Origin: Candidatus Eiseniibacteriota bacterium
GTDB lineage: Bacteria > Orphanbacterota > Orphanbacteria > Orphanbacterales > Orphanbacteraceae
Reading direction: 5' to 3'
Assembly (NCBI GenBank): GCA_016867715.1
Contig: VGIW01000001.1
Span: 14,141-78,140, forward strand
DNA length: 64,000 bases
The position numbers were made by a program, and so were the translations under genes. Positions 1 through 64,000 of the stretch are shown here, piece by piece (positions within the stretch are counted from its first letter, which is position 1; every line of letters begins with the position of its first letter). The notes below the pieces were generated by a model, which did not search any database, was not told the DNA's origin, and worked only from the letters and a program-made list of their open reading frames with translations.

Positions 1-756
1 CTCGATTGCTGGGAGGAGATCGCCGAGCGAAACGGGAAGCGCACGGTTCCGGTCTGCTACATGAACTCGAGCGCGGCGATCAAAGCCTTCTGCGGCGACC
101 AGGGCGGGATCGTTTGCACCTCATCGAACGCGCACTCGGTCTTTCGGTGGGCGTTCGAGCGGGGAGAGCGGATTCTCTTCATCCCGGATGAGCATCTCGG
201 AAGGAACACGGCGCACACGCTCGGGATCGGAGACGAAGAGCTGACGGTCTGGGATCCGGCGAAGCCGCTCGGGGGATGCGAAGAAGGGGCTCTCGACCGC
301 GCGCGCGTTCTGCTTTGGAAGGGATTCTGCAGCGTGCACATGCATTTTCTTCCCGAGCACGTCGACCGGATGCGCGAGCGCTTTCCGGGTATCCGCGTGA
401 TCGTGCATCCGGAGTGCACGGCCGAGGTCGTGGCGAAAGCGGACGCGATGGGATCGACCGAGCAGATCCTTCGCGCGGTCCGCGAGAGCGCTCCGGGGAC
501 GCGTTGGGCGGTCGGGACCGAGTTTCATCTCGTCGGACGGCTCGCGGCCGAGATGGCTCCGCGCGGGGTCGAGGTCTCGACCCTCTCGCCGTTCGCCTGC
601 CAGTGCGCCACGATGTACCGGATCCACCCGCGGTCCCTCTGCTATGTCCTCGAGAGTCTGGTCGAGGGGTGCGTCGTGAACCGGATCGTCGTTCCGGAAA
701 AGATCGCGTGCTCCGCCCGGGTCGCCCTCGATCGAATGCTCGAGCACAAAGGGTAG
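1..756 (+). CDS. nadA: Quinolinate synthase NadA, C-terminal ~250 aa (5' end lies outside the window)
   Basis: Frame 1 reads LDCWEEIAERNGKRTVPVCYMNSSAAIKAFCGDQGGIVCTSSNA...FLPEHVDRMRERFPGIRVIVHPEC from position 1, which is the conserved NadA C-terminal half. Stop TAG at 754-756. Confidence 0.85.
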   Translation, partial: LDCWEEIAERNGKRTVPVCYMNSSAAIKAFCGDQGGIVCTSSNAHSVFRWAFERGERILFIPDEHLGRNTAHTLGIGDEELTVWDPAKPLGGCEEGALDRARVLLWKGFCSVHMHFLPEHVDRMRERFPGIRVIVHPECTAEVVAKADAMGSTEQILRAVRESAPGTRWAVGTEFHLVGRLAAEMAPRGVEVSTLSPFACQCATMYRIHPRSLCYVLESLVEGCVVNRIVVPEKIACSARVALDRMLEHKG

Positions 757-801
757 ATGCGCGGGAGCGTGGGGTCGCCGTCTCCTGCGGCTTCGTTGGC
801 G

Positions 802-960
802 GACACGCGGGTCGTGGGAGGCCACGGCCCGCACGTGGTCCCGTCTGCGAACGGCGGGTCCTGTCGGCGGCTGTCCGCTCCATGCTCGCCAGTCGCCCTT
901 CGGGCTTGGTGGCTGCGCTTCTCGCGGACACCTGCCGCCGCCACCCGCCGTGGTTGAGTG
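802..960 (+). repeat. GC-rich ~120-bp repeat unit, copy A: degenerate terminal direct repeat plus core
   Basis: Core acggcgggtcctgtcggcggctgtccgctcCatgctcgccagtcgcccttcgggcttggtggctgcgcttctcgcggacAcctgccgccgccacccgccgtggt is about 97% identical to 41450-41557. It is flanked by a degenerate copy of gcggacRcctgccgccgccacccgcNcgtggt. It contains a GCCC-UUCG-GGC hairpin. Confidence 0.6.
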
Positions 961-1146
961 GATGAATCGTTGCAGGCCGAATTCGGTGCGCGAATGGAGC
1001 TCCGGCCGATCCCTGAAGACGTCCCCCCGCGCGGGTGGCGGCCACGGCCACCACCCAGTCTGGGTACCATGAATGCCTTCGATCGGTTATGATGAAAGAA
1101 GACGGGCGGGAGGATCGCCCGTTTGTTCCGAAAGGGAGGACGATCC

Positions 1147-1335
1147 GTGCCGATCTACGAGTACCGCTGCATGAGCTGTCAGCACTTTTTCTCCCTTCTC
1201 GTGTTCGGAAGGGAGGAGATCCGCTGCCCGAAGTGCGGGGCGGATCAAGTCGAAAAACAGTTCTCGATCTTCGGCGTGGGGGGGAGCTCTCCCTCCGGCG
1301 CGGGGCCGTCCTGCGGGCATTCGGGCGGGTCTTGA
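1147..1335 (+). CDS. FmdB-family zinc-ribbon protein (putative regulatory protein)
   Basis: A GTG start at 1147 gives MPIYEYRCMSCQHFFS...CPKCG, the canonical FmdB N-terminus with CxxC...CxxC. An RBS (aagggagg) lies ~8 nt upstream. Confidence 0.6.
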   Translation: MPIYEYRCMSCQHFFSLLVFGREEIRCPKCGADQVEKQFSIFGVGGSSPSGAGPSCGHSGGS

Positions 1336-1384
1336 GGGCCGAGATGTTGAGGCCTGAAGGTCTCAGGCCGGAGAGTAGGACTTC

Positions 1385-2671
1385 GTGCGCGCGTCCGTTC
1401 ACACGCTCGGCTGCCGTCTGAATCAGGCGGAGAGCGCTCTTCTGCTCGGCGGCCTCCTTTCGCGCGGCTGGTCCGCTGCGCCCGAGGGGGAGAGCGCCGA
1501 TCTCCACATCATCAACACCTGTTCGGTCACGAGGGGGAGCGAGGCGAAATGCAGGCGCCTCATCCGCCTTCTCCGGAAGCGATCGCCGGAGGCGCGCGTC
1601 GTGGTGACCGGGTGCTACGCGGAGCTCGACGCGGAGCGGATCCGCGCAATCGGCGGCGTCGATCTTGTCGTCGGAACCGTGGACAAGCACCGCCTTCCCG
1701 ACCTCGTCTCCGCGATCGACAAGTCCTCTCCGGTCTTGAGAAACCGGGTCGAGCGCGGCCCCTTCGCGATCGAGGGAGCCGGAATCTTCGCCGAGACGCG
1801 CGCGAACTTGAAGATCCAGGACGGGTGCGACCAATTCTGCGCCTTCTGCGTGATCCCGCTCACGCGGGGGCGCGCGCGGAGCCGGCGCGCGGATGATTGC
1901 GTGCGCGAGGCGGAAGCGCTCGCGGCGCGCGGGCATCGAGAGATCGTTCTTTCGGGCGTGAACATTGGAACGTACTCGGACGGCGGCGCCGACCTCGCGC
2001 GGCTCATCGATCGGCTGGAGGAGGTTTCCGGGATCGATCGGATCCGAATCGGGTCGATCGAGCCGATGACGGCGGGGGACGAGATCATCGCGCGCATGGA
2101 GCGCGGCGGGAAGCTCTGCCCGTACCTCCATCTTTGTCTGCAGAGCGCCGACGACGGGATTCTCGCCGCGATGGGGAGGCCCTACACCGCGGCGTCGTAC
2201 GCCGCGCTCTTCGGAGCGTTCGCCCGCCGCGTGCCGGACGTCGGCGTCGGAACGGACGTGCTCGTCGGCTTTCCCGGAGAAACGGAAGAGGCGTTCCGCA
2301 ACACGATGGGTCTTCTCGAGTCGCTTCCCTTCTATCATTTCCACGTCTTCCCCTACTCCGAGCATCCAAGGACGCGCTCCGCGCGCCTTCCGGGGAAGGT
2401 GCGTCCCGACATCATCCGGCGCCGGGCGGACGAAGCCCGCGCGCTCGGCGAGGAGAAGAAGCGGCGTTTCCACGAGCGCTTCATCGGAAGGACGCTCGAC
2501 GTCCTCTTCGAGACGCGCGACCGGAGCGGGCGCTGGGTCGGCCACGCGCCGAACTACACGCGCGTCGCCGCCCGCTCGGCGGAGGATCTCGAGAACCGGA
2601 TCGCGCGCGTGCGCGTCGAAGAATCGTCGGTCGCGGATGCGCGGGGAACGGTCGAGGAGGTTCTCGGTTGA
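1385..2671 (+). CDS. mtaB: Radical-SAM methylthiotransferase, MtaB/RimO-like (MiaB family, with TRAM C-terminus)
   Basis: N-terminal TLGCRLNQ.ES MTTase domain. Radical-SAM CxxxCxxC is present in IQDGCDQFCAFCVIP. C-terminal TRAM-like region. GTG start. Confidence 0.75.
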   Translation: MRASVHTLGCRLNQAESALLLGGLLSRGWSAAPEGESADLHIINTCSVTRGSEAKCRRLIRLLRKRSPEARVVVTGCYAELDAERIRAIGGVDLVVGTVDKHRLPDLVSAIDKSSPVLRNRVERGPFAIEGAGIFAETRANLKIQDGCDQFCAFCVIPLTRGRARSRRADDCVREAEALAARGHREIVLSGVNIGTYSDGGADLARLIDRLEEVSGIDRIRIGSIEPMTAGDEIIARMERGGKLCPYLHLCLQSADDGILAAMGRPYTAASYAALFGAFARRVPDVGVGTDVLVGFPGETEEAFRNTMGLLESLPFYHFHVFPYSEHPRTRSARLPGKVRPDIIRRRADEARALGEEKKRRFHERFIGRTLDVLFETRDRSGRWVGHAPNYTRVAARSAEDLENRIARVRVEESSVADARGTVEEVLG

Positions 2672-4023
2672 AGGTTTATCTCGAAACCTACGGATGCCAG
2701 ATGAACCTCTCCGATTCGGAGGTCATCGGCGGGCTCCTCGAGGGAGAGGGCTTCGAGGTCGTCGAGGACCTTCGCGAGGCGGACCGCATCCTGATCAACA
2801 CGTGCGCGGTGCGCGAGCACGCGGAGGAACGGATCTACCAGCGCCTCCGGCAGCTCCATCCTTTGAAGAACGAGAGGCCGGCTCTTCGGATCGGCATCCT
2901 CGGATGCCTCGCGCAGAACCTCAAGGCGGATCTCCTCGAACACGAAGGGGCGGTCGACTTCATCGTCGGTCCGGACGCGTATCGGGCTCTCCCCGATCTT
3001 CTCCGAAAGAGCGCGAAGGGCGACCGGGAGCGGGAAACGCGGCTCTCGAAGACCGAAACGTACACGGACATCCCGCCGCTTCGACGCTCGGGCGTGAACG
3101 CCTGGATCACGGTGATGCGCGGCTGCGACAACTTCTGCACGTTCTGCGTCGTGCCGTACACGCGGGGGCGGGAGAGGTCGCGGCCGCTCGCGTCGGTCCT
3201 CGCCGAAGCGCGCGCGGTCGTCCGAGAAGGCGTCCCGCAGATCACGCTTCTCGGGCAGAACGTGAACTCGTACCGGGACGAAGGGCGCGGTTTCGCGGAT
3301 CTCCTTCGCGCCATGTGCCGGGTCGACGGAATTCGGCGCGTTCGTTTCACCTCTCCCCATCCGAAGGATTTTCCGGACCAGCTCCTTTGCGTCCTCGCCG
3401 AGGAGCCGGCCGCGATGCCTCACGTGCACCTTCCCCTCCAGTCGGGGAGCGACCGGGTTCTGGATCGGATGGGACGCGGCTACACGCGGGAGCATTTCGA
3501 CGGCATTGTCCAGCGGATTCGGGAAGCGATCCCCGGGGTCGCGATCACGACCGATCTCATCGCGGGCTTCCCGGGCGAAACGGACGGAGATTTCGAGGAA
3601 ACCGTCCGCGCGATGGAGGAGATCCGCTTCCATTCGGCGTTCACGTTCCCGTACTCGGAACGCAAGCACACGCTCGCCGCGCGCCGCTTCGCGGACGACG
3701 TCCCCTCCGAGGTGAAGAGCGAGCGCGTGACGCGCCTCGCGCGCATGGAGAGGGAGCACTCGAGGGAGAGGCTCGAGGAAGAGGTGGGGACGGAGGCGGA
3801 GGTCCTTGTCGAGAGCGCCAGCAAGAAGTCGGCGGAGGAGGCGTTCGGGCGAACGCCGAAGGGGAGCGGCGTCGTCTTTCCGGTCGAGCGCGTGAGGCCG
3901 GGCGAGATCCGCTCGGTCCGGCTCGTTCGCGCCACGGCCCATACCCTGATCGGGGTTTCCGGTCAACCCGATGGAAGTGCGCTCCACGCGCGGCCGCCGG
4001 GGCCCGGGGCGAGGGGTGTCTGA
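2668..4023 (+). CDS. miaB: tRNA-i6A37 methylthiotransferase MiaB
   Basis: The TTG at 2668 overlaps the mtaB stop (TTGA). Sequence LKVYLETYGCQMNLSDSE..., radical-SAM motif CDNFCTFCVVPYTRGRERSR, TRAM C-terminus. The long M-prefixed ORF 1897-4023 is an artifactual 5' extension. Confidence 0.8.
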   Translation: MKVYLETYGCQMNLSDSEVIGGLLEGEGFEVVEDLREADRILINTCAVREHAEERIYQRLRQLHPLKNERPALRIGILGCLAQNLKADLLEHEGAVDFIVGPDAYRALPDLLRKSAKGDRERETRLSKTETYTDIPPLRRSGVNAWITVMRGCDNFCTFCVVPYTRGRERSRPLASVLAEARAVVREGVPQITLLGQNVNSYRDEGRGFADLLRAMCRVDGIRRVRFTSPHPKDFPDQLLCVLAEEPAAMPHVHLPLQSGSDRVLDRMGRGYTREHFDGIVQRIREAIPGVAITTDLIAGFPGETDGDFEETVRAMEEIRFHSAFTFPYSERKHTLAARRFADDVPSEVKSERVTRLARMEREHSRERLEEEVGTEAEVLVESASKKSAEEAFGRTPKGSGVVFPVERVRPGEIRSVRLVRATAHTLIGVSGQPDGSALHARPPGPGARGV

Positions 4024-4144
4024 GCCTGTACGCGCCTGCCCCGGGCCGAGGCCGGGAGGCGCCGGTCGAGTCTCCGTCGGATTCGGATTCATCCGGCGCG
4101 AGACGAACCTCTCGGGCTCCCGGCGAGAGGCGACGAATCCGGGG

Positions 4145-4173
4145 TTGAGGACCGCATCGTCTTCTGCTATACT
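4145..4173 (+). promoter_or_regulatory. Candidate sigma70-type promoter, TTGAGG-17-TATACT
   Basis: -35 TTGAGG (4145-4150), 17-nt spacer, -10 TATACT (4168-4173). It sits in the non-coding gap after miaB. Confidence 0.35.
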
Positions 4174-4305
4174 AGCAAAGCTCGGGCGGGGCCGGCTCGT
4201 GGTGTGAGGGGCAGAGGCAGAGGTCGAAACGGACGCCGGAAACCGCCTCCCCGCCGGATTCCTGCCCCGCAAGTTGCGATCCCCTGTTCGAGAGGTCGTT
4301 GGAAC

Positions 4306-4500
4306 GTGAGCGGAAAGAACGGTCGGCAAGAAGTCCTCGCGAGCGCGTCCCGAGTCGAAGAGCACTCCACACCGAACGGCGAGTATCGCTGCATCGTGTG
4401 CGGGATGCGCTATCGTGCGAGAGAGCACGCCGAGATCTGCTGCAAGAAGATCGCCGGAATCGAGAACCTCGGAGGGCGCAGGCAACACCGCTGGCGCTGA
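4306..4500 (+). CDS. Small hypothetical Cys-rich protein (possible zinc-binding, ~64 aa)
   Basis: GTG 4306 ...EYRCIVCGMRYRAREHAEICCKK... (C-x2-C-x10-H-x4-CC). It lies downstream of the candidate promoter at 4145. The start is uncertain, and this could be a spurious high-GC ORF. Confidence 0.25.
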   Translation: MSGKNGRQEVLASASRVEEHSTPNGEYRCIVCGMRYRAREHAEICCKKIAGIENLGGRRQHRWR

Positions 4501-4597
4501 TCCCGGTCGACGCGCGCCGACGGGGCGGGGCCTTTCCGCTTCGTTTCTCCGGCGCGCGTTGCCGCATCCGCTCTTCGATCCCGCTCCGTTCTTTTTC

Positions 4598-4627
4598 TTG
4601 ACCCTTGCCGGGCCGGATCCGTATATT
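4598..4627 (+). promoter_or_regulatory. Candidate sigma70-type promoter for the nuo operon, TTGACC-18-TATATT
   Basis: -35 TTGACC (4598-4603) preceded by a T-rich tract, then -10 TATATT (4622-4627). It lies ~185 nt upstream of nuoA. Confidence 0.45.
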
Positions 4628-4810
4628 TCCCTGCGAACCGAACACGCACCCCGGCGGCCGCGCGCGCGACGGATGGATCGCGCGGCGTGGGCGGTCCGGT
4701 TCCTCGAGACGCCGGCCCGTCGCGTCCGGCCGGCTTCACAAGGCTTCTCCCGGAAGCGTTCCGGGGCCCGCCCGGGACCGCTTCCGTTCGTCTCCTCGTG
4801 TGGGGATCGA

Positions 4811-5164
4811 ATGAACGGTTACGCCCCGCTCATCCTCGTGGTCGCTCTCGCCCTGATCACCCCGGCGATGCTGCTCGTCGTCTCGAACTTCCTCGGAGCG
4901 AGACGGACGGAGCGGACGAAAGGGGAGCCGTACGAGTGCGGCATTCCGCAGCCCGCTCCCCCACGCCGGGCGATCCCCGTGAAGTACTACTTGGTGGCCG
5001 TTCTCTTCCTCCTCTTCGATGTCGAGGCGGTCTTCCTCTATCCGTGGGCCGTCGTCTACCGGCGTCTCGGTCTCTTCGGTTTCGTCGAGATGGCCGTCTT
5101 CCTCGCGATGCTCGTCGCGGGGCTCGTCTATGTTTGGAAGCGGGGGGCGCTCGAATGGGATTGA
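4811..5164 (+). CDS. nuoA: NADH-quinone oxidoreductase subunit A
   Basis: MNGYAPLILVVALALITPAMLL...EPYECG...YPWAVVYRRLGLFGFVEMAVFL, the typical NuoA/ND3 sequence. The upstream part of ORF 4415-5164 is an artifact. Confidence 0.9.
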   Translation: MNGYAPLILVVALALITPAMLLVVSNFLGARRTERTKGEPYECGIPQPAPPRRAIPVKYYLVAVLFLLFDVEAVFLYPWAVVYRRLGLFGFVEMAVFLAMLVAGLVYVWKRGALEWD

Positions 5165-5661
5165 GGGAGATCGAGAACCTCTCCGGATCGGGCGTGCTCA
5201 CCACGCGTCTCGACGCGGTCCTTCGATGGGGGCGCCGGAACTCTCTCTGGCCGCTCCCCTACGGAACCGCCTGCTGCGCGATCGAGTTCATGGCGGTCGT
5301 CGCCTCTCCGTTCGATCTCTCGCGCTTCGGCGCCGAGGTGGTCCGCTTCTCCCCGCGCCAGTCGGATCTCCTCATCGTCTCGGGAACGATCGTGCACAAG
5401 CAGGCGGTGATCCTTCGCAGGATCTACGCGCAGATGGCGGAGCCGAAGTGGGTGATCGCGATGGGCGCCTGCGCGAGCGCGGGCGCGTTCTATGACAATT
5501 ATTGCACGCTTCAAGGAATCGACCACGTGATCCCCGTGGACATCTATATCCCCGGGTGTCCTCCGCGGCCCGAGGCGGTCCTCCACGCCGTCACGGAGCT
5601 GCAGAGGAGAATCGACGCGGGAGTCCCCCCCCGGTCGCAGCGGACGGAAGGGAGCGCATAG
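5155..5661 (+). CDS. nuoB: NADH-quinone oxidoreductase subunit B (20 kDa, Fe-S N2)
   Basis: MGLREIE...LWPLPYGTACCAIEFMA...MGACASAGAFYDNY...IPGCPPRPE. It overlaps the nuoA end by 10 nt. Confidence 0.92.
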   Translation: MGLREIENLSGSGVLTTRLDAVLRWGRRNSLWPLPYGTACCAIEFMAVVASPFDLSRFGAEVVRFSPRQSDLLIVSGTIVHKQAVILRRIYAQMAEPKWVIAMGACASAGAFYDNYCTLQGIDHVIPVDIYIPGCPPRPEAVLHAVTELQRRIDAGVPPRSQRTEGSA

Positions 5662-5663
5662 AC

Positions 5664-7355
5664 TTGTCGTCGCCGTCTCTCGACCGTTTCCGGAGCCGCT
5701 TGGCCGGCGCGGTCCGGGAGGAACCGAATCCCTTCGGGGATACGGTGTTTCGGGTGGAACCTTCCGGTCTTCGGGACGTTCTTCGCTCCCTCCGGGACGA
5801 GCACGGTTTCGATCTGCTCCTCGATGTCACCGCGGTCGATCGTCTGGAGCTCCCCGACTCGAAACCCCGCTTCGACGTCGTGTACATCTTGCGTCCTTCG
5901 GTCGGATCGGAACGCGTGCGGGTCCAGTGCCGTCCCCCGGACGAGGACCTCGCCCTCGAGACCGTCTCGGACCTCTGGAAGTCGGCGAACTGGGCGGAGC
6001 GCGAGGTCTACGATCAATACGGCGTCCGCTTCCGCAATCACCCGAACCTGAAGCGTATTTTGAATCATAAAGATTTCGTCGGCCATCCGCTCCGGAAGGA
6101 CTACGACATCAAGAAACAGCAGTGGCTCTCCGAGCCGGACGACCTGATGGACGAGATGCGGAAGCTCCGGGGCGGCGCGGAGGAGGAGGAGAGCGAGTCG
6201 GTCCTTCTCAACATCGGCCCCTCCCATCCGGCGATGCACGGAGCGCTCCGCGCGCTCGTCGATCTCGAGGGGGAGACGGTTCGGCATACGGTTCCCGAGA
6301 TCGGCTACCTCCATCGCGGGTTCGAGAAATCGGCGGAGAAGGGGACCTACACGCACGTGATCCCCTTCACGGACCGACTGAATTATTGCAGCTCGGTCAT
6401 GAACAACATCGGTTATTGCCGGACGATCGAGAAGATGCTCGGCATCGAGCCGACGGCGCGCGCGCAGACGATCCGCGTCGTTCTTCTCGAGCTCGGACGG
6501 ATCATGGACCATCTCGTGTGCGTCGCGGCGAACCTCGTCGATGTCGGCGCGCTCACCAACTACTGGTATCTGTTCAACGAGCGCGAGAGAATCTACGACG
6601 TGATCGAGGCGCTCTGCGGCGCGCGTCTCACGCACTGCTACGTTCGGATCGGCGGTCTCGCCCACGATCTCCATGCCGGCTTCGAGGAAGGAGTCGAGGG
6701 GATCCTCCGCGAGCTCCCGAAGGCTCTCGGGGACGTGGAGAGGCTCGTCGCCCGGAATCGGATCTTCCTCGACCGGGTGGTCGGCGTCGGCGCGATCTCG
6801 GCCGAGGAGGCGATCTCGCACGGGTTCACCGGGCCGTGCCTTCGCGCATGCGGCGTTCCGAACGACCTCCGGAAGGACGAGCCGTACTACGGCTACGACG
6901 GCTACGACTGGAACGTGATCGTCGGGACGCGCGGCGACGCGTACGACCGGATCTGGGTCCGCATGGAAGAGATGCGCGAGTCGATGCGGATCGTCGCGCA
7001 GGCGATGAAGAAGATGCCGGGCGGACCGGTGAACGTCGACGACAAACGCGTGTCGCTCCCGCCGAAGACCGAGGTGTACGGCAACATCGAGGCGCTGATG
7101 AACCACTTCATGATCATCATGGAGGGGATCAAGCCGCCCGCGGGCGAGTGCTACGGTTCGATCGAGGCGGCGAACGGCGAGCTCGGCTTCTTCGTCGTGA
7201 GCGATGGAACCGGAAAACCGTACAAGGTCAAGGTGCGCCCGCCCTGCTTCTATGTCTTTTCGGCGTTCCCGCGCCTTACGGAGGGGGGAATGATCCAGGA
7301 CATGATCGCGACGCTCGGGTCGCTGAACATTATTGCGGGGGAGTTGGACCGGTGA
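5664..7355 (+). CDS. nuoCD: NADH-quinone oxidoreductase fused subunit C/D (30 kDa + 49 kDa)
   Basis: A single ORF holds a NuoC region (DLLLDVTAVDRLEL...VVYILRP...DLWKSANWAEREVYDQYGVRF) followed by a NuoD region (LNIGPSHPAMHG...RIGGLAHD...ending ELDR). The TTG start at 5664 is inferred. Confidence 0.85.
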   Translation: MSSPSLDRFRSRLAGAVREEPNPFGDTVFRVEPSGLRDVLRSLRDEHGFDLLLDVTAVDRLELPDSKPRFDVVYILRPSVGSERVRVQCRPPDEDLALETVSDLWKSANWAEREVYDQYGVRFRNHPNLKRILNHKDFVGHPLRKDYDIKKQQWLSEPDDLMDEMRKLRGGAEEEESESVLLNIGPSHPAMHGALRALVDLEGETVRHTVPEIGYLHRGFEKSAEKGTYTHVIPFTDRLNYCSSVMNNIGYCRTIEKMLGIEPTARAQTIRVVLLELGRIMDHLVCVAANLVDVGALTNYWYLFNERERIYDVIEALCGARLTHCYVRIGGLAHDLHAGFEEGVEGILRELPKALGDVERLVARNRIFLDRVVGVGAISAEEAISHGFTGPCLRACGVPNDLRKDEPYYGYDGYDWNVIVGTRGDAYDRIWVRMEEMRESMRIVAQAMKKMPGGPVNVDDKRVSLPPKTEVYGNIEALMNHFMIIMEGIKPPAGECYGSIEAANGELGFFVVSDGTGKPYKVKVRPPCFYVFSAFPRLTEGGMIQDMIATLGSLNIIAGELDR

Positions 7356-7837
7356 AGACAGAGAAACCCCGCTGGAGCGCCGCGCGCGCGGAGGAGATCG
7401 AAGCGCTCCGCCGGCGCTATCCGACCGACCACGCGCTTCTCCTCCCGGTTCTGTGGATGGCGCAGCGCGACTTCGGTTGGATCTCGCACGAGGTGATGGA
7501 GCTCGCGGCGGAGACGTGCCGCACCTCTCCGGCGCATGTCTATTCGCTCGCGACCTTCTACACGATGTTCGAGCTCGAGAAGCCGATCCGCTATCACATC
7601 CAAGTGTGCAACAACCTCTCGTGCTCGCTCACAGGGTCGGAAGGGATTCTCGCCCACCTCGAGAAGCGTCTCGGCATTCGGGCGGGAGAGGCGACGGCGG
7701 ACGGACGGTTCCGGCTCACGGCGGTCGAGTGCCTCGCCTCGTGCGGAACGGGTCCCGCGATGCAAGTGAACGACGCGTACTACGAGAACCTGACGCTGGA
7801 GACGGTCGACGCCCTCCTCGAGGAGTGGATGAAGTGA
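7352..7837 (+). CDS. nuoE: NADH-quinone oxidoreductase subunit E (24 kDa, 2Fe-2S)
   Basis: The GTG start overlaps the nuoCD stop (GTGA). Sequence ...YSLATFYTMFELEKP...QVCNNLSCSLTGSEGIL...CLASCGTGPAMQVND. Confidence 0.88.
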   Translation: MKTEKPRWSAARAEEIEALRRRYPTDHALLLPVLWMAQRDFGWISHEVMELAAETCRTSPAHVYSLATFYTMFELEKPIRYHIQVCNNLSCSLTGSEGILAHLEKRLGIRAGEATADGRFRLTAVECLASCGTGPAMQVNDAYYENLTLETVDALLEEWMK

Positions 7838-9108
7838 TCGCCGAGACGATCCTCCTCAAGGCGCGCATGGTGAACCCCGATTCGCACGCGCTCGTCTCGG
7901 CGCGCGCGGCGGGCGCGTACCGCGCTTCCGCGAAAGCTCTCGCGGAAGAGCCGGAGGAGATCGTCCGGCTCGTGAAGGACTCGGGTCTTCGCGGGCGGGG
8001 AGGCGCCGGCTTCCCGACCGGGCTCAAGTGGACGTTCCTCCCGAAGAACCGGGACGCGACCTATCTCTGCGTGAACGCCGACGAGAGCGAACCCGGAACG
8101 TTCAAGGATCGGTTGATCCTCGAGAAGGACCCGCACCTACTCATCGAGGGGATCGTGATCGCGTGCCACGCGATTCGATGCGCGCATGCCTACCTCTACA
8201 TCCGCGGCGAGTTCTGTCTTCCGTACGAGAGGATCCGCGCGGCGGCGGCCGAGGCGTACGCGGCCGGTCTTCTCGGTCCGAACGCCGGCGGCTCGGGACA
8301 ACCGATCGACCTCACGATCCACCGCGGCGCGGGAGCGTACATCTGCGGCGAGGAGACCGCGCTCCTCAACTCGATCGAAGGGAAGAAGGGGCAGCCGCGC
8401 ATGAAGCCCCCCTTCCCGACGAACGTCGGTCTCTTTGGAAAGCCGACCGTCATCAACAACGTGGAGACCCTCGCGAACCTTCCGTTCATCGTGGAGAACG
8501 GGCCGGACGCGTACCGCGCGATCGGAACCGAGAAGAGCCCGGGAACGCGGCTCATGAGCGTGTCGGGCCATATCGAGAAGCCCGGCGTGTACGAGGTGGC
8601 GCACGGCGTTCCGATGCGCGGCCTGATCGAGGATCTCGCGGGGGGCGTGCGCGGCGGGCGGAAGCTGAAGGCGCTCATCCCGGGAGGATCCTCGACGCCC
8701 GTCCTCACCGCCGAGGAAGCGTACGCGGTGAACGTCGATTTCGAATCGGTCCAAGCGACCGGCTCGATGCTCGGGTCGGGCGGCTGCATCGTGATGGACG
8801 AGACGACCGACATGGTGTGGGCGCTCGACAAGCTCGCGCATTTCTACGCGCACGAATCGTGCGGCCAGTGCACTCCCTGCCGCGAGGGCTCGGGGTGGAT
8901 CGCGGAGATCGTGCAGAAGATCGCGGCGGGAAACGGAACCCGAAAGGACCTCGAGAAGCTCGAGAGCCTCGCGGCGCAGATCGTCGGCAACACGATCTGC
9001 GTCTTTTCCGACGCGCTCGCGATGCCGGTCGTGAGCCACGTGACGAAGTTCCGCGCGGAGTTCGAGGCGCATCTCGCGGATCGGGCGTCCTCCTCCGCGG
9101 CGCCCTGA
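7834..9108 (+). CDS. nuoF: NADH-quinone oxidoreductase subunit F (51 kDa, FMN/NADH binding)
   Basis: The GTG start overlaps the nuoE stop. Sequence GLRGRGGAGFPTGLKW...YLCVNADESEPGTFKDR...ESCGQCTPCREG. Confidence 0.9.
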   Translation: MIAETILLKARMVNPDSHALVSARAAGAYRASAKALAEEPEEIVRLVKDSGLRGRGGAGFPTGLKWTFLPKNRDATYLCVNADESEPGTFKDRLILEKDPHLLIEGIVIACHAIRCAHAYLYIRGEFCLPYERIRAAAAEAYAAGLLGPNAGGSGQPIDLTIHRGAGAYICGEETALLNSIEGKKGQPRMKPPFPTNVGLFGKPTVINNVETLANLPFIVENGPDAYRAIGTEKSPGTRLMSVSGHIEKPGVYEVAHGVPMRGLIEDLAGGVRGGRKLKALIPGGSSTPVLTAEEAYAVNVDFESVQATGSMLGSGGCIVMDETTDMVWALDKLAHFYAHESCGQCTPCREGSGWIAEIVQKIAAGNGTRKDLEKLESLAAQIVGNTICVFSDALAMPVVSHVTKFRAEFEAHLADRASSSAAP

Positions 9109-9120
9109 TCGAGGAAGGCG

Positions 9121-10632
9121 ATGGCGAAGTTCACGCTGAACGGTGTGGAGCGCGAAGTCCCCGACGGGATCAACCTGATCGAGGCGGCTCTCCTCTTCGG
9201 GGTCCGCATCCCGCACTACTGCTACCATCCGGGTCTATCCCCCGAGGGGAACTGCCGGATGTGCGCGGTGGAGATCGAGGGGATCCCGAAGCTGCAGACC
9301 GCGTGCACGACGCTCGTCGCGGACGGAATGGTCGTCCACACCGAGTCGGAGAAGGTGATCCGCGAGCGGACCGAGGTGATGGAGTTCCTTCTCCGAAACC
9401 ACCCGATCGATTGCCCGATCTGTGATCAAGCGGGGGAATGCGGGCTCCAGAAGTACTACATGGAGCACGGCCTCCATGATTCGCGGGTCGCTGTCGAGGA
9501 GAAGATCCTGAAGCGGAAGCGGGTCGATCTCGGCCCGCTCGTCGTGCTCGACTCGGAGCGCTGCATCCTCTGCTCGCGCTGCGTCCGTTTCTGCGACGAG
9601 ATCGCGGGCGTGCGGGAGCTCGTCCTCGCGAACCGGGGCGGCCGCTCCGAGATCACGACCTTCCCCGGCCGAACGCTCGAGAACCCCTATTCCGGGAACG
9701 TGATCGACATCTGCCCGGTCGGCGCGCTCACCAGCAAGGACTTCCGCTTCAAGGTGCGCGTGTGGTTCCTGAAGACCGCAGGCTCGATCTGCCCCGGATG
9801 CGAGCGCGGCTGCAACATTTACATCGAGCAGTACCAGAACGAAGTGCAGCGGATCCGTCCGCGCGCGAACCTGGACGTGAACCGCTGGTGGATCTGCGAC
9901 GACGGGCGACTCGACTACAAGTGGATCAACCGGGATCGTCTCCTCCGCGCGGAGGGAGAAGCCGGAGCGCATTCTCCGGAGCGGGCGGATGAGGAGGCGG
10001 CGCGGATCCTGAGGGAAGCCGGATCGGTCCTTCTCGTCGCCTCGCCGCGCTCTTCAAATGAGAATCTTTTCGCGCTGAAGCGTTTCCGAGACGCCGCGCT
10101 TCCGCGCGCTGCGCTCGTCGGCGGCTCGTTCCGGAAGCCTTGGGAAGGGGATCGGATCCTGAAGCGCCCCGACCGGAACCCGAACCGGAAGGGGATGGAG
10201 ATTCTCGGCTTGTCGGGCGATCTCGAGGGGGCGCTCCGGAAGGCTCCGGATTGCGTCCTCGTGGTGGAGAACGATCTTCTCGGGGACCGTCCGGATCTCG
10301 CGGACCTTCTCCGCGGGAAGAAGCTCATCGCGCTCGCCTCGAATCGAGATGCGACGGCGGAAAAGGCCGCGCTCCGCATTCCCGTTTGCACCTACGCGGA
10401 GACGGAAGGAAGCTGGACGAACTTCGAGGGGCGGACGCAGGCGTTCCATCCGGTCTTGAAGGCGGTCGGCGAATCGCGGCCGGTCTTCCGCGTTCTCGAA
10501 GGGATCGCGCGCGCTCTCGGAGCGTCTCTCGAGTGGAGCGATTTCGGAGCGCTCCGCGAGGAGACCTTCCAGGCGGCGCCGGCTCTCGGGAGCTTGTCCC
10601 CATCGCCCGGAGGAGGCGCGCATGCTCTCTGA
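9121..10632 (+). CDS. nuoG: NADH-quinone oxidoreductase subunit G (short 75 kDa-type Fe-S subunit)
   Basis: MAKFTLNGVEREVPDGINLIEAA...IPHYCYHPGLSPEGNCRMCAVEIEG...HPIDCPICDQAGECGLQ...CILCSRCVRFC. RBS gaggaagg. 503 aa, the short form. Confidence 0.85.
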   Translation: MAKFTLNGVEREVPDGINLIEAALLFGVRIPHYCYHPGLSPEGNCRMCAVEIEGIPKLQTACTTLVADGMVVHTESEKVIRERTEVMEFLLRNHPIDCPICDQAGECGLQKYYMEHGLHDSRVAVEEKILKRKRVDLGPLVVLDSERCILCSRCVRFCDEIAGVRELVLANRGGRSEITTFPGRTLENPYSGNVIDICPVGALTSKDFRFKVRVWFLKTAGSICPGCERGCNIYIEQYQNEVQRIRPRANLDVNRWWICDDGRLDYKWINRDRLLRAEGEAGAHSPERADEEAARILREAGSVLLVASPRSSNENLFALKRFRDAALPRAALVGGSFRKPWEGDRILKRPDRNPNRKGMEILGLSGDLEGALRKAPDCVLVVENDLLGDRPDLADLLRGKKLIALASNRDATAEKAALRIPVCTYAETEGSWTNFEGRTQAFHPVLKAVGESRPVFRVLEGIARALGASLEWSDFGALREETFQAAPALGSLSPSPGGGAHAL

Positions 10633-11893
10633 TCTCCTTCTCCCCGTTCTCTTCGCGCTCGTCGCCGCGTTTCTTCCGCTCATGTTCGTTCCGCTTCTCG
10701 TCTGGGGCGAGCGGAAGGCGGCCGCCTTCATTCAAGATCGGACCGGCCCGAACCGCGCGGAAGTGCTCGGGATTCGTCTCGGAGGCCTCGTCCATCCGTT
10801 CGCCGACGTGGTGAAGCTCCTCGCGAAGGAGGATTGGACGCCCGCGCGCGTGAACCGTTTCTACTACAATCTGGGTCCGTTCCTCGCCATCTTCATCTCG
10901 ATGCTCCCCTTCGCGATCATCCCGCTCGCGGACAACCTGAGCGTCGGCGGGCGGCTCATCGAGATGCGGGCCGTTACGCTGAATGTCGGGATCCTCTTCG
11001 TGCTCGCAATCACGTCGTTTCACGTATACGCGATCGTTCTCGGCGGATGGGGGGCGAACAACACCTACACGCTGCTCGGCGGGATGCGCTCGGCCGCGCA
11101 GATGGTGAGCTACGAGCTCGCGATGGGGCTCTCGCTCATCGGCGTTCTCATGATCTCGCAGACTCTCGACCTCGGCGAGATCGCCCGCCAACAGGGAGGG
11201 CTTCTCTTCGGTTTCCTCCCGAGGTGGAACGTCTTCCTGCAGCCGCTCGGGTTTCTTCTCTTCTTGATCGCGCTCTTCGCGGAAACGAACCGGAACCCGT
11301 TCGACCTTCCGGAAGGGGAGTCCGAGATCATCGGCTTCCATGTCGAGTACTCGAGCATGCGTTTCGCCTTCTACTTCATGGGCGAGTACGTGGCGATGGT
11401 GGCGGGGAGCGCGGTCGTCGCGACGCTCTACTTCGGCGGCTGGCAGGTGCCGTGGCTCGGGACGGAAACGCTCCGGGCGAACGCGCTCCTCACGGCGCGC
11501 GCGCTCCTTGTGCTCGTCGCTCTCTTCGCCGTGCTCGCGGCCGTTCTCTTCCGCTCGTACGGCCGCCGGCTCAGCGCTCTCTACCGCGATCGCCGGAGCC
11601 GCGAGGCGAAGGTGCTCGGCGCCGCGTCGATCTTCGTCGCGGCCCTCGCTCTCCTGGCGCTCGCGTTTCTTTCGGGGATCCGGCCGCTCGGCGCGCAGAT
11701 CCTCGTCGCGGCGGTCCAGTTTCTGTTCCTCGTCGCGAAGATTCTCGCGTTCGGTTTCTTGTTCATTTGGGTTCGATGGACTCTTCCCCGATTCCGCTAC
11801 GACCAATTGATGGGACTCGGCTGGAAGAGCCTCGTCCCGCTCGGACTCTTGAACATCGCGGTGACCGGGCTCGTGTTGCTCGGCATCGATTGA
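10622..11893 (+). CDS. nuoH: NADH-quinone oxidoreductase subunit H (membrane, ND1)
   Basis: ...GERKAAAFIQDRTGPNR...FADVVKLLAKED...GWGANNTY...GGMRSAAQMVSYEL...ETNRNPFDLPEGESE. It overlaps nuoG by 11 nt. Confidence 0.9.
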   Translation: MLSDLLLPVLFALVAAFLPLMFVPLLVWGERKAAAFIQDRTGPNRAEVLGIRLGGLVHPFADVVKLLAKEDWTPARVNRFYYNLGPFLAIFISMLPFAIIPLADNLSVGGRLIEMRAVTLNVGILFVLAITSFHVYAIVLGGWGANNTYTLLGGMRSAAQMVSYELAMGLSLIGVLMISQTLDLGEIARQQGGLLFGFLPRWNVFLQPLGFLLFLIALFAETNRNPFDLPEGESEIIGFHVEYSSMRFAFYFMGEYVAMVAGSAVVATLYFGGWQVPWLGTETLRANALLTARALLVLVALFAVLAAVLFRSYGRRLSALYRDRRSREAKVLGAASIFVAALALLALAFLSGIRPLGAQILVAAVQFLFLVAKILAFGFLFIWVRWTLPRFRYDQLMGLGWKSLVPLGLLNIAVTGLVLLGID

Positions 11894-11900
11894 GGGGCTC

Positions 11901-12374
11901 ATGCCGGGGATCCGCACCGTCGGCCGTCCGATGAACATCAAGGAGAAGTGGTATCTCTTCGAGATCGCGAAGGGGATGGCGGTGTCGATCCGCCACCTCG
12001 TCTCCAACATCCTCCACCAGGAACGGATGCCGACCCTTCAGTACCCGGAAGAGAAGCGGGTGCTGCCGGAGCGTTTCCGCGGGAGGCACCGCCTGACGAA
12101 GAGAGACGACGGAACGCCGAAGTGCGTCGCCTGCTATTGCTGCCAGACCGCGTGCCCCGCCGACTGCATCAGCATCGAGGCGGGGGAGAGAGGGGACGCG
12201 GCGGAGAAGGTCGCCGTGCGGTTTGACATCAACATCCTCCGTTGCGTATTCTGCGGTCTCTGCGTGGAGGCGTGCCCGGTCGACGCGATCCGGATGGACA
12301 CGGGGAAATACGAGCTTACTTCCGATTCGCGGAAGAAGCTGATCTACGATATCGATACGCTCTTGAACGACTAG
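11901..12374 (+). CDS. nuoI: NADH-quinone oxidoreductase subunit I (2x 4Fe-4S ferredoxin)
   Basis: Two CxxCxxCxxxCP motifs (CVACYCCQTACPADC and CVFCGLCVEACPVDA). Confidence 0.9.
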   Translation: MPGIRTVGRPMNIKEKWYLFEIAKGMAVSIRHLVSNILHQERMPTLQYPEEKRVLPERFRGRHRLTKRDDGTPKCVACYCCQTACPADCISIEAGERGDAAEKVAVRFDINILRCVFCGLCVEACPVDAIRMDTGKYELTSDSRKKLIYDIDTLLND

Positions 12375-12380
12375 GGAGCC

Positions 12381-12878
12381 ATGCAGACGATCGCCTTTTG
12401 GGTTTTCTCGTTCCTCGCCGTCGCCGGAGCGGTGTTGACCGTGACGCGCAAGAACCCGCTCTCGTCGGCGTTCTCCCTCGTCGTTTCGCTCGTCGCGGTG
12501 GCGGGTCTCTTCGCCACGCTCTCGGCCCATTTCCTCTTCGCCGTCCAGCTCCTCGTCTACGCGGGGGCGGTGATGGTGCTCGTGATCTACGTGATCATGA
12601 TTCTGAACCTGCGGGAGAGAGACATGCGGGTTCTCGGGCTCTCGCGGCCGCGCGCGGTGCTCGCCTCGCTCGCCTCTCTCGCGGTGCTTCTCGTTCTGGC
12701 GCGCGTTCTCGCGACGCGGGGCCGAATCTCGTTCCCCGCGGACGCGGAGGGGCTCGGATCGCTCGATGGGATGGCCACGGCCCTCTTCACGCGCTATCTC
12801 CTCCCGTTCGAGGTCGTTTCGGTTCTCCTTCTCGCGGCGATGGTGGGCGCGGTCGTGCTCGCGATGAGGAAGTTCTGA
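12381..12878 (+). CDS. nuoJ: NADH-quinone oxidoreductase subunit J
   Basis: Hydrophobic 165-aa protein, ...LLVYAGAVMVLVIYVIMIL..., at the operon position of ND6. Confidence 0.8.
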   Translation: MQTIAFWVFSFLAVAGAVLTVTRKNPLSSAFSLVVSLVAVAGLFATLSAHFLFAVQLLVYAGAVMVLVIYVIMILNLRERDMRVLGLSRPRAVLASLASLAVLLVLARVLATRGRISFPADAEGLGSLDGMATALFTRYLLPFEVVSVLLLAAMVGAVVLAMRKF

Positions 12879-13180
12879 TGGCGCCGGAAACCCACTACCT
12901 GATGGTGAGCCTCGTCCTCTTCCTCGTCGGGTGCGTCGGCGTGCTCGCGCGGAGGAACCTTCTCGTTGTCCTTATGGGGATCGAGCTGATGCTGAACGCG
13001 GCGAACCTGGCGTTCGCGGCGTTTTCCCGCTCGAGGCTCCTCGTCGACGGGGAGATCGTTGTGTTTTTCGTGATCGCGGTAGCCGCGGCCGAGGCGGCCG
13101 TCGGTCTTGCGATCGTCGTGGCCCTCTACCGGAAGAAGGAGACGGTGAACCTCGACCGGTTCAACGTACTTCATCAATAA
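12878..13180 (+). CDS. nuoK: NADH-quinone oxidoreductase subunit K
   Basis: The ATG start overlaps the nuoJ stop (TGATG). 100 aa. ...LMGIELMLNAANLAFAAFS...AAAEAAVGLAIVVALYR, the ND4L signature. Confidence 0.9.
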   Translation: MAPETHYLMVSLVLFLVGCVGVLARRNLLVVLMGIELMLNAANLAFAAFSRSRLLVDGEIVVFFVIAVAAAEAAVGLAIVVALYRKKETVNLDRFNVLHQ

Positions 13181-13192
13181 AGGGTGTGAGGC

Positions 13193-15154
13193 GTGGAAGG
13201 CGCGCTTCTCTGGATCTTGATTTTCCCGCTGATCGGGTTCGCGGTGAACGGGCTCGCCGCCGCCGCTGCCGCGCGCCTCCGCCGGGAGCTCCCGCTCCGC
13301 TTCACCGCCTTCGTCGCGTGCGCGGGGCCGACCCTCTCTTTCCTTCTCGCCCTCGATCTCTTCCGGAGGTTCCTCGGCGAGGAGCCGGAGCACCGGCTTC
13401 TCGTTCAAGAGGTCTTCCGTTGGATCGGGAGCGGAGACCTCTCCGTGCATCTTCGCCTCCTCGCGGATCCGCTCTCCCTCGCGATGGTCCTCGTGGTGGC
13501 CGGCGTGGGGGGCGTCATCCATTTCTATTCGGCCGGTTACATGGCGCACGACAAAGGACACGCGCGCTACTTCGCCTTCTTGAACCTGTTCCTCTTCTTC
13601 ATGCTTCTTCTCGTGCTCGGCGATTCGCTCCTCACGCTCTTCGTCGGGTGGGAAGGGGTCGGTCTCTGCTCGTATCTCCTCATTGGTTTCTGGTTCGAGG
13701 ACACGGAGAAGGCGCGCGCGGGGAAGAAGGCGTTCATCGTGAACCGGATCGGGGATTTCGGGTTCCTTCTCGGGATGCTCCTTCTCGCCTCCTCGCTCGC
13801 GCGCTTGGGCGGGGGCGCGACCCTCGCGATCGGAGAGATCGCCGCGCGCGTGCACGAGCTTCCGCGAGGCGTGATCGAGGGCGCCGCCCTTCTCCTCTTC
13901 ATCGGGGCGACCGGCAAGTCGGCGCAGATCCCGCTCTACATCTGGCTCCCCGACGCGATGGCCGGTCCGACTCCGGTCTCGGCTCTCATCCACGCGGCCA
14001 CGATGGTGACGGCGGGCGTCTACATGATCGCGCGGATGTCGTTCCTCTACGAGCTCGCGCCCGCCGCCTCCGCGGTCGTTCTCCTCGTCGGAGCGGCGAC
14101 CGCGCTCTTCGCGGCGACGATCGCCGTCACGCAGACCGACATCAAGAAGGTGCTCGCCTACTCGACGGTGAGCCAGCTCGGATACATGATGATCGGCGTG
14201 GGGGCAGGCGCGTTCGCGGCTGGGATCTTCCACGTCTTCACGCACGCGTTCTTCAAGGCGTGTCTCTTCCTCGGGGCGGGATCGGTGATCCACGCGGTGA
14301 GCGGGGAGCAGGACATTCGGAAGATGGGCGGTCTCTTCCGAAAGATGCCGCGGACCGGATGGACGTTCCTCATCGCGACGGCGGCGATCGCGGGCTTCCC
14401 GCCTCTCTCCGGTTTCTTCTCGAAGGACGAGATCCTCTTCCGCGCGTTTTCCGGAACGAGCGCCGCGCTCTCTTGGGCGCCGAAAGCGGCGTGGGTTCTC
14501 GGGACCCTCGCCGCGGTGCTTACCGCCTTCTACATGTTCCGCCTCTTCTTCCTCGTCTTCGCGGGAGGAGAAGGAGAGAAGACGCGCGGGGCGCACGAGT
14601 CGCCTCCTCTCTTCACCGTGCCGCTCGTGATCCTCGCGGCGGGGGCCGCCCTCGCCGGGTTCCTCGGCGTGCCGGCCGCGCTCGGCGGCGGAAACCGGTT
14701 CGAGCACTGGCTCGCGCCGGTTTTCGAGAGCGCGCATCACGGGAAGGGCTACGCGTCCGCGCACGCGTCCCACGGGACCGAGCTCGTCCTCATGGCGCTC
14801 GCGGTTGCGATCGCGGTCTTCGGGACCTCGGCGGCTCACGCCTTCTACGTGCGGAACCAAGAACTTCCTGCGCGCCTCGCCGGGCGGTTCCCGGCCGTCT
14901 ATCGGACGGTCCGCGACAAGTTCTACGTGGACGAAATCTACTACGTGCTCGTCGTTCATCCGATTCATGTCGTGTCGCGGAGGGTTCTCTTCCGAATCGT
15001 TGACGTGCGAATCGTGGACGGCCTCGTGAACCTCGCGGGGCATCTCGCGCGCGGATTCAGCTACATGCTCCGCTTCGCCCAATCGGGACACGCGCAGACC
15101 TACGCGTTCGTGCTTCTCGCGGCGCTCGCGGTGCTTCTCTGGAAGGTGTTGTAA
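13193..15154 (+). CDS. nuoL: NADH-quinone oxidoreductase subunit L (antiporter-like, ND5)
   Basis: 653 aa, GTG start. ...[31 protein letters not shown]... and a long C-terminal helix region. Confidence 0.9.
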   Translation: [653 protein letters not shown]

Positions 15155-15163
15155 GGGGAGACG

Positions 15164-16714
15164 ATGGGAGGCATCTTGACGGCGCTGATCTTCCTCCCGC
15201 TCGCGGGGATGCTCCTTCTCGCGTTCGTGCCCGGCTCGAACACGCGCGCGGTGCGCCTCGTCACGCTTCTCGTCACCGTGCTTCTCTTCCTTGTCTCCCT
15301 TCCGCTCGCGTGGGAGTTCGAGGGGACCGGCGGGATGGAGTTCGAGGAGAGAGCCCCCTGGGTTCCCGCGTTCGGGATCTCCTATCACGTCGGGATCGAC
15401 GGGATCTCTCTCTTTCTTCTCCTTCTCACGACGTTCCTCGCCCCGCTCGTCTATCTCTCGGCGTGGAACGCGATCACGAGCCGCGTGAAGGAGTTCGCGC
15501 TCTTCTATCTTCTTCTTCACACCGGAATGATCGGGGCGTTCGTCGCGCTCGACCTCTTCCTCTTCTACGTGTTCTGGGAGCTGATGCTCGTCCCGATGGC
15601 GTTTCTCATCGGCGTGTGGGGAGGGGAGAGGAGGATCTACGCGGCCGTCAAGTTCGTCCTCTACACGGTGGTTGGGTCGCTTCTCATGCTCGCGGCGCTT
15701 CTCGTTCTCGCGCGCCACGCGGCGGAGGCGAGCGGGCATCTTTCATTCGATTGGGCGGACCTCGTGGGAACGCCGGTGCCGCGGACGCTCCAGATGCTCC
15801 TCTTCGGCGCGTTCGCGCTCTCGTTCGCGATCAAGGTGCCCCTCTTCCCGTTCCACACGTGGCTTCCGGACGCGCACGTGGAGGCTCCGACGGCGGGGAG
15901 CGCGATCCTCGCCGGGATCCTCCTCAAGATGGGGACGTACGGCTTCCTCCGCTACGCGATGCCTCTCTTCCCCGAGGCGGCTCAGGCGGCGGCGCCTCTC
16001 CTCGCTTTTCTCGCGCTCGTCGGGATCGTCTATGGAGCGCTCGTCGCGATGGTGCAAGACGACGTGAAGAAGCTCGTCGCGTATTCATCGGTAAGCCATC
16101 TCGGGTTCGTCGTTCTCGGGCTCTTCGCGTTCAACACGAGCGGGATTCAAGGGGCGATCTACGTGATGCTCGCGCACGGGCTCTCCACCTCCGCGCTCTT
16201 CCTTCTCGTGGGCGTGATCTATGAGAGGCGGCACACGCGGCTCATCTCCGAATACGGCGGGCTCGCGAGGCCGATGCCTCTCTTCGCGGCGGTCTTTCTC
16301 GTCACGACGCTCGCCTCGATCGGTCTCCCCGCTCTATGCGGTTTCGTCGGCGAGTTTCTCGTGCTCTTCGGGACCTTCCGCGTTCATCCGGGCCAGGCGG
16401 CGATCGCCGCGACCGGCGTTGTGCTCGGCGCGGTCTACATGCTCTGGATGGTCCGCCGCGTCTTCTTCGGCCCGATCACCTCGGACGCGAACCGAAACCT
16501 TCGCGATCTTTCCATTCGCGAGCTCGTGGTGATCGTGCCCCTTCTGGCGGGAATGGTGGCGCTCGGCGTGCACCCGGCGCCGCTTCTCGATCGAATGGAG
16601 GGGGCGGTGGAGCGCCATATCGAGATGATGCGAGGGGAGGCGCGGGCGGAGGCCGAAACGCCCGAGGTTCGGCTCGTCGCCGAGGCGATCGATTCGGCGG
16701 AGGAGACGCCATGA
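15164..16714 (+). CDS. nuoM: NADH-quinone oxidoreductase subunit M (ND4)
   Basis: 516 aa. ...FHTWLPDAHVEAPTAGSAILAGILLKMGTYGFLRY.... Confidence 0.9.
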   Translation: MGGILTALIFLPLAGMLLLAFVPGSNTRAVRLVTLLVTVLLFLVSLPLAWEFEGTGGMEFEERAPWVPAFGISYHVGIDGISLFLLLLTTFLAPLVYLSAWNAITSRVKEFALFYLLLHTGMIGAFVALDLFLFYVFWELMLVPMAFLIGVWGGERRIYAAVKFVLYTVVGSLLMLAALLVLARHAAEASGHLSFDWADLVGTPVPRTLQMLLFGAFALSFAIKVPLFPFHTWLPDAHVEAPTAGSAILAGILLKMGTYGFLRYAMPLFPEAAQAAAPLLAFLALVGIVYGALVAMVQDDVKKLVAYSSVSHLGFVVLGLFAFNTSGIQGAIYVMLAHGLSTSALFLLVGVIYERRHTRLISEYGGLARPMPLFAAVFLVTTLASIGLPALCGFVGEFLVLFGTFRVHPGQAAIAATGVVLGAVYMLWMVRRVFFGPITSDANRNLRDLSIRELVVIVPLLAGMVALGVHPAPLLDRMEGAVERHIEMMRGEARAEAETPEVRLVAEAIDSAEETP

Positions 16715-18189
16715 GCCCGCCTCTCTTCGGCCCCGACATCCTTCGCGCGCTCCTTCCGTTCATCGTGATCGCCGTGGGCGCGACGCTCACCACGCTCCTC
16801 GGCGCATGGAGAACGCGTCTCGGACTCGCCGCGGCTGTCGCGGTCCTCGCGGTCGCGGTCCTCGCGCTCCGAGGCGCGCCCGACTCGGTCCGGGCATGGG
16901 AGGGGGCCCTCGTCCTCGACCGGTTCGCGCTCGTCTTCATGGTCCTTCTCCTCGGCGCCGCGTTCTTCACCCTCTTCCTCTCCGAGCCGGTTCTCCGGCG
17001 GGAAGGGCGCGTGCGCGCCGAGTACTACGGGCTCCTCCTCTTCTCGCTCTCCGGAATGTTCCTTCTTGTCTCAACGACCAATCTCCTTATGATCTTCCTC
17101 GCGCTCGAGCTCCTCTCGATCCCGCTCTATGTTCTTTGCGGCTACGCGCGGGAGGATGACCGCTCGATCGAGGCGGCGATGAAGTACTTCGTGCTCGGCT
17201 CGTTCTCGTCCGCGATCTTCCTCTTCGGAGCGGCGCTCCTCTTCGGGGCGACGGGGACGATCGACCTCGCCGCGATGCACGGCGGAGATCGGCTTCTCGG
17301 CGCCTCCGGCGTCCTTCTCCTTCTCGTCGGTTTCTTCTTCAAGGCGGCGGCGGTTCCGTTCCACATGTGGGCGCCGGATGTGTACGACGGGGCCCCGACC
17401 CCGATCGCCTCGTTCATGGCCACCGCCGTGAAGATCGCGACCTTCGGCCTCCTTCTTCGGGTCCTCTCGTTCGCGTTCGCCGCGGAAGCCCATCCCGCAG
17501 CCGCGTTTCTCGGGCGCGAGGCGGCCGAACCCGCCCTCCGATGGATCGCGATCCTCACGATGACGGTGGGGAACCTCTCCGCGCTCACGCAGAACAACGT
17601 GAAGCGGATGCTCGCCTATTCGTCGATCGCCCACGCCGGGTATCTTCTCCTCGGGCTGATCCCCGGGAGCGGAGCGGTGGACTGCGCGGGGGTGATGTAC
17701 TATCTCCTCGCGTATCTCTTCATGACGAGCGGCGCGTTCGCGGTCGTCGCCGCTCTCTCCGCGCGCGAGGGAGGGCGCGAGGTCCTCACCCTGGACCGCT
17801 ACGCGGGGGTCGGATACCGGAGGCCGTTCCTCGGCCTCGCGATGACGGTCTTTCTCGTTTCCCTCGCCGGGATCCCGCCGACCGCCGGCTTCTTCGGCAA
17901 GTACCTTCTCTTCCGCGGGGCGATCGAGAGGGGGCTCACGGGGCTCGTCGTCATCGCGGTCCTGAACAGCGCGCTTTCGCTTTACTATTACCTTCGCGTC
18001 GTCGTCTATTTCTACATGAAGGAAACGGACCGCCCGGCGGCGGTCGACGGCGCGCTCGGGCTGCGCCTTGCGATGATCGCCGCTCTCGCCGGGGTTCTCT
18101 GGATCGGCTTCATGCCGGATCTCTTCGGCCTTCCCGGGATTCCCTCGCTCCTCGGGTGGGTGCAGGCGTCCGCTTCCTCGCTCCCCTGA
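16711..18189 (+). CDS. nuoN: NADH-quinone oxidoreductase subunit N (ND2)
   Basis: The ATG start overlaps the nuoM stop (ATGA). ...FLALELLSIPLYVLCG...VPFHMWAPDVYDGAPTPIASF.... Confidence 0.9.
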   Translation: MSPPLFGPDILRALLPFIVIAVGATLTTLLGAWRTRLGLAAAVAVLAVAVLALRGAPDSVRAWEGALVLDRFALVFMVLLLGAAFFTLFLSEPVLRREGRVRAEYYGLLLFSLSGMFLLVSTTNLLMIFLALELLSIPLYVLCGYAREDDRSIEAAMKYFVLGSFSSAIFLFGAALLFGATGTIDLAAMHGGDRLLGASGVLLLLVGFFFKAAAVPFHMWAPDVYDGAPTPIASFMATAVKIATFGLLLRVLSFAFAAEAHPAAAFLGREAAEPALRWIAILTMTVGNLSALTQNNVKRMLAYSSIAHAGYLLLGLIPGSGAVDCAGVMYYLLAYLFMTSGAFAVVAALSAREGGREVLTLDRYAGVGYRRPFLGLAMTVFLVSLAGIPPTAGFFGKYLLFRGAIERGLTGLVVIAVLNSALSLYYYLRVVVYFYMKETDRPAAVDGALGLRLAMIAALAGVLWIGFMPDLFGLPGIPSLLGWVQASASSLP

Positions 18190-18350
18190 CCGCCGCCGCG
18201 GGTCGCGGCTTGCTTCCCGTCAATCGGCGCATCAAGATCGATCCCAAGCGGATGAGGTTGGGGAGCGGCAAGCCCACCGCGACCGAGGAGTCGACCTGGG
18301 GGAACATCAAGTCGATGTTCCGGTAGGGTTCTTTCGTCTGCCGACAGCGA

Positions 18351-18383
18351 GACGGGCGCCTTCGGGCGCTCGTCTTCTCTTCG
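18351..18383 (+). terminator. Candidate rho-independent terminator after nuoN
   Basis: GACGGGCGCC-TTCG-GGCGCTCGTC forms a 10-bp stem with one G-U pair and a UUCG tetraloop, followed by TTCTCTTCG. It sits in the convergent gap between nuoN and polX. Confidence 0.4.
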
Positions 18384-18413
18384 AGGATGTACCTGGTACA
18401 CGTGTGCGACCCG

Positions 18414-20117
18414 TCAGCGGCGCTTTCTTCGGATCGCTTCGGCGAAGGCATCGGCCGGGAGCGTGTTGAGGACCGCGCACGGCCCGATCCAACCCTTGCG
18501 GGCGATGTGGACCGCGAGATCGAGGTCCCCCATCTCGTCCGGCGCGTGCGCGTCCGATCCGATCCAGATCGGCACTCCTCGCTCGCGGAGCTTGGGGAGC
18601 TCGCGCCAATCGACGTCGAGGCGCTCCTCGTGCGCGTTCAGCTCGACGGCGGTCCCCGTCTCCGCCGCGGCGTCCCAGACGGCGTCCGCGTCGAACGCGT
18701 ACGGCTCGCGTGTGAGAAGAAGCCGCCCGGAAGGGTGACCGAGGACCGTCGTGAAGCGGTTTCGCACCGCGGCGACGAGCCGCGCGGTCTGCTCCTCGCG
18801 CGAGAGACCGAAGCGCGAGTGGACCGAGGAGACGACGAAGTCGAGCGCTTCGAGGATCTCGTCCGGATAATCGAGCGCGCCGTTCGCGAGGATGTCCGAC
18901 TCGACGCCGTGGAAGATGCGGAAGGGGGCCGTCTCCGCCGCGACGGATCGCGCCTCTTCTCCTTGCGCGAGGAGGCGCTCGATCGAGAGCCCTCCCGCGT
19001 AGCCCGCGCTCCGGCTGTGATCCGCGATCGCGAGGTACTCGAACCCGAGCGCGATCGCCTTCTCCGCCATCTCTCGGATCGACGCCGTTCCGTCGCTCCA
19101 CGCGGAGTGGACGTGAACGGCTCCCCGGATCTCCTCGCGGACGAGAAGACCGGGAAGCGGTCCACGAAGAGCGGCCTCGATCTCGCCGCTCCCCTCGCGG
19201 ATTTCGGGGGGAAGGAGAGGGAGGCCGAGCGCGGCGTAGAGCGCGGCCTCGTCGCGCGCCGGAAGGAGGCGCCCCTCTTCCAGAAGCCCGTCCTCGCCGA
19301 GCGTGAGGGAGCGCTCCTCCGCGAGCCGCTCGAGCGCGGCGCGGTGCGCGGGCGATGCGACGGCGAGCGCGAGAGCCGCCCCAAAGGACGAGGGAGGAAC
19401 GACCCGGACGCGAACCGGAAGCCCCGATGCGCTTGAAAAGCGAAGGGTCGTCCCCTCAATCATCGAGCCTGGAAAGCGAGAGGCCGCCGCCGCGAGGAAC
19501 TCTGAGGGAGAGGGATGCGACGCGACCAAGGAGAGGTCGCCGACGATCTCGCGCCACCGGGCGAGATCCCCCGCGATCGCCGCTTCCGCCGCGCCGAGGG
19601 CGAGGAGCGCGCCGAGAACCTCCTCCGCATCCCGGCGGCCGGCGCGGTGAAGACGAAGGCCCCGCGACTCCGTCCAGAGGCGAAGCGCCCGCCCGAGGTC
19701 CTCGAGAAGCTTCGGACCGAAACCTTTCACTCCGGAAAGGCGTCCCTCGGCGAGCGCGCTTTGGAGATCCTCCGGAGACTCGATCCCGATCGATTCGCGG
19801 AGCGCGCGGATCCGTCCCGGCCCGAGCCCCGGAATGCGCGCGAGCTCGACGACCCCCTTCGGGATCTCCTTCCGGAGCTCGTCCAGCATAGGGATCGTGC
19901 CGGTCGCGAGGAAGTAGCCGATCTTGTCGGCGAGACCCTTGCCGATGCCGCCGATCTCCGTCAGCCGTCCCTCGCGCGCGAGGCCGACGAGATCCCCCGC
20001 CCGCTCGATCGCGTCCGCCGCCTTCTCATAGGCGCGCGCGTGGAAGGGGGAATCTCCCTTGAGCTCGAGGAGCGCCGCGATCTCTCGAAACGCCCGCGCG
20101 ACCTCTTCGTTCGACAT
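18414..20117 (-). CDS. polX: Family X DNA polymerase with C-terminal PHP domain (PolX)
   Basis: 567 aa. N-terminal helix-hairpin-helix/Pol-beta region (MSNEEVARAFREIAALLELKGDSPFHARAYEKAA...IPGLGPGRIRAL...GFGPK). C-terminal PHP (HVHSAWSDG...IADHS...). This is the only convincing minus-strand gene. Confidence 0.85.
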   Translation of the reverse strand: MSNEEVARAFREIAALLELKGDSPFHARAYEKAADAIERAGDLVGLAREGRLTEIGGIGKGLADKIGYFLATGTIPMLDELRKEIPKGVVELARIPGLGPGRIRALRESIGIESPEDLQSALAEGRLSGVKGFGPKLLEDLGRALRLWTESRGLRLHRAGRRDAEEVLGALLALGAAEAAIAGDLARWREIVGDLSLVASHPSPSEFLAAAASRFPGSMIEGTTLRFSSASGLPVRVRVVPPSSFGAALALAVASPAHRAALERLAEERSLTLGEDGLLEEGRLLPARDEAALYAALGLPLLPPEIREGSGEIEAALRGPLPGLLVREEIRGAVHVHSAWSDGTASIREMAEKAIALGFEYLAIADHSRSAGYAGGLSIERLLAQGEEARSVAAETAPFRIFHGVESDILANGALDYPDEILEALDFVVSSVHSRFGLSREEQTARLVAAVRNRFTTVLGHPSGRLLLTREPYAFDADAVWDAAAETGTAVELNAHEERLDVDWRELPKLRERGVPIWIGSDAHAPDEMGDLDLAVHIARKGWIGPCAVLNTLPADAFAEAIRRKRR

Positions 20118-20204
20118 CGTTCGTTCCTCTTCTCGAGAAAAACCTCCTCCGGCCGATCGGGTTCAGTATACACTCCGCCTCGAACGGCGGGAAAGGAAGG
20201 GACG

Positions 20205-20879
20205 ATGATCGATGATCGCGCGGAAGTTCCTCGCCCGGTGCGCGTGGAGATCCACGTGCACACGGAAATCTCGGGCGACGCCTCGAACACGTTCGAGGAT
20301 CTGGAGGCGGCGGCTTCCGAGAAGGGGATCGATGTCTTCGCGATCACCGACCACGACACGATCGAGGGGGCGCTCCGTCTTCGCGACCGCGGGAAGGTGC
20401 GGGTGATCGTCGGCGAGGAGATCACGACCGCGCTCGGGGACGTGATCGGCCTCTTCCTCGCGGAGGCGGTGCCCCCCGGCCTCTCGCCCGAGGAGACGAT
20501 GGACGCGGTGCACGCGCAGGGCGGGCTCGTCTACGTTCCGCATCCTTTCGACCGCAAGCGAAAGAGTCGGCTCTTCGCCGAAGCGATCGAGCGCTGCGCG
20601 CCGCGCATCGATCTCTTCGAGGTTCGGAATGGGCGGACGCCCTACGACGACGACAACGAGCGCGCCGCCCGTTTCGCGGCGGAGAGAGGTCTCCTCGCAG
20701 CATGCGGATCGGACGCCCACGCCCCCTTCGAGCTGGGGCGCATCTTCCACGAGGTTCCTCCGTTCGACTCCCCGCCCGATTTCCTCCGGGCGATCCGCGC
20801 GGGGCGGCCGGTCGTTCCCGCCGTTCCCCTGCGGGGCGGTCGGGGAGGCCTCTTCGGGTTTCTTCGGGGAACGGGATAG
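20205..20879 (+). CDS. Stand-alone PHP-domain metal-dependent phosphoesterase
   Basis: MIDDRAEVPRPVRVEIHVHTEISGDAS...VFAITDHDTIEG...VYVPHPFD...CGSDAHAP. It is divergent from polX across an 87-bp gap. The long ORF 19515-20879 is an artifactual extension. Confidence 0.7.
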   Translation: MIDDRAEVPRPVRVEIHVHTEISGDASNTFEDLEAAASEKGIDVFAITDHDTIEGALRLRDRGKVRVIVGEEITTALGDVIGLFLAEAVPPGLSPEETMDAVHAQGGLVYVPHPFDRKRKSRLFAEAIERCAPRIDLFEVRNGRTPYDDDNERAARFAAERGLLAACGSDAHAPFELGRIFHEVPPFDSPPDFLRAIRAGRPVVPAVPLRGGRGGLFGFLRGTG

Positions 20880-20882
20880 GCC

Positions 20883-21722
20883 GTGGCCGCGATCGAGATC
20901 GTTCGAGCGACCCGAGCGGAGGAGATCGAGGAGTGGAGCGCCGCCCTCGAGGCGGGGGGCGCAGGACTCCTCTTCTCGCGCGTGGTTTGGGCCGAGACGC
21001 TCGCCGCGGCGCTCGGCGCGTCCTGGTCGCTTCACCTCTGCCGGATCGGCGGGGAGATCGCGGGCGGGGCGCTCCTCCTCACGGAAGGCGCCTCGGGGAG
21101 AGAGCGCGTGCGGAGGTCGGCTCCGTACCCTCTCTTCTCGCTCCACGTGCTTCATCGGGAAGGGGTCTCCCCGACGCGGAGGATCCCGCAGGGGGTGGAG
21201 GTCCTCTCCTCCTTGGCGCGGGAGCTCGCGTCGGTCTACGGAAGGCCCTCGTGCGATGCGTCCCCGTCGCTCGTCGATCTTCGCGCGCTCTCGTGGGCGG
21301 GATGGAGGGTGGAGCCGCGCGTCGGGTTTTGCCTCCCCCTTTCGCGAGAGGGCGACGAATCCCCGCCTCTTGTCGAGGCGTTCTCGGGAGAACCGAACGA
21401 TCCGGTCGCACGCATCGCCCTCGAGAGGAAGATGGGGGCCGCGTACGCCGCGCGAGTGAGATCCGGCCCCGCGGCGACGCTTCTCGTTCTGCGAGGCGAG
21501 AGGCGGCTGTATGCGCTCGTCGGACGCGGGGCCGCGCGCGCGCTCCCGGCTTCGCGGAGGGTCGCGGTCGCGCGCTCTCTCTCGTCCCTTCCGGAAGCGA
21601 AGGGGAAGGAGGAGATCCTCTTCTTCGGCGACGGGTGGGAGGAATGGTTTGCGTGTGAAGCGATCGAACCCCTTCGAATCGTGCCGGCGGCCCGCGTCTT
21701 CGGGCCTGGGAGATCGCGATGA
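20883..21722 (+). CDS. FemAB-family/GNAT-fold acyltransferase-like protein (paralog 1, divergent)
   Basis: 279-aa ORF with a GTG start. It shows weak similarity to the next gene (…LLF.. / ..LVGL..GGE.AGGALL). The 4-nt stop/start overlap with the next gene is ATGA. Confidence 0.4.
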   Translation: MAAIEIVRATRAEEIEEWSAALEAGGAGLLFSRVVWAETLAAALGASWSLHLCRIGGEIAGGALLLTEGASGRERVRRSAPYPLFSLHVLHREGVSPTRRIPQGVEVLSSLARELASVYGRPSCDASPSLVDLRALSWAGWRVEPRVGFCLPLSREGDESPPLVEAFSGEPNDPVARIALERKMGAAYAARVRSGPAATLLVLRGERRLYALVGRGAARALPASRRVAVARSLSSLPEAKGKEEILFFGDGWEEWFACEAIEPLRIVPAARVFGPGRSR

Positions 21723-22726
21723 GCGCGGAGCCGGAAAGAGCCCGCCCGCTCGCGCCGGGTGAGGAGCCTCTCTGGGACGCCCTCGTCGAGGAGGCGGGGT
21801 CGACTCCCTTCTTCGCTTCGCGCGAATGGGTGGACCGGATCGCCCGCGCCTACGGGGGGAGTGTCCGCCTCGTCGGGTTGTTTCGAGGAGACGAGCTCGC
21901 GGCGGGGGTCGCCCTTCCCGTGAGGCGCCGCGCGGGGATCCCGATCGCGACCGCCCCCTACCTGCTCCCCTACCTTCCGCTCGTCGCGCGGGAGGAACGG
22001 CCGGAGGCGATCCGCCCCTTGCTCCGCTTCCTGGCGCGGACCTACCCGCTCCTTTCCCTTCTTCTTCCGCCCGGGTCCGACGACCTCCGGGCGTTCCGCC
22101 AGGAAGCGTGGGAGACGGCGTTCCGCTACACGCTTCGGATCGATCTTCGGGACGCGACCGCGGAGAGCCTTCTCGATCGAATGGAGAAATCGCAGCGCCG
22201 GCGGGCGCGGCGCGCGGAAGAAGAGGGAGCGGTCGTTCGCTCCTCCTCGAACGCGGATGAGCACTGCCGGCTCGTGCTCGCGAGCTATCAACGCCAAGGG
22301 AAGCGCTTCCCGATTTCCGAGGAGGAGGAGAGGGGGCTGATCCGTTGGGTTCTCGAGTCGGGTCGCGGGCGAGTATTCGAACTTCACCGCGACGGGCGCA
22401 CGGCCGCCACCTTTCTGATCGGCCTCGATGGGAAGCGCGCCTACTCGCTGGAAAGCGGCGTCGATTGGGAAATCGGGCGAGGCGGTGAGTCGGCGCATCT
22501 TCTCGTTCGCGCGCTCGCCGAACTTGCGGCGGAAGGAACCCCCGAGTTCGACTTTCTCGGCGTCAACCATCCGAGCATTTCACGATTCAAGGAGTCGTTC
22601 GGGGGGACGCTCGCCCGCTACCATGCCGCCGCTCCGCCCCGCCCGCTCTGGGTCCGGCTTCTCCTCCGGCTTCGGGGCGCGCCGGCGGGTCTCGAGATCG
22701 AGGGGGAAGGGGCGGCGGGGCGGTGA
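21719..22726 (+). CDS. FemAB-family (Acetyltransf_6 / BioF2-like GNAT) acyltransferase
   Basis: 335 aa. ...FFASREWVDRIARAYGG...HLLVRALAELAAEGTPEFDFLGVNHPSISRFKESFGG..., the FemAB-like C-terminal motif. Confidence 0.55.
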   Translation: MSAEPERARPLAPGEEPLWDALVEEAGSTPFFASREWVDRIARAYGGSVRLVGLFRGDELAAGVALPVRRRAGIPIATAPYLLPYLPLVAREERPEAIRPLLRFLARTYPLLSLLLPPGSDDLRAFRQEAWETAFRYTLRIDLRDATAESLLDRMEKSQRRRARRAEEEGAVVRSSSNADEHCRLVLASYQRQGKRFPISEEEERGLIRWVLESGRGRVFELHRDGRTAATFLIGLDGKRAYSLESGVDWEIGRGGESAHLLVRALAELAAEGTPEFDFLGVNHPSISRFKESFGGTLARYHAAAPPRPLWVRLLLRLRGAPAGLEIEGEGAAGR

Positions 22727-22743
22727 GATCCCCCGCGCCGGCG

Positions 22744-22772
22744 TTGACACCCCTCCCTTCGTCTGCTACATT
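22744..22772 (+). promoter_or_regulatory. Candidate sigma70-type promoter, TTGACA-17-TACATT
   Basis: Consensus -35 TTGACA (22744-22749), 17-nt spacer, -10 TACATT (22767-22772). It lies ~185 nt upstream of the 22957 CDS. Confidence 0.4.
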
Positions 22773-22956
22773 CCGCCCGCCGGAACGCCGGGGAGACGTC
22801 CCCGATCCCCGGCGTTCCCCGGCCGGGGACCGGTCGCGCCGCGATCCGTCTCCGCGCAAGCCCTGAGGACGTGCGCGCATGCACCCCGGTTCGCGATCGA
22901 TGGACAGGGGGAGGCGCGGATCGTTCGGGCGGGGAAACCCGATGGGAGGAAGCGAC

Positions 22957-23739
22957 ATGCGCCGCCCTCGCCGGATCGAGCTCGTCGTGCTCGTCTCCCT
23001 TCTGGCGGCGATCTCGTCCCGCGCGGAAATGACCGAGGAAGACCCGACCGATCTCGTCGACGGCCCGACGGCGTCGCTTCTCCCGCACGGCGCGTACGAT
23101 ACTTCTCTTCGCCTGTACGCCGGGGGCGGCGTCCTCTTCCGCTGGCGAGTCGGGATTCGCGACGCGGTGCATCTCGGCGCTTCCTTCGGCGGAACGAACA
23201 TCGTCGGGAGCGGCGACCCCGACTGGAACCCGCGCGTCGAGTTCCTCTTCCGCGCGCTTCTTCTTCGCCAAACCTACTACGGTCCGGCGCTCGCGGTCGG
23301 CTTCGACTCGCAAGGCTACGGCGCGTACAGCGGGGCCTGGAGCCGTTACCGGTTCAAGTCGCGCGGCTTCTACGCCGTGGCGAGCAAGCACTTCCTCTTT
23401 CTCGGGGACCTCGGCTTTCACGGGGGGGCGAACTACAGTCTCGAACGGGGAGACGGCCAGAAGAACCTGAACGCGTTCTTCGGAATCGAGAAGTCGCTCC
23501 ACCCGAGGGTCGATCTTCTCGTCGAGTACGACCTTGCCGCGAACGACAGCAAGGACGACGGGGTCTTCGGCGAAGGGAAGGGATACTTGAACGCCGCGCT
23601 CGTCTGGCGGATTTCAAGCAGCGTGTGTCTGGAGGCCGATTTCCGGAACCTCCTCGAGAATGGATCGGGTGAATCCGGAAACGAAGCGGCCGCGGAGTGG
23701 AGCCGCGAGCTCCAGATCATTCATCGGCAGTATTTTTAA
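22957..23739 (+). CDS. Secreted hypothetical protein, probable small outer-membrane beta-barrel
   Basis: Signal peptide MRRPRRIELVVLVSLLAAISSRA. Alternating aromatic/Gly pattern. C-terminal ...IIHRQYF with terminal Phe, a beta-barrel-like signature. Confidence 0.55.
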   Translation: MRRPRRIELVVLVSLLAAISSRAEMTEEDPTDLVDGPTASLLPHGAYDTSLRLYAGGGVLFRWRVGIRDAVHLGASFGGTNIVGSGDPDWNPRVEFLFRALLLRQTYYGPALAVGFDSQGYGAYSGAWSRYRFKSRGFYAVASKHFLFLGDLGFHGGANYSLERGDGQKNLNAFFGIEKSLHPRVDLLVEYDLAANDSKDDGVFGEGKGYLNAALVWRISSSVCLEADFRNLLENGSGESGNEAAAEWSRELQIIHRQYF

Positions 23740-23762
23740 GTCCAAAGAGAGGCGGGGCCGCG

Positions 23763-24740
23763 ATGCCGGAAGTCGCCCTCGATTTCGAGAAACCGATCAT
23801 CGAGCTGGAGAAGCGGATCGCCGAGCTCCGGCAGATCGCCGAGCAGGAAGGCCTCGAGGCGGGGAACGAGCTCCGCGAGCTCGAGAAGAAGGCGGATCAC
23901 CTCCGCAAGGAGGTCTTTTCGCGGCTCACCCGCTGGCAGCGCGTCCAGCTCGCGCGCCATCCGCTCCGTCCGTACACGCTCGACTACATCGACCGGATCA
24001 TGGAGGAGTTCATCGAGCTTCACGGGGACCGTCTCTTCGGCGACGACGGGGCGGTCGTCGGCGGTCTCGCGACTTTCGAGGGGAGGAAGATCGTCCTCAT
24101 TGGCCAGCAGAAGGGGCGGGAGACCAAGGAGAAGCTCGCGCGGAACTTCGGGATGATGCATCCGGAAGGGTACCGAAAGGCGCTCCGCCTGATGCGTCTC
24201 GCGGAGAAGTTTCGCCTGCCGGTCGTCACCTTCATCGACACGCCCGGCGCGTATCCCGGCATCCAGGCCGAGGAGCGGGGCCAGGCGACCGCGATCGCCG
24301 AGAACATCCTCGCGATGACGAGGATTCGCACACCGATGATCGGCGTCATCATCGGCGAGGGGGGGAGCGGCGGCGCGCTCGCGATCGCCGTCACCGACCG
24401 CGTGCTCATGATGGAGAACGCGATCTACTCGGTGATCTCTCCGGAGGGATGCGCGGCGATCCTCTGGGCGGATCGGGCGATGGCCGAGCAGGCGGCCGAG
24501 TCGCTTCGCATCACCGCGCCCGACCTTCAGGAGCTCGCCATCATCGACGCCGTGATCCCCGAACCTCTCGGGGGAGCACATCGGGATCCCGGGTCGGCCG
24601 CCGAGTCGGTGCGAGCCGCTCTCCGCGCGGCGCTTGACGAGCTCGCGGGAGTCCCCGTCGAGCGTCTCCTTGAGGAGCGTGCCGCCAAGTACCTGCGCAT
24701 GGGTGTCTTTCACGATCCGGGGGGCGTCTCCGGCGGGTGA
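23763..24740 (+). CDS. accA: Acetyl-CoA carboxylase carboxyltransferase subunit alpha
   Basis: MPEVALDFEKPIIELEKRIAELR...VVTFIDTPGAYPGIQAEERGQATAIA...IGEGGSGGALAI...VISPEGCAAILW. Confidence 0.92.
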   Translation: MPEVALDFEKPIIELEKRIAELRQIAEQEGLEAGNELRELEKKADHLRKEVFSRLTRWQRVQLARHPLRPYTLDYIDRIMEEFIELHGDRLFGDDGAVVGGLATFEGRKIVLIGQQKGRETKEKLARNFGMMHPEGYRKALRLMRLAEKFRLPVVTFIDTPGAYPGIQAEERGQATAIAENILAMTRIRTPMIGVIIGEGGSGGALAIAVTDRVLMMENAIYSVISPEGCAAILWADRAMAEQAAESLRITAPDLQELAIIDAVIPEPLGGAHRDPGSAAESVRAALRAALDELAGVPVERLLEERAAKYLRMGVFHDPGGVSGG

Positions 24741-24825
24741 CAGGTGTTCTTCGAAGGGGACACTCGTCCGGAACCGAGGTTGAGCCGCCAGCGTAACCAG
24801 TTGCAGGAAAAAGAGCTAGGTACGT

Positions 24826-24845
24826 CCGTCCTCGGACGAGGACGG
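24826..24845. repeat. Perfect 20-nt palindrome CCGTCCTCG-GA-CGAGGACGG
   Basis: Read directly in the accA/DUF457 intergenic region. Hairpin or dimeric-regulator operator candidate. Confidence 0.5.
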
Positions 24846-24909
24846 AACGATTCTTGCTCGCTCGTGAGCAGAACGGCTCTTGGCCGTCCGCGAGGGGGTG
24901 GATGAACGG

Positions 24910-25290
24910 ATGACCACGATCACCCACGCGGCGGCGGGGGCGGCTTTGGGGTCGCTCGGGCTGGGTTCTCCCGCGTCGTTCCTTGCCGGAATGGCGTCGC
25001 ACCTGCCGCTCGACCTCGTTCCCCATTGGGACCTCAAGAGGACATGGATCGATACCGTTCTCACCGTCGGCGCCCTCGGGGCGCTCTGGATCGCGACCGG
25101 GGCCTCCCCGCTCTTCTGGGGGGCGGCGGGAGCGGCGCTTCCGGACTTGGAGCATTTGCTCCCCCTCCGGAGGAAGTACTTTCCCGGGCACGGGGCGCGG
25201 CACGGAAGGGCGCTCGGGCGGGCGCACGCGCTCCCGCAAGCGCTCCTCTTCGCGGTCTTCGCCGCCACGGCCCTGCGCGGACTTCCATGA
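24910..25290 (+). CDS. DUF457-type membrane-bound metal-dependent hydrolase (YdjM-like)
   Basis: MTTITHAAAGAALG... N-terminus typical of DUF457, hydrophobic. Its stop overlaps the next gene start (ATGA). Confidence 0.45.
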   Translation: MTTITHAAAGAALGSLGLGSPASFLAGMASHLPLDLVPHWDLKRTWIDTVLTVGALGALWIATGASPLFWGAAGAALPDLEHLLPLRRKYFPGHGARHGRALGRAHALPQALLFAVFAATALRGLP

Positions 25291-28200
25291 GCCCGCGCTT
25301 CGCTCGCGGTCTTCTCGCCGGAGCTCTTCTTCTCGCCGCGTGGGCGCCCGCTTTCTCCGCGGCGCCCGCACTCCTCGCCGACGGTCCGGAGGGGATCTCG
25401 TTCCGATTCGTTCTCCCCGAGCTTGCCGAGGAGCGTGTCGACGGGGATCGGGTTCTTCTTCGGGCCGAGGGTCTCTCGATCCTGACCGAGGTGGGAGCCC
25501 CCGCGGTTCCCGTCCAAGAGGTTCTCGTCGCGGTTCCGCCGGGCGCGTCCGCCGTGGTCGAGGTCGAGAACGCCGAAATCGAGCGGAGGACCGATCTCCG
25601 CATCGCTCCCTTCCCTCGCATGGACCGCGAGGAGAACGCCCACTTCGAGGTCGGAGAGGAGTACGCGGGAAGGCTCTTCCCCGAGGCGTGGGCCGAGGTC
25701 TCGCCGCCGGCGCGTCTTAGGGATCAACGGGTCGTGCCGGTCCGGGTGCATCCGGTCCGCCACGACTTCATCTCCGGGACGACCGAGATCCTAAGGACCG
25801 CGATCGTTCATGTCCGTATCATCGGCGCCGCGAAGAGGTTGGGAGAGGCGCCCCCCGAGGACGCCTTCGAGCCGGTCTACCGGAAGGCGCTGGCGAACTA
25901 CGAGTCGGGGCGCGCCTGGCGCGAGAGGGGAGCCCCGCCGCGCAAGACAGAAACCGGCGACTCCTTCGCCTCGAGCGCGAACTGGTACAAGATCACCGTT
26001 TCCGAGAGAGGCCTCCATCGGATCACGACCGACGATCTCGTCGCCGCCGGCCTCTTGAACCCGCGCGTCTCCATCGGCGATCCGCGCACGATCCGGATCT
26101 ACGCGGGGAACGGGCTCCCTCTACCCGAGTCGGAGACAGTCCCCCGTCCCGAGTGGATGAAGCAGCTCGCGATCCGGGTCGCCGGCGAAGAGGACGGATC
26201 CTTCGACGCGACGGATCGGATCGAGTTCCACGCGCTCGCGGCGAGCGGATGGAGAGGAGAGTACGATCCGGACGCGCCGGAGTACTACGATCACGTCGAG
26301 CATCCGTACTCATGGACGACCGCATACTGGCTCACGTGGGGCGGGACGTTCGGGGAGGCCCCGAAGAGGATGGGCGCGCTCGCGGCCGGCCCGGACGCGG
26401 CCCCCGGCGCGATCACTCTCTCCACGTTCCCCGAGCGGATCCACGCCGAGGAGAACACGATCAAGGATCTCACGCGGATCGGCGAGGACGGTTGGTTCTG
26501 GGACAAGTTCAGCCCGACGGAAAACAACAAGAGCTTCAACGCCCTGACGACTCCCGCCTTGACGACTCCCGACGCCGACACGAGCCGTGACGGAAACGTC
26601 CGGATCCGGTTCTTCCACTACGTGGACGCGCTCGGAAACTGCGGGACCGAAAGGGCGCGGATCAACGTGAACGGCGTCCCCTCCGCGCTTCAGGAATGGA
26701 ACAGCTGCCGGACGGAGGACGGGGCGATCCAGCCCTTCGACTACGACTCGACCGCGCACTGGGTGAAGGATGGGTTCAATCAGATCCAAATCACGGTCGC
26801 CTTCCGCCAGAAGGTGTACCTCTGCTGGATTGAGATGGGCTACGAACGCTTCTTCCGCGCGCGGCGGGGAGAGCTCCGGTTCCGGCTGGTGGAGCCCGGT
26901 TCCTACCGGATCCCGATCGAGGGCCTTTCGGCCGGCGCGGCCCGCGTGTTCCGAACGGATGATCCTTTTGACGTTAAAGAACTAACCGGTCTCTCCGCGG
27001 CCGGCAACAGCCTGCTCCTTCACGCGGAGGTGTCGGCGCCGGCCTCGTTTCACGCGGTCGCCGACACCGCGTGGAAGAAGCCGGTTTCGCTCGAGAAGTA
27101 CGTTCCGCTCAACCTTCGCGAGGGAAGGGACCCGGCTGAATACCTCGTGATCGCCTATGACCCCTACATCAGCGCCGTCTCCGAGCTCGTGGCGCACCGC
27201 TCGAACGAATACTCGGCGCTCGTCGTCCCCTATTCTGCGGTCGTCAACGAGTTCTCCTGGGGGGTTCGCGACGCGGTGGCGGTCCGCGACTTCCTTTCGC
27301 ATGGATATCACGAGTGGGCGCCGGAGAAGAGGCCGGTGTTCGTTCTTCTCGTCGGGGACGCGACCTCGGATCAGAAAGGCTACATCTCCTCGACCCTCAC
27401 GACGCTCCTCCCGACTTTCTTCCGGATCGATCGGGGGGGAAGCGACACGAACACCTACGCCACCGATGACTTCTTCTCTTACCTCGACCCTGCAGAGGGC
27501 GCGGCGGACCGCATGCCGGATGTCGCGATCGGGCGCCTTCCGGCCAACTCGATCGAAGAGGTGCGAACGATCGTCGAGAAGACCGTTCTCTACGAGACCG
27601 ACCCGGAATTCGGCCCGTGGCGCAACCGTCTTCTCTTCCTCGCGGACGACGAGGTCAAGAAGGACAAGTTCGATTGCGGGTTCCTCCTGACGCACACTCA
27701 GGATATGGAATCGGTCGCGAACTCGGCGCCGGAGCCCTTCGACAAGGTCAAGGTGTACATGGTCGAGTACCCGCTGACGTCCGCGGGTCTGAAGCCGCTC
27801 GCGAAGAACGCGTACATCGGCTGGATTCGTGATGGGTTCCTCCTTTCCAGCTACCTCGGCCACGGAGGCGTCGACAAGATGGCGGACGAGGAGCTTCTCG
27901 TTCTCGCCGATGTCTCGCCGACCATTCTGACCAACGGGAAGAGACTGCACGTCTTCTGCGCGTTCTCCTGCTCGATCGGAAGCTGGGATCTTCTCGATCG
28001 GAACTCGATCGCGGAGGCGCTGCTCAAGATGATCGGCGGGGGGGCGCTCGCCTCCTTCTCCTCGGACGCCCCCGCCTTCGCCGGTGTGAGCCTCGCCCTC
28101 AACGTCGAGTTCATGAAGAACCTCCTTCCCGGCGACCACGAGGTGATTCCTCTCGGGCTCGCCGCGCAGGCGGCGAAATCGGTCTCGGGAACGAACCTCA

Positions 28201-29387
28201 GCCGGAAGATCAACGACGAGAAGTACACGATTCTCGGCGACCCCGCGCTCCGGCTCGGCGTGCCGGAGCTCGGCGTCCGATTTCAAGGGGGAGGCGAGGC
28301 CTCCTTCACCCGCGGGCGAGTGGACACGCTTTTCGGAGAGGTGGTCGACGCAGCCGGAGCCCTCGTCTCCTCTTTCGACGGAACGGCGGACGTCGCGATT
28401 CGGGGGATGGCCGACACGCTCGGGTACAGCTTCCTCGACACCGCCTGCCTCGGCCAGCCGAACAACCCGAGGCCGGGGAAGGCCCGCTACAGCATGGAGG
28501 GCCCGACTTTCTTCCGCGGGACGGCGGACGTGCGGGGCGGGCGTTTCAAGATCCCGTTCTTCGCTCCGCGCGACACGAGGGTCGGCAATCTCGGCCGGGC
28601 GAGCGCTTACGTGCTCGACTCCGGGGAGTCGCGCGACGGCTCGGGAGGGAACGACAGCGTGCGGGTTGTGGCGGAACCGCCCGGAACGGTCTGGAGCGAT
28701 ACCCTCGGGCCGCAGATCTCGTTCACCGTGAACGGATTCCCGGTGCGGGACGGGACGTCGTTCACGAAGAACTCGGTCTTCCGCCTCGACCTCGAGGACG
28801 AGAGCGGCATCAACCTGCAGAGGAACGACAACTTCTACACGATGCACATCGTCTTCGACCGCGGACGGCCGATCGATCTCACGCCTCTCTTCGAGTATGA
28901 GAAGAGCAGTTTCCGGAAGGGCGGGCTCTCCTTCCGGCTCTCCGATTTCTCGGACGTTTTCGTCCTCGAGGGGCCGCACGAGCTGGCCCTCCGTGCATCG
29001 GATAACCTAAACAATCGAACCGAAAAGGAATACAACATCATCGTCGTGGACGCCGGCGCCGAGCTTGCTTTCCGCGCGCCGGTGCTGAACTACCCGAACC
29101 CGTTCGATCCGGACCGGCACGGGACGACCCAGATCGCCGTCGATCTGACGAGAAGCGCCCGTGTCACGATCCAGATCCTCACGCACACCGGAAAGAGGAT
29201 CCGTGAGATCGAGTCCGCGACGGCGGAGACGGGCCTTTCCGTCCGGTTCGACTGGGACGGAAGGGACGGCGACGGGGACCTCGTCGCCAACGGGGTCTAC
29301 CTGGTTCGGGCCGTCGCGGAAGCGGAGGACGGCTCCGCGAGGACGGAATCGATCGGCAAGATCGCGGTCCTGAAAGGCGTTCGCTGA
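25287..29387 (+). CDS. porU: Peptidase C25 (gingipain-like) protein with T9SS C-terminal domain, a PorU-like candidate C-terminal signal peptidase
   Basis: 1367 aa. Signal peptide MSPRFARGLLAGALLLAAWAPAFSAAP. Catalytic His in SSYLGHGGVDK and Cys in HVFCAFSCSIGSWD. C-terminal NYPNPFDPDRHGT...VRFDWDGRDGDGDLVANGVYLVRA is a T9SS CTD / FlgD-Ig-like sorting domain. It lies immediately upstream of a PorV-family gene, as in the porU-porV operon. Confidence 0.7.
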   Translation: MSPRFARGLLAGALLLAAWAPAFSAAPALLADGPEGISFRFVLPELAEERVDGDRVLLRAEGLSILTEVGAPAVPVQEVLVAVPPGASAVVEVENAEIERRTDLRIAPFPRMDREENAHFEVGEEYAGRLFPEAWAEVSPPARLRDQRVVPVRVHPVRHDFISGTTEILRTAIVHVRIIGAAKRLGEAPPEDAFEPVYRKALANYESGRAWRERGAPPRKTETGDSFASSANWYKITVSERGLHRITTDDLVAAGLLNPRVSIGDPRTIRIYAGNGLPLPESETVPRPEWMKQLAIRVAGEEDGSFDATDRIEFHALAASGWRGEYDPDAPEYYDHVEHPYSWTTAYWLTWGGTFGEAPKRMGALAAGPDAAPGAITLSTFPERIHAEENTIKDLTRIGEDGWFWDKFSPTENNKSFNALTTPALTTPDADTSRDGNVRIRFFHYVDALGNCGTERARINVNGVPSALQEWNSCRTEDGAIQPFDYDSTAHWVKDGFNQIQITVAFRQKVYLCWIEMGYERFFRARRGELRFRLVEPGSYRIPIEGLSAGAARVFRTDDPFDVKELTGLSAAGNSLLLHAEVSAPASFHAVADTAWKKPVSLEKYVPLNLREGRDPAEYLVIAYDPYISAVSELVAHRSNEYSALVVPYSAVVNEFSWGVRDAVAVRDFLSHGYHEWAPEKRPVFVLLVGDATSDQKGYISSTLTTLLPTFFRIDRGGSDTNTYATDDFFSYLDPAEGAADRMPDVAIGRLPANSIEEVRTIVEKTVLYETDPEFGPWRNRLLFLADDEVKKDKFDCGFLLTHTQDMESVANSAPEPFDKVKVYMVEYPLTSAGLKPLAKNAYIGWIRDGFLLSSYLGHGGVDKMADEELLVLADVSPTILTNGKRLHVFCAFSCSIGSWDLLDRNSIAEALLKMIGGGALASFSSDAPAFAGVSLALNVEFMKNLLPGDHEVIPLGLAAQAAKSVSGTNLSRKINDEKYTILGDPALRLGVPELGVRFQGGGEASFTRGRVDTLFGEVVDAAGALVSSFDGTADVAIRGMADTLGYSFLDTACLGQPNNPRPGKARYSMEGPTFFRGTADVRGGRFKIPFFAPRDTRVGNLGRASAYVLDSGESRDGSGGNDSVRVVAEPPGTVWSDTLGPQISFTVNGFPVRDGTSFTKNSVFRLDLEDESGINLQRNDNFYTMHIVFDRGRPIDLTPLFEYEKSSFRKGGLSFRLSDFSDVFVLEGPHELALRASDNLNNRTEKEYNIIVVDAGAELAFRAPVLNYPNPFDPDRHGTTQIAVDLTRSARVTIQILTHTGKRIREIESATAETGLSVRFDWDGRDGDGDLVANGVYLVRAVAEAEDGSARTESIGKIAVLKGVR

Positions 29388-29419
29388 GCCGTTCGGGGTA
29401 GGGGGCGTCTTGCCGATCC

Positions 29420-29448
29420 TTGATGCAACCGGTGTTTTCGAGTATCGT
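29420..29448 (+). promoter_or_regulatory. Weak candidate promoter, TTGATG-17-TATCGT, upstream of the porV-like gene
   Basis: Lower-GC intergenic stretch. An RBS (gagaggag) precedes the ATG at 29481. Confidence 0.25.
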
Positions 29449-29480
29449 TCGCAAATGAAACTTGAGAGGAGTGTCCTACG

Positions 29481-30458
29481 ATGAACGCTGGAGTCCGGAG
29501 CTTGTCGATCGTCCTGATTCTCTTGGTTTGGGGAGCGGGGAGCGCGCTCGCCGTCTCCGACGGAGCGCCCCAATCGATCGCCCCCCTCATGACGCCGAAC
29601 GCCCGCGCGGCCGGTCTCGGGCAGTCGTTCGTCTCGATCGCGGATGACGCGACCGCGTCCTTCTGGAACGCCGGGGGGCTCGCCTGGCAGACGAAGCCGG
29701 ATGTCGTTCTCTACTACTCGAAGCTCGCCGAGGGGCTCGCCGACGACATCTCCTACAACTACCTCGCCTACTCGCGGCCGATGTGGGGCGGGGGCCTCGG
29801 GTTCGGGGTCATCTTCCTCAACCTCGGGGAGTCGGACATCATCGACGAACAGGGGAACATCCTCGGGAACTTCAACTCGTTCGACTTCATCCCGATGGTC
29901 GCGTATGGAGCATCGCTCACCGAGAACCTCGCCTACGGGGCGTCGTTCAAGTTCATCTACTCGCGGCTCTCGCCGCAGATCAAGGAGCTCGGCATCGACG
30001 ACGGGACCGGGATCTCCTTCGGCGGGGACCTCTCGCTTCTCTACCGGATTCCGGGGATCCGCCTGCAGGCGGGAATGATGCTCCAGAACCTCGGGCTCGA
30101 CATCGTGTACAACGATCAGAATCAGCCGGAGGAGCTCCCGCGCAACCTGAAGGCGGGCGTCAGCTGGAGGCCGATCGAGAGCCAGCTGAACAAGTTCCTC
30201 GTCACGACCGAGCTGACGAAGAACCTTGTCTACATGGAAGGGGAGACGATTCTGATGGGGGGGATCGAGTACACGTATTACGACATGGCCTCCGGACGGG
30301 TCGGCTACATCTATGACCGCGAGGGGCATATCGAGGACATGACCTTCGGCGTCGGGCTGAAGGTGAAGTCGATCGGTCTCCGTTTCGATTGGGCTTCGGT
30401 GCCGCAGGCGGAGGACCTTCCGCGCGTGAACCGGTTCGCCATCGGGTTCACCTATTAG
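29481..30458 (+). CDS. porV: PorV/PorQ-family outer-membrane beta-barrel (T9SS cargo shuttle-like)
   Basis: Signal peptide, then ...PNARAAGLGQSFVSIADDATASFWNAGGLA, the family N-terminal motif. Repeated aromatic-Gly strands. C-terminal ...NRFAIGFTY. Confidence 0.6.
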   Translation: MNAGVRSLSIVLILLVWGAGSALAVSDGAPQSIAPLMTPNARAAGLGQSFVSIADDATASFWNAGGLAWQTKPDVVLYYSKLAEGLADDISYNYLAYSRPMWGGGLGFGVIFLNLGESDIIDEQGNILGNFNSFDFIPMVAYGASLTENLAYGASFKFIYSRLSPQIKELGIDDGTGISFGGDLSLLYRIPGIRLQAGMMLQNLGLDIVYNDQNQPEELPRNLKAGVSWRPIESQLNKFLVTTELTKNLVYMEGETILMGGIEYTYYDMASGRVGYIYDREGHIEDMTFGVGLKVKSIGLRFDWASVPQAEDLPRVNRFAIGFTY

Positions 30459-30482
30459 CCCGGGGGAGGGGAGAAGAACCGC

Positions 30483-33400
30483 GTGATCGTTCGGCGCGCC
30501 GTGCGGGGTCTCCTTTTCTTTCTGCTCCCCTCGATTCTCTTCGCCGCCGGCGCGGATGCCGGCGTCCTCCGCGTCGAACGGGCGCGCGAGAGGACCGCGC
30601 CGGAAGCGGCGCGCGCGCCGAGACTCCGGCACTTCCCGGACGTGATCGGAGAAGGGCCTCTCCGGCCGCTTCTCCCCGGTTCCGGGCGTACCTATGCCGA
30701 TCTCCTCAAGTCCCCCGAGGCGGCCCCGTCAACGACGATCCGCGTCGCGGTCTTTCGGATCGAGTTTGAGAACGACTCGGCCGGCGAGGCGACGACCGGA
30801 GACGGGCGCTTTATTCTCGAGGACGACGGCAGCTGGTTCATCGACGCGCCGCCGCACGATTCGCTCTACTTTCACACGCACCTCACGGTGCTCCGGCGGT
30901 ACTACGAGGCGCAGTCGTACGGCAATCTCCGCATCGAGTGGGAGATCTTCCCGAAGAGCCTCGCCGCGGGAGAGTACCGTCTTCACGACACCGCCGACTA
31001 TCTTCCGGCGGGGAGCCCGGACTCGTGGACGATCGACGACCGGGTCGACGGCCTCATCCGGCTTTGCAAGGACGCGCTCGCCCTCGTCGACACGGTCGAT
31101 CCGGGCGTCGTCTTCTCCGCGTACGACGGCTACATGATCATTCACGCCGGACCGGATCTCCAGACCGACATCAACGGGGACTCGCCGGGGGACACCCCGA
31201 GCTTCTTCCTCTCGTTCGGCGACGAGGACTCGGTGGTCGTCGATCGGGATTCTCCCGACTCGGTTCTCGTGCGCGGCGTCACGATGATCCCCGAGTACAA
31301 CAGCCAGGACGGCTTCTCCTTCGGCCTGAACGGCGTGATCGCCCACGAGTTCGGGCATCAGCTCGGGCTCCCGGACCTTTACAATACCGAGCGGAGCTGG
31401 CCCGCGATCGGCGTGTGGGGCCTCATGGACAGCGGCGGCATGATCGCGATCGACGCGGGGGGCGTCTACCTCGGGAGCGTGATCCCCGCGTCTCTTTGCG
31501 CCTGGTCGAAGCTCTATCTCGGATGGGCGACGCCCGAGATCGTGACGACCTCGCGCGATCTCCGGATCGCGTGCGCGACCCTCGCGGATCCTCCCGAGGG
31601 CGCCCCGCGCTATGCGCTCATCCCGCTGAACGACCGGGAGTACTTCCTGATCGAGAACCGGTGCGGGCTCGCCCCGCTCGGCGAGTACGCGGCGAAGCTC
31701 GACACGCTGAACCAGGTAGTCCTCGGCCCCGTGACGAACGACAGTCTCGAGTTGTTCACCGGCGACTACGACTACGCGCTCCCCGGCTGGGGTCTCCTCA
31801 TTTGGCACATCAACAATCGGAAGCTGACCGAAGAGGCGATCCTCTACACGAACGACGTGAACAACGACTACAACAACCGCGCGGTCGAGCTCGAGGAGGC
31901 GGACGGAATCAAGGACCTCGGAAACCCCTACTCGGCCTACTGGGACGGGAGCCCGTACGACCCGTTCTTCGAGGGCAACGCGACGGTCTTCGGGCCCGGA
32001 ACGGCGCCGAACTCCAACCTCACGGACGGCGGGAGATCGCGGGTCACCGTGCGGGGAATCGGAGCGTGGGGCGCGGTGATGGAGCTCGCGGTCGACGTCG
32101 ATCGGAACCTCGCCGGTTGGCCGATCCCGCTTCTCATCGACTCGTCCGCCGCGGCTCCGGAGGGGATCGCTCTCGCGCGGTCGGATGGGGCGGTTCATGT
32201 CGCCGCGTTCTGGACGGCCGGCGACTCGATGGAGGCGCGAAGCGGCGTGACCGTGGCCGCCGCGGAGGAGACGCTCCGCATCGCCCGCGCGGAGCTTCCG
32301 GGCCCTCTCGCGGGGAACGCCCTCGTCGGCGATCTCGTGGAGGAGATCCCGGGCGAGGAGCTCTACGCGATCGCGGGGGGGCGCGTTCTGCGGATCGACC
32401 TCTCGGAGGGGTCTCTCGTTCGCGATCTCGGCGAGGCCCCGAGCGGAGAGGTGAGCGGAGGTCCTCTTCTTCTCGACATCGATGGGGACGGCGTCTCGGA
32501 GATTGTCGTCGCCGCTGGGGAGAGCCTCTTTGTCTACGCCGTCTTCTCGGACTCGATCGCTCGTCTCCGCAGCGATCCGCTTCCCGGGCTCCCCTCTTCG
32601 AACCTAGCCGCGTCTTCGGACGGGGGCGGGGGGCCTCGCGTGTATTTTCTGTCTCAAGGTTCTTTGTACGGGCTCGCGTACGGCGAGAAGACGAGAGCGG
32701 GAAGCGTGCGAGCGAGAGGCGCGTTCGGCGCCTCGGAGGGCTCCGTCCTTCTCGCGGATCTCGACCGGGACGGCGCGCGCGAGATCGTGGTCGTCACGAA
32801 CTCCGGCGCCGCCTACGCCGTGTCGGAGGAAGGAAGGGACCTTCCCGGGTGGCCGGTCTTCCTCGGCAAGGAGCCGACCGGAACGCCCTTCGCGTGCGAT
32901 CGGGACGAGGATGGCTTCCCCGAGATCGCGATCCCCGTCGGCCCCGACCTCGTGCTCCTCGAGAAGAACGGGATTCGGCAGATGGACACTCCACTTCGCA
33001 TCCCGCCGTATCTTCAGAAGGAGCGCATCCTCGCGGGGAACGGCGTGGCCGCGCTTCGGGAGGGGGGCCGCCCGCTCCCGCCGATCGCGGCGGACGACGG
33101 AGGGCGCTTGTGGATGTGGGAGGGGAGGGAGAGGGTCTCTCCCGGCTGGCCCTTCTCGACCGGGACGGCGAACCTCGCCGTTCGCGGCGGGCCCGCCCCG
33201 GGTGGATCGGGGGCGGCTCTCTACGCGCTCTCGCGCGACGGGTTTCTTTATGGGTATCCTTTCGAAGGAGCGGAGGCGAACCGCTTTCTCTGGTGGGGAC
33301 CGGGGGGGAGCCCGGGTGCGAGCTATGCGCTCGCCGATTCGCTTCTCGCGCCGCCGGCTCCGCCCGGCGCGCCTCCGGGACGGATCGTACGCGCGTTCTG

Positions 33401-33644
33401 TTACCCGAACCCGGTTCGCGGGGACCGGGCACTCTTCCGCTACGAGCTTACCGCCGAAGCGAACGTGACGATCGCCGTGCACGATTCGTCGGGGAAGCGC
33501 GTGGCGCGGATCGAACGGGCTCCCGGCGCGCCGGGGGAGAACGAGGTCGCTCTCGACGCGGGGGCGCTCTCGAGCGGCGTGTACACGGTTCGGATCGACT
33601 CGGGCGCGGAACACGAGTTCGTTAGGATGGCGATCATTCGATAG
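30483..33644 (+). CDS. M6-family (immune inhibitor A-like) zinc metalloprotease with beta-propeller-like repeats and T9SS C-terminal domain
   Basis: 1053 aa. Signal peptide. HEFGHQLGLPDLY zinc motif (HExxH, InhA-like). Repeated DxDGDG/VSEIVV FG-GAP-like segments. C-terminal RAFCYPNPVRGD...GVYTVRI CTD. Confidence 0.7.
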   Translation: MIVRRAVRGLLFFLLPSILFAAGADAGVLRVERARERTAPEAARAPRLRHFPDVIGEGPLRPLLPGSGRTYADLLKSPEAAPSTTIRVAVFRIEFENDSAGEATTGDGRFILEDDGSWFIDAPPHDSLYFHTHLTVLRRYYEAQSYGNLRIEWEIFPKSLAAGEYRLHDTADYLPAGSPDSWTIDDRVDGLIRLCKDALALVDTVDPGVVFSAYDGYMIIHAGPDLQTDINGDSPGDTPSFFLSFGDEDSVVVDRDSPDSVLVRGVTMIPEYNSQDGFSFGLNGVIAHEFGHQLGLPDLYNTERSWPAIGVWGLMDSGGMIAIDAGGVYLGSVIPASLCAWSKLYLGWATPEIVTTSRDLRIACATLADPPEGAPRYALIPLNDREYFLIENRCGLAPLGEYAAKLDTLNQVVLGPVTNDSLELFTGDYDYALPGWGLLIWHINNRKLTEEAILYTNDVNNDYNNRAVELEEADGIKDLGNPYSAYWDGSPYDPFFEGNATVFGPGTAPNSNLTDGGRSRVTVRGIGAWGAVMELAVDVDRNLAGWPIPLLIDSSAAAPEGIALARSDGAVHVAAFWTAGDSMEARSGVTVAAAEETLRIARAELPGPLAGNALVGDLVEEIPGEELYAIAGGRVLRIDLSEGSLVRDLGEAPSGEVSGGPLLLDIDGDGVSEIVVAAGESLFVYAVFSDSIARLRSDPLPGLPSSNLAASSDGGGGPRVYFLSQGSLYGLAYGEKTRAGSVRARGAFGASEGSVLLADLDRDGAREIVVVTNSGAAYAVSEEGRDLPGWPVFLGKEPTGTPFACDRDEDGFPEIAIPVGPDLVLLEKNGIRQMDTPLRIPPYLQKERILAGNGVAALREGGRPLPPIAADDGGRLWMWEGRERVSPGWPFSTGTANLAVRGGPAPGGSGAALYALSRDGFLYGYPFEGAEANRFLWWGPGGSPGASYALADSLLAPPAPPGAPPGRIVRAFCYPNPVRGDRALFRYELTAEANVTIAVHDSSGKRVARIERAPGAPGENEVALDAGALSSGVYTVRIDSGAEHEFVRMAIIR

Positions 33645-33667
33645 AGGTGATCAGGAAGGGAGTTCCG

Positions 33668-34507
33668 GTGAGGCGACTACTTTGGTTGTGGATCGCGTGC
33701 GGATGGCTCGCGGCTCCCGTGGCGGGGGCCCCCGGAATCGAGCGGACGCTTCGGTCGGAGATCCGCCGGCTCCCCGCTCCCGCGCGCGAGGAGCGGGCGG
33801 GCGGAGGGCGCGACTCGACCCCGTCGCCGCGCAAGGCGTTTCTCTTCTCGCTCCTCGTCCCCGGGCTCGGGCAGGTCTATTCGTCCGGATGGGATCCGGT
33901 CTCATGGACCTCCGCGCGCGGCCTCGCGTACGGCGTCTTTGAGGCGGTCGCGTGGATCGAGCAGCAGGGGAATCACGGGCGCGGAATGGACATGCAGACC
34001 AAGTACCGCGCGTTCGCGGACGCGAACTGGCACTGGAGCTTGAACGCGTGCACGGTCCTCTATAACGGAGAAGGAGCGATCGACGACGATCCGTTCGCGC
34101 CTGGATATGCGGGCCCGGACGGCGTGGACATCTTCATCGACACGGCGGCGGATTCCCTCGAGTTCTACGAAGACATCCACAAGCTTCAGAAGTGGATCTG
34201 CGGGTGGGACGACTACGCGGACGAGCGATACTTCCAGACCTCCTCGGATGAGACGAACCGCATCTGGTCCACCCCGATGCAGCTGGAATACCGCGCGATG
34301 CGACAGAGGCAGAACAAGCTCATGAGCAACGCGGACCATTGGCTCTGGGCGATCGTCGCGAACCATGTGGTTTCGGCGTTCGACGCCTACTTCGTCGCGA
34401 AGGGGCGCGCGCGGGGCGACGATCTTTCCGCCTTGCCCGCCGTCCGCTTCGGGGGGACAATGACGGGAGACGGCGCGTCGGTCGCCGTCGCGTGGAGTTT
34501 CCGATGA
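33668..34507 (+). CDS. DUF5683-like secreted protein (paralog 1)
   Basis: Signal peptide VRRLLWLWIACGWLAAPVAGA. SPRKAFLFSLLVPGLGQVYSSGW matches the SPxKAxLxSxxxPGxGQ motif. RBS AGGAAGGGA. The family call is from memory. Confidence 0.5.
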   Translation: MRRLLWLWIACGWLAAPVAGAPGIERTLRSEIRRLPAPAREERAGGGRDSTPSPRKAFLFSLLVPGLGQVYSSGWDPVSWTSARGLAYGVFEAVAWIEQQGNHGRGMDMQTKYRAFADANWHWSLNACTVLYNGEGAIDDDPFAPGYAGPDGVDIFIDTAADSLEFYEDIHKLQKWICGWDDYADERYFQTSSDETNRIWSTPMQLEYRAMRQRQNKLMSNADHWLWAIVANHVVSAFDAYFVAKGRARGDDLSALPAVRFGGTMTGDGASVAVAWSFR

Positions 34508-35283
34508 CGGCGCGTCTTCTGCCGATTCTTCTCGCGCTTCTTCTCTTGGTTCCGGACGCGCGGGCGTCCGATCTCGATTCCCATTTTCGCCGTGCGTCGC
34601 GCGCGGAAGCAGACGCGCGCTTCGAGTCCTCCGCGACGGAGAGCGGGGCCGGAACCTCTCTCTCCCCCTCGCGACGCAAGGCGTTCCTTCTCTCGGCTCT
34701 TCTCCCCGGCCTCGGCCAGCGGGCGAACGGCTCGGAGATTCGGAGCCGGGCGTTCTTCGGTTTGGAGGCGATGATCTGGACGAGCTTCCTCGTCTTCAAG
34801 ATCCAAGAACACAACCGGACGAGCGACTTCGAGGAGTACGCGCGGGCGTACGCGGGCATTTCAGAGGGGGAGAGGGAGACCGAGTATTATCGGATCCTCA
34901 CGATCTTCAACAGCGTCGAGGAGTACAACGAAGCGGTCCGCATCGAGGCGCGCGCTCTCTATCCGGTCTCGAGGTACTCGCAAGACACGCGCGACGCGTA
35001 CTACGCGGAGCACGCGTACGGCTCCGATCGTTCCTTCCGGTGGAGGACGAACCAAGATCGTCTCGAGTATCGGCTCATTCGGAACGACGCGCTGAACTCG
35101 GGGCGGCGCGCGAACTACATGCTGGTCGCGGCGGTCGTGAACCGCGCGGTCAGCGCCGTGGAGGCGGCGCGGGCGGCCGGGGCGGGAGGCAAGCTCGCGG
35201 AAGCCGTCACGCATCTTCGCGCGTCCGCCTCCGGCGAGGGGGAGCCGGCCCTTCTCCGTCTGGGCGTCGGGGCGCGCTTCTGA
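34504..35283 (+). CDS. DUF5683-like secreted protein (paralog 2)
   Basis: The ATG start overlaps the previous stop (ATGA). Signal peptide MTARLLPILLALLLLVPDARA. SPSRRKAFLLSALLPGLGQ motif. Confidence 0.5.
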   Translation: MTARLLPILLALLLLVPDARASDLDSHFRRASRAEADARFESSATESGAGTSLSPSRRKAFLLSALLPGLGQRANGSEIRSRAFFGLEAMIWTSFLVFKIQEHNRTSDFEEYARAYAGISEGERETEYYRILTIFNSVEEYNEAVRIEARALYPVSRYSQDTRDAYYAEHAYGSDRSFRWRTNQDRLEYRLIRNDALNSGRRANYMLVAAVVNRAVSAVEAARAAGAGGKLAEAVTHLRASASGEGEPALLRLGVGARF

Positions 35284-35306
35284 ACGCCGCGGAAGAGGAG
35301 CCCCTC

Positions 35307-36218
35307 TTGTCCGATCGTCTCCTTCTCCCGTTCGTCCTTCTTCTCCATCTCGTCTTCCCTGCGCGCGCGGATATCGTCCCCGTGCGCGCGCTCTCGGGAT
35401 CTGCGGACGACGCGGCCCTCTTCTCTCCGCGAGGAATCTCGATCGGCTACGGAGGGCTTCTCTACGTCGCCGACGGCGGGAGCGACCGGATCGTCGTCTT
35501 CGATACGGCGGGCGCGGTCGCTTCGACCGTCGGCTTCTCCGGATCGGCCGGCGGCCGCTTTCTCGAGCCGACGGACGTGGCGGCCGCGGAGGGGCTGCAT
35601 CTCTACGTCCTCGACGCGGGGAACGAACGGGTGCAGCTCTTCGATCGATACGGGCAGTTCCTCGATGTGCTGCTCGATCGCGAGGCGGGGACGATCGGGA
35701 CGCCCCTCGGGCTCGAGGCGGATTCCTTTGGGCGGCTCTACGTGACCGACGCGGAGGCGGACCGGGTGCGGGTCTTTCGATCCTTCACGGGTCAAGAAGA
35801 GTTCTCGTTCGGCGGGTTCGGGACCGAGCCGGGTCGCTTCCGAGGGCCCGCCGACGCGTCGGTCGATCGCTCGCGCCGAATCTACGTCGCCGATCGAGGG
35901 AACAATCGTGTGCAGGTCTTCGATCCGCTCGGCGGTTTTCTCCGCTCGATCGGAGAAGGGGAAGGATCCGCGCGGCTCTCCGGTCCGACGGGGGTCGCGG
36001 TCGACCGGAAGGGGAGGGTCTTCGTCGCCGATGGGGGGAACGCGCGGGTGGTCGTCTTCGACGAGGCGGGGGGCTTCGCAGGCGAGATCCGGGAGGGAGT
36101 CGGCGGAAAGCCGCTCGTCTCTCCTCGCGGCGTGGCGGTCGACGACGCGGGTCTCCTCTACGTCTCCGACCCCGCCGGGGGGCTCGTTCATCTCTTCCGA
36201 TACGGGGCCGCCCCGTGA
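35307..36218 (+). CDS. NHL-repeat (six-bladed beta-propeller) secreted protein
   Basis: TTG start with RBS GGAAGAGGAG. Signal peptide. Six repeats of the type G..LYV.D.GN.RV.VFD (e.g. RIVVFDTAG, RVQLFDRYG, RVRVFRSF, RVQVFDPLG, RVVVFDEAG, LVHLFRYG). Confidence 0.7.
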   Translation: MSDRLLLPFVLLLHLVFPARADIVPVRALSGSADDAALFSPRGISIGYGGLLYVADGGSDRIVVFDTAGAVASTVGFSGSAGGRFLEPTDVAAAEGLHLYVLDAGNERVQLFDRYGQFLDVLLDREAGTIGTPLGLEADSFGRLYVTDAEADRVRVFRSFTGQEEFSFGGFGTEPGRFRGPADASVDRSRRIYVADRGNNRVQVFDPLGGFLRSIGEGEGSARLSGPTGVAVDRKGRVFVADGGNARVVVFDEAGGFAGEIREGVGGKPLVSPRGVAVDDAGLLYVSDPAGGLVHLFRYGAAP

Positions 36219-36256
36219 GGGGGGGCGGGTCTCCCGCGCCGAAGGCGGGGTGAGCC

Positions 36257-39200
36257 ATGCGGCCGATCTTGGCGCTTCTTCTCGCCTCGGTCCTTGTCCG
36301 TCCGGCCCTTGGCGAAGGGAAGGCGCTTCTCAGCGAGAAGACCTACCGCCTCGGGTACGCGTCTGTTCTTCTCACTGGGGAAGATCGAGCCGGCCCGTAT
36401 CTCCTTCCGCACCGTCCGATCCTACTGGGATCGGAGACCGTTCTTCTTCATGGACGAACCATCGAACGTGAAACGGACTACTGGATCCGCTACGACCGGG
36501 GCGAGATCGTCTTCGCCGCGCCGCTCGTCGCGGGCGACGGGGCGGAGATCCGATACCGTCATCTCCCGCTCCCCCTTCCGTTGGAACGCTCCCTTCATCC
36601 CCTCCGCCTCGCGGAAGGAGAGGAGGAGACGGTCCTTGCCCCGCGCCCGCGCGCGGCGATGGCCGGACCCCTCGACACCGGCGCGCTCCGGGTCGGCGGG
36701 AGCAAGTCCTTCTCCGTTCTGATCGGTTCGGACCGCGCGCTCACGCTCGAGCAGGCGCTCCGTGTGAGCGTGACGGGGAACCTCGCGCCGGATGTTCGCG
36801 TCACCGCGCAACTCACTGACCAGAACCTCCCCTTTCAGGCGGAAGGGAGATCCGAACGGCTCGAGCAGCTCGATCAGGTCCTCGTGCGCGTCGAGTCGCC
36901 GCGCTTCGACGCGACGCTCGGCGACTACGAGATGCGCTTCGCGGAGACCGAGTTCGGCCGCTACGACCGGGCCCTGAAGGGGGCGCTCGGCCGGTGGAAG
37001 GGGAAGGGCTACGAGCTCGAGGGATCGGGCGGCCTTTCGAAGGGGACGTATCGATCGGTGGAAATCCGCGGGGTGGACGGGAAGCAGGGCCCCTACGCGC
37101 TCCTCGGCGTCTCCGCGCTCGGGCAGATCGTCGTCGCGGGGAGCGAGCAGGTTTGGGTCGACGGCGAAAAGGCGACGCGCGGCGACGGCAACGACTACGT
37201 GATCGACTACTCGGAGGGGGCGATCACGTTCAATCCGGCACGGAGGATCTCCTCCGACAGCCGCATCGCGGTCGATTTCCAGACGACGGGGGACGAGTAC
37301 CGCCGGAGCTTCGCCGCCGGCCGATTCCGCGTCGGGGGCGAGGGGGAGCGCTTCACGCTCGGCGGCGTGCTCCTCTCCGAGGGGGACGACGCGGACCAGC
37401 CCGAGGCGCTCGTTCTGGACGACGCGGACTACGACTCGCTTCGCGCCTCCGGCGATCGGAGGCCGCTCGGATCGACGGCGCGTTTCCTGGGAGCGGGGGG
37501 CGACTACGACACGACGGGCGGGGTCTTCGTCTACGCCGGACGGGATTCGGGGGACTTCGCGGTCTCCTTCCGGGAGGTCCCCGCCGGAGAAGGAACCTAC
37601 GTCGATTCGATCTCGGAAGTTTGGGGTCAAAGGATCTTCGTACACGTCGGCGAGGGGAAGGGAAACTACGAGCCGACCGTTCCGGTCCCGCTCCCTTCCT
37701 CCCACAAGCTCTTCGCGCTCGGCGGCGCGGCTTCTCCCATCCGCGGTTTCCGCCTCGCCGGAGAGGCGGCATGGAGCGATCTCGATCGAAACGTGCTCTC
37801 CCCGATCGACGACGAGGAGAACGCTGGGCGGGGGCTTCACCTCTCTCTCAGTTTGTCCGAGACGCTCCTTCGGCTGAAGGGGGCCGAGGTCGGTTCGCTC
37901 GATCTCGCGGGGAGTCGCCGGAGCGTGACGGAACACTTCGAGCCGCTCGGCCGCTACCGCGAGCCGCATCGGGACGGCCGATGGATGACCGCCGATCTCC
38001 GGCGCGCGATCGGTCCCGGAAGACAGGCGGACGACCGAATCGGAAGCGGCGAAGCCTTCGCCTCCCGGGGCGCGGAGACGACAACGCTGGCATCCGGAAT
38101 GTTCCGTCGAGGGACGCCGATCGGAAGGATGGCCTTCTCCGGTGAAGGGGGGGAACTCGACGCGGAGGGGTTCCTGTCGAAGCGCTGGTCCTGGAGCGGC
38201 GCGTTCGAGGATCCGAAACGATACCGCGCCGCGTACGGCGAGGAACGGATCGCGAGCGAAGAGGGCGATTCCCTTCAAGGAGAAACGATTCAGCGGAACA
38301 CGGAGGCGTCGGTTCGCCTGTCGATCGTTCGGCCGTCCATCCGCGTGACGCGCGCGCGCCGGACCTTCGATCGGGAAGGCTTGCCGTTTCGGGGGACGCG
38401 GGATCGGGACGAGCGAATCGGCCTCTCGGTCGCGCGCGGGACGCTCGAGGCGGAGGGCGCGGTGACGTTTGAAGAGAGGGACTACGTCGACTCCGCGACT
38501 TCTCTCTGGGAGCGATGGTACGAGGGGCGGACGGACGAGACGAGTCTCCGTTGGAGGGGGCCGGTCAGCGTCGGCGCCGAGTACGCGCACCGCACGCTCG
38601 TCTACGGCGAGACGGCGCCTGAGGGGAGTCGGGGAAGCGATCTCGGGAGGCTCGAGCTCCGTCACGGCGGCTTCGGCGGGATCGTCCAGGGGAGCTGGGA
38701 CTACCAGGTGACGGCCGAGGAGCGGAAGTCCCGTCGCCGGCTCCTTCTTCGAGCCCCCGCCGGGCAGGAGGCCGACTACGACAGCCTGGGCAATTACTTT
38801 CCAGGTGAAGGCACGTTCAACCAGGTGATCGTCGAGGGGGACGCGGAACCGGTGATCGATCTCGAGGTCGGCGCGACGATCCGGGTCGAGCCGGCGAGAA
38901 GGCGCGGAGGCGCCGGCGGCGGATGGTGGGAGGGTATCGGGTCGGAGACGTTCGTGCGCGTTCGGGAGCGGACGACGACCGGCGATCGGGCGGGGCTTCT
39001 CCTTCTTCGGCCCGGCGCCTTCCAGAGAAACGACGTCACGCTTCGGGGGAGCACCGTGCTTCGACAGGAGCTTCGCTGGACCGATCCGCGGTCGGAGGGG
39101 AATCTTCGCGTCCGGTTCCAGAGGGAAGACCGCGAGGAGAACGAGTACGCGAACTTGAACCGGGACGATCTCGTCCGCACGTGGCTCGTTCGGGGGAAGG

Positions 39201-39670
39201 CTCCTCTCGGGGAGCGCCTCGCCGGCGAGATCGAGTGGAGCCGCCGCCTGGAGGAGGAACGATCGAACGACGACCGTGCGGTCGATCTCACGGGGGACGA
39301 TTGGAAGGCGACGCTTCTCTTCGACCCGGCGCCGCGCCGCCGTTTCCAACTCCCCGTCGCTTACCAGAGCGAGCGGGAGGCGGTTCGGGGGGAATCCGTG
39401 AGGTCGGTGCGGATCGAGCCGGAGGCGGCTCTCAACCTCGCCTCGAGGAGCCGTCTCGACGCGGGGTTCGTATGGACCCGTTTCCTCGAGGAGGATTTGG
39501 ATCGCTCGGGTTCGTTTCTTCGCAATCGAAAAGAAGGGATCCGTTGGCGTCTCCAATTCGCATATGAGTGGAACACCGTCCTCTCCTCGACCGTCGCCTA
39601 CAGCGGGGAGAACTTGAAGGGCGAAGAGATCTCGCAGCAGTTCCGGGCCGAGATGAGGGCGTTCTTCTGA
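36257..39670 (+). CDS. Large (1137 aa) secreted hypothetical protein, predicted outer-membrane/beta-rich; TamB-like or TpsA-like partner candidate
   Basis: Signal peptide MRPILALLLASVLVRPALG. Gly/Arg/Asp-rich with no recognised catalytic motif. The C-terminus ...QQFRAEMRAFF ends in aromatic Phe, a beta-signal-like feature. Its stop overlaps the next gene start. Confidence 0.6.
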   Translation: MRPILALLLASVLVRPALGEGKALLSEKTYRLGYASVLLTGEDRAGPYLLPHRPILLGSETVLLHGRTIERETDYWIRYDRGEIVFAAPLVAGDGAEIRYRHLPLPLPLERSLHPLRLAEGEEETVLAPRPRAAMAGPLDTGALRVGGSKSFSVLIGSDRALTLEQALRVSVTGNLAPDVRVTAQLTDQNLPFQAEGRSERLEQLDQVLVRVESPRFDATLGDYEMRFAETEFGRYDRALKGALGRWKGKGYELEGSGGLSKGTYRSVEIRGVDGKQGPYALLGVSALGQIVVAGSEQVWVDGEKATRGDGNDYVIDYSEGAITFNPARRISSDSRIAVDFQTTGDEYRRSFAAGRFRVGGEGERFTLGGVLLSEGDDADQPEALVLDDADYDSLRASGDRRPLGSTARFLGAGGDYDTTGGVFVYAGRDSGDFAVSFREVPAGEGTYVDSISEVWGQRIFVHVGEGKGNYEPTVPVPLPSSHKLFALGGAASPIRGFRLAGEAAWSDLDRNVLSPIDDEENAGRGLHLSLSLSETLLRLKGAEVGSLDLAGSRRSVTEHFEPLGRYREPHRDGRWMTADLRRAIGPGRQADDRIGSGEAFASRGAETTTLASGMFRRGTPIGRMAFSGEGGELDAEGFLSKRWSWSGAFEDPKRYRAAYGEERIASEEGDSLQGETIQRNTEASVRLSIVRPSIRVTRARRTFDREGLPFRGTRDRDERIGLSVARGTLEAEGAVTFEERDYVDSATSLWERWYEGRTDETSLRWRGPVSVGAEYAHRTLVYGETAPEGSRGSDLGRLELRHGGFGGIVQGSWDYQVTAEERKSRRRLLLRAPAGQEADYDSLGNYFPGEGTFNQVIVEGDAEPVIDLEVGATIRVEPARRRGGAGGGWWEGIGSETFVRVRERTTTGDRAGLLLLRPGAFQRNDVTLRGSTVLRQELRWTDPRSEGNLRVRFQREDREENEYANLNRDDLVRTWLVRGKAPLGERLAGEIEWSRRLEEERSNDDRAVDLTGDDWKATLLFDPAPRRRFQLPVAYQSEREAVRGESVRSVRIEPEAALNLASRSRLDAGFVWTRFLEEDLDRSGSFLRNRKEGIRWRLQFAYEWNTVLSSTVAYSGENLKGEEISQQFRAEMRAFF

Positions 39671-41403
39671 TGCGCGCATGGTCGATCGCACTCTGGTGGC
39701 TTCTTTCCGCTTCGCTCGCTCTCGCGTCGGAGCGGCCGATCGAGTCGGTCGAGGTGCGGGGGGCGGGGGCGCTCTCCCGTTCCGAGATCGAGGCCGTTCT
39801 CGCCCTCCGGAAAGGGGAGATCTGGAACGCGGAGATGGAAGGGGCGGCGGCCGATCGGCTCCTCGCCGCGTACGCGGAGAGAGGACATCTCGACGCGGAG
39901 GCGCACATCCGGGTGGTCGAGGATGGAGAGGGGTTGCGTCTCACGGTCGATGTCCGCGAGGGGCCTCGGGTTCCGATCGCGAGCGTCGACGTTCGAGGGG
40001 CGGAGGTATTCGAGAAGGAAGAAATCGAGGGACGCCTCGACACGCGGCCGGGCCGAACGCTTGAGGTATCGAAGCTTGAGGCGGATATCGATCGGCTCCT
40101 CCGAGCCTATGCGAGAGCGGGTCATCCCTTCGCGCGTGTGCTCCTCGGCGAGATCGGGCGGGAGGACGAGGGCGGTCTCGATGTCGCCTTGCGCGTCGTG
40201 GAGGGTCCTTTTCTCATCCTCGGCGACCTCCGCGCGCGGGGAAACGAAAAGACGAAGAGCCGGACGATCCGAAGGCTGACCGGCCTTCGCTTCGGCGATC
40301 CGTACGACCAGGACGCGGTCGACGCCTCCCGCGCGAGGCTCCTTCGCAGCGGTCTCTTTCGAACGGTCTCCGAGCCGTCGGCGCGGATCGATTGGAAGAA
40401 GAAGGAAGCGGTGGTCGAGATCGAGGTGGAGGAGGCGCGCGCGAACCGAATCGCCGGGGCGATCGGATACGCCCCGGGACCGCAGGGGGAGGAGGGGATT
40501 ATCAGCGGTCTCGTTGATGTCGAGTTCCGCAACATCCTCGGCACGGCGCGGAAGGGGGGAGCGCGTTGGGAGCGGCCCTCGCGCGAGACGCGGCTGGTCC
40601 GTCTCTTTTATCGGGAGCCGTGGCTTTTCGGGAGTCCGTTCGCCGTCGGAGGCGATCTCGCGCAGGACATCCGGGATTCGACGTACGCGCGCATCTCGGG
40701 CGGGCTTTCGGCGGATGTCGATCTCTCGCGCCGCGTCTCGGCGTCCTTCTCGGTCGGGGTCGAGACGATGCGGCCCCGCCGCGATTCGAGCCCGATCCCG
40801 CGAAGCACGAGAAGGCGAGGCGGCGTGGGGATCGTCTTCGAGGGACGGGATCTCCCCTTGAACCCGACACGCGGGGTCTTTCTTCGCGTCGGCTCCGAAT
40901 ACGGGGAAAAGAAGATCGAGGAGGAGCCGGAGCGCGGGATCCCGGGGGAACAGGCGCGGCAGGCGACTTTCGACTGGGGGATCGGCCTCTACCGGGGGCT
41001 CGGGCCGCGAACGGTGATCGCCTGGGAGTCGTTCGGGATTGGACGGTTCAGCAATGAAATGTATGTCCCCGCGTACGATCAGTTCTATCTGGGGGGCGCG
41101 CGCACGCTCCGAGGCTACGAGGAAGATCAGTTCCGCGGGGCGCGGGTCGCGTGGACGCGTCTCGAATACCGGTATCTCCTCGGGGCCCTTTCGCGCGTCT
41201 TTCTCTTCGCGGACGGGGGGTACGTGTTCGCGGGGCGGATGGAGGAGGAGAGGTCGGTCTCTTCGGAGACGACGAAGATCGGGTACGGGTTCGGGATCCG
41301 AGTCGATTCGCCGATCGGTCTTCTCGGGGTGGACTACGGGCTTGGGGAAGGGGATCGTCCCGGCGAGGGGAAGATCCACGTGAGCGCGGAGGGGGATTTC
41401 TAG
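39670..41403 (+). CDS. tamA: Omp85-family outer-membrane protein, TamA-like (3 POTRA + D15 barrel)
   Basis: 577 aa. The ATG start overlaps the previous stop (TGATG). Signal peptide. POTRA-like repeats (ESVEVRGAGALSRSEIEAVLALRKGEIWN...). C-terminal surface-antigen barrel ending ...GKIHVSAEGDF. Confidence 0.75.
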   Translation: MRAWSIALWWLLSASLALASERPIESVEVRGAGALSRSEIEAVLALRKGEIWNAEMEGAAADRLLAAYAERGHLDAEAHIRVVEDGEGLRLTVDVREGPRVPIASVDVRGAEVFEKEEIEGRLDTRPGRTLEVSKLEADIDRLLRAYARAGHPFARVLLGEIGREDEGGLDVALRVVEGPFLILGDLRARGNEKTKSRTIRRLTGLRFGDPYDQDAVDASRARLLRSGLFRTVSEPSARIDWKKKEAVVEIEVEEARANRIAGAIGYAPGPQGEEGIISGLVDVEFRNILGTARKGGARWERPSRETRLVRLFYREPWLFGSPFAVGGDLAQDIRDSTYARISGGLSADVDLSRRVSASFSVGVETMRPRRDSSPIPRSTRRRGGVGIVFEGRDLPLNPTRGVFLRVGSEYGEKKIEEEPERGIPGEQARQATFDWGIGLYRGLGPRTVIAWESFGIGRFSNEMYVPAYDQFYLGGARTLRGYEEDQFRGARVAWTRLEYRYLLGALSRVFLFADGGYVFAGRMEEERSVSSETTKIGYGFGIRVDSPIGLLGVDYGLGEGDRPGEGKIHVSAEGDF

Positions 41404-41408
41404 GTGTG

Positions 41409-41557
41409 CGGACGCCTGCCGCCGCCACCCGCGCGTGGTTGGGTTGTCGGACGGCGGGTCCTGTCGGCGGCTGTCCGCTCGATGCTCGCCAGTCGCCCTT
41501 TCGGGCTTGGTGGCTGCGCTTCTCGCGGACGCCTGCCGCCGCCACCCGCCGTGGTGG
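41409..41557 (+). repeat. GC-rich ~117-bp repeat, copy B (terminal direct repeats at 41409-41440 and 41526-41557 flanking the core)
   Basis: gcggacgcctgccgccgccacccgcgcgtggt ... core ... gcggacgcctgccgccgccacccgccgtggt. The core is about 97% identical to 852-953. Confidence 0.65.
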
Positions 41558-41798
41558 CGTCGTCGGACGGCGGGGTACCACACAAGCAGGTCTGTCTTCC
41601 TCCGGAGACGGGGGGCGGGGCAGAGCGGCGAGTTGCCGCGCGCTTCGCGCGGCATGTTTGAGCAAGCGAGCCCCGCCCCTCGGCTCCGGAGGGGTTTCGT
41701 TCGAGACGCATTTCTGGAAACGATGTCGACCGGGCCGGGCGGAGAGGAACGGAGCGTGATCGAGGGGCGGGCGATCGAGAGATGGGAGGTAATGTGTC

Positions 41799-42332
41799 GT
41801 GGTTACGGTGAGAGAGGTTCGCGAGGGGGATCGGGAATGGGTCGCGAGGTTTCTCGCGGAGGAGTGGGGCTCGTCCGTGATCGTCACGCGCGGGAAGATC
41901 CATCGGGGAGAAGCTCTGCCTGGGTTTGTCGCGGAGAGCGAGAGGAAGAGGATCGGGTTGATTACGTATCGCATCGATTCGGGAGAGTGCGAGGTGATCT
42001 CGCTGAACAGCCTGCAGGAGAGAGCCGGAGTGGGGAGCAGGCTTCTTCTCGCGGTGGAGAACGAGGCGTTGCGGGCCGGGTGCGCGCGGTTCTTTCTCAT
42101 CACGACGAACGACAACTTCCCGGCGATCCGGTTTTACAAGAGACGCGGTTTCTTCGTGCGAGCCGTCCGACGGGACGCTGTCGAACTCTCGCGGCGCCTG
42201 AAGCCGTCGATCCCGCGCATCGGGTTCTGCGGCCTTCCACTCCGCCACGAGGTCGAGATGGAGCTTCCTCTCGTTCGTTCGGGAAGGGACTCGGGGAAGA
42301 ACCTCGTTTTCCGCGCGGGCCCCATCGGCTAA
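41799..42332 (+). CDS. GNAT-family N-acetyltransferase
   Basis: GTG start. ...EVISLNSLQERAGVGSRLLLAVENEALRAGCARFFLITTNDNFPAIRFYKRRGFF, a GNAT motif A/B pattern. Confidence 0.7.
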   Translation: MVTVREVREGDREWVARFLAEEWGSSVIVTRGKIHRGEALPGFVAESERKRIGLITYRIDSGECEVISLNSLQERAGVGSRLLLAVENEALRAGCARFFLITTNDNFPAIRFYKRRGFFVRAVRRDAVELSRRLKPSIPRIGFCGLPLRHEVEMELPLVRSGRDSGKNLVFRAGPIG

Positions 42333-45928
<3,596 letters not shown>

Positions 45929-45931
45929 AGC

Positions 45932-47599
45932 ATGAGCGGAATGGAGACGGTCCGAGCGCCGCGCGGCCAGAGCCTCGCCTGCCGGGGATGGGTGCAGGAA
46001 GCCGCGTACCGAATGATCCAGAACAACCTCGACCCGGAGGTCGCCGAGAAGCCGGAAGAGCTGATCGTCTACGGCGGCTCCGGAAAGGCGGCCCGGAGCC
46101 CGGAGGCGTTTCGCGCGATCCTGCGCGAGCTTCGGCGCCTCGAAAACGACGAGACCCTTCTCGTGCAGTCGGGGAAGCCGGTCGGCGTCATTCGCACGAG
46201 CGCGGACGCGCCTCGCGTCCTTCTCGCGAACTCGCTTCTCGTTCCCGCCTGGGCGACCTGGGAGAAGTTCCGCGAGCTCGAGCGGATGGGCCTCATCATG
46301 TACGGACAGATGACGGCCGGATCCTGGATCTACATCGGGACGCAAGGGATCATCCAGGGGACCTACGAGACGCTCGCCGAGCTCGCGAGACGGCATTTCG
46401 GAGGGAGCCTCGCGGGGAGGATCGTGCTCACCGGAGGTCTCGGCGGGATGGGCGGCGCGCAGCCGCTCGCCGTCACGATGAACGGCGGCGTCTGCCTCGC
46501 GGTCGAGGTGGATCCGGCCCGGATCGAAAGGCGCGTCGAGAAGGGCTTCTGCGACGAACAGGTCGACGATCTCGACGAGGCGCTTCGCCGCGCCGAGTTG
46601 TATCGAAAGAAGAAGGAGGCGCGCTCGATCGCGCTCCTCGCGAACTCAGCGGATGCCGTTCCGGAGATCGCGAGGCGCGGTTTCGCGCCGGATGTCGTCA
46701 CCGATCAGACGTCCGCGCACGATCTCCTGAACGGATACGTGCCGAACGGCATGACGCTCGCCGAGGCGACCCTGCTTCGCGCGAAGAACCCGGACGAGCA
46801 CGTCGCGCGCGCCGGACGCGCGGTCGCCGCGCACGTCGAGGGGATGCTCGCTCTCCGGAAGGCCGGCGCGGTCGTCTTCGACTACGGGAACAACATCCGC
46901 GCGCAGGCCGAGGCGTACGGCGTGAAGAACGCGTTCGATTTCCCCGGGTTCGTGCCGGCGTACATCCGTCCGCTCTTCTGCGTCGGGAAAGGTCCCTTCC
47001 GCTGGGCCGCGCTTTCGGGAGATCCGGCCGACATTCGGCGCACCGACGCGCTCGTTCTCGAGACGTTCCCCGAGAACGAGTCGCTCGCGCGCTGGATCCG
47101 GATGGCGGCGGAGCGGATCGCGTTTCAAGGGCTCCCCGCGCGAATCTGCTGGCTCGGTTACGGAGAGCGCGCGCTTCTCGGCGACAAGATCAACCATCTG
47201 GTCCGGAAGGGGGAGATCCGCGCGCCGGTCGTGATCGGACGGGATCATCTCGATTGCGGATCGGTCGCCTCGCCGTATCGCGAGACGGAAGGTATGAAGG
47301 ACGGCTCCGACGCGATCGCGGACTGGCCGATCCTGAACGCGCTCTTGAACGCGGCGTGCGGCGCCTCGTGGGTCTCGGTGCATCACGGAGGCGGGGTCGG
47401 CATCGGTTACTCGATCCACGCGGGGGTGGTGATCGTCGCCGACGGGAGCGAACGGGCGGAACGCGCGCTCGCGCGGGTCCTCACGTGCGATCCGGGCACC
47501 GGCGTTCTCCGCCACGCCGACGCCGGCTACGAGGAAGCGATCCGCTTCGCCGGCGAGAAGGGGATCCGCATCCCGATGCGGGAGGAGGTGAAACCGTGA
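45932..47599 (+). CDS. hutU: Urocanate hydratase
   Basis: 555 aa. ...[12 protein letters not shown]...[18 protein letters not shown]...[13 protein letters not shown].... Confidence 0.9.
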
Positions 47600-48888
47600 A
47601 GGAGCGCTGCGAGCTTCTCATTCGGAACATCGCCTGTCTCGTGACGGCGGCGGGCGGAAAGCCGGGACCGCTTTCGAACCCGGCGTGGGGCGATCTCGGG
47701 ATCGTCGAGAACGGAGCGATCGCGATCCGCCGCGGGAAGTTCGTCGCGGTGGGAACGACGGCGGACGTCGAGAGCCGCGTCTCGATCACGCCGAAGACGA
47801 AGACGCTTTCCGGCCGCGGGCGGCTCGTGCTCCCCGGTTTCATCGATCCGCACACGCACTTCCTCTTCGTGGGGACGCGCGAGGACGAGTACGCGATGCG
47901 CGTGGAGGGGGTGGACTATCTCGAGATCCGCCGAAGGGGAGGAGGGATCCGGAAGACGGTGCGCGCCTTCCGCGCGGCAAGTGACGAGGAGCTTCTCGAC
48001 GCGGGCCGAAGGCGTCTCGATTCGTTCCTCGCGTACGGAACCACGACGGTGGAGGGGAAGAGCGGGTACGGGCTCACGACGGATCAGGAGATTCGCGCGC
48101 TTCGATTGATGGCGCAGCTGAACGAAGCGCACCCGATCGAGATCGTGCCGACGTTTCTCGGGGCGCACGAGATCCCCGAGGAGTACGAAGGGCGGACCCG
48201 GGACTACGTCCGGCTCGTCATCGACGAGATGATTCCCCGCGCCCGCGGTCTCGCGCGCTTCTGCGACGTCTTCTGCGAGAAGGGGGTCTTCGAGATCGAG
48301 GAGTCGCGCGCGATCCTCGAGGCGGGGAAGCGGCACGGGCTTCTTCCCAAGCTGCATGCCGAGGAGTTCGTCTCGATCGGCGGAGGCGAGCTCGCGGCGG
48401 AGGTCGGAGCGGTCTCGGCGGATCATCTCCTCGCGGTCACGGAAGAGGGATGCGCCCAGATGGCGAGAAGCGGAACGATCGCGATCCTTCTCCCCGGAAC
48501 CGCGATCGGGCTCGCGAAGAGAGCCTTCGCCGACGTGGAGCGGATGCGAAGGAACGCGCTTCCGATCGCGCTCGCCACCGACTGCAATCCCGGAAGCTCG
48601 TTCACCGAGTCGATGAGCGTGGTCCTCTCGCTCGCCTGCTCGCTCGAGGGGCTCACGCTCCCCGAGGCGATCCTCGGGGCGACGCGAAACGCCGCCGCCG
48701 CGCTCGGCCTTCTCGATTCGATCGGGACGATCGAGGCCGGAAAGAAAGCGGACTGCATTCTTCTTCGCGCGACGCACCCCGCGGCGATCCCGTACCGCTT
48801 CGGAACGAACCTCGTCGAGACGGTCGTGAAGAACGGGCTCCCGATCCGCCGCCGCCGCCGCCCGAACCTCGTCGGACCGACCGTGTAG
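47596..48888 (+). CDS. hutI: Imidazolonepropionase
   Basis: The GTG start overlaps the hutU stop (GTGA). ...[13 protein letters not shown]...EGKSGYGLT...KLHAEEF...[12 protein letters not shown] 45988-48888 is an artifactual extension. Confidence 0.88.
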
Positions 48889-48970
48889 CTCGGATCCCGC
48901 GCGCGTCCTGGCGACGGAAACGCGTGCAGGATCCGAGCGAGAGCCTCCTCGCTCGCTTTCGATTTCTTCC
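48888..48970 (+). terminator. Tandem hairpins / candidate intrinsic terminator after hutI
   Basis: GCTCGGATCC...GGATCCGAGC (10-bp arms, 48888-48938), then GAGCGAG-agcctc-CTCGCTC followed by the T-rich gctttcgatttcttcc. Confidence 0.45.
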
Positions 48971-49118
48971 GCACATTCGTCTTTCCTGTCCCATCGGTCG
49001 GCCCGCGAGGCGACGTGCGGTCAAGGAAAGGCCGGGACGGCCGAAACTCGTTCTAGACAAGGAGAAACAAGGGGGCGGCCGCCCTCCTCTGGATCGGTCC
49101 ACCCGGCGGGAGAGACCC

Positions 49119-50477
49119 TTGGCGTCGAATTCCGAGATTCTCAAGAAGGCGAGGGATTGCGAGAGGAGGGGGGACTTCGACGGCGCGGCGTACGAGTACC
49201 GGAAGCTGGCCGAATCGGACCCGTGCCCACCGATCGCCTGCAACCTTCTCGGCGATCTCTACCATCGCAAGGGGGAGCCGGACGACGCATACGGATGGTA
49301 CCAGAAGGCGGTCGACCGCTACTCGCAGGAAGGTCTCTTCGGGAACGCGATCGGCGTCTGCCGCAAGATGCTCCGCCAGTATCCCCACCGGATCCATGCG
49401 ATCGAGCAGCTCGGCGCTCTCTTCTTCTCTCAAGGTCTCGCGCGCGAGGCGGTCAAGCACTACATGGTCTACGCTGCTCGGACGGCGGAGATCGGCGACG
49501 CGGAGGCGGTTCTCCGCACGGGCGGGCGCGTCCGCGAGATCCTGGCCGGCGACCCGGAGGTCCGCGAGCGGCTCGGCGAGATCTTCCTTGCCCTCTCGCT
49601 TCCGGACGAGGGAATGGTCGATCTTCGGGCCGCGTTGCAAGGCTATCGGGACGCGGGAAGAATTGCGGACGGGGACCGGATCGCGACCCGGCTTCACGAG
49701 CTCGAGAGGAGCGAACGCACCGATCCCCTTTCCCTTCTGAACGAAGGGGAGGCGCACGCACCCCTCGATCTCGTTCCTCCGTGCGCGCCGTCCGCTTTCC
49801 CTCCCGCCGGTGAGGAAGCCTTCGAGAGCCTCGACCACAGCCGGGCCGAGCCGGCCCCGCGGCCGATCGGCCGGGAGGTCCTGCCGCGCTCCTCCTCTCT
49901 GCGGGAGGGAAGGCCCGTCCGCGACGAGGCTCTCCGGCCGGTCGCGCCGCGCCCTCCGGTTTCCGAAGACGAGGTCGAGCTTCTCCCCCTCGAACGCGCG
50001 CGGCCCGCCCCCGAGCCGGATATGGGGCCCTTCGCGGCGCCCGCTCCCCGCGACGCGGACTTCGTGCCGGTCGAGGAGATCCTCCGCGAGTTCCAGAACG
50101 GCGTCAGCAAGATCATCGGGAAGGAGGACTACCAGTCCCATTACGACATGGGGATGTCCTACAAGGAGATGGGGCTTCTCGAGGAGGCGCTCGCCGAGTT
50201 CGAGAAATCCGCCGCCTCGCCGGAGCTTCGCTCCTCCTCGGACGAGATGCGCGCCGCGGTCCTTCTCGATCTCGGGCGCTACGAGGAATGCGTACGCCTG
50301 CTCGAGGGTCTTCTCCCTCTGGAGACGGAGGAGGGCCTCGGGATTCGCTTTCTTCGCGGCCTCGCCTATGAGAGACTAGGAAACGAGGATCGCGCGCTTC
50401 GCGAGTTCCGCCTCGTCGAGGAGCGGGATCCCGAGTTCCGCGATGTGCGCGCGAGGATCGCGCGCATGTCGGCTTAG
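49119..50477 (+). CDS. TPR-repeat protein
   Basis: The TTG start is inferred, with gggagag upstream. The N- and C-terminal TPR-like helices are separated by a Pro/Ala-rich linker. Confidence 0.55.
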   Translation: MASNSEILKKARDCERRGDFDGAAYEYRKLAESDPCPPIACNLLGDLYHRKGEPDDAYGWYQKAVDRYSQEGLFGNAIGVCRKMLRQYPHRIHAIEQLGALFFSQGLAREAVKHYMVYAARTAEIGDAEAVLRTGGRVREILAGDPEVRERLGEIFLALSLPDEGMVDLRAALQGYRDAGRIADGDRIATRLHELERSERTDPLSLLNEGEAHAPLDLVPPCAPSAFPPAGEEAFESLDHSRAEPAPRPIGREVLPRSSSLREGRPVRDEALRPVAPRPPVSEDEVELLPLERARPAPEPDMGPFAAPAPRDADFVPVEEILREFQNGVSKIIGKEDYQSHYDMGMSYKEMGLLEEALAEFEKSAASPELRSSSDEMRAAVLLDLGRYEECVRLLEGLLPLETEEGLGIRFLRGLAYERLGNEDRALREFRLVEERDPEFRDVRARIARMSA

Positions 50478-50538
50478 TGCCGTTCGGAGCGGCCGCTCCC
50501 CGGTTGCTCCATAGTTCAAGCATCGGGCGAGGGCGCGC

Positions 50539-51363
50539 TTGGGAGAGATCTTCGCGGACCTGCATCTTCATTCCGACTTCTCCGACGGGCTCGTCCCTCC
50601 CCCCGAGCTGCTCATACGGGCCGGATACGCCGGGCTCTCGGTCATCGCCCTGACCGACCACGACACCCTCGACGGAATCGAGCCGATGATCGCCGCCTCG
50701 CGGAAAGGCGCTCCGGAGGTGGTCCCCGGCCTCGAGCTCTCGTGCACGGAGGGGAACGACGAGGTCCACATCCTCGGCTACTGGGTCGATCCGGACCACC
50801 GGAGGCTTCGCGCCGAGCTCGCGCGGATGCGCGAAAAGCGAATCCGCCGCGCCGAGACGATCATTGACCGGCTCCGGACCTATCAAATAGATTTGGACCT
50901 CGAAGACGTGATGGGGCTCACGCGGAACGGGCTCGTCGGGAGGCCGCACATCGCCGAGGCGTTGGTGCGGGGCGGATGGGCCCCGGACACGGAGAGCGTC
51001 TATCGCAAGTACATCGGGGACGGCAAGCCGGCGGCGGTGCCGAAGCGCTTCCTGACCCCTCTCGACGGGATCGATCTCATTCGGGAGGCGGGGGGAATCG
51101 CGTCGGTCGCGCACCCCGGCGTCAGTCGCGTGGAGGATCTGCTCCCGGAGCTGGCGGGAGAGGGCCTGGCCGCGTTGGAGGTGTGGCATCCGAAGCACTC
51201 GCAACGGGACATCGAGCGTTTCCAGACCGTCAGCCGGCGGCTGGGACTCGTTCCGACCGGCGGCTCGGACTACCACGGTTTCGAGTTCGGGGCGACCATC
51301 CTCGGCCACTACGGGCTCACCGAAGAGCGCTTCCTTCGCCTCCGCCTCGCGGTCGGCCGTTAG
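50539..51363 (+). CDS. PHP-domain phosphoesterase (TrpH/YciV-like)
   Basis: TTG start. ...ADLHLHSDFSDGLVPPPELLIRAGYAGLSVIALTDHDTLDG...VAHPG...GGSDYHG. Confidence 0.7.
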   Translation: MGEIFADLHLHSDFSDGLVPPPELLIRAGYAGLSVIALTDHDTLDGIEPMIAASRKGAPEVVPGLELSCTEGNDEVHILGYWVDPDHRRLRAELARMREKRIRRAETIIDRLRTYQIDLDLEDVMGLTRNGLVGRPHIAEALVRGGWAPDTESVYRKYIGDGKPAAVPKRFLTPLDGIDLIREAGGIASVAHPGVSRVEDLLPELAGEGLAALEVWHPKHSQRDIERFQTVSRRLGLVPTGGSDYHGFEFGATILGHYGLTEERFLRLRLAVGR

Positions 51364-51379
51364 CATCTCGTTCATCCTC

Positions 51380-53269
51380 GTGCTCCTGCTTCCGATCGTT
51401 GCTACCTTTCCGAGCTTCGCGTACGCGGACGAGGAAACGCCGCCGCCGAAGAAGGGCGCGGCTCTTCCGATGGCGCCGGGGCCCGCCTCTCCTGCGGCCC
51501 CGGACTCGATCGAGGACGCGGCTCCGCCCCCGGAGGAGAAGCCGGCCGCCCCCTCGAGACCGCCCGTCCCCGTCGACTCGCTCCTCCGCGGCGTCTCCCC
51601 TCGGCTCGACTCGTTCTCCGCATGGACGCTCCGCGCCGCCGATCTCTCGTTTTACGCTCCCCGCTCGTTCGCGGACGCCGCCGCCGCGCGACCGGTCGCG
51701 CGCGCCGACCGCTTCGGTCCGCCGGCCTACTTCGAGACGATCCGCGTCGGCGGGACCGGGGCGCCGCTCGTTCTGGTCGACGGGATCCTCTGGCCGCGCG
51801 AGGCGGGCGGGCTTCCGAACGCCGGAGCGCTCCCGCGCCAGGGGATCGGAACGTTCGCGCTCGCGGGGCCGCGCCTTCTCCCCGAGCTCGCCCTTGCGGC
51901 TCCCGGAGGCGCGATCCTCCTCGACGAAGAGCCGTGGCTGGGGGGACCCCCGAGGAGCGTGGTCGCCGCCGATCGCGGGGCGGACGGCTTTCGGGATTAT
52001 CGCTTCGGCCTTGTCCGGGACGTGACGAGTCGGCTCGCCCTCCGGTTCGACGGGCAGTTCCGCAAGGCGGATGCGTTCACCGTGGACAGCCAGCGCGCGT
52101 TCTCCAGCGGCATCGCCGCCGAGGCGCGCCTGGGGCCCTCGCTCCTTCTCCGCGCGCGGCTCCGCCGCCACGACGGCGAGGAGGTTCTTCTCGACCGAGA
52201 TCTCCGGCAGCGGTTCTCGCATCGTGCGAGCGACGAGCGAGAGGTTCTCGCGATCGAGCTTCTCGCTCCCGGAATGAATGGACAAGCCTACCGGACGTCG
52301 ATACACTCCCGCGCGGATGCGGCGGACGCCGCGTACGCGTCGACATCGGTCGTCGACGAGCGGAGCGGCCTTCGTCTCTCGCGGGCATTCCGCGCGCGGG
52401 GCGCGGGGATCGCGGTCGCCCTCCGCGGCGAGAAGCGCGAGGCGGAAGCGGACGGATCGCGACGGGAGAGCGCCCGAGGGGCGGTGTCCGCGGGGGGCTC
52501 GTTCGCCCCGGTCCCTTGGGGCGACGCATCGGTCGCGCTTCTCGGCGGCGCGGAGAAGGGGGAGAGAGGGAGCCTCGCCGCGGAGGTCTCATTCGCGTGG
52601 AGCGGGGTCCTTCCGGGGTTCTTCCGCGCGGGGCGTTTCCGCGAGGAACGCGCGGTGCGGCGATGGATCGCGGACGATGCCGATCCCGGGGTCGTCCGCT
52701 CCGCCGAGGCGGGAATCGGCTTTGGGTTCCTTCCTCTTCGCCCGAAGGTTCGATGGTTTCGACGTGAAGGAAATGGCGTCGACCATCTCCTCTCCGTCGA
52801 CGCCCACTTGGAGAGCTTCATGCGGATCGACGAGAGGACGGACGGCGTGGAGGCCTCCTTCGAGGGGAGGGCCGGCGCGGTCGAGTGGGAGGGATCGTAC
52901 GCGTGGATCCGCGCGCGGGAGAAAGGGAAGCCCGATCCCTTGCCGTACCACTCCGATCATCTGGCGCGCGGGCGGGTCTCCTACGAGCGCTCGATTCCCC
53001 GGTTCCCCGCCGTGCCGCGCATGGACCTCCTCGGCGAGTGGCGATCCGACCGGCGCGCGCCGGGTCGGTCCGCGCCGATGGAGGACTACTTCACTCTCCG
53101 CGGGCGGGTCACGCTGAACGTGCGGGGGACCGATCTCTTCGCAGAGATGGAGCAGGTGCTCGGGCATCAAGTCGAGTACATCGACGGCCCGCTGGAGGGG
53201 ACCGACGGCGTCCTTTCTGGCAGCCGTCAGATCTACCTTGGGCTCGTGTGGGCCTTCACGGACGGGTAA
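51380..53269 (+). CDS. TonB-dependent-receptor-like outer-membrane protein with Pro-rich N-terminal extension
   Basis: Signal-like N-terminus, then a Pro/Ala-rich linker (PPPKKGAALPMAPGPASPAAP...PPPEEKPAAPSRPP). A plug-like segment ETIRVGGTGAPLVLVDGILWPRE follows. The GTG start is uncertain. Confidence 0.45.
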   Translation: MLLLPIVATFPSFAYADEETPPPKKGAALPMAPGPASPAAPDSIEDAAPPPEEKPAAPSRPPVPVDSLLRGVSPRLDSFSAWTLRAADLSFYAPRSFADAAAARPVARADRFGPPAYFETIRVGGTGAPLVLVDGILWPREAGGLPNAGALPRQGIGTFALAGPRLLPELALAAPGGAILLDEEPWLGGPPRSVVAADRGADGFRDYRFGLVRDVTSRLALRFDGQFRKADAFTVDSQRAFSSGIAAEARLGPSLLLRARLRRHDGEEVLLDRDLRQRFSHRASDEREVLAIELLAPGMNGQAYRTSIHSRADAADAAYASTSVVDERSGLRLSRAFRARGAGIAVALRGEKREAEADGSRRESARGAVSAGGSFAPVPWGDASVALLGGAEKGERGSLAAEVSFAWSGVLPGFFRAGRFREERAVRRWIADDADPGVVRSAEAGIGFGFLPLRPKVRWFRREGNGVDHLLSVDAHLESFMRIDERTDGVEASFEGRAGAVEWEGSYAWIRAREKGKPDPLPYHSDHLARGRVSYERSIPRFPAVPRMDLLGEWRSDRRAPGRSAPMEDYFTLRGRVTLNVRGTDLFAEMEQVLGHQVEYIDGPLEGTDGVLSGSRQIYLGLVWAFTDG

Positions 53270-53270
53270 G

Positions 53271-53834
53271 ATGGATACTTTTCGAACCCTCGGCGTCATC
53301 GACATCCTGATCGCTATCCTTCTCCTGCTTTTCCTGATCCACGGTTTCCGGCGCGGGTTTCTCCGCTCGCTCTTCGGGCTTCTCGCCATCGGCGCCGGCT
53401 GGATCATCGCCTCGCGCTTCCACCTCGCGCTCGCGATGCGCTGGAGCACGTCGCGTCCGGAGGCGGAGATCGCGCTTCGTCTCGGCGTGTTTCTCCTTCT
53501 CTTCGTCATCACCGCCCTCGCCGTGCGGCTCGTCGGTCTGGCGATCACGGGCGTCATCTCGGGAACCCCGCTCTCCCTGATCGACCGGCTGCTCGGAGGG
53601 GTCTGCGGCGTCGGGATCGGCGCGGTCTTTCTCGGCGCCCTCTTTCTCGTCGCGACGATCTACTTCCCCGGAGGCGCGCGCGTCCTTGCGGGCTCCAAGT
53701 TCCACCAACCGCTCATCGAGGTGGTCCGCGTCCTGTCGAACACGATGCCGCGGGAGATGAAGGACCGCCTCCATCGCTTCGAACCGAGAAGGATTCCGTC
53801 GTCCGCGGCGGACAAGACCGAACAAGATGCTTGA
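53271..53834 (+). CDS. cvpA: CvpA-family membrane protein (colicin V production protein-like)
   Basis: MDTFRTLGVIDILIAILLLLFLIHGFRRGFLRSLFGLLAIGAGWIIA..., a typical CvpA N-terminus with four TM helices. Confidence 0.75.
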   Translation: MDTFRTLGVIDILIAILLLLFLIHGFRRGFLRSLFGLLAIGAGWIIASRFHLALAMRWSTSRPEAEIALRLGVFLLLFVITALAVRLVGLAITGVISGTPLSLIDRLLGGVCGVGIGAVFLGALFLVATIYFPGGARVLAGSKFHQPLIEVVRVLSNTMPREMKDRLHRFEPRRIPSSAADKTEQDA

Positions 53835-53870
53835 ACCGATCGTGAATCGCTCCGGGCAAAAGGGGATCGC

Positions 53871-55247
53871 ATGAATCCGGAGATCTTTCGCGAGTACGAC
53901 ATTCGGGGGGTGGTCGAGAAGGACCTTCCGCCGGAACATGTCCGGCGGATCGCCCGCGGGATCGGGACCTACGTGAAGCGCCGCCACGAGGGAGAGGTGG
54001 TGGTCGGGCGCGACGTCCGCCTCAGCTCGGAATCCCTCTGCGCGCAGGTGATCGAGGGCCTGAACGCGTGCGGGCTCGATTGCGTCGACATCGGCATGGT
54101 CCCCACGCCGCTCCTCTACTACGCGGCGACGCGCGGCGGAGAGGATTCGTTCGCGGCCGGCCTCATGATTACGGGGAGCCACAACCCGCCCGAGTTCAAC
54201 GGTTTCAAGATCTGTCACGGGACGACGCCGATCTTCGGGCCGGACATCCAGGTGATCCGCGCGCTCGTGGAGAAGGGGGAGTTCGAGAAGGGGAGCGGCA
54301 CGGTTCGCCGGATGGACGTGCGCGAGGACTACATCGAGGAGATCGTGCGCGGCATCCGGATCCCGCGCAAGGTCCGCCTCGTCGTCGATTCGGGCAACGG
54401 GACCGGGGGGCCGATCGCCGTCCCGATCTTCCGCAAGCTCGGCTGCGAGGTGATCTCCCTCTTCGAGGAGCCGGACGGCCGCTTCCCGAATCATCACCCC
54501 GACCCGACCGTTCCGAAATACATCCAGACGCTGATCCGGACGGTCCGCGAGAGCGGGAGCGAGCTCGGCGTCGGTTACGACGGTGATTCGGACCGGATCG
54601 GGGCGGTCGACGAGAAGGGAGAGATCCTCTTCGGCGACACGCTGACCGGCATCTTCGCACGCTCGGTTCTTCGATCGAACCCGGGCGCGACGATTGTTTT
54701 TGACGTCAAGTGTTCGAAGGGTCTCGTCGAGGCGATCGAGGAGGCGGGCGGAAGGCCGCTCATGTGGAAGACGGGCCATTCGCACCTCAAGCGGAAGATG
54801 AAGGAGGAGCGCGGTCCCTTCGCGGGGGAGATGAGCGGCCACGTCTTCTTCGCCGACCGCTACTACGGCTACGACGACGCGATCTACGCCTCCTGCCGCC
54901 TCGTCGAAATCGTCGCGAACGAAGGGCGGCCGCTCTCCGCGATCGCGGCCGAAATCCCGCGCTACTTCTCGACCCCCGAGATCCGAATCGACTGCCCGGA
55001 CGCGGTGAAGTTCCAGGTCGTCGAGAAGGTGCGGGACCGTTTCCGCGCGACGCACGAGGTGATCGACATCGACGGGGCGCGGATCGACTTCGGGGATGGG
55101 TGGGGGCTTCTTCGCGCCTCGAACACGCAGCCGGTTCTCGTTCTTCGGTTCGAGGCGAAGAGCGCCGATGCGCTCGCGAGGATCCGCCGAACGGTCGGGG
55201 ATGCGCTTCGCGGGCACGTTTCCGTTCCGGACGAGGTGTTCGCCTGA
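53871..55247 (+). CDS. manB: Phosphomannomutase/phosphoglucomutase
   Basis: MNPEIFREYDIRGVVEKDL... Active-site TGSHNPPEFNGFK. Mg site GYDGDSDR. Sugar-binding GEMSGH. Confidence 0.9.
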   Translation: MNPEIFREYDIRGVVEKDLPPEHVRRIARGIGTYVKRRHEGEVVVGRDVRLSSESLCAQVIEGLNACGLDCVDIGMVPTPLLYYAATRGGEDSFAAGLMITGSHNPPEFNGFKICHGTTPIFGPDIQVIRALVEKGEFEKGSGTVRRMDVREDYIEEIVRGIRIPRKVRLVVDSGNGTGGPIAVPIFRKLGCEVISLFEEPDGRFPNHHPDPTVPKYIQTLIRTVRESGSELGVGYDGDSDRIGAVDEKGEILFGDTLTGIFARSVLRSNPGATIVFDVKCSKGLVEAIEEAGGRPLMWKTGHSHLKRKMKEERGPFAGEMSGHVFFADRYYGYDDAIYASCRLVEIVANEGRPLSAIAAEIPRYFSTPEIRIDCPDAVKFQVVEKVRDRFRATHEVIDIDGARIDFGDGWGLLRASNTQPVLVLRFEAKSADALARIRRTVGDALRGHVSVPDEVFA

Positions 55248-55248
55248 G

Positions 55249-56319
55249 ATGATCGCCGTGATTCTCGCGGGGGGGAGCGGCACGCGCTTCTGGCCGGTCT
55301 CCCGCGCGTCGGAGCCGAAGCAGTTCCTCCCCCTTCTCGGCGGCCGCTCGCTTCTCGCCGAGACGGTCGCCCGCGTTCTCCCCCTCGTTCCGGCGGAGAG
55401 GATCTTCGTGGTGACGGGAGGGTCGTTCACGGAGCGGGCGAGGCGCGAGGCGCCGATGCTCCCCGCGGAGAACGTGATCGGAGAGCCGACGGGAAGGAAC
55501 ACGGCGCCGGCGATCGTTCTGGCGGTCGCGCGCGCCGATCGGGGAGGCGGCTCAGACGAGGTGATGGTTGTCCTTCCCGCCGACCACGCGATCGGAGACG
55601 TCCCCCTCTTTCACGAGACGCTCCGCGCGGGCGAGGAGTTCTGCCGAACCGAGAAGGCGCTTCTCACGCTGGGGATTCGGCCGGCGCGCCCAGAAACCGG
55701 CTACGGATATCTCGAGATCGGCGAGCGGCGCGCCGTCCGGCGCGGCCGCGCGGTGCACGAGGTGGCGCGCTTCGTGGAGAAGCCAAACCGCGAGACGGCG
55801 GAGAGGTTCTTCGCGTCGGGACGGCATCTCTGGAACAGCGGGATATTCCTCTGGCGGATGGACGCGATCGAGGAGGCCCTTCTCCGGCACGTTCAGGGAG
55901 CGCGGGCCGCGATCGCGGCGTTTCGCGCGGCCTCCGCCGAGGATCTCTACCCGGTTCTCGAGGAGACATACCCGAAGCTCCCCGCGCTCTCGATCGACTA
56001 CGCGGTGATGGAGAAGGCTTCGAACATCGCCGCGATCGGCGCCGATTTCGCGTGGAACGACGTCGGGAGCTGGAGCGCGCTCGGCGATCTCCTTCCGCGC
56101 GACGCGGAGGGGAACGAGGTCGACGGGCGGCACGTCGGCCTCGACACGCGCGGCTCGGTCATCCGCTCGGGAGGACGTCTGATCGCGACGATCGGGCTCG
56201 ACGGGGTTGTCGTCGTCGAGACCGACCGCGCGGTTCTGGTCTGTCCGAGAGAGCGCGCGCAGGACGTGCGGGCCCTCGTGGAGAAGCTCCGCGCGCTCGG
56301 CCTCGAAGACGAGCTCTGA
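55249..56319 (+). CDS. manC: Mannose-1-phosphate guanylyltransferase
   Basis: MIAVILAGGSGTRFWPVSRASEPKQFLPL...VLPADHAI...GYGYLEIG... It has no C-terminal PMI domain. Confidence 0.85.
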   Translation: MIAVILAGGSGTRFWPVSRASEPKQFLPLLGGRSLLAETVARVLPLVPAERIFVVTGGSFTERARREAPMLPAENVIGEPTGRNTAPAIVLAVARADRGGGSDEVMVVLPADHAIGDVPLFHETLRAGEEFCRTEKALLTLGIRPARPETGYGYLEIGERRAVRRGRAVHEVARFVEKPNRETAERFFASGRHLWNSGIFLWRMDAIEEALLRHVQGARAAIAAFRAASAEDLYPVLEETYPKLPALSIDYAVMEKASNIAAIGADFAWNDVGSWSALGDLLPRDAEGNEVDGRHVGLDTRGSVIRSGGRLIATIGLDGVVVVETDRAVLVCPRERAQDVRALVEKLRALGLEDEL

Positions 56320-56560
56320 TCGGTACGAACGGGTAGGGCGCGGCCTCGGTCCGTTTCTTCCCCGGGACTCCCAAGCGTTCCCACGGAACGTTTCCCCCAT
56401 TCTCCCCGATTCTCTGTAAGCGGGAACAAATCCGTCTAAATCGTTGTGAAACATAAGATTCCGCCGTCTGGACCTGTTCAGAAACTCCTCCAACTGCCGA
56501 TTCGTGGGAAGGCAGGATCAGCTTAGGGGGCGTCTCTTCCGGACGGCCGGGAGGGATGCC

Positions 56561-57169
56561 ATGACGGAAGAAGAACGCCGATTGGCGATCGCGGTTGCCG
56601 TTCTTGTTCTCTTCGGCAGCGCGGTCCGATGGTTCGAACTACGGGGGCAGGAGCCTCCACCGGCGACGGAAAGCGGTCGCACGGTCGAGAGCGCGCCGCG
56701 CGCGGAGAACGTGGAGGAAGCGGAAGGGGAGCCGCTCGAGGAGGCGCCGGCCTCGGATCCGAGCCCTGCGATGGTCGAGGCGCTGCGCGCGCGGGTCGAT
56801 TTGAACCGAGACGGCGCCCCCGCGCTGGAGACGCTCCCCGGGATCGGTCCGAAGAAGGCGCGCCTCATCGTCGAGTGGCGCGAGGCGCACGGGCCGTTCC
56901 GATCGCTCGGCGACCTGGACCGGGTGCCCGGAATCGGGCGGAAGACGATCGAGAGGATCGCGCCGCTCGTGACAATCGAGGATCGAACGGCCGGAAGCGA
57001 GGGTGGAAGCGCTTCGGGCGGTCGGGAGGCGGATGCCGGCCGGGAAACGAGCGGAAAGGACGATGGGCTTGGATCTCGCGGATCTTCTTCTTCGCTCGGA
57101 GCGTCTCACTCCGGAGCAATTCCAGAAGCTCCGGAAGCAGAGGGAGTCCTCGGGCGATCCGACGGATAG
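56561..57169 (+). CDS. comEA: ComEA-type helix-hairpin-helix DNA-binding competence protein
   Basis: The ATG at 56561 has RBS GGGAGGG. N-terminal TM helix. Two HhH motifs. Low-complexity Gly/Ser tail. The upstream in-frame ATG at 56504 is an alternative start. Confidence 0.7.
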
Positions 57170-58757
57170 CTGCCTGGTCAAGCTGGGGCTCTTGTCCGAG
57201 CAGGACCTCCTCGATTTCCTCAGCGCGCAGTTCAAGCTGCCGCCCGCGGACCTTCGCGCGCTCGAGGCGGACCGGGCGGTCCTCGACCTCGTTCCGCACG
57301 AGATCTGCTCCCGTTTCAACGTGATCCCGATTCGGAGGCAAGGCCGGACCCTCCAGCTCGCGATGGCCGACCCGACGAACATCTACGCGGTGGAGGACAT
57401 CAAGTTCCTCACCGGGCTCGAGATCCAGCCGGTGGTGGCGGTCGAATCGAAGATCCGCGAGGCGATCGGAGCGTACTACGACAACTCGTCCGAAGCGCTC
57501 GAGAACCTCATGAAGGACTTCGAGGAGGAGGACGTCGAGGTCCTCGACTCGCAGGTCGAGCCGGACGCTGGGGTCTCCGTCGATGAGGCCTCCGACGCGC
57601 CCGTGGTCAAGCTCGTCAACTCGATGATCGCCGAGGCGGTTCACCGGAGAGCGAGCGACATCCACATCGAGCCGTTCGAGAAGCAGCTCCGTGTCCGTTT
57701 CCGGATCGACGGGACCCTCTACACCGTGATGGGCCCGCCCATCCGGATGAAGAACGCGATCGCTTCACGCGTGAAGATCATGGCCTCTCTCGACATCGCC
57801 GAGAAGAGGACGCCGCAGGACGGCAACATCAAGATCCGCCTGCACGACAAGACGGTCGATCTTCGCGTGTCGACCCTTCCGACGGTTTTCGGGGAAAAGG
57901 TGGTGATGCGCGTTCTCGACCAGTCGAACCTGAGCGTCGATCTCTCGAAGCTCGGATTCGAGGAGCTCGCGCGGCGGAACTTCGAGCGCGCGATCCGGTC
58001 GCCGTGGGGAATGGTCCTCGTGACCGGGCCGACCGGGAGCGGGAAGACGACAACCCTCTACTCGGCCCTCTCGACGGTGAACACGCCGGACACGAACATC
58101 CTGACCGCCGAGGACCCGGTCGAGTACAACCTCGAAGGGATCAATCAGGTGGGGATCAACGAGGCGGCCGGCCTCACGTTCGCCTCGGCGCTCCGCTCGT
58201 TTCTCCGGCAGGACCCGAACATCATCATGGTCGGCGAGATCCGCGACCTCGAGACGGCCGGCATCGCGGTGAAGGCGGCGCTCACCGGGCACCTCGTGCT
58301 CTCGACGCTGCACACGAACGACGCGCCGAGCACGATCAATCGTCTCATCGACATGGGGGTGGAGCCCTTCCTGGTTTCGTCCTCCGTGCGGCTCATTCTC
58401 GCCCAGCGTCTCATCCGCCGAACGTGCGCGCGGTGCGCCGAGGAGATCGAGCCGCACCCGGAGGCGCTCGCCGAGCTCGGCGTCACGGAAGCGTGGGCTT
58501 CGAAGATCTCCTTCAAGAAGGGGAAAGGGTGCGACGCCTGCAACGGGTCGGGGTATTCGGGAAGGCAGGGGCTCTTCGAGGTGATGCCGATCACGCCCGC
58601 GGTCTCGCGGATGATCCTGGATCGCCGTTCGGCGGACGAGATTCGGGACCGGGCGGTGGAGGAAGGGATGCTCACGCTTCGCCAGGACGGCATCCGCAAG
58701 ATCGAAAAGGGAATCACGACGATCGAGGAAGTTCTCCGGGAGACGTCCGCGGCTTGA
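57063..58757 (+). CDS. pilB: Type IV pilus assembly ATPase PilB (GspE family)
   Basis: N-terminal GspE-N domains. Walker [10 protein letters not shown]. Asp box, His box and tetracysteine CARC...CDAC. It overlaps the comEA tail by ~107 nt in another frame. Confidence 0.9.
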
Positions 58758-58774
58758 CCTCGAAAGGAGCGCGC

Positions 58775-59863
58775 ATGCCGTCGCTTCGAGTGCTGTTGGA
58801 GGAGATGCTGGAAAGGAACGCGTCGGACATCCATCTTTCCGCCGGGCATCCGCCGCAGCTCCGCATCGACGGAGATCTGACGTCGAGCCGGACGGCGGAA
58901 CCGCTCGGCCCCGAGGCGGTTCTCCAGCTCGCGTACTCGATCCTCACTGAGGATCAGAGGAAGCGCTTCGAGAAGGACAAGGAGCTCGACCTCTCGTTCG
59001 GAATCCGGGGAGTCTCCCGCTTCCGCGCGAATGTTTATATGCAAAGAGGTTCGGTCTCCGTCGCGATCCGGCGCATTCCGTTCGAGATCCTCTCGTTCGA
59101 GGAGCTCGGGCTTCCGCCGATCGTGCAGGAGCTCGCCCAGAAGCCGAAGGGGCTCATTCTCGTGACCGGGCCGACCGGGTGCGGGAAGTCGACCACCCTC
59201 GCGTCGATCATCGACAAGATCAATGAGGAGCGCCGGTCGCACATCATCACGATCGAGGATCCCATCGAGTACGTGCACCGGAACAAGTCCTCGACGATCG
59301 ACCAGAGGGAGGTCGGCGCCGACACCGTCTCCTTCCACGCCGCCCTCAAGTACGTCCTCCGGCAAGATCCGGACGTGATCCTGATCGGCGAGATGCGCGA
59401 CCTCGAGACGATCCAAGCGGCGCTCACGATCGCGGAAACCGGCCATCTCGCGCTCGCGACGCTCCACACGAACTCGGCGGCGGAATCGATCAATCGAATC
59501 GTCGACGTCTTTCCGGCCGGCCAGAAGAACGAAGTCCAAGCCCAGCTCGCTTTCGTTTTGGAGGGAGTGATCTGCCAGCAGCTCGTCCCGCGGAGCTACG
59601 GCCCGGGCCGGGTTCTCATCGCGGAGGTTCTCGTCTGCACGCCGGCGATCCGCGCCGTCATCCGCGAAGGGAAGATTCATCAGGTCTACGGCATGATGCA
59701 GGCGAGCGCGAAGTTCGGGATGCAGACGATGAACCAGTCGCTCTTCCATGCGATCCGGCGGCGGATGCTCTCTCGGGAGGCCGCTCTCGAGCGGAGCCAG
59801 GATCCGCGCGAACTCGAGCAGATGCTCGGGCGAGCCGATGCGCCGGTCGCGTCCCGAGCGTAA
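58775..59863 (+). CDS. pilT: Twitching motility ATPase PilT
   Basis: MPSLRVLLEEMLERNASDIHL...GPTGCGKSTT...HLALATLHTNSAAESINRIVDVFP... RBS AAAGGAG. The M-prefixed ORF 58004-59863 is an artifactual extension. Confidence 0.9.
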   Translation: MPSLRVLLEEMLERNASDIHLSAGHPPQLRIDGDLTSSRTAEPLGPEAVLQLAYSILTEDQRKRFEKDKELDLSFGIRGVSRFRANVYMQRGSVSVAIRRIPFEILSFEELGLPPIVQELAQKPKGLILVTGPTGCGKSTTLASIIDKINEERRSHIITIEDPIEYVHRNKSSTIDQREVGADTVSFHAALKYVLRQDPDVILIGEMRDLETIQAALTIAETGHLALATLHTNSAAESINRIVDVFPAGQKNEVQAQLAFVLEGVICQQLVPRSYGPGRVLIAEVLVCTPAIRAVIREGKIHQVYGMMQASAKFGMQTMNQSLFHAIRRRMLSREAALERSQDPRELEQMLGRADAPVASRA

Positions 59864-59875
59864 GAAGGATTCCCC

Positions 59876-61087
59876 ATGACGGTAACCTATGCGTGGAAGG
59901 GGAAGACGGCGACGGGTGAGATCGTCTCGGGGGAGACCGCCGTCGAGAACCGGAAGGAGCTCGGGAACGTTCTCCGGAAGCGGCGGGTGATCGCGACCGA
60001 GGTGAAGGAGAAGAAGACGCGCGCGAAGGGGAAGAAGCGGGGATCGGTCAAGACGAACGACCTTGCGGTCTTCACGCGCCAATTCGCCACGATGATCAAC
60101 GCGGGCCTCCCGATCGTGCAGTGCCTCGACACGCTCGCGAAACAGGTCACAAAGGAGCGCTTCCGCGACGCGATCCAGCAGGTCACGAGGGACGTGGAAA
60201 CCGGCTCCACGCTCGCCGAGGGTCTCGCGAAGCACAAGTCGATCTTCCCCGACCTCTACATCGCGATGGTGGAGGCGGGCGAGTCGGGAGGCATCCTGGA
60301 CGAGATTCTCCAGAGGCTCTCGATTTTTCTCGAAAAGCTGGACGCGCTGAAGAGAAAAGTGAAGACCGCGATGATCTATCCGTCGGTGGTCCTCACCGTC
60401 GCCGTGCTCGCGACGGTCTTCATGCTGGTGTTCATCATCCCGACCTTCGCGAAGATGTTCAGCGATTTCGGCGGCACGCTTCCGCTTCCGACTCGGATCG
60501 TGATGGGGGCGAGCGGCTTCCTGCGAGGCCAGTGGTACCTCCTCGTGGCGGCACTCGCGGCGGGGATCTTTCTCTTCAACCGCTACCGAGCGACCGAGAA
60601 GGGGCGGCTTCGAATCGACACGATTCTTCTTCGGGTTCCGGCGATCGGCGACATTCTGCGCAAGGCGGCGGTCGCCCGCTTCACGCGGACTTTGGGGACG
60701 CTCATCGCGAGCGGCGTGCCGATTCTGGACGGTCTTGGCATCACCGCGCGGACGGCCGGGAACATGGTCGTTCACAATGCGATCATGCAGACCCGTGTCA
60801 GCATCCGCGAGGGACAAACGATCGCGGAACCTCTTCGCGTCTCGGGGGTCTTCCCGCCGATGGTGGTGCAGATGATCGCGATCGGCGAGGAGACGGGCGC
60901 TCTCGACGAAATGCTCGGCAAGATCGCCGACTTCTACGAGGCGGAGGTCGACGCGGCGGTCGAGGGGCTCACCTCGATCATCGAGCCGCTCATGATCGTT
61001 CTCATGGGAGGCATGGTGGGCGGGATGGTGGTCGCCATGTACCTTCCGATCTTCAAGATGGTCAACGTCATCATGGCGAACCAGTAG
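59876..61087 (+). CDS. pilC: Type IV pilus inner-membrane platform protein PilC (GspF family)
   Basis: MTVTYAWKGKTATGEIVSGE... Two T2SSF repeats and three TM segments. Confidence 0.88.
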   Translation: MTVTYAWKGKTATGEIVSGETAVENRKELGNVLRKRRVIATEVKEKKTRAKGKKRGSVKTNDLAVFTRQFATMINAGLPIVQCLDTLAKQVTKERFRDAIQQVTRDVETGSTLAEGLAKHKSIFPDLYIAMVEAGESGGILDEILQRLSIFLEKLDALKRKVKTAMIYPSVVLTVAVLATVFMLVFIIPTFAKMFSDFGGTLPLPTRIVMGASGFLRGQWYLLVAALAAGIFLFNRYRATEKGRLRIDTILLRVPAIGDILRKAAVARFTRTLGTLIASGVPILDGLGITARTAGNMVVHNAIMQTRVSIREGQTIAEPLRVSGVFPPMVVQMIAIGEETGALDEMLGKIADFYEAEVDAAVEGLTSIIEPLMIVLMGGMVGGMVVAMYLPIFKMVNVIMANQ

Positions 61088-61100
61088 GCGGGGGTCGGCC

Positions 61101-62909
61101 TTGGAACGCGCGGATCGGGAAAGAGACGAGGCGTCGGTCAGGCGTTCGCTCCGGGCGCTCGTCGCGCTTCGGCTCGTCGTGGTATCGGCCATCCTCGGGC
61201 TCGGGATCTTCTTCCTTCGCGGAGACGGGGGTCTCGAGAGGTGGAACAGGCCCTTCTTCGCCATGCTGGGGATCACGGTCCTTCTCTCCGCCGTCTACTG
61301 GGCGGGCGTGAAGAGGGGGAGAAACTTCCGGTTTCAGGCGGTTCTCCAGCTCCTCGTAGACATCGGGCTCGCGACCGGAATCATCCACTACACGGGGGAT
61401 TTCGCCTCCCCCTTTGCACTCCTTTATATCTTGATCATCTCGGCCGGCTCCCGTTTTCTCCTTCTCCGGGGAACAATCCTGATCGCGCTCCTCTGCGCGG
61501 CGGTTCACGGGGCGCATCTTTCTCTCCACCTCGTCTTCGGCGGGGAGAGGATCGTGGAGCTCGCCGGGCTCTTCCCGCCGGCCGCGTCGGCGGAGGAGGG
61601 AAGCCGCCTTTTCGCGCTCCAGATCGGTCTCTACACGATCACGTTCTTTCTCCTCGCTGTCGTATCGGGATATCTCTCTGTGCGCGTTTATCGCGGGGGC
61701 GAAGCGCTCGCCGCCGTGCGAACACGCCTCCGCCGCGCCTGCCTCAACACCGACCAGATCGTGGGGAGCCTCTCGAGCGGCCTTCTCACGGTGGACGAGG
61801 CGGGGAGGATCGTGCACTTCAATCGGACGGCCGAGAAGATCACAGGTCTCGAGGCACGCACCGTGCTCGGGAGGCCTTTCGAGGAGGATCTGGAGAAGGC
61901 GTCGCCGCCCCTCGTCACGCTCCTCAGGGGGATTCTCTCCGGTTGGGGCGACGTGCTGCGGCAGGAAACGACGCTCGTCTCCGCATCCGGGGAGATGGTG
62001 CCGATCGGCATGAGCGCGTCGCCGCTTCGCGACGAGACGGGAAACGTGGCGGGGGTCGTCTGCATCTTTCAGGATCTCACGGACGTGCGAAGGATGGAGG
62101 AGCATGTGCGTCACGTCGATCGTCTGGCGGCGATCGGGGAGTTGTCGGCGGGAATCGCGCACGAGATCCGGAATCCGTTGGCGACGATCAGCGGGTCCGT
62201 TCAGGTCCTTCAAGCGGAGCTTTCGGTCGGCGGAGAGAATGCCAGGCTTCTCGAGATCGTGGTGCGCGAGTCGGACCGCCTGCATCGGATCGTCGAGGAC
62301 TTCCTCTCCTTTGCGCGTACGGGCCCGACGGAGCGCCGTCCGGTCGATATCACCGCGCTCCTCGAGGAGATTCGGGACCTCGCCGCGGCTCACCCGAAGC
62401 GGGGATCCGGTGTCACGATCCGCTTCGATCCGCCTGGGGAGCGCTTCACGGTGCGCGGGGACGCCGAACAGCTCCGCCGCGTTCTTCTCAACCTCGTCAC
62501 GAACGCTCTCGAGGCGATGGGGGAGAGGGGAACGCTCGCGGTGCGAACTCAAGCGGTTCGCGCGTTCCAGGCATCTCCGGAAAACGATCCGGTATCCGCC
62601 GTGGCCCTCTCGGTTTCGGACACGGGGCCCGGAATTGGGGCGCGAGCGCGGGCCGATCTCTTTCGCCCCTTCTTCACGACGAAGAAGGGAGGCGTCGGGC
62701 TTGGGCTACCGCTCGCGCAGAAGATCGTGGTGAGCCACCAGGGGAAGATTGACGTAAGAAGCGATCACGAGGGAACCACCTTCACGGTTCTTCTCCCGAG
62801 AGAGGAAACCGCAGTTCGTTCCGGCGCTCGTCCGGCGGCGGAAAGCCCGTGCGGCGCTTCCGCGCGGACGATCGGAACGGGAAAGAAGAACGAGGAATCG
62901 CCGTCATGA
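61101..62909 (+). CDS. pilS: Sensor histidine kinase, PilS-like
   Basis: Multi-TM N-terminal domain, PAS-like segment, HisKA H-box and HATPase_c N/G boxes. Confidence 0.8.
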
Positions 62910-64000
62910 CGTCCTCCCGTATCCTAATCGTGGACGACGAAGAGAGCATGTGCCAGTTCCTCTCCATCATGCTTCGCAAGGAGGGGCACGAGGTTCGAAC
63001 GGCCGGGTCGGGGAAGGAAGCGCTCAAGGCGGTCGCTGAGGAGCCGTTCGACATCGTGATCACCGACATCCGCATGTCCGGCGTCGACGGGCTCGACGTG
63101 CTTTCGGGCGTGAAGGAGATCGATTCTTCGCTCCCCGTGATCATCCTCACGGCGTACGCGTCCCAGGAGACCGCGATCGAGGCGGTGAACCGCGGCGCGT
63201 TCTATTACCTGACGAAACAGGCCAAGAACGAGGAGATCAAGCTCGTCATCCGGAAGGCGCTCGAGCACAGGAAGCTCCGCGTGGAGAACCGCCTTTTGAA
63301 GAGGGAGCTGCGACTTCATCACGATACCCGGAAGGTTGTCGGCCGAAGCCCGAAGATGGAGGAAGTCTACCGTCTCGTGCAGCGGGTCGCGGCGTGCGAT
63401 TCGACCGTGCTGATCTATGGCGAGAGCGGGACGGGGAAAGAGGTGATCGCTCGCGAGATCCACTTCGCGTCGGCGCGCGCGGATGGCCCGTTCGTTTCGA
63501 TCAATTGCGGCGCGCTTCCGGAGAGCCTTCTGGAGAGCGAGCTCTTCGGACACGTGAAGGGATCGTTCACCGGGGCGGTGCGCGACAAGGAGGGGCTTTT
63601 CGCCGTGGCGAACGGAGGGACCTTCCTTCTCGACGAGGTCGGAGAAACGACCCCGGTGATTCAGGTGAAGCTCCTCCGCGTCCTTCAGGAACGCGAGATC
63701 ATCCCGGTCGGCGGCACCCGGCCGATCAGCGTGAACGTCCGCCTCATCGCGGCGACGAACGCGGATCTCGAGGAAAAGATTCATGAGGGAACCTTCCGGG
63801 CGGATCTCTTCTATCGTCTGAACGTCATCCCGATGCACGTCCCGCCCCTCCGCGAGAGGAAAGAGGACATTCCGATTCTCGTCGATCACTTTCTGAAGCG
63901 CTTCGATGCGGAGGGAAGGAAGCGGATCACGCCCGAAGCGATGGAGATCCTGCTTCATTACGGGTGGCCGGGGAACGTGCGGGAGCTCGAGAACATCATG
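62906..64000 (+). CDS. pilR: Sigma-54-dependent response regulator, PilR/NtrC family (3'-truncated at window edge)
   Basis: The ATG overlaps the pilS stop (ATGA). Receiver domain ([15 protein letters not shown]...DIVITDIRM). AAA+ sigma54 activator ([13 protein letters not shown]...ESELFGH...GTFLLDEV). The + frame stays open to position 64000, so this CDS is missing from the six-frame ORF list. Confidence 0.88.

Follow-up and report, generated by a model that had tools for sequence, protein, structure and literature searches.

What kind of element is the GC-rich, hairpin-forming segment that lies downstream of nadA and recurs almost unchanged about 40.6 kb away within the 64-kb stretch of DNA analysed here (the window)? 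A REP- or MITE-like element, a small structured RNA and a recombination or regulatory site had all been put forward in an earlier note on this DNA; among these candidate identities the REP-like one fits best, whereas a MITE and a recombination site of the attC type are unsupported. The reading favoured in the following, to which a probability of roughly 0.65 can be given, is that the two copies, A and B, are dispersed, lineage-specific, intergenic palindromic repeats of the REP/REPIN/ERIC kind that fold in the transcript or in single-stranded DNA. They are filed with these elements because their anatomy and behaviour match published REPINs and because their size and operon-internal location resemble ERIC. 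The feature is real and statistically solid, and it is ordinary in kind.

Copies A and B (Table 1) are identical in 99 of 102 columns of a global alignment, the differences amounting to two substitutions and one 1-nt indel, which bears out the initial observation of a core that recurs in the same orientation at a distance of 40.6 kb. Both are matched at high score by the covariance model of the family, R1, and no further or divergent unit was found with this model in the 64-kb window, the best other score being 15.9 bits (E=0.43). As isolated units, the copies fold with an MFE of -60.1 kcal/mol (A, z=-4.6) and -62.7 kcal/mol (B, z=-4.8). Equally, the 25-mer arm GCGGACNCCTGCCGCCGCCACCCGC (family D18) is present three times in the window, compared with 0.00 occurrences expected from 100 dinucleotide-preserving shuffles. 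The intergenic placement of both copies stands as it had been described: copy A follows nadA (which ends at 756) and precedes a Zn_ribbon_8 gene (about 1148-1335) and a gene for an MtaB-type radical-SAM protein, and copy B follows an Omp85/POTRA gene of the BamA/TamA family (which ends at 41403) and precedes a GNAT gene (41799-42332) and ligA, the gene names at both loci being precomputed Pfam calls on orthologous contigs.

Table 1. Positions of the repeat units, their parts and associated matches in the window.
Feature	Position	Strand	Basis or remark
Weak arm resemblance GCGGACAC ... CCCGCACGTGGT	800..840	+	Local alignment
Repeat finder pair D7	821-900 with 41421-41500		Repeat finder
R1 match, copy A	847-957		114.2 bits, E=1.7e-24
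Copy A, complete hairpin unit	851..951	+	Covariance model R1 and family alignment
Helix 1 of copy A, ACGGCGGGU with ACCCGCCGU	851-859 with 943-951		9 bp
Helix 2 of copy A, CGGCGGC with GCCGCCG	865-871 with 934-940		7 bp
Invariant core GCGG-CTGT-CCGC	867-878		Inside 5' arm
Helix 3 of copy A, UGUCCGC with GCGGACR	872-878 with 924-930		7 bp
Apex of copy A	879-923		Variable; ends GCCC-UUCG-GGC
Repeat finder pair D9	896-959 with 41497-41560		Repeat finder
Invariant core GCGG-ACACCTG-CCGC	924-938		Inside 3' arm
GTTGRGT	952-958		After copy A
Solo 3' arm GCGGACGCCTGCCGCCGCCACCCGCGCGTGGT	41408..41439	+	D18; exact pattern match; 4 nt after the BamA-like stop
GTTGRGT	41438-41444		After a copy
R1 match, copy B	41447-41558		110.7 bits, E=1.2e-23
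Copy B, complete hairpin unit	41451..41552	+	Covariance model R1; same three helices as copy A
Weak Rfam match BTH_s1	41536-41573	-	10.4 bits against a gathering threshold of 74; overlaps the 3' end of the unit
TCGGACGGCGGG, first 12 nt of another unit, truncated	41563..41574	+	After linker GGTGGCGTCGTC

The unit is better described as a hairpin of 101-102 nt in the window, and of about 101-112 nt across the family, than as the repeat of about 120 bp that had been proposed. Two arms of 28-30 nt, nearly invariant and imperfect inverted copies of one another, flank a variable apex. The 5' arm reads ACGGCGGGU-CCUGU-CGGCGGC-UGUCCGC and the 3' arm GCGGACR-CCU-GCCGCCG-CC-ACCCGCCGU; they pair in three helices of 9+7+7 bp, between which lie a conserved asymmetric internal loop, with CCUGU on the 5' side opposite CC, and, between helices 2 and 3, a 3-nt bulge (CCU) on the 3' side. 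The unit ends are ACGGCGGG...CCCGCCGTGG, with GTT next in only some copies and the longer GTTGRGT after some of them. Each arm holds an invariant core, the stems of which comprise just 4 bp. The apex spans about 40 to about 110 nt in the family and varies in sequence and length with its pairing kept; at least four apex types are found in addition to long-apex forms, and five of the nine apex-helix pairs carry compensatory changes. The apex hairpin GCCC-UUCG-GGC noticed at the outset is present in the window, in copy B with one extra U (GCCC-UUUCG-GGC), whereas its UUCG loop varies in the family and is not conserved; the mini-palindrome GCGGCTGTCCGC that had been pointed out is equally present. 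Because the indels among copies are not triplets (A and B differ by 1 nt, and apices by 1, 5, 6 or about 65-70 nt), a coding role is excluded, and the open reading frames called across the element are spurious, as had been suspected.

Beyond the complete units, parts of units are found. The solo 3' arm between the BamA-like gene and copy B aligns over all 32 of its 32 bases, interrupted by a single 1-nt gap (score 57 versus 16.2 +/- 2.7 in shuffles), and is what is left of a preceding tandem unit, with a period of 117. Downstream of copy B, a linker similar to the one upstream of this copy is followed by a truncated further unit, whose 12 of 12 matching bases are not significant alone and whose position fits the unit-linker-unit junctions in L008, L016 and L017. 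A direct repeat of about 32 nt that would bound each copy therefore stands at locus B; at locus A it does not, since the resemblance upstream of copy A scores 19 versus 18.0 +/- 3.3 in shuffles and may be a decayed arm or chance. A decayed unit at this position has no statistical support for the same reason, and locus A carries one unit instead of the 1.3 tandem units that had been claimed. In other genomes, two complete units stand in tandem at L008, a partial neighbouring unit is found on one or both sides at L014, L016 and L017 as it is at window B, L010 is a solo 3' arm, the segment 5089-5174 of L016 is a remnant with an internal deletion, and L007 and L011b are long-apex variants with about 65-70 additional apex bases. 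Other short repeat modules, which differ by locus, are often seen within about 100 nt of units in a BIME-like mosaic.

How far the family extends was addressed with scans of other genomes. In one genome per GTDB species, the arm 25-mer led to 12 loci, seven of them in the Ca. Eisenbacteria MAG JBDRFQ01 (GCA_043818685.1) and four (five matches) in the MAG 'Gemmatimonadetes bacterium DeMMO4_6' (JAGUYC01); a match in Halomonas (L001) lies inside coding DNA and is due to chance. A gapped two-arm pattern retrieved four additional true copies from JGI metagenomes along with another chance match within coding DNA (L015), and additional copies occur at orthologous loci beyond the scan matches. In all, about 22 copies beyond the window, and no fewer than 20, were gathered from these two MAGs and from metagenomes, and the family is present in at least four genomes or populations. 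By nhmmer and the covariance model R1, 19 full units were recovered at 88-124 bits, whereas the opposite strand at these sites reaches no more than 11-20 bits. The copy numbers of nine for JBDRFQ, six for DeMMO4_6 and two per 64-kb window are lower bounds. Contigs start or stop within a unit or no more than about 20 nt from one in L011, L012 and L023; contig ends of this sort are what short-read assemblies typically show when a repeat has many copies, and these breaks at copies suggest under-counting.

According to Pfam, the 30 neighbouring proteins at 15 loci derive from ordinary chromosomal genes, including transporters, dehydrogenases, a histidine kinase, a thiolase, a peptidase and an MscS channel. 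As regards the intergenic bias for which the earlier note had recommended a check, all copies examined are extragenic and adjoin ordinary chromosomal genes. The unit had no match in viral contigs, plasmids and phages, nor in 5,426 complete E. coli genomes (blastn, word 11). The family is known so far solely from a clade of uncultured Eisenbacteria and related MAGs; nothing was found in the literature on repeats in Eisenbacteria, and the repeat family is apparently undescribed in this phylum.

Maintenance of the hairpin can be read from two alignments, A1 with 15 sequences, built with MAFFT and not fitted to the model, and A2 with 19 sequences, fitted to the covariance model and hence leaning towards structure; A1 gives the same result. 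RNAalifold on A1 provides 32 pairs, seven of which show compensatory double changes. Paired cells amount to 97.3% (A1) and 97.5% (A2) versus about 93% in shuffles, a value that 0 of 500 shuffles reach; equally, the number of pairs changed on both sides, seven versus 2.7-2.8 expected, is reached by none of 500 shuffles, and the covariation score is 0.15 versus 0.07. When the registers are slid by 1-3 columns, at most 64% of cells are paired and at most three pairs change on both sides. The changes include a G-C to C-G swap in helix 2 that is common to the subfamily L008b, L013, L016 and L023 and by which the units of the tandem pair at L008 differ, a G-C/A-U alternation at the base of the apex helix and four different swaps in its interior, and the independent compensatory events are estimated to be at least six. 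By this pattern of substitutions, the hairpin is maintained by compensatory changes, that is, under selection. In the arms, conservation is as high at unpaired as at paired positions, which fits recent common descent or sequence-specific recognition and not a purely structural role. The outcome contemplated at the outset as favouring a mere duplication, two sole copies that lack covariation, is contradicted in both parts by the further copies and the seven compensatory pairs.

On which strand, and in which molecule, the hairpin matters is a more delicate question. Folding energy is no guide, as it is equally favourable for either strand (-60 to -65 kcal/mol), so the strand assignment rests on the G.U counts and on the orientations. 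Single-sided changes scored as paired are all G.U or U.G, with 17 cells at six pairs (about six events); A.C or C.A cells number six (one or two events), some of them in an apex type with doubtful alignment. Between co-directional genes, the unit is in sense orientation in six of six cases (window A, window B, L002, L005, L008 and L016; one-sided binomial p about 0.016). L014, where an msrB-like open reading frame on the same strand as the unit ends 200 nt upstream, is not an antisense copy. At L008, two units lie between the genes for the large and the B12-binding subunits of methylmalonyl-CoA mutase, and at L016 a unit lies between two T4-gp19-like tail-tube genes; these units are probably inside operons. 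From their intercistronic location it follows that the element is almost certainly transcribed at L008 and L016 and is not an efficient terminator there. An intrinsic (Rho-independent) terminator was rejected on these operon-internal units and on the absence of a U-run after the hairpin, the 3' arm being followed by GGYN and not by a T-run; equally, no promoter-like or terminator-like sites bracket either window unit. Since strand-specific single-stranded DNA at the replication fork gives the same two biases, we infer that RNA is the folded molecule.

The age and the turnover of the element can be judged at three loci, nadA, BamA and TrmB/cydA, at which the window lineage could be set against the JBDRFQ MAG. 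From nadA to the Zn-ribbon gene, the element is present in the window, in L031 (MtaB 98% identical at the amino acid level) and in L030 (MtaB 78%), with no case of absence seen; the L031 unit differs from that of the window by one C-to-U change, which gives a U.G pair. From BamA to the GNAT gene, it is present in the window, in L023 (BamA 91%) and in L024 (74%) and absent in L026 (66%, with a 61-nt spacer), L025 (63%) and L029 (57%). With TrmB beside cydA, it is present in L017 and L004, where the flanking DNA is 82-83% identical, and again no absence was seen. Elements are thus found at the same position across genomes with flanking proteins 74-78% identical and about 18% difference in flanking coding DNA. 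The arms are 90-100% identical between orthologues, and the other intergenic DNA looks unrelated by inspection. The apex type goes with the genome rather than with the locus: all three loci of the window lineage have the apex GCCC-UU(U)CG-GGC, and in JBDRFQ it is AGGCGCCCGAGCGCGCC (type AGGCGCC...) at two loci and GCAC-CUUC-GUGC at one, each of the latter types also occurring in other JBDRFQ copies. Copies within one genome are more alike than orthologues, and L023, with a BamA only 9% diverged from that of the window, yet has at this position a unit whose arms belong to another subfamily. As the apex follows the genome, the pattern indicates concerted evolution or turnover, by gene conversion or repeated replacement at the site, and not simple vertical drift.

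In the reading as a REP/REPIN/ERIC-like repeat, the element would be co-transcribed with its neighbours in sense orientation and would fold as an RNA hairpin of about -60 kcal/mol. Situated in 3' UTRs and intercistronic spacers, this hairpin would most likely act as REP elements do and not as a terminator; by analogy, and in line with the strand evidence, it might serve as a barrier to 3'-exonucleases that shields upstream mRNA or as a processing or protein-binding site. Its uniformity would be kept by slow duplication plus gene conversion, with duplication proceeding in tandem and probably also by transposition of single-stranded DNA through a trans-acting RAYT-type enzyme, and a DNA-level role as transposase substrate would explain the spread. 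A bolder extension, which we consider speculative and on the whole doubtful, sees in the element more than selfish DNA, namely a host-maintained hairpin of RNA or single-stranded DNA, recognised sequence-specifically by a protein, homogenised by gene conversion and residing at fixed sites in intergenic and intercistronic DNA across Eisenbacteria genera; it would then represent the first REPIN-RAYT-like 'nested replicator' outside the studied Proteobacteria-type hosts, or a RAYT-independent analogue with its own partner.

Among the alternatives, the one that survives best, though we hold it to be unlikely, is a strictly selfish REPIN. The hairpin would then count solely as single-stranded DNA on which a single-copy RAYT acts, and effects on the transcript would be incidental. 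REPINs as published agree with the element in architecture, tandems, solo arms (L010 and the one upstream of copy B) and long persistence. A biased orientation and tolerance of G.T would equally follow from strand-specific transposition of single-stranded DNA, and the contigs that break at the element do so as for a multi-copy repeat. However, no RAYT is among the 30 neighbouring proteins, and a motif regex for the RAYT/IS200 HUH signature found none over the 280 kb examined, which is well under a tenth of a genome. Moreover, three of the three loci examined are orthologously occupied across about 75% amino acid identity, and intact units reside inside operons, which together with the orthologous occupancy suggests that the host tolerates or uses them.

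That the copies are discrete genes for structured non-coding RNAs, either trans-acting sRNAs or cis-regulators that sense a ligand or protein, is improbable. Strong covariation, sense orientation and conserved internal loops would all suit such genes. However, Rfam gave 0 matches at the gathering threshold over the whole window and noise only at E<=10 around copy B, where the weak match to BTH_s1 overlaps the unit (Table 1) and the remaining three lie outside it; of the checks on structure and Rfam that had been advised, the former thus yielded covariation and the latter no match. Promoter- or terminator-like signals that would bracket an independent gene are missing, and the copies abut start or stop codons of unrelated genes, which leaves no common regulon. 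Furthermore, repeats typically occur in tandem, truncated and solo-arm forms, and stems that stay invariant below a variable apex are the opposite of what most riboswitch-like RNAs show.

Very improbable is a conventional MITE. Such an element would have arisen from an insertion sequence by deletion, and a DDE transposase, to which the two arms would serve as terminal inverted repeats, would move it as double-stranded DNA. A short non-coding element that ends in imperfect inverted repeats of about 28-30 nt does have this outline, but the 12 single copies examined have no flanking target-site duplication and no direct repeat beyond their conserved TCGR...GG ends, where the left flank reads TCGR and the right one GGYN. 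No transposase was seen among the 30 neighbouring proteins, and no arm pair encloses a transposase or a parent insertion sequence among the loci retrieved. Compensatory changes extend throughout the interior instead of being confined to the termini, and orthologous retention across genera is unlike that of short-lived MITEs (10.1101/2021.07.10.451892).

Hardly credible is an integron attC-type or other site-specific recombination site in the manner of the Vibrio VCRs: an imperfect palindrome of about 100-120 nt that combines conserved ends with extrahelical bases and a variable centre, located downstream of genes and in some copies followed by GTTGRGT, recalls attC, but R''/R' cores (RYYYAAC/GTTRRRY) are not conserved across copies, and the neighbours are housekeeping genes in conserved synteny instead of cassettes, with no integrase seen. 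A simple local duplication on this contig or an assembly artefact, which would account for the initial two-copy observation alone, is practically negligible, since copies turn up independently, at unrelated as well as orthologous loci, in MAGs from NCBI, metagenomes from JGI and other assemblies.

Repetitive palindromic elements affect mRNA stability, operon processing, genome rearrangement and assembly quality and have, to our knowledge, been studied almost only in Proteobacteria and Firmicutes. The family described here offers a defined, covariation-supported example of such repeats in an uncultured phylum; it is of a familiar kind and does not constitute a new kind of system. It displays both persistence at orthologous sites and homogenisation within genomes, the pair of signatures on which the case for REPINs as long-lived 'nested replicators' has been built. 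On the practical side, the family accounts for contig breaks in Eisenbacteria MAGs and marks open reading frames across the element as spurious, and the covariance model and alignments can be used for a census of the clade and for a search for the partner enzyme.

Placed beside known systems, the element shares with attC sites and VCRs the imperfect palindrome of similar length with conserved ends, bulged bases, a variable centre and one strand that is read, and differs from them in the missing RYYYAAC/GTTRRRY cores, cassette context and integrase. With Correia/NEMIS of Neisseria and RUP/BOX of Streptococcus it has in common that they are non-coding, co-transcribed, hairpin-forming intergenic repeats of about 100-150 nt; these are, however, MITE-like with terminal inverted repeats and target duplications (TA for Correia), and no duplication is seen here. 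ERIC (enterobacterial repetitive intergenic consensus) or IRU, an imperfect palindrome of about 127 bp in Enterobacteriaceae and Vibrio, is closer. Although its sequence is unrelated (with no E. coli match for the present unit), its hosts belong to a different phylum and its copies are not usually tandem, ERIC resembles the present element in size class, in the single long imperfect hairpin, in transcribed intergenic or operon-internal sites and in variants with internal insertions, which here correspond to the long-apex forms L007 and L011b.

Closest are REPINs. Strict membership is defined by a cognate single-copy RAYT (a Y1 HUH transposase, PF01797) flanked by the same REPs, and such a cognate RAYT is only putative here. 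The present family is further set apart from REPIN/REP elements by the lack of sequence similarity, a host from an uncultured FCB-group phylum, the absence of a GTAG-type 5' tetranucleotide, a palindromic core of 4 bp per arm that is weaker than in classical REPs, and longer arms (28-30 nt) with conserved asymmetric loops. On the other hand, REPINs, REPs and BIMEs of Pseudomonas and Enterobacteria, which are mobilised by RAYT transposases (Bertels & Rainey; PMC3116915, PMC3337134), are characterised by ends that are conserved and inverted, a spacer whose variation leaves the hairpin intact, spacer-length classes, tandems and decaying singlets, as well as by slow duplication, long vertical persistence and a conserved master sequence (PMC3337134; 10.1101/2021.07.10.451892). 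The Eisenbacteria family equally combines two conserved inverted sequences and a hairpin-keeping variable spacer of several length classes with extragenic location, tandem units (L008), decaying singlets, persistence across 74-78% amino acid identity and a conserved master sequence, and its mosaic association with other repeat modules resembles that of BIMEs.

In this clade, intergenic DNA has the look of a BIME-like patchwork of repeat modules, in which the hairpin unit, the REP/REPIN-like repeat present in the window as copy A (beside nadA) and copy B (beside the BamA/TamA-like gene), has varied company. At least four further short repeat modules (CGACGAGGCCGGGTACCCGC, ACCAGCGAGGCGGRCC, GTTAAGGAACCTGGTTC and CCAGGAGGGCAATCGCC) recur on the downstream side of the hairpin unit, no further than about 100 nt from it and in varying combinations. 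Copy B is followed by a second, unrelated GC-rich hairpin. The 3' half of this hairpin (window 41654-41679) is the exact reverse complement of positions 7605-7630 in L014, a locus from another assembly, 80 nt upstream of the hairpin unit there, and it is therefore a member of another repeat family. Five Logan contigs of the copy B locus (L018-L022) all break off within this second hairpin, at a distance of 137 nt from the GNAT gene on its upstream side. In the spacer following copy A, one of two small hairpins is a terminator-like stem (GACGGGCG...CGCCCGT, then TTGTT), which sits just ahead of a ribosome-binding site and was flagged by the scan on the minus strand only.

Hairpin units, other repeats and a paralogous gene pair in the window and in loci from other assemblies (L-numbers)
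Feature	Location	Remark
Short module, first listed (CGACGAGGCCGGGTACCCGC in list order)	L002 1857-1876; L010 6443-6462; L014 7898-7917	
Short module, second listed (ACCAGCGAGGCGGRCC in list order)	L003 1473-1488; L004 3682-3697; L006 1493-1508; L010 6405-6420	
Short module, third listed (GTTAAGGAACCTGGTTC in list order)	L009 115-131; L011 4295-4348	
Short module, fourth listed (CCAGGAGGGCAATCGCC in list order)	L004 3719-3735; L030 861-877	
Second GC-rich hairpin, ~104 nt (CCGGAGACGGGGGGCGGGGC ... GCCCCGCCCCTCGGCTCCGG)	window 41595-41698	40 nt downstream of copy B
Small hairpins, one of the two GGGTGGCGGCC-ACGG-CCACCACCC	window 1033-1056 and 1102-1122	between copy A and Zn-ribbon gene
Long-apex hairpin unit variants	L007 1170-1348; L011 1204-1376 (minus strand)	
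Hairpin unit and remnant, tail-tube locus	L016 5089-5174 and 5827-5935	
Radical-SAM methylthiotransferase paralogues in tandem (first MtaB-like, second MiaB-like)	window 1385-2671 and about 2650-4023	

Variants of the hairpin unit with an apex longer by about 65-70 bases (…CCCTCCGCGCTTCGCGCTCCGGGKACTCCCTCGGC…), common to two different MAGs, may have arisen by nested insertion or may form an old subfamily. At the L016 locus, two paralogous T4-gp19-like tail-tube genes, probably of a contractile injection system, flank a hairpin unit, and directly past the stop codon of the second gene comes a remnant in which there are two 5' arms, both truncated. Hairpin units in JAGUYC01 ('Gemmatimonadetes bacterium DeMMO4_6'; L005, L008, L009, L011) are identical to those of the window; between L011 4365-4467 and copy B, the apex is the same and one arm base differs. 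The best named relatives of the window's BamA and MtaB are in Ca. Eisenbacteria, and the phylum label of the JAGUYC01 record is probably outdated. The orthologous BamA locus of JBDROZ01, a more distant Eisenbacteria MAG, has no hairpin unit (L025); here a single 858-aa product (5927-8503) is called across the GNAT and LigA regions, which reflects either fusion of the genes or a mis-call.

In the window, the methylthiotransferase pair shares 75% identity over a 65-nt stretch (repeat-finder family D12); at the corresponding nadA locus, L030, the orthologue of the MiaB-like gene encodes a TRAM domain. Four in-frame repeats within a coding region at 35461-36072 (translated, YVADGG.DRIVVFD, YVLDAGNERVQLFD, YVADRGNNRVQVFD and FVADGGNARVVVFD) look like the NHL-type beta-propeller repeat. 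Two adjacent paralogous genes, represented by 58001-58256 and 59143-59410, have a Walker-A segment in common (VTGPTGCGKSTTL in one copy) and look like PilB/PilT-type secretion ATPases.

What the first reader, a model, noticed from the sequence alone, without database searches (positions are those of the whole stretch)
25287..33644. porU-porV-like T9SS sortase/shuttle pair flanked by a CTD-bearing cargo protease, in a high-GC non-canonical host
A 1367-aa C25 (gingipain-family) peptidase with an intact His/Cys dyad (GHGG ... FCAFSC) and a C-terminal NYPNPFDP sorting domain lies directly upstream of a PorV/PorQ-family beta-barrel. This is the same order as the Porphyromonas porU-porV operon, where PorU is the C25-like CTD signal peptidase and PorV shuttles cargo. 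Immediately downstream is a 1053-aa M6/InhA-like zinc metalloprotease (HEFGHQLGLP) with beta-propeller-like repeats and its own CTD (CYPNPV...GVYTVRI), a plausible cargo. The ~70% GC content and the surrounding gene set (nuoCD fusion, pilBTC-pilSR, hut) are unlike Bacteroidetes. This points to a T9SS in an FCB-related or candidate lineage. The remaining core genes (sprA/sov, porKLMN) must lie elsewhere. The PorU homologue retaining a CTD is consistent with known PorU biology.
Basis: partly seen in the sequence, partly recalled or inferred. Interest (0 to 1): 0.7.

Follow-up and report, generated by a model that had tools for sequence, protein, structure and literature searches.

The report
Conserved porU-porV-metalloprotease secretion gene cluster
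The three genes are a genuine type IX secretion sortase (PorU), its outer-membrane shuttle (PorV) and a secreted zinc protease, sitting in a genome that resembles Candidatus Eisenbacteria; the protease is a conserved third gene of this unit across many lineages, so the find is a solid but fairly ordinary new member of a known system.

Summary
25287-29387 scores 554.7 bits on NCBIfam PorU (cutoff 420), and its His and Cys align with P. gingivalis PorU. 29481-30458 is a PorV/PorQ-family protein. Its AlphaFold model (pLDDT 92) matches F. johnsoniae PorV best (TM 0.79). 30483-33644 is an M6 metalloprotease with an intact HEFGHQLGLPD site, FG-GAP repeats and a type A T9SS sorting domain.

The host resembles Candidatus Eisenbacteria. 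T9SS is already described as common to the FCB superphylum, and public annotations already name these proteins, so the host is not a surprise.

The protease is more than a plausible cargo. In 33 of 38 metagenome loci carrying an orthologue, a porV gene lies directly upstream (GC 0.29-0.71). In low-GC loci with canonical porU-porV, the orthologue is NCBIfam's "T9SS-dependent M6-like inactivated metalloprotease". The window therefore holds the catalytically intact form of a conserved porU-porV-M6 unit. One Eisenbacteria MAG lacks the M6 gene.

In Eisenbacteria-like genomes the cluster continues with two DUF5683-like genes, an NHL propeller, an unannotated 1137-aa outer-membrane protein modelled with about 36 strands, and an Omp85. 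The 1137-aa protein shares only one small domain with SprA.

No sprA or porKLMN lies in the window, and the rest of the genome could not be searched.

The parts
24910..25290 (+). 126-aa small hydrophobic protein whose stop overlaps the porU start by 4 nt. It is probably the first gene of the unit; its function is unknown.
   Evidence: Gene call on identical contigs. It is 69% identical to the 129-aa gene at the same position in Eisenbacteria MAG locus L094. The only family signal is a faint YdjM hit.
25287..29387 (+). porU: T9SS C-terminal signal peptidase/sortase, 1366 aa. It has a signal peptide, a gingipain-type pro-domain (aa 61-207; 25467-25907), a C25 catalytic domain (aa 619-990; 27141-28256) with His859 in GHGG (27858-27869) and Cys895 in FCAFSC (27954-27971), and its own C-terminal sorting-type domain (aa 1268-1346; 29088-29324).
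   Evidence: NF033707 554.7 bits (cutoff 420) over model positions 3-1094 of 1095. Peptidase_C25 1.7e-67, Propeptide_C25 1.4e-11, FlgD_ig 2.3e-10. phmmer to P. gingivalis PorU 6za2 gives E 2.1e-49, with GHGG aligned to GHGG and AFSC aligned to TATC. The N-terminus matches the gingipain pro-domain 4ief at E 2e-5.
29481..30458 (+). porV-like outer-membrane barrel, 325 aa, with a signal peptide and 14 long strands. It is the putative carrier of sorting-domain cargo.
   Evidence: NF033709 185.4 bits (cutoff 90). Its best equivalog model is PorV at 119.8 bits, below the 250 cutoff, ahead of PorQ at 74.5 and PorV2 at 39.5. The family profile against PDB sequences gives 6h3i_F PorV at E 9.9e-75. The AF2 model has pLDDT 92.1 and pTM 0.86. 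The top Foldseek hits are 8gl6_F and 6h3i_F PorV (E 7e-20, TM 0.77-0.79), followed by FadL/TodX.
30483..33644 (+). M6 (immune-inhibitor-A-like) zinc metalloprotease, 1053 aa. It has a signal peptide, a catalytic domain (aa 79-393; 30717-31661) with HEFGHQLGLPD (31344-31376), FG-GAP beta-propeller-like repeats (about aa 545-960; 32115-33362) and a type A T9SS sorting domain (aa 974-1046; 33402-33620).
   Evidence: Peptidase_M6 33.7 bits (cutoff 22). Por_Secre_tail PF18962 29.9 (cutoff 27) and TIGR04183 28.0 (cutoff 23). Its best NCBIfam family is NF052323 at 260.9 bits, below the 600 cutoff. H288, E289, H292, D298 and M315 are invariant in 32 orthologues. A porV gene lies directly upstream of orthologues in 33 of 38 metagenome loci.
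33668..34507 (+). DUF5683-like secreted protein a, 279 aa.
   Evidence: PF18935 31.4 bits (cutoff 26.7). The gene is collinear in Eisenbacteria loci and in many metagenome loci.
34504..35283 (+). DUF5683-like secreted protein b, 259 aa. It overlaps the previous gene by 4 nt.
   Evidence: PF18935 24.7 bits, just below the cutoff. A DUF5683-like gene lies downstream of M6 in 16 of 21 informative metagenome loci, and also in the Bacteroidota-type locus L127.
35307..36218 (+). NHL-repeat beta-propeller protein, 303 aa, with a signal peptide.
   Evidence: NHL 2.2e-36 with 5 repeats. It always lies directly upstream of the 1137-aa gene in relatives, including candidate division LCP-89.
36257..39670 (+). 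Unannotated 1137-aa outer-membrane protein ('OMP1137'). It has a signal peptide, a C-terminal ...EMRAFF signal, and a predicted giant beta-barrel with a small insert domain (aa 292-341; 37130-37279) shared with SprA.
39670..41403 (+). Omp85-family protein, 577 aa, with three POTRA matches (TamA-like size). Its start overlaps the stop of the previous gene.
   Evidence: POTRA 1.8e-29 and Omp85 6.1e-25. The BamA model TIGR03303 scores 161 bits, below the 297 cutoff. It is collinear with OMP1137 in all relatives examined outside Ignavibacteria.
22957..23739 (+). 260-aa secreted protein ending ...HRQYF, possibly a small outer-membrane protein. It is conserved upstream of accA and porU.
   Evidence: Gene call. 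It has no family hit. Homologues lie at the same position in L093, L094, L109 and L175. The termini are shown.

Best explanation
This is the cargo-processing end of a type IX secretion system. It is encoded as a tightly packed gene string on one strand, in a genome that resembles Candidatus Eisenbacteria.

All of the products carry Sec signal peptides. Cargo proteins with a C-terminal sorting domain would cross the outer membrane through a translocon that is not encoded in this window. PorV, a 14-strand FadL-like barrel, would bind the sorting domain and carry the cargo away from the translocon. PorU, a C25 cysteine peptidase with an intact His/Cys pair that is held at the surface through its own uncleaved sorting domain, would then cut the sorting domain off. 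The cargo is either released or joined to a surface glycolipid.

The third gene encodes an active M6 zinc protease with a beta-propeller-like region and a type A sorting domain. It is itself a T9SS substrate. It is also a conserved partner gene of porU-porV in many lineages, some of which keep it as a catalytically dead protein.

Shown here: the gene identities, the intact active sites, the PorV fold and the conserved gene order. Inferred from P. gingivalis and F. johnsoniae work: the transport steps. Unknown: the role of the protease beyond being secreted.
For: - PorU: equivalog-level HMM above its cutoff; catalytic His and Cys aligned to the solved P. gingivalis PorU.
- PorV: family HMM above its cutoff; profile hit to the PorV sequence in the PDB at E 9.9e-75; confident AF2 model whose best matches are PorV chains at TM 0.77-0.79.
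- M6: Pfam and TIGR sorting-domain hits above their cutoffs; HEXXHXXGXXD plus a Met invariant in 32 orthologues.
- Gene spacing: gaps of 93, 24 and 23 nt and 4-nt overlaps, all on one strand.
- Synteny in Eisenbacteria-like MAGs: porU-porV-M6-DUF5683x2-NHL-OMP1137-Omp85 is collinear down to 31-35% identity.
- Synteny in metagenomes: 33 of 38 orthologous M6 loci have porV directly upstream, against 1 of 30 loci with other M6 proteins. GC spans 0.29-0.71.
- Low-GC loci L127 and L132 carry canonical PorU (934 and 968 bits), equivalog-level PorV (261 and 259 bits against 250) and NF052323 M6i (958 and 974 bits against 600) in the same order. The zinc motif is degenerate there.
- Other proteins with sorting-type C-termini, and a second PorV/PorQ-like gene, occur in an Eisenbacteria MAG.
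- The mechanism is taken from PMC5562754, PMC8545088 and PMC10994853.
Against: - No translocon (canonical sprA), motor or ring genes (porK/L/M/N), porT, porW, porP or porZ is present in the 64-kb window. The rest of the genome could not be searched, so a complete T9SS in this organism is assumed, not shown.
- The PorV-like protein is 325 aa, shorter than canonical PorV, and scores below the PorV equivalog cutoff (119.8 against 250). It could act as another PorV/PorQ-family member.
- The generic Por_Secre_tail HMM does not hit the PorU C-terminus.
- One Eisenbacteria MAG (L178) keeps the whole cluster but lacks the M6 gene, so M6 is not indispensable to the unit.
- No promoter or terminator signal supports or delimits an operon.
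Confidence: 0.85

Rival explanations
1. The M6 protease is only an ordinary T9SS cargo that happens to lie next to porU-porV. It has no functional tie to them.
For: It has a type A sorting domain above the family cutoffs. NCBIfam itself names the related family 'T9SS-dependent', which describes a substrate. One Eisenbacteria MAG has the cluster without the M6 gene.
Against: porV lies directly upstream of orthologues in 33 of 38 loci spanning GC 0.29-0.71, against 1 of 30 for other M6 proteins. The gene is kept in the same position after loss of both zinc-binding His residues and the catalytic Glu, with intermediate degenerate motifs. That argues for a conserved role that does not need proteolysis. 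Being a cargo and being a partner are not mutually exclusive.
Confidence: 0.4
2. The 1366-aa protein is a secreted gingipain-like digestive protease (a cargo), not the sortase.
For: It carries Peptidase_C25 plus a gingipain-type pro-domain and a C-terminal sorting-type domain, as the gingipains do.
Against: The PorU-specific model NF033707 matches end to end (positions 3-1094 of 1095) at 554.7 bits, above its cutoff of 420. The best PDB sequence match is PorU itself. It sits directly upstream of a PorV-family gene in every relative examined. Canonical PorU in locus L127 also has the pro-domain.
Confidence: 0.05
3. The 325-aa barrel is not a cargo shuttle but another FadL-family protein, such as a BamG-like BAM subunit or a PorQ-type anchor. 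Its linkage to an Omp85 gene would then reflect outer-membrane protein assembly.
For: It scores below the PorV equivalog cutoff. BamG of the FCB-type BAM complex is a 14-strand FadL-family protein (PMC12611786). An Omp85 gene lies 9 kb downstream in the same gene string. Foldseek also finds BAM-complex chains 9hiv_F and 9n2d_B.
Against: The PorV chains are much better matches (E 7e-20, TM 0.79) than the BAM-complex chains (E 2e-6 to 4e-6, TM 0.44-0.55). PorV is the best-scoring NCBIfam equivalog, ahead of PorQ and PorV2. Its position directly after porU matches the canonical pair, and orthologous loci grade into equivalog-level PorV.
Confidence: 0.08
4. The cluster belongs to the separate 'PorU2/PorV2' putative type IX sorting system defined in NCBIfam, rather than to the main T9SS.
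For: The NCBIfam models for PorU2 (NF052324), PorV2 (NF052325) and M6i (NF052323) have consecutive accessions, and all three give sub-threshold hits here.
Against: PorU2 scores 98.1 bits against a cutoff of 450 and PorV2 39.5 against 325, while PorU proper passes its cutoff. In loci L127 and L132, M6i sits next to canonical PorU and PorV, not PorU2 and PorV2.
Confidence: 0.03

Closest known systems
Porphyromonas gingivalis porU-porV (PG0026-PG0027) and the PorU/PorV/PorQ/PorZ attachment complex
   Same: The gene order porU then porV is the same. PorU is a C25-type peptidase with aligned catalytic His and Cys and a C-terminal sorting-type domain. PorV is a FadL-like barrel. The expected division of labour is shuttle plus sortase (PMC5562754, PMC8545088).
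   Different: The host is a high-GC lineage resembling Candidatus Eisenbacteria. PorU has an extra N-terminal gingipain-type pro-domain of about 200 aa, which the P. gingivalis alignment does not cover. PorV is shorter (325 aa) and below the equivalog score. No porZ or porQ was identified in the window. A conserved M6 protease gene follows porV. Whether cargo is attached to a lipopolysaccharide is unknown.
Flavobacterium johnsoniae PorV in the SprA translocon complexes (PDB 6h3i, 8gl6)
   Same: It is the best structural match of the 325-aa model (TM 0.77-0.79, 22% identity). The 14-strand barrel is the same.
   Different: The window protein is about 40-70 residues shorter, so its extracellular loops are probably trimmed. 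No canonical SprA partner was seen in the window.
NCBIfam NF052323 'T9SS-dependent M6-like inactivated metalloprotease'
   Same: The length (about 1040 aa) and the architecture (M6 domain, propeller-like repeats, type A sorting domain) are the same. The position directly downstream of porU-porV is also the same.
   Different: The window protein scores 260.9 bits against a cutoff of 600 and keeps the full HEXXHXXGXXD zinc site. True members have lost both His residues and the Glu.
Immune inhibitor A (InhA) / M6 thuringilysin-type metalloproteases
   Same: It has a Peptidase_M6 catalytic domain with HEXXHXXGXXD and a downstream conserved Met.
   Different: TIGR03296 scores below its cutoff (79.7 against 110.8). 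The window protein adds FG-GAP repeats and a T9SS sorting domain, and it is linked to porU-porV.
SprA/Sov, the 36-strand T9SS translocon (compared with the downstream 1137-aa protein)

Membership tests
T9SS sortase PorU (NCBIfam NF033707) | Full-length match to the PorU model above the curated cutoff | tested here: met
   554.7 bits against a cutoff of 420; model positions 3-1094 of 1095.
T9SS sortase PorU (NCBIfam NF033707) | C25 catalytic His/Cys dyad present | tested here: met
   GHGG aligns with the GHGG of P. gingivalis PorU 6za2, and the Cys of AFSC aligns with the Cys of TATC. Peptidase_C25 E 1.7e-67.
T9SS sortase PorU (NCBIfam NF033707) | C-terminal sorting-type beta-sandwich domain | tested here: inconclusive
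   The C-terminus is covered by the PorU model, by FlgD_ig (40.7 bits against 27) and by the PorZ C-terminus, and it carries PNP...GVY...K-x-A-V-L-K motifs. The generic Por_Secre_tail HMMs give no hit at E <= 0.01.
T9SS sortase PorU (NCBIfam NF033707) | Cleaves sorting domains of cargo and attaches or releases them | not testable with these tools
   This needs biochemistry or genetics.
PorV/PorQ family (NF033709) and PorV proper (NF033710) | Family-level HMM above its cutoff | tested here: met
   NF033709 185.4 bits against 90; Pfam PorV 54.8 against 27.
PorV/PorQ family (NF033709) and PorV proper (NF033710) | PorV equivalog HMM above its cutoff | tested here: not met
   119.8 bits against 250. 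It is still the best of the equivalogs (PorQ 74.5, PorV2 39.5). Orthologues in low-GC loci reach 259-261 bits.
PorV/PorQ family (NF033709) and PorV proper (NF033710) | 14-strand FadL-like barrel closest to solved PorV | tested here: met
   AF2 pLDDT 92.1 with 14 long strands. Foldseek 8gl6_F E 7.1e-20, TM 0.79; 6h3i_F TM 0.77; FadL/TodX follow.
PorV/PorQ family (NF033709) and PorV proper (NF033710) | Encoded next to porU | tested here: met
   It starts 93 nt after the porU stop, on the same strand. The same arrangement holds in all relatives examined.
T9SS type A sorting domain cargo (TIGR04183 / PF18962) | C-terminal domain HMM above its cutoff, plus an N-terminal signal peptide | tested here: met
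   M6 protein: TIGR04183 28.0 bits against 23 and PF18962 29.9 against 27, at aa 974-1046. The N-terminus is hydrophobic.
Peptidase M6 (PF05547 / TIGR03296) | Catalytic-domain HMM and an intact zinc site | tested here: met
   PF05547 33.7 bits against 22. HEFGHQLGLPD is intact and invariant in orthologues. TIGR03296 is below its cutoff (79.7 against 110.8).
NF052323 T9SS-dependent M6-like inactivated metalloprotease | Score above its cutoff, and loss of the catalytic motif | tested here: not met
   260.9 bits against 600, and the HExxH motif is intact. It is a homologue with the same architecture and position, not a member.
PorU2 / PorV2 putative type IX sorting system (NF052324, NF052325) | Scores above the curated cutoffs | tested here: not met
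   98.1 bits against 450 and 39.5 against 325.
Complete type IX secretion system | SprA/Sov translocon, PorK/L/M/N (GldK/L/M/N) and other core genes in the same genome | not testable with these tools
   None is in the 64-kb window by Pfam or NCBIfam.
SprA/Sov translocon (TIGR04189), for the 1137-aa protein | Equivalog HMM above its cutoff | tested here: not met
   21.1 bits against 200, and only aa 292-341 match. The family profile finds no SprA among PDB sequences. hhalign to a SprA-like ORF aligns 53 residues only.

The most novel reading that the evidence does not exclude
The whole string porU-porV-M6-DUF5683x2-NHL-OMP1137-Omp85 may be one ancient outer-membrane secretion and attachment module of FCB-type bacteria. 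Under this reading the M6/M6i protein is an unrecognised accessory component of the PorU-PorV machinery. Like PorZ, it would be a propeller-bearing surface protein that keeps its sorting domain, and its original protease activity became dispensable in Bacteroidota. The unannotated 1137-aa, roughly 36-strand barrel would be a SprA-related minimal channel, inserted by its own Omp85 paralogue.
Probability: 0.15. Interest if true: 0.75.

Novelty: new member of a known kind. Interest (0 to 1): 0.4.

Why it matters
In itself the locus adds a well-supported PorU-PorV pair from a little-studied candidate phylum. That fits the existing view that type IX secretion is a trait of the FCB superphylum.

Two by-products are more useful.
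1. A large M6 protease or pseudo-protease is a conserved third gene after porU-porV in lineages from 29% to 71% GC. The catalytic site decays while the gene and its position are kept. I found no paper describing this protein. A deletion in a tractable Bacteroidota species that carries porU-porV-M6i would be a cheap test of whether it takes part in cargo processing.
2. In Eisenbacteria-like genomes the pair is welded to a very large, entirely unannotated outer-membrane protein family (about 2600 representative sequences) and a dedicated Omp85. This family is a candidate for a new giant-barrel class.

Tried and rejected
- TamB identity of the same protein, suggested by the adjacent TamA-sized Omp85. 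There is no DUF490/TamB hit, and the model is a closed set of long antiparallel strands with an outer-membrane C-terminal signal. Rejected.
- Context of the 1137-aa family in Ignavibacterium album. The neighbours are housekeeping genes and tell us nothing.
- Promoter and terminator scan of 24-43 kb. It found fewer sites than chance.
- Rfam scan of the whole window. It found nothing.
- Literature searches. Eisenbacteria plus T9SS gave no papers. PorU2/PorV2 gave nothing relevant. PorV plus immune inhibitor A or M6 gave nothing on this protein. In Cytophaga hutchinsonii the gene after porV is a small 'zinc protease', not this 1000-aa family.
- The first genome scan, using the 60-sequence alignment, failed because it had no conserved stretch. 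It was rerun with 19 sequences.
- The afdb50 fold library was unavailable.
- Looking for T9SS core genes next to PorV/PorQ paralogues of Eisenbacteria. These look-ups returned orthologous clusters or unrelated neighbours, and no porKLMN.

Full report
**1. What is at the coordinates**

Three same-strand ORFs occupy exactly the positions given: 25287-29387 (1366 aa), 29481-30458 (325 aa) and 30483-33644 (1053 aa). Independent gene calls on identical metagenome contigs give the same boundaries. GC is 0.63-0.70 across the window and about 0.64-0.65 over these genes, a little lower than the stated 70%.

**2. PorU**

- The 1366-aa protein matches NCBIfam NF033707 (T9SS sortase PorU) from model position 3 to 1094 of 1095. 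It scores 554.7 bits against a curated cutoff of 420.
- It also has Pfam Peptidase_C25 (E 1.7e-67), Propeptide_C25 and a C-terminal FlgD_ig-type domain.
- Against PDB sequences the best hit is P. gingivalis PorU 6za2 (E 2.1e-49). GHGG aligns with GHGG, and the last Cys of FCAFSC aligns with the Cys of TATC, so the His/Cys pair is intact.
- The N-terminal 200 residues resemble the gingipain pro-domain (4ief, E 2e-5).
- That pro-domain is not peculiar to this lineage. A canonical-scoring PorU in a low-GC metagenome locus has it too.
- The PorU2 model is far below its cutoff (98 bits against 450).

**3. PorV**

- The 325-aa protein passes the PorV/PorQ family model (185.4 bits against 90) but not the PorV equivalog model (119.8 against 250). 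PorV is still its best equivalog, ahead of PorQ (74.5) and PorV2 (39.5).
- A profile of 56 homologues hits the F. johnsoniae PorV sequence in the PDB at E 9.9e-75 over its full length. That alignment includes a few Bacteroidota PorV sequences.
- AlphaFold2 on this alignment gives pLDDT 92.1 and pTM 0.86, with 14 long strands.
- The best Foldseek matches in the PDB are the two PorV chains 8gl6_F and 6h3i_F (E 7e-20 and 2e-16, TM 0.79 and 0.77). FadL and TodX follow. BAM-complex FadL-like chains score much lower (E about 1e-6, TM 0.44-0.55).
The protein is PorV-like, though shorter than canonical PorV.

**4. The M6 protein**

- It has Peptidase_M6 (33.7 bits against 22), FG-GAP-type repeats (borderline here, but consistently present in homologues) and a type A sorting domain. 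TIGR04183 scores 28.0 against 23 and PF18962 scores 29.9 against 27.
- The zinc site HEFGHQLGLPD and a downstream Met are invariant in an alignment of 32 orthologues.
- Its best NCBIfam family is NF052323, 'T9SS-dependent M6-like inactivated metalloprotease', at 260.9 bits against a cutoff of 600. It is a relative of that family, not a member.

**5. Host**

The nearest homologues of the neighbouring genes come from MAGs labelled Candidatus Eisenbacteria. One is labelled Gemmatimonadetes and another Latescibacterota. Identical genes occur on JGI contigs Ga0194112, Ga0194113 and Ga0194125 and on several Logan assemblies. NCBI lists Candidatus Eiseniibacteriota among the candidate phyla; its affinity to the FCB group is my own knowledge. 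Recent papers describe T9SS and SprA as features of the FCB superphylum, not only of Bacteroidota (PMC11205867; PMC12611786). Public annotations already call these proteins 'PorV/PorQ family protein' and 'T9SS type A sorting domain-containing protein' in Eisenbacteria MAGs. The host is therefore less of a surprise than the finding suggests.

**6. The protease is a conserved third gene, not a chance neighbour**

I scanned the metagenome collection with a profile of the M6 family and annotated the 80 returned loci with HMMs of the window's proteins.

- 43 loci had a high-scoring orthologue, and 38 of these had at least 1 kb of upstream sequence.
- 33 of those 38 carry a PorV-family gene directly upstream. 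Among loci with other M6 proteins the figure is 1 of 30.
- PorU was found further upstream in 21 of 35 informative loci. This used a single-sequence search, so it is a lower bound.
- A DUF5683-like gene lies downstream in 16 of 21 informative loci.
- The loci span GC 0.29-0.71, so many lineages are involved.
- 13 of the 43 orthologues lack HExxH.

For two low-GC loci (L127, L132) NCBIfam gives canonical PorU (934 and 968 bits), equivalog-level PorV (261 and 259 bits against 250) and NF052323 itself (958 and 974 bits against 600), in the order porU-porV-M6i. An alignment of the motif region shows the intact HEFGHxLGLPDLY in the window and other high-GC loci. Intermediates read HQFAH, AKFFGH and HEFGQ. 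The low-GC loci have fully degenerate versions such as VSNIASFMGLPDLF, while the flanking GLPDLF...IGxFGLMD is kept. The window therefore holds the catalytically intact form of a gene that Bacteroidota-type genomes keep, in the same place, as a pseudo-protease. This points to a role tied to PorU-PorV that does not depend on proteolysis.

There is one caveat. An Eisenbacteria MAG (L178) has the entire cluster without the M6 gene, so it is not indispensable. I found no paper on this protein.

**7. The cluster is longer than the finding**

The full gene string runs as follows:

- a 260-aa secreted protein;
- accA;
- a 126-aa membrane protein whose stop overlaps the porU start;
- porU, porV and M6;
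- two DUF5683-like genes;
- an NHL propeller;
- a 1137-aa protein;
- an Omp85 with a TamA-like three-POTRA architecture.

The gaps are 23-93 nt or the genes overlap. The envelope proteins checked, apart from the 126-aa protein, have signal-peptide-like N-termini, and several end in an aromatic residue, as outer-membrane proteins do. The order is conserved in MAGs labelled Eisenbacteria down to 31-35% identity, including a 2.69-Mb chromosome, CP070702.1. It recurs in several high-GC metagenome loci. NHL, the 1137-aa protein and Omp85 also stay together in candidate division LCP-89 without porU-porV. A divergent lineage has PorV, M6 without HExxH, a further MA-clan/PD40 protein, DUF5683, NHL, the 1137-aa protein and Omp85.

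**8. The 1137-aa protein**

- It has no Pfam hit. Its only NCBIfam signal is 21 bits to SprA over residues 292-341.
- AlphaFold2 with 60 homologues gives pLDDT 85 and pTM 0.77. From residue 145 to the C-terminus the model is almost all beta, with 36 strands of 9 or more residues plus a few shorter ones, and three small beta-sandwich inserts.
- Foldseek ranks SprA chains first (E 4.7e-11), but with TM of only 0.22-0.29.
- The family profile finds no SprA among PDB sequences.
- hhalign against a divergent SprA-like ORF that happened to be in locus L162 (TIGR04189 143.9 bits) aligns just the 53-residue insert domain (probability 94%).
- 37 of 41 family members hit the SprA model weakly (best E 3.4e-11).
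- The family is large: 2625 representatives at E <= 1e-30, all about 1100-1200 aa. It is widespread in Ignavibacteria, where it is not linked to T9SS genes.

I conclude that it is an uncharacterised giant outer-membrane barrel that shares one domain with SprA. Calling it a translocon would be speculation. I could not inspect the coordinates to confirm a single closed barrel.

**9. What could not be settled**

No sprA, porK/L/M/N, porT, porW, porP, porQ or porZ is in the window. Indirect support for a working system in the phylum comes from a second PorV/PorQ-like gene and further proteins with sorting-type C-termini in an Eisenbacteria MAG. The promoter and terminator scan and the Rfam scan were uninformative.

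**10. Verdict**

Mechanistically this is the shuttle-and-sortase end of a type IX secretion system plus a conserved secreted metalloprotease. The transport steps are inferred from P. gingivalis and F. johnsoniae work (PMC5562754, PMC8545088, PMC10994853). It is a new member of a known kind, of moderate interest. The two leads worth following are the conserved porU-porV-M6/M6i triad and the unannotated giant-barrel family linked to it in Eisenbacteria.

Noticed in passing
window 36257-39670 (+): A 1137-aa outer-membrane protein with no Pfam or NCBIfam family. AF2 (pLDDT 85) models it with about 36 long strands. The family has about 2600 representative sequences of uniform length and is common in Ignavibacteria and Eisenbacteria. 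It shares a roughly 50-aa insert domain with SprA.
   Followed up: yes
window 35307-36218, 36257-39670 and 39670-41403 (+); loci L092, L091, L177, L178: The NHL propeller, the giant barrel and a three-POTRA Omp85 stay adjacent even where porU-porV are absent (candidate division LCP-89). This suggests a dedicated assembly or partner relationship.
   Followed up: partly
window 33668-35283 (+); L127 16027-16932: Two tandem DUF5683-like secreted proteins follow the M6 gene. A DUF5683 gene is also kept downstream of porU-porV-M6i in Bacteroidota-type loci. Their function is unknown.
   Followed up: partly
L127 12916-16023, L106 12814-15981, L091 5020-8052: In several lineages a second protein of about 1000-1050 aa, with a Peptidase_MA_2 domain and PD40/Tricorn-like repeats, is inserted between M6/M6i and DUF5683. 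It is absent from the window.
   Followed up: no
L178 (GCA_016235265.1), 5739-20008: An Eisenbacteria MAG keeps porU-porV-DUF5683x2-NHL-giant barrel-Omp85 but has no M6 gene.
   Followed up: no
L162 762-13088: A metagenome contig carries two short M6 proteins (about 550-600 aa) flanking a PorV/PorQ-family gene; at least the first has a sorting domain. A divergent 1923-aa SprA-like ORF lies 2 kb downstream (TIGR04189 143.9 bits, below the 200 cutoff).
   Followed up: partly
window 22957-23739 (+) and 24910-25290 (+): A 260-aa secreted protein ending in ...QYF, and a 126-aa hydrophobic protein overlapping the porU start. Both are conserved at these positions in relatives and neither has a family assignment. 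Some relatives have a Trm112p-like mini-gene in place of the 126-aa gene.
   Followed up: partly
window about 5.7-17 kb (+): A complete nuo (complex I) operon with a fused nuoCD gene (563 aa), preceded by two MiaB-like radical-SAM genes.
   Followed up: no
window 18414-20117 (-) and 20205-20879 (+): A PolX-type DNA polymerase (HHH_8, DNA_pol_B_thumb and PHP domains) lies divergent from a stand-alone PHP-domain protein.
   Followed up: no
window 51380-53269 (+): A 629-aa protein with no family hit apart from a faint TonB-dependent-receptor barrel signal. It lies between a PHP-domain gene and a CvpA (Colicin_V) gene.
   Followed up: no

What the first reader, a model, noticed from the sequence alone, without database searches (positions are those of the whole stretch)
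36257..41403. Translationally coupled pair: 1137-aa predicted outer-membrane protein and TamA-like Omp85 (inverted TAM-like or TPS-like module)
The 1137-aa gene has a signal peptide, a Gly/Arg/Asp-rich beta-type composition, no recognisable enzymatic motif, and a C-terminal ...AEMRAFF ending in Phe like an OMP beta-signal. It ends with its stop overlapping the ATG (TGATG) of a 577-aa Omp85 protein. That protein has ~3 POTRA repeats plus a D15 barrel, the same size and architecture as TamA. Canonical TAM loci are ordered tamA then tamB, and TpsB/TpsA pairs are usually ordered B then A. Here the large partner comes first, and I cannot recognise AsmA/TamB (DUF490) or TPS-domain motifs by eye. This may be an uncharacterised Omp85-dependent assembly/secretion pair. 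Its position at the end of the T9SS/OM-protein island (C25-PorV-M6-DUF5683x2-NHL) makes a functional link to surface-protein biogenesis plausible.
Basis: partly seen in the sequence, partly recalled or inferred. Interest (0 to 1): 0.65.

Follow-up and report, generated by a model that had tools for sequence, protein, structure and literature searches.

The report
Giant outer-membrane barrel with dedicated Omp85
The 1137-aa gene encodes a member of a large, unnamed family of very big outer-membrane beta-barrels (about 36-40 strands, the size of the type IX secretion pore SprA), and in this lineage it sits in a fixed operon with type IX secretion genes and its own BamA-like Omp85, so it is neither a TamB-like nor a two-partner-secretion protein.

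Summary
A 1137-aa ORF (36257-39670, signal peptide, ends in F) overlaps by one base (TGATG) a 577-aa Omp85 with 3 POTRA domains (39670-41403).

The TAM-like or TPS-like interpretation is not supported. AlphaFold2 folds the large protein as one huge beta-barrel (pLDDT 85.7, pTM 0.76). A relative with 20% identity gives the same fold. No TamB/AsmA, TPS, LptD or SprA_N domain was detected.

The protein belongs to an unannotated family of about 6200 clusters at 50% identity. Every named member comes from FCB-group bacteria (Eisenbacteria, LCP-89, Latescibacterota, Ignavibacteria).

SprA chains are the best PDB fold match for both models, but the superposition is poor. Sequence similarity to SprA is limited to two ~50-aa modules.

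In 12 further Eisenbacteria-type loci plus the window, the order PorU-PorV-CTD protease-DUF5683 x2-NHL propeller-barrel-Omp85 is conserved wherever the contig reaches. Across the 13 held loci with the pair (window included), 9 keep the stop/start overlap. In 74 other loci, 72 of them Ignavibacteria-type, the barrel has no Omp85 or NHL neighbour.

Best reading: a SprA-sized channel assembled by a dedicated Omp85 and probably acting in CTD-protein export. The function is inferred, not shown.

The parts
36257..39670 (+). ORF A: 1137-aa precursor of a giant outer-membrane beta-barrel from an unnamed family
   Evidence: ORF. No Pfam family. 73 close homologues, all named hypothetical. 6200 family representatives. 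AF2 pLDDT 85.7, pTM 0.76.
36257..36313 (+). Signal peptide, aa 1-19 (MRPILALLLASVLVRPALG)
   Evidence: Sequence. Helix 2-13 in the AF2 model. Cleavage site assigned by eye; no predictor was run.
36353..36562 (+). N-terminal small beta module, aa 33-102. This is copy 1 of the SprA/DUF2460-like module.
   Evidence: AF2 strands 33-102. It matches SprA profile positions 604-650, F. johnsoniae SprA 689-736 and SprA 671-718 by hhalign at E=3.8e-4.
36578..36679 (+). Low-confidence, poorly conserved linker, aa 108-141
   Evidence: pLDDT below 50. No consensus in this stretch of the alignment.
36686..39667 (+). Beta-barrel region, aa 144-1137: about 36-40 long strands, mostly joined by 2-8-residue turns, ending in the beta-signal-like ...RAEMRAFF
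   Evidence: DSSP of the AF2 model. The same layout appears in P0070 at 20% identity. C-terminal F in 204 of 216 family members.
36812..36877 (+). The most conserved stretch of the family, LTDQNLPFQAEGRSERLEQLD (aa 186-207). Residues 190-197 are modelled below pLDDT 50.
   Evidence: Invariant D188, G197 and L202; P192 and D206 nearly invariant. pLDDT below 50 at residues 190-197.
37070..37297 (+). Insert 1 in the barrel, aa 272-347. This is copy 2 of the SprA/DUF2460-like module (GKQGPY...AGSE.VW.DG...RG..NDYVIDYS.G.ITF).
   Evidence: TIGR04189 SprA E=3.5e-5, residues 292-341 against profile 604-651. 35 of 44 members hit TIGR04189. The same stretch hits TIGR02217 phage distal tail protein.
37403..37699 (+). 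Insert 2 in the barrel, aa 383-481: a helix plus short strands, with the conserved motif GDY...DSG.Y.V.F
39668..39672 (+). TGATG stop/start overlap between ORF A and ORF B
   Evidence: Conserved in 9 of 13 loci that carry both genes.
39670..41403 (+). ORF B: 577-aa Omp85-family protein, BamA-like, with a signal peptide, 3 POTRA domains, a 16-strand-type barrel and an RGY loop-6 motif
   Evidence: Pfam POTRA x3 and Omp85. TIGR03303 BamA 161 bits; TamA 45 bits. RGY at residue 481 and C-terminal F.
35319..36218 (+). NHL-repeat beta-propeller with a signal peptide and no CTD. It is the most consistently linked neighbour of ORF A and a candidate periplasmic partner or plug.
   Evidence: Pfam NHL E=2e-36. 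It lies directly upstream of ORF A in L001, L002-L004, L006, L009-L013, L015 and L016; in L014 ORF A is cut at the contig start.
24906..29387 (+). PorU-like C25 peptidase: propeptide, C25 domain and C-terminal FlgD_ig/CTD-like domain. First gene of the conserved block.
   Evidence: Synteny.
29466..30458 (+). PorV (T9SS shuttle barrel)
   Evidence: Pfam PF19572 E=1.3e-14. Conserved position.
30459..33644 (+). M6-like metallopeptidase with FG-GAP repeats and a T9SS C-terminal sorting domain; a conserved T9SS cargo of the block
   Evidence: Conserved position.
33647..35283 (+). Two consecutive DUF5683 proteins (33647-34507 and about 34504-35283)
   Evidence: Both are conserved in the Eisenbacteria-type loci.

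Best explanation
ORF A is the precursor of a very large single-chain outer-membrane beta-barrel of about 36-40 strands, the size class of the T9SS translocon SprA but without SprA's roughly 150-kDa cap. It belongs to a large unnamed family whose named members are all from the FCB superphylum.

Shown: the fold class, the family, the conserved gene order and the conserved stop/start overlap.

Inferred:
1. ORF B, a BamA-like Omp85 paralogue with three POTRA domains made in fixed proportion from the same message, is the dedicated insertase for this unusually large barrel. The barrel carries the usual C-terminal ...F beta-signal.
2. The signal-peptide-bearing NHL propeller encoded just upstream binds the barrel on the periplasmic side. 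A barrel this wide with only short loops needs something to close it, as LptE closes LptD and Plug closes SprA.
3. In this lineage the barrel always follows PorU, PorV and a CTD-bearing protease in one co-directional block. It therefore most likely serves as a large-bore conduit in the outer-membrane step of CTD-protein export or attachment, with PorV as carrier and PorU as sortase.
For: Fold: AF2 gives pLDDT 85.7 and pTM 0.76, with about 40 long strands from residue 144 to the C-terminus. P0070, at 20% identity, gives the same layout with pLDDT 82.6 and pTM 0.74.

Fold matches: Foldseek ranks SprA chains first for both models (E=1.9e-11 and 3.2e-12). For the second model all four top hits are SprA, about 40-fold to 9000-fold better in E-value than the next family, SusC.

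Sequence link to SprA: two ~50-aa modules hit SprA profile positions 602-651. 35 of 44 family members hit TIGR04189, best E=3.4e-11.

Beta-signal: C-terminal F in 204 of 216 members.

Family size: 6200 representatives at E<=1e-3 and 2632 at E<=1e-30, almost all of the 150 listed being 1050-1240 aa.

Synteny: PorU-PorV-M6(CTD)-DUF5683 x2-NHL-ORF A-Omp85 is kept, as far as each contig reaches, in the window, in L002-L004 and L009-L016, and on the P0069 contig. These span ORF A identities of roughly 33-92%. LCP-89 keeps NHL-ORF A-Omp85 at 27% identity.

Coupling: the stop/start overlap is kept in 9 of 13 loci and the rest have 1-4 nt spacing.

ORF B: a complete Omp85 with POTRA x3 and the RGY motif, but below both the BamA and TamA cut-offs, so it looks like a paralogue rather than the housekeeping BamA.

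Against: In 72 Ignavibacteria-type loci and two others, the gene sits among housekeeping genes (NUDIX, PfkB, MtnA, RecO, DegP, AroC) with no Omp85, NHL or PorV within 10 kb. The family therefore does not need a neighbouring Omp85 and is not generally tied to T9SS genes.

Published surveys report SprA hits in Ignavibacterium and Melioribacter and in all FCB phyla except Chlorobiota (PMC11705866, PMC12611786). The family therefore probably coexists with canonical SprA.

I could not read model coordinates, so the strand count and barrel closure rest on the DSSP string alone.
Confidence: 0.45

Rival explanations
1. The barrel is a housekeeping outer-membrane channel or envelope-biogenesis component with no role in T9SS, for example in lipid, LPS or polymer export or in uptake. 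In Eisenbacteria-type genomes it simply lies in an outer-membrane gene island next to PorU/PorV. ORF B still assembles it.
For: In 74 Ignavibacteria-type and related loci the gene is single-copy and sits in a conserved housekeeping array: NUDIX in 61 of 74, then PfkB, MtnA, RecO, DegP and AroC, with no T9SS, NHL or Omp85 neighbours. LCP-89 and L006 keep NHL-ORF A without PorU/PorV. The family is very large and well conserved.
Against: Across Eisenbacteria-type loci with ORF A identities of roughly 33-92%, the barrel stays in one tightly packed, co-directional block with PorU, PorV and a CTD cargo. The only sequence and fold links to a characterised protein are to SprA. There are no LptD, OstA, TolC, Wza or TonB-plug signatures.
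Confidence: 0.3
2. ORF A is the true SprA/Sov orthologue of these lineages: a minimal T9SS translocon that has lost, or never gained, the extracellular cap.
For: SprA is the best PDB fold match for two divergent members. The strand number is similar. SprA-type modules are present. The gene sits in the porU-porV operon.
Against: TIGR04189 scores 21 bits against a cut-off of 200, and SprA_N (PF14349) does not hit. Six consensus fragments covering the barrel strands and insert 2 hit nothing in the SprA model. hhalign against 29 SprA sequences aligns only 48 columns at 36% probability. Ignavibacteria carry this family and are reported to have separate SprA hits (PMC11705866).
Confidence: 0.08
3. 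One reading: an inverted TAM-like pair (TamB-like plus TamA-like) or a two-partner secretion pair (TpsA plus TpsB).
For: ORF B has TamA-like size and three POTRA domains, and gives weak ShlB and POTRA_2 hits. The two genes are tightly coupled.
Against: ORF A has no DUF490/AsmA or TPS domain at E<=1. It has a cleavable signal peptide rather than an inner-membrane anchor. It folds as a closed barrel with a beta-signal, not as a beta-taco groove or beta-helix. ORF B scores 161 bits on BamA against 45 bits on TamA.
Confidence: 0.03
4. ORF B is not only an assembly factor but a permanent subunit. The giant barrel and the Omp85 would form a stable two-barrel machine, as in SprA-PorV or BamA-BamG, in which the POTRA domains hand substrates to the large pore.
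For: Fixed-ratio co-expression through the conserved overlap. The Omp85 is kept only where NHL and the barrel are also linked. Multi-barrel complexes are known in FCB bacteria (PMC12611786, PMC10994853).
Against: Most family members have no adjacent Omp85. There is no interaction evidence, and a multimer model could not be run because the pair exceeds the 1200-residue limit.
Confidence: 0.12

Closest known systems
SprA/Sov, the T9SS outer-membrane translocon (36-strand barrel; PDB 6H3I, 8GL8)
   Same: A single-chain giant barrel of similar strand number. Restricted to the FCB superphylum as far as named members show. Best Foldseek match for both models. Shares a ~50-aa module, present twice in ORF A. 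Genomic association with PorV and PorU.
   Different: Half the length (1137 against about 2400 aa) and no large cap. No SprA_N domain, and TIGR04189 scores far below its cut-off. The barrel sequence is not alignable. Global superposition is poor (TM 0.23-0.29). It probably coexists with canonical SprA in Ignavibacteria.
Predicted 38- and 40-strand outer-membrane barrel superfamily (families 002 and 003) of Solan et al., PNAS 2021 (PMC8346858)
   Same: Sequence- and contact-map-predicted single barrels larger than SprA, with no assigned function. The size class matches the DSSP count here.
   Different: That paper's accessions and taxa were not available to me, so identity with this family is untested. 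The paper does not report a PorU/PorV or Omp85 operon in the text I could read.
LptD-LptE (barrel plus plug, assembled by BAM)
   Same: A large barrel whose lumen is closed by a separately encoded soluble partner. It depends on an Omp85 for insertion. It is the analogy for the NHL-plus-barrel idea.
   Different: No LptD/OstA domains. LptD has 26 strands and an N-terminal jellyroll. The partner here is an NHL propeller, not an LptE fold.
TamA-TamB (TAM) and TpsB-TpsA (two-partner secretion)
   Same: An Omp85 with few POTRA domains encoded next to a large partner.
   Different: The partner here is itself an integral barrel, not a periplasm-spanning groove or a secreted beta-helix. ORF B is closer to BamA than to TamA or ShlB by score.
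BamA (TIGR03303)
   Same: ORF B aligns with BamA POTRA3-5 plus the barrel (residues 90-557 against profile 230-719) and has the RGY loop-6 motif and a C-terminal F.
   Different: Three rather than five POTRA domains. 161 bits against a cut-off of 297. It is encoded in a lineage-specific operon rather than a housekeeping BamA context.

Membership tests
SprA/Sov T9SS translocon | Full-length match to TIGR04189 at or above the 200-bit cut-off | tested here: not met
   21.1 bits, and only residues 292-341 match. Six consensus fragments covering the barrel strands and insert 2 give no hit.
SprA/Sov T9SS translocon | SprA_N domain (PF14349) | tested here: not met
   No hit at E<=1. Genuine SprA proteins all carry it.
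SprA/Sov T9SS translocon | About 2300-2500 aa with a large extracellular cap | tested here: not met
   1137 aa. The median of 216 family members is 1145 aa. Loops are mostly 2-8 residues.
SprA/Sov T9SS translocon | 36-strand single barrel | tested here: inconclusive
   DSSP gives about 36-40 strands in two models. Coordinates were not readable, so an exact count and barrel closure were not verified. SprA is the top Foldseek hit, but TM is 0.23-0.29.
SprA/Sov T9SS translocon | Binds PorV at a lateral opening and conducts CTD substrates | not testable with these tools
   Only gene adjacency to porV and porU is available.
TamB/AsmA-like | DUF490/TamB or AsmA domain, an N-terminal membrane anchor and an elongated beta-taco fold | tested here: not met
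   No Pfam hit at E<=1. A cleavable signal peptide and a closed-barrel secondary-structure pattern.
TpsA (two-partner secretion passenger) | N-terminal TPS domain (PF05860) and a beta-helix | tested here: not met
   No hit. AF2 shows antiparallel hairpins up to a C-terminal beta-signal.
LptD | LptD (PF04453) and OstA/LptD_N (PF03968) domains | tested here: not met
   No hit at E<=1. LptD is only a mid-rank generic barrel hit.
Omp85 superfamily (ORF B) | POTRA repeats plus an Omp85 barrel with an RG(Y/F) loop-6 motif | tested here: met
   POTRA x3 at E=1.8e-29 and Omp85 at E=6.1e-25. RGY at residue 481.
BamA equivalog (ORF B) | TIGR03303 at or above 297 bits, with five POTRA domains | tested here: not met
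   161.3 bits, three POTRA domains.
TamA (ORF B) | NF047950 at or above 625 bits | tested here: not met
   45.5 bits, covering the C-terminal 110 residues only.
Solan et al. 38/40-strand barrel superfamily | Sequence membership in their families 002 or 003 | not testable with these tools
   No supplementary files are held for that paper.

The most novel reading that the evidence does not exclude
The eight-gene block PorU-PorV-CTD protease-DUF5683 x2-NHL-giant barrel-Omp85 is a self-contained, compact type IX-like export and attachment cassette. In this reading the ~38-strand capless barrel, plugged by the NHL propeller, is a second class of CTD-protein translocon distinct from SprA, and it comes with its own insertase. 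If the strand count holds, it would also be a single-chain barrel larger than any solved so far.
Probability: 0.15. Interest if true: 0.85.

Novelty: new variant of a known kind. Interest (0 to 1): 0.6.

Why it matters
Single-chain barrels of this size are very rare; SprA, at 36 strands, is the largest solved. How the BAM machinery builds them is an open question. This family has thousands of members, a barrel of SprA size and almost no decoration. In one lineage it is hard-wired to a private Omp85 and to PorU/PorV.

That offers two things. First, a natural client-and-insertase pair for studying giant-barrel assembly. Second, a candidate missing or alternative outer-membrane conduit for type IX secretion in FCB phyla outside the Bacteroidota, where the system is poorly defined.

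If the barrel proves to be only a housekeeping channel, it is still a large, widespread, unannotated outer-membrane family that deserves a name and a structure.

Tried and rejected
1. Pfam and NCBIfam scans on ORF A found no TamB/AsmA, TPS, LptD or SprA_N domain.
2. A profile search of PDB sequences gave only a faint SprA module hit at E=0.67.
4. I tried to obtain SprA using a 48-aa SprA peptide. It returned only short gene fragments and cost one search. I recovered SprA through a frameshifted sprA locus and then 120 Flavobacteriaceae SprA sequences.
5. hhalign of the family against one SprA sequence and against 29 SprA sequences aligned only the 48-column module. The lower-ranked alignments were not significant.
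6. A fragment-wise scan of the family consensus against NCBIfam matched only the two small modules.
7. An HMM of the SprA alignment found no SprA in any held locus except L008.
8. The afdb50 fold library was not available.
It was rerun with 14 sequences.
10. The literature search for DUF5683 found nothing useful.
11. Identity with the published 38/40-strand families could not be checked because no supplements are held.
12. A multimer model of ORF A with ORF B or NHL was not attempted.

Full report
**Observation**

The window holds a 1137-aa ORF at 36257..39670 on the + strand. Its N-terminus, MRPILALLLASVLVRPALG/EG, reads as a cleavable signal peptide. The protein is rich in R, G, E and D, has no cysteine, and ends ...RAEMRAFF. 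The stop codon TGA (39668-39670) shares its A with the ATG (39670-39672) of a 577-aa ORF that ends at 41403. The wider window is ordinary chromosome. It carries nadA, a nuo operon, accA, ligA, hutH/hutU, a TPR protein, sugar-nucleotide genes, pilB/pilC and a PAS kinase with a sigma-54 regulator.

**What the large protein is**

It matches no Pfam family at E<=1 other than a chance-level hit. This rules out detectable TamB/DUF490, AsmA, TPS, LptD/OstA and SprA_N domains. A homology search found 73 full-length relatives of 1050-1240 aa. All are labelled hypothetical and come from Candidatus Eisenbacteria, Latescibacterota, "Gemmatimonadetes" and LCP-89 MAGs.

A profile of 67 of these sequences, searched against 1.84 billion cluster representatives, found 6200 proteins at E<=1e-3 and 2632 at E<=1e-30. 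The 150 listed are nearly all full length. This is therefore a large, unnamed family.

AlphaFold2 with that alignment gave a confident model (mean pLDDT 85.7, pTM 0.76). It contains:
- a small N-terminal beta module (residues 33-102);
- a low-confidence linker (108-141);
- about 40 long beta-strands from residue 144 to the last residue, mostly joined by 2-8-residue turns;
- two inserts (272-347 and 383-481).

A second model, of P0070, has the same plan (pLDDT 82.6, pTM 0.74). P0070 is only 20% identical and shares the gene context seen in the Ignavibacteria-type loci. Allowing for bulges that DSSP splits, the count is roughly 36-40 strands. I could not read coordinates, so the exact number and barrel closure are not verified. 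The C-terminal residue is F in 204 of 216 family members, as expected for a BAM beta-signal.

**Relation to SprA**

By sequence, 35 of 44 family members hit the NCBIfam SprA model (best E=3.4e-11). Scanning the family consensus piece by piece shows that only the two ~50-aa modules match, both to SprA profile positions 602-651. The six fragments covering the barrel strands and insert 2 match nothing in the SprA model. The same modules weakly resemble phage distal-tail and DUF2460 proteins. One family member also carries a precomputed hit to PF09343; from memory this accession is DUF2460, which I did not check. A profile-profile comparison with 29 genuine SprA sequences aligns 48 columns (E=3.8e-4, probability 36%) and nothing else of significance. 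ORF A therefore fails the membership tests for SprA, while sharing a module and a size class with it.

**Gene neighbourhood**

I collected 88 loci and labelled their neighbours with profiles built from the window's own proteins.

- *Eisenbacteria-type.* The window, 12 other loci (L002-L004 and L009-L016; L002 and L003 are near-duplicates) and the P0069 contig keep the order PorU-PorV-M6(CTD)-DUF5683-DUF5683-NHL-ORF A-Omp85 as far as each contig reaches, usually followed by a GNAT and ligA. ORF A identities run from roughly 33% to 92%.
- *LCP-89.* The genome keeps NHL-ORF A-Omp85 at 27% identity.
- *L006.* Only NHL-ORF A is kept.
- *Coupling.* In the 13 held loci with both genes, window included, the ORF A stop and the Omp85 start overlap as TGATG/TAATG in 9 and lie 1-4 nt apart in the other 4.
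- *Ignavibacteria-type.* Seventy-two such loci, including Ignavibacterium album and Melioribacteraceae, plus two others, carry the barrel gene with no Omp85, NHL or PorV within 10 kb. There it sits in a housekeeping array: NUDIX in 61 of 74, then PfkB, MtnA, RecO, DegP and AroC.

The barrel family is thus broad, the NHL link is wider than the Omp85 link, and the Omp85 and PorU/PorV links are specific to one group of lineages but very stable within it.

**The Omp85**

ORF B scores best on the BamA model (161 bits, aligned to POTRA3-5 plus the barrel; cut-off 297). It scores much lower on TamA (45 bits, cut-off 625) and only marginally on ShlB. It is a complete, probably functional Omp85 that is neither a standard BamA nor a TamA. 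"TamA-like" describes its length and POTRA number only.

**Mechanism**

Shown:
- a secreted protein predicted with confidence to be a very large barrel with a beta-signal;
- a large family whose named members are all from FCB-group bacteria;
- a conserved operon and a conserved translational overlap with an Omp85.

Inferred:
1. The Omp85 is a private insertase, or a stable partner, for a client that is unusually hard to fold.
2. The NHL propeller, secreted to the periplasm and lacking a CTD, docks on the barrel. A barrel of this width with such short loops needs a closure, as LptE provides for LptD and Plug for SprA.
3. Because it is locked into a PorU-PorV-CTD cargo operon, the barrel acts in the outer-membrane step of CTD-protein export or attachment.

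I put about 0.9 on the structural class, about 0.5 on dedicated assembly by ORF B, and about 0.3-0.35 on a T9SS-linked conduit role.

The main rival is a housekeeping channel unrelated to T9SS, which the Ignavibacteria context favours. A true minimal-SprA orthologue is unlikely. Ignavibacteria have this family, and published surveys also report separate SprA hits there (PMC11705866). SprA is also reported in all FCB phyla except Chlorobiota (PMC12611786). I could not test co-occurrence directly.

**Prior knowledge**

SprA is described as the largest known barrel (bioRxiv 10.64898/2026.03.07.710327; PMC10994853). Solan et al. 2021 (PMC8346858) predicted, from sequence and contact maps, a superfamily of 38- and 40-strand barrels of unknown function. 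This family may be part of it, but their accessions were not available to me. I found no description of the operon with PorU/PorV, NHL and a coupled Omp85.

**Verdict**

The TAM/TPS interpretation is wrong in kind. What is there is a giant-barrel outer-membrane protein of an unnamed family found so far in FCB-group bacteria, with a dedicated BamA-like Omp85, embedded in a T9SS attachment operon. It is a new variant of known kinds (giant translocon-type barrels and Omp85 client pairs). It is of moderate to high interest, and its function is still to be established.

Noticed in passing
window 24906-36218, and L002-L004, L009-L016: An eight-to-ten-gene block (PorU-like C25, PorV, M6/FG-GAP protein with T9SS CTD, two DUF5683 proteins, NHL, giant barrel, Omp85, often a GNAT, then ligA) keeps the same order across MAGs whose barrel proteins are only about 36-50% identical. 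One specific CTD cargo, the M6-like protease, is a fixed part of it.
   Followed up: partly
window 36812-36877 (ORF A aa 186-207): The most conserved stretch of the whole family, LTDQNLPFQAEGRSERLEQLD, has several invariant residues. Residues 190-197 are modelled as a low-confidence loop (pLDDT below 50) in both AF2 models. It may be a partner- or ligand-binding site.
   Followed up: no
window 36353-36562 and 37070-37297: The same ~50-aa beta module (..GS..V...G..L..G.DY.IDY..G.I.F) occurs twice in ORF A and in SprA. It also weakly matches phage/GTA distal-tail (TIGR02217) and tail-tube models. Its role in SprA is not described in the papers I could read.
   Followed up: partly
L017-L088, L005, L007: In Ignavibacteria-type loci the barrel gene is followed by a conserved NUDIX-PfkB-MtnA-RecO-DegP-AroC array. 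In 29 loci it is preceded by MacB/FtsX-type ABC transporter genes (HlyD, ATPase, two or three permeases) on the same strand.
   Followed up: partly
L009 (JAGUYC010000318.1): The closest genome match to the window (92% identity over ORF A, same gene order) is deposited as a 'Gemmatimonadetes bacterium' MAG (DeMMO4_6). The next relatives are labelled Candidatus Eisenbacteria, so the label of one or the other is probably imprecise.
   Followed up: no
window 35040-36218: The longest NHL ORF starts at a GTG that adds an Arg/Gly-rich ~90-aa extension. The orthologues (297-346 aa) and the signal peptide (LLLPFVLLLHLVFPARA/DIV) indicate a start near 35310-35330. Several long overlapping ORFs on both strands in this GC-rich region are not genes.
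   Followed up: partly
window 48450-50477: A 675-aa TPR-repeat protein lies downstream of hutU. The T9SS component PorW/SprE is, from memory, a TPR lipoprotein. No specific relation was tested.
   Followed up: no
window 2557-4488: Long ORFs on both strands (503 aa on +, 644 aa on -) between the radical-SAM/MiaB-like gene and nuoA have no Pfam hit and do not show the clear GC3 coding signature of neighbouring genes.
   Followed up: no
window 5496-7355: The nuo operon has a fused NuoC/NuoD gene (30-kDa and 49-kDa domains in one 619-aa product).
   Followed up: no
L008 8400-15134: A Flavobacteriia-type sprA in a 453-kb metagenome contig is split into several ORFs (74-1656 aa). This is probably from indel errors in a long-read assembly. 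It was used only as a source of SprA sequence.
   Followed up: no
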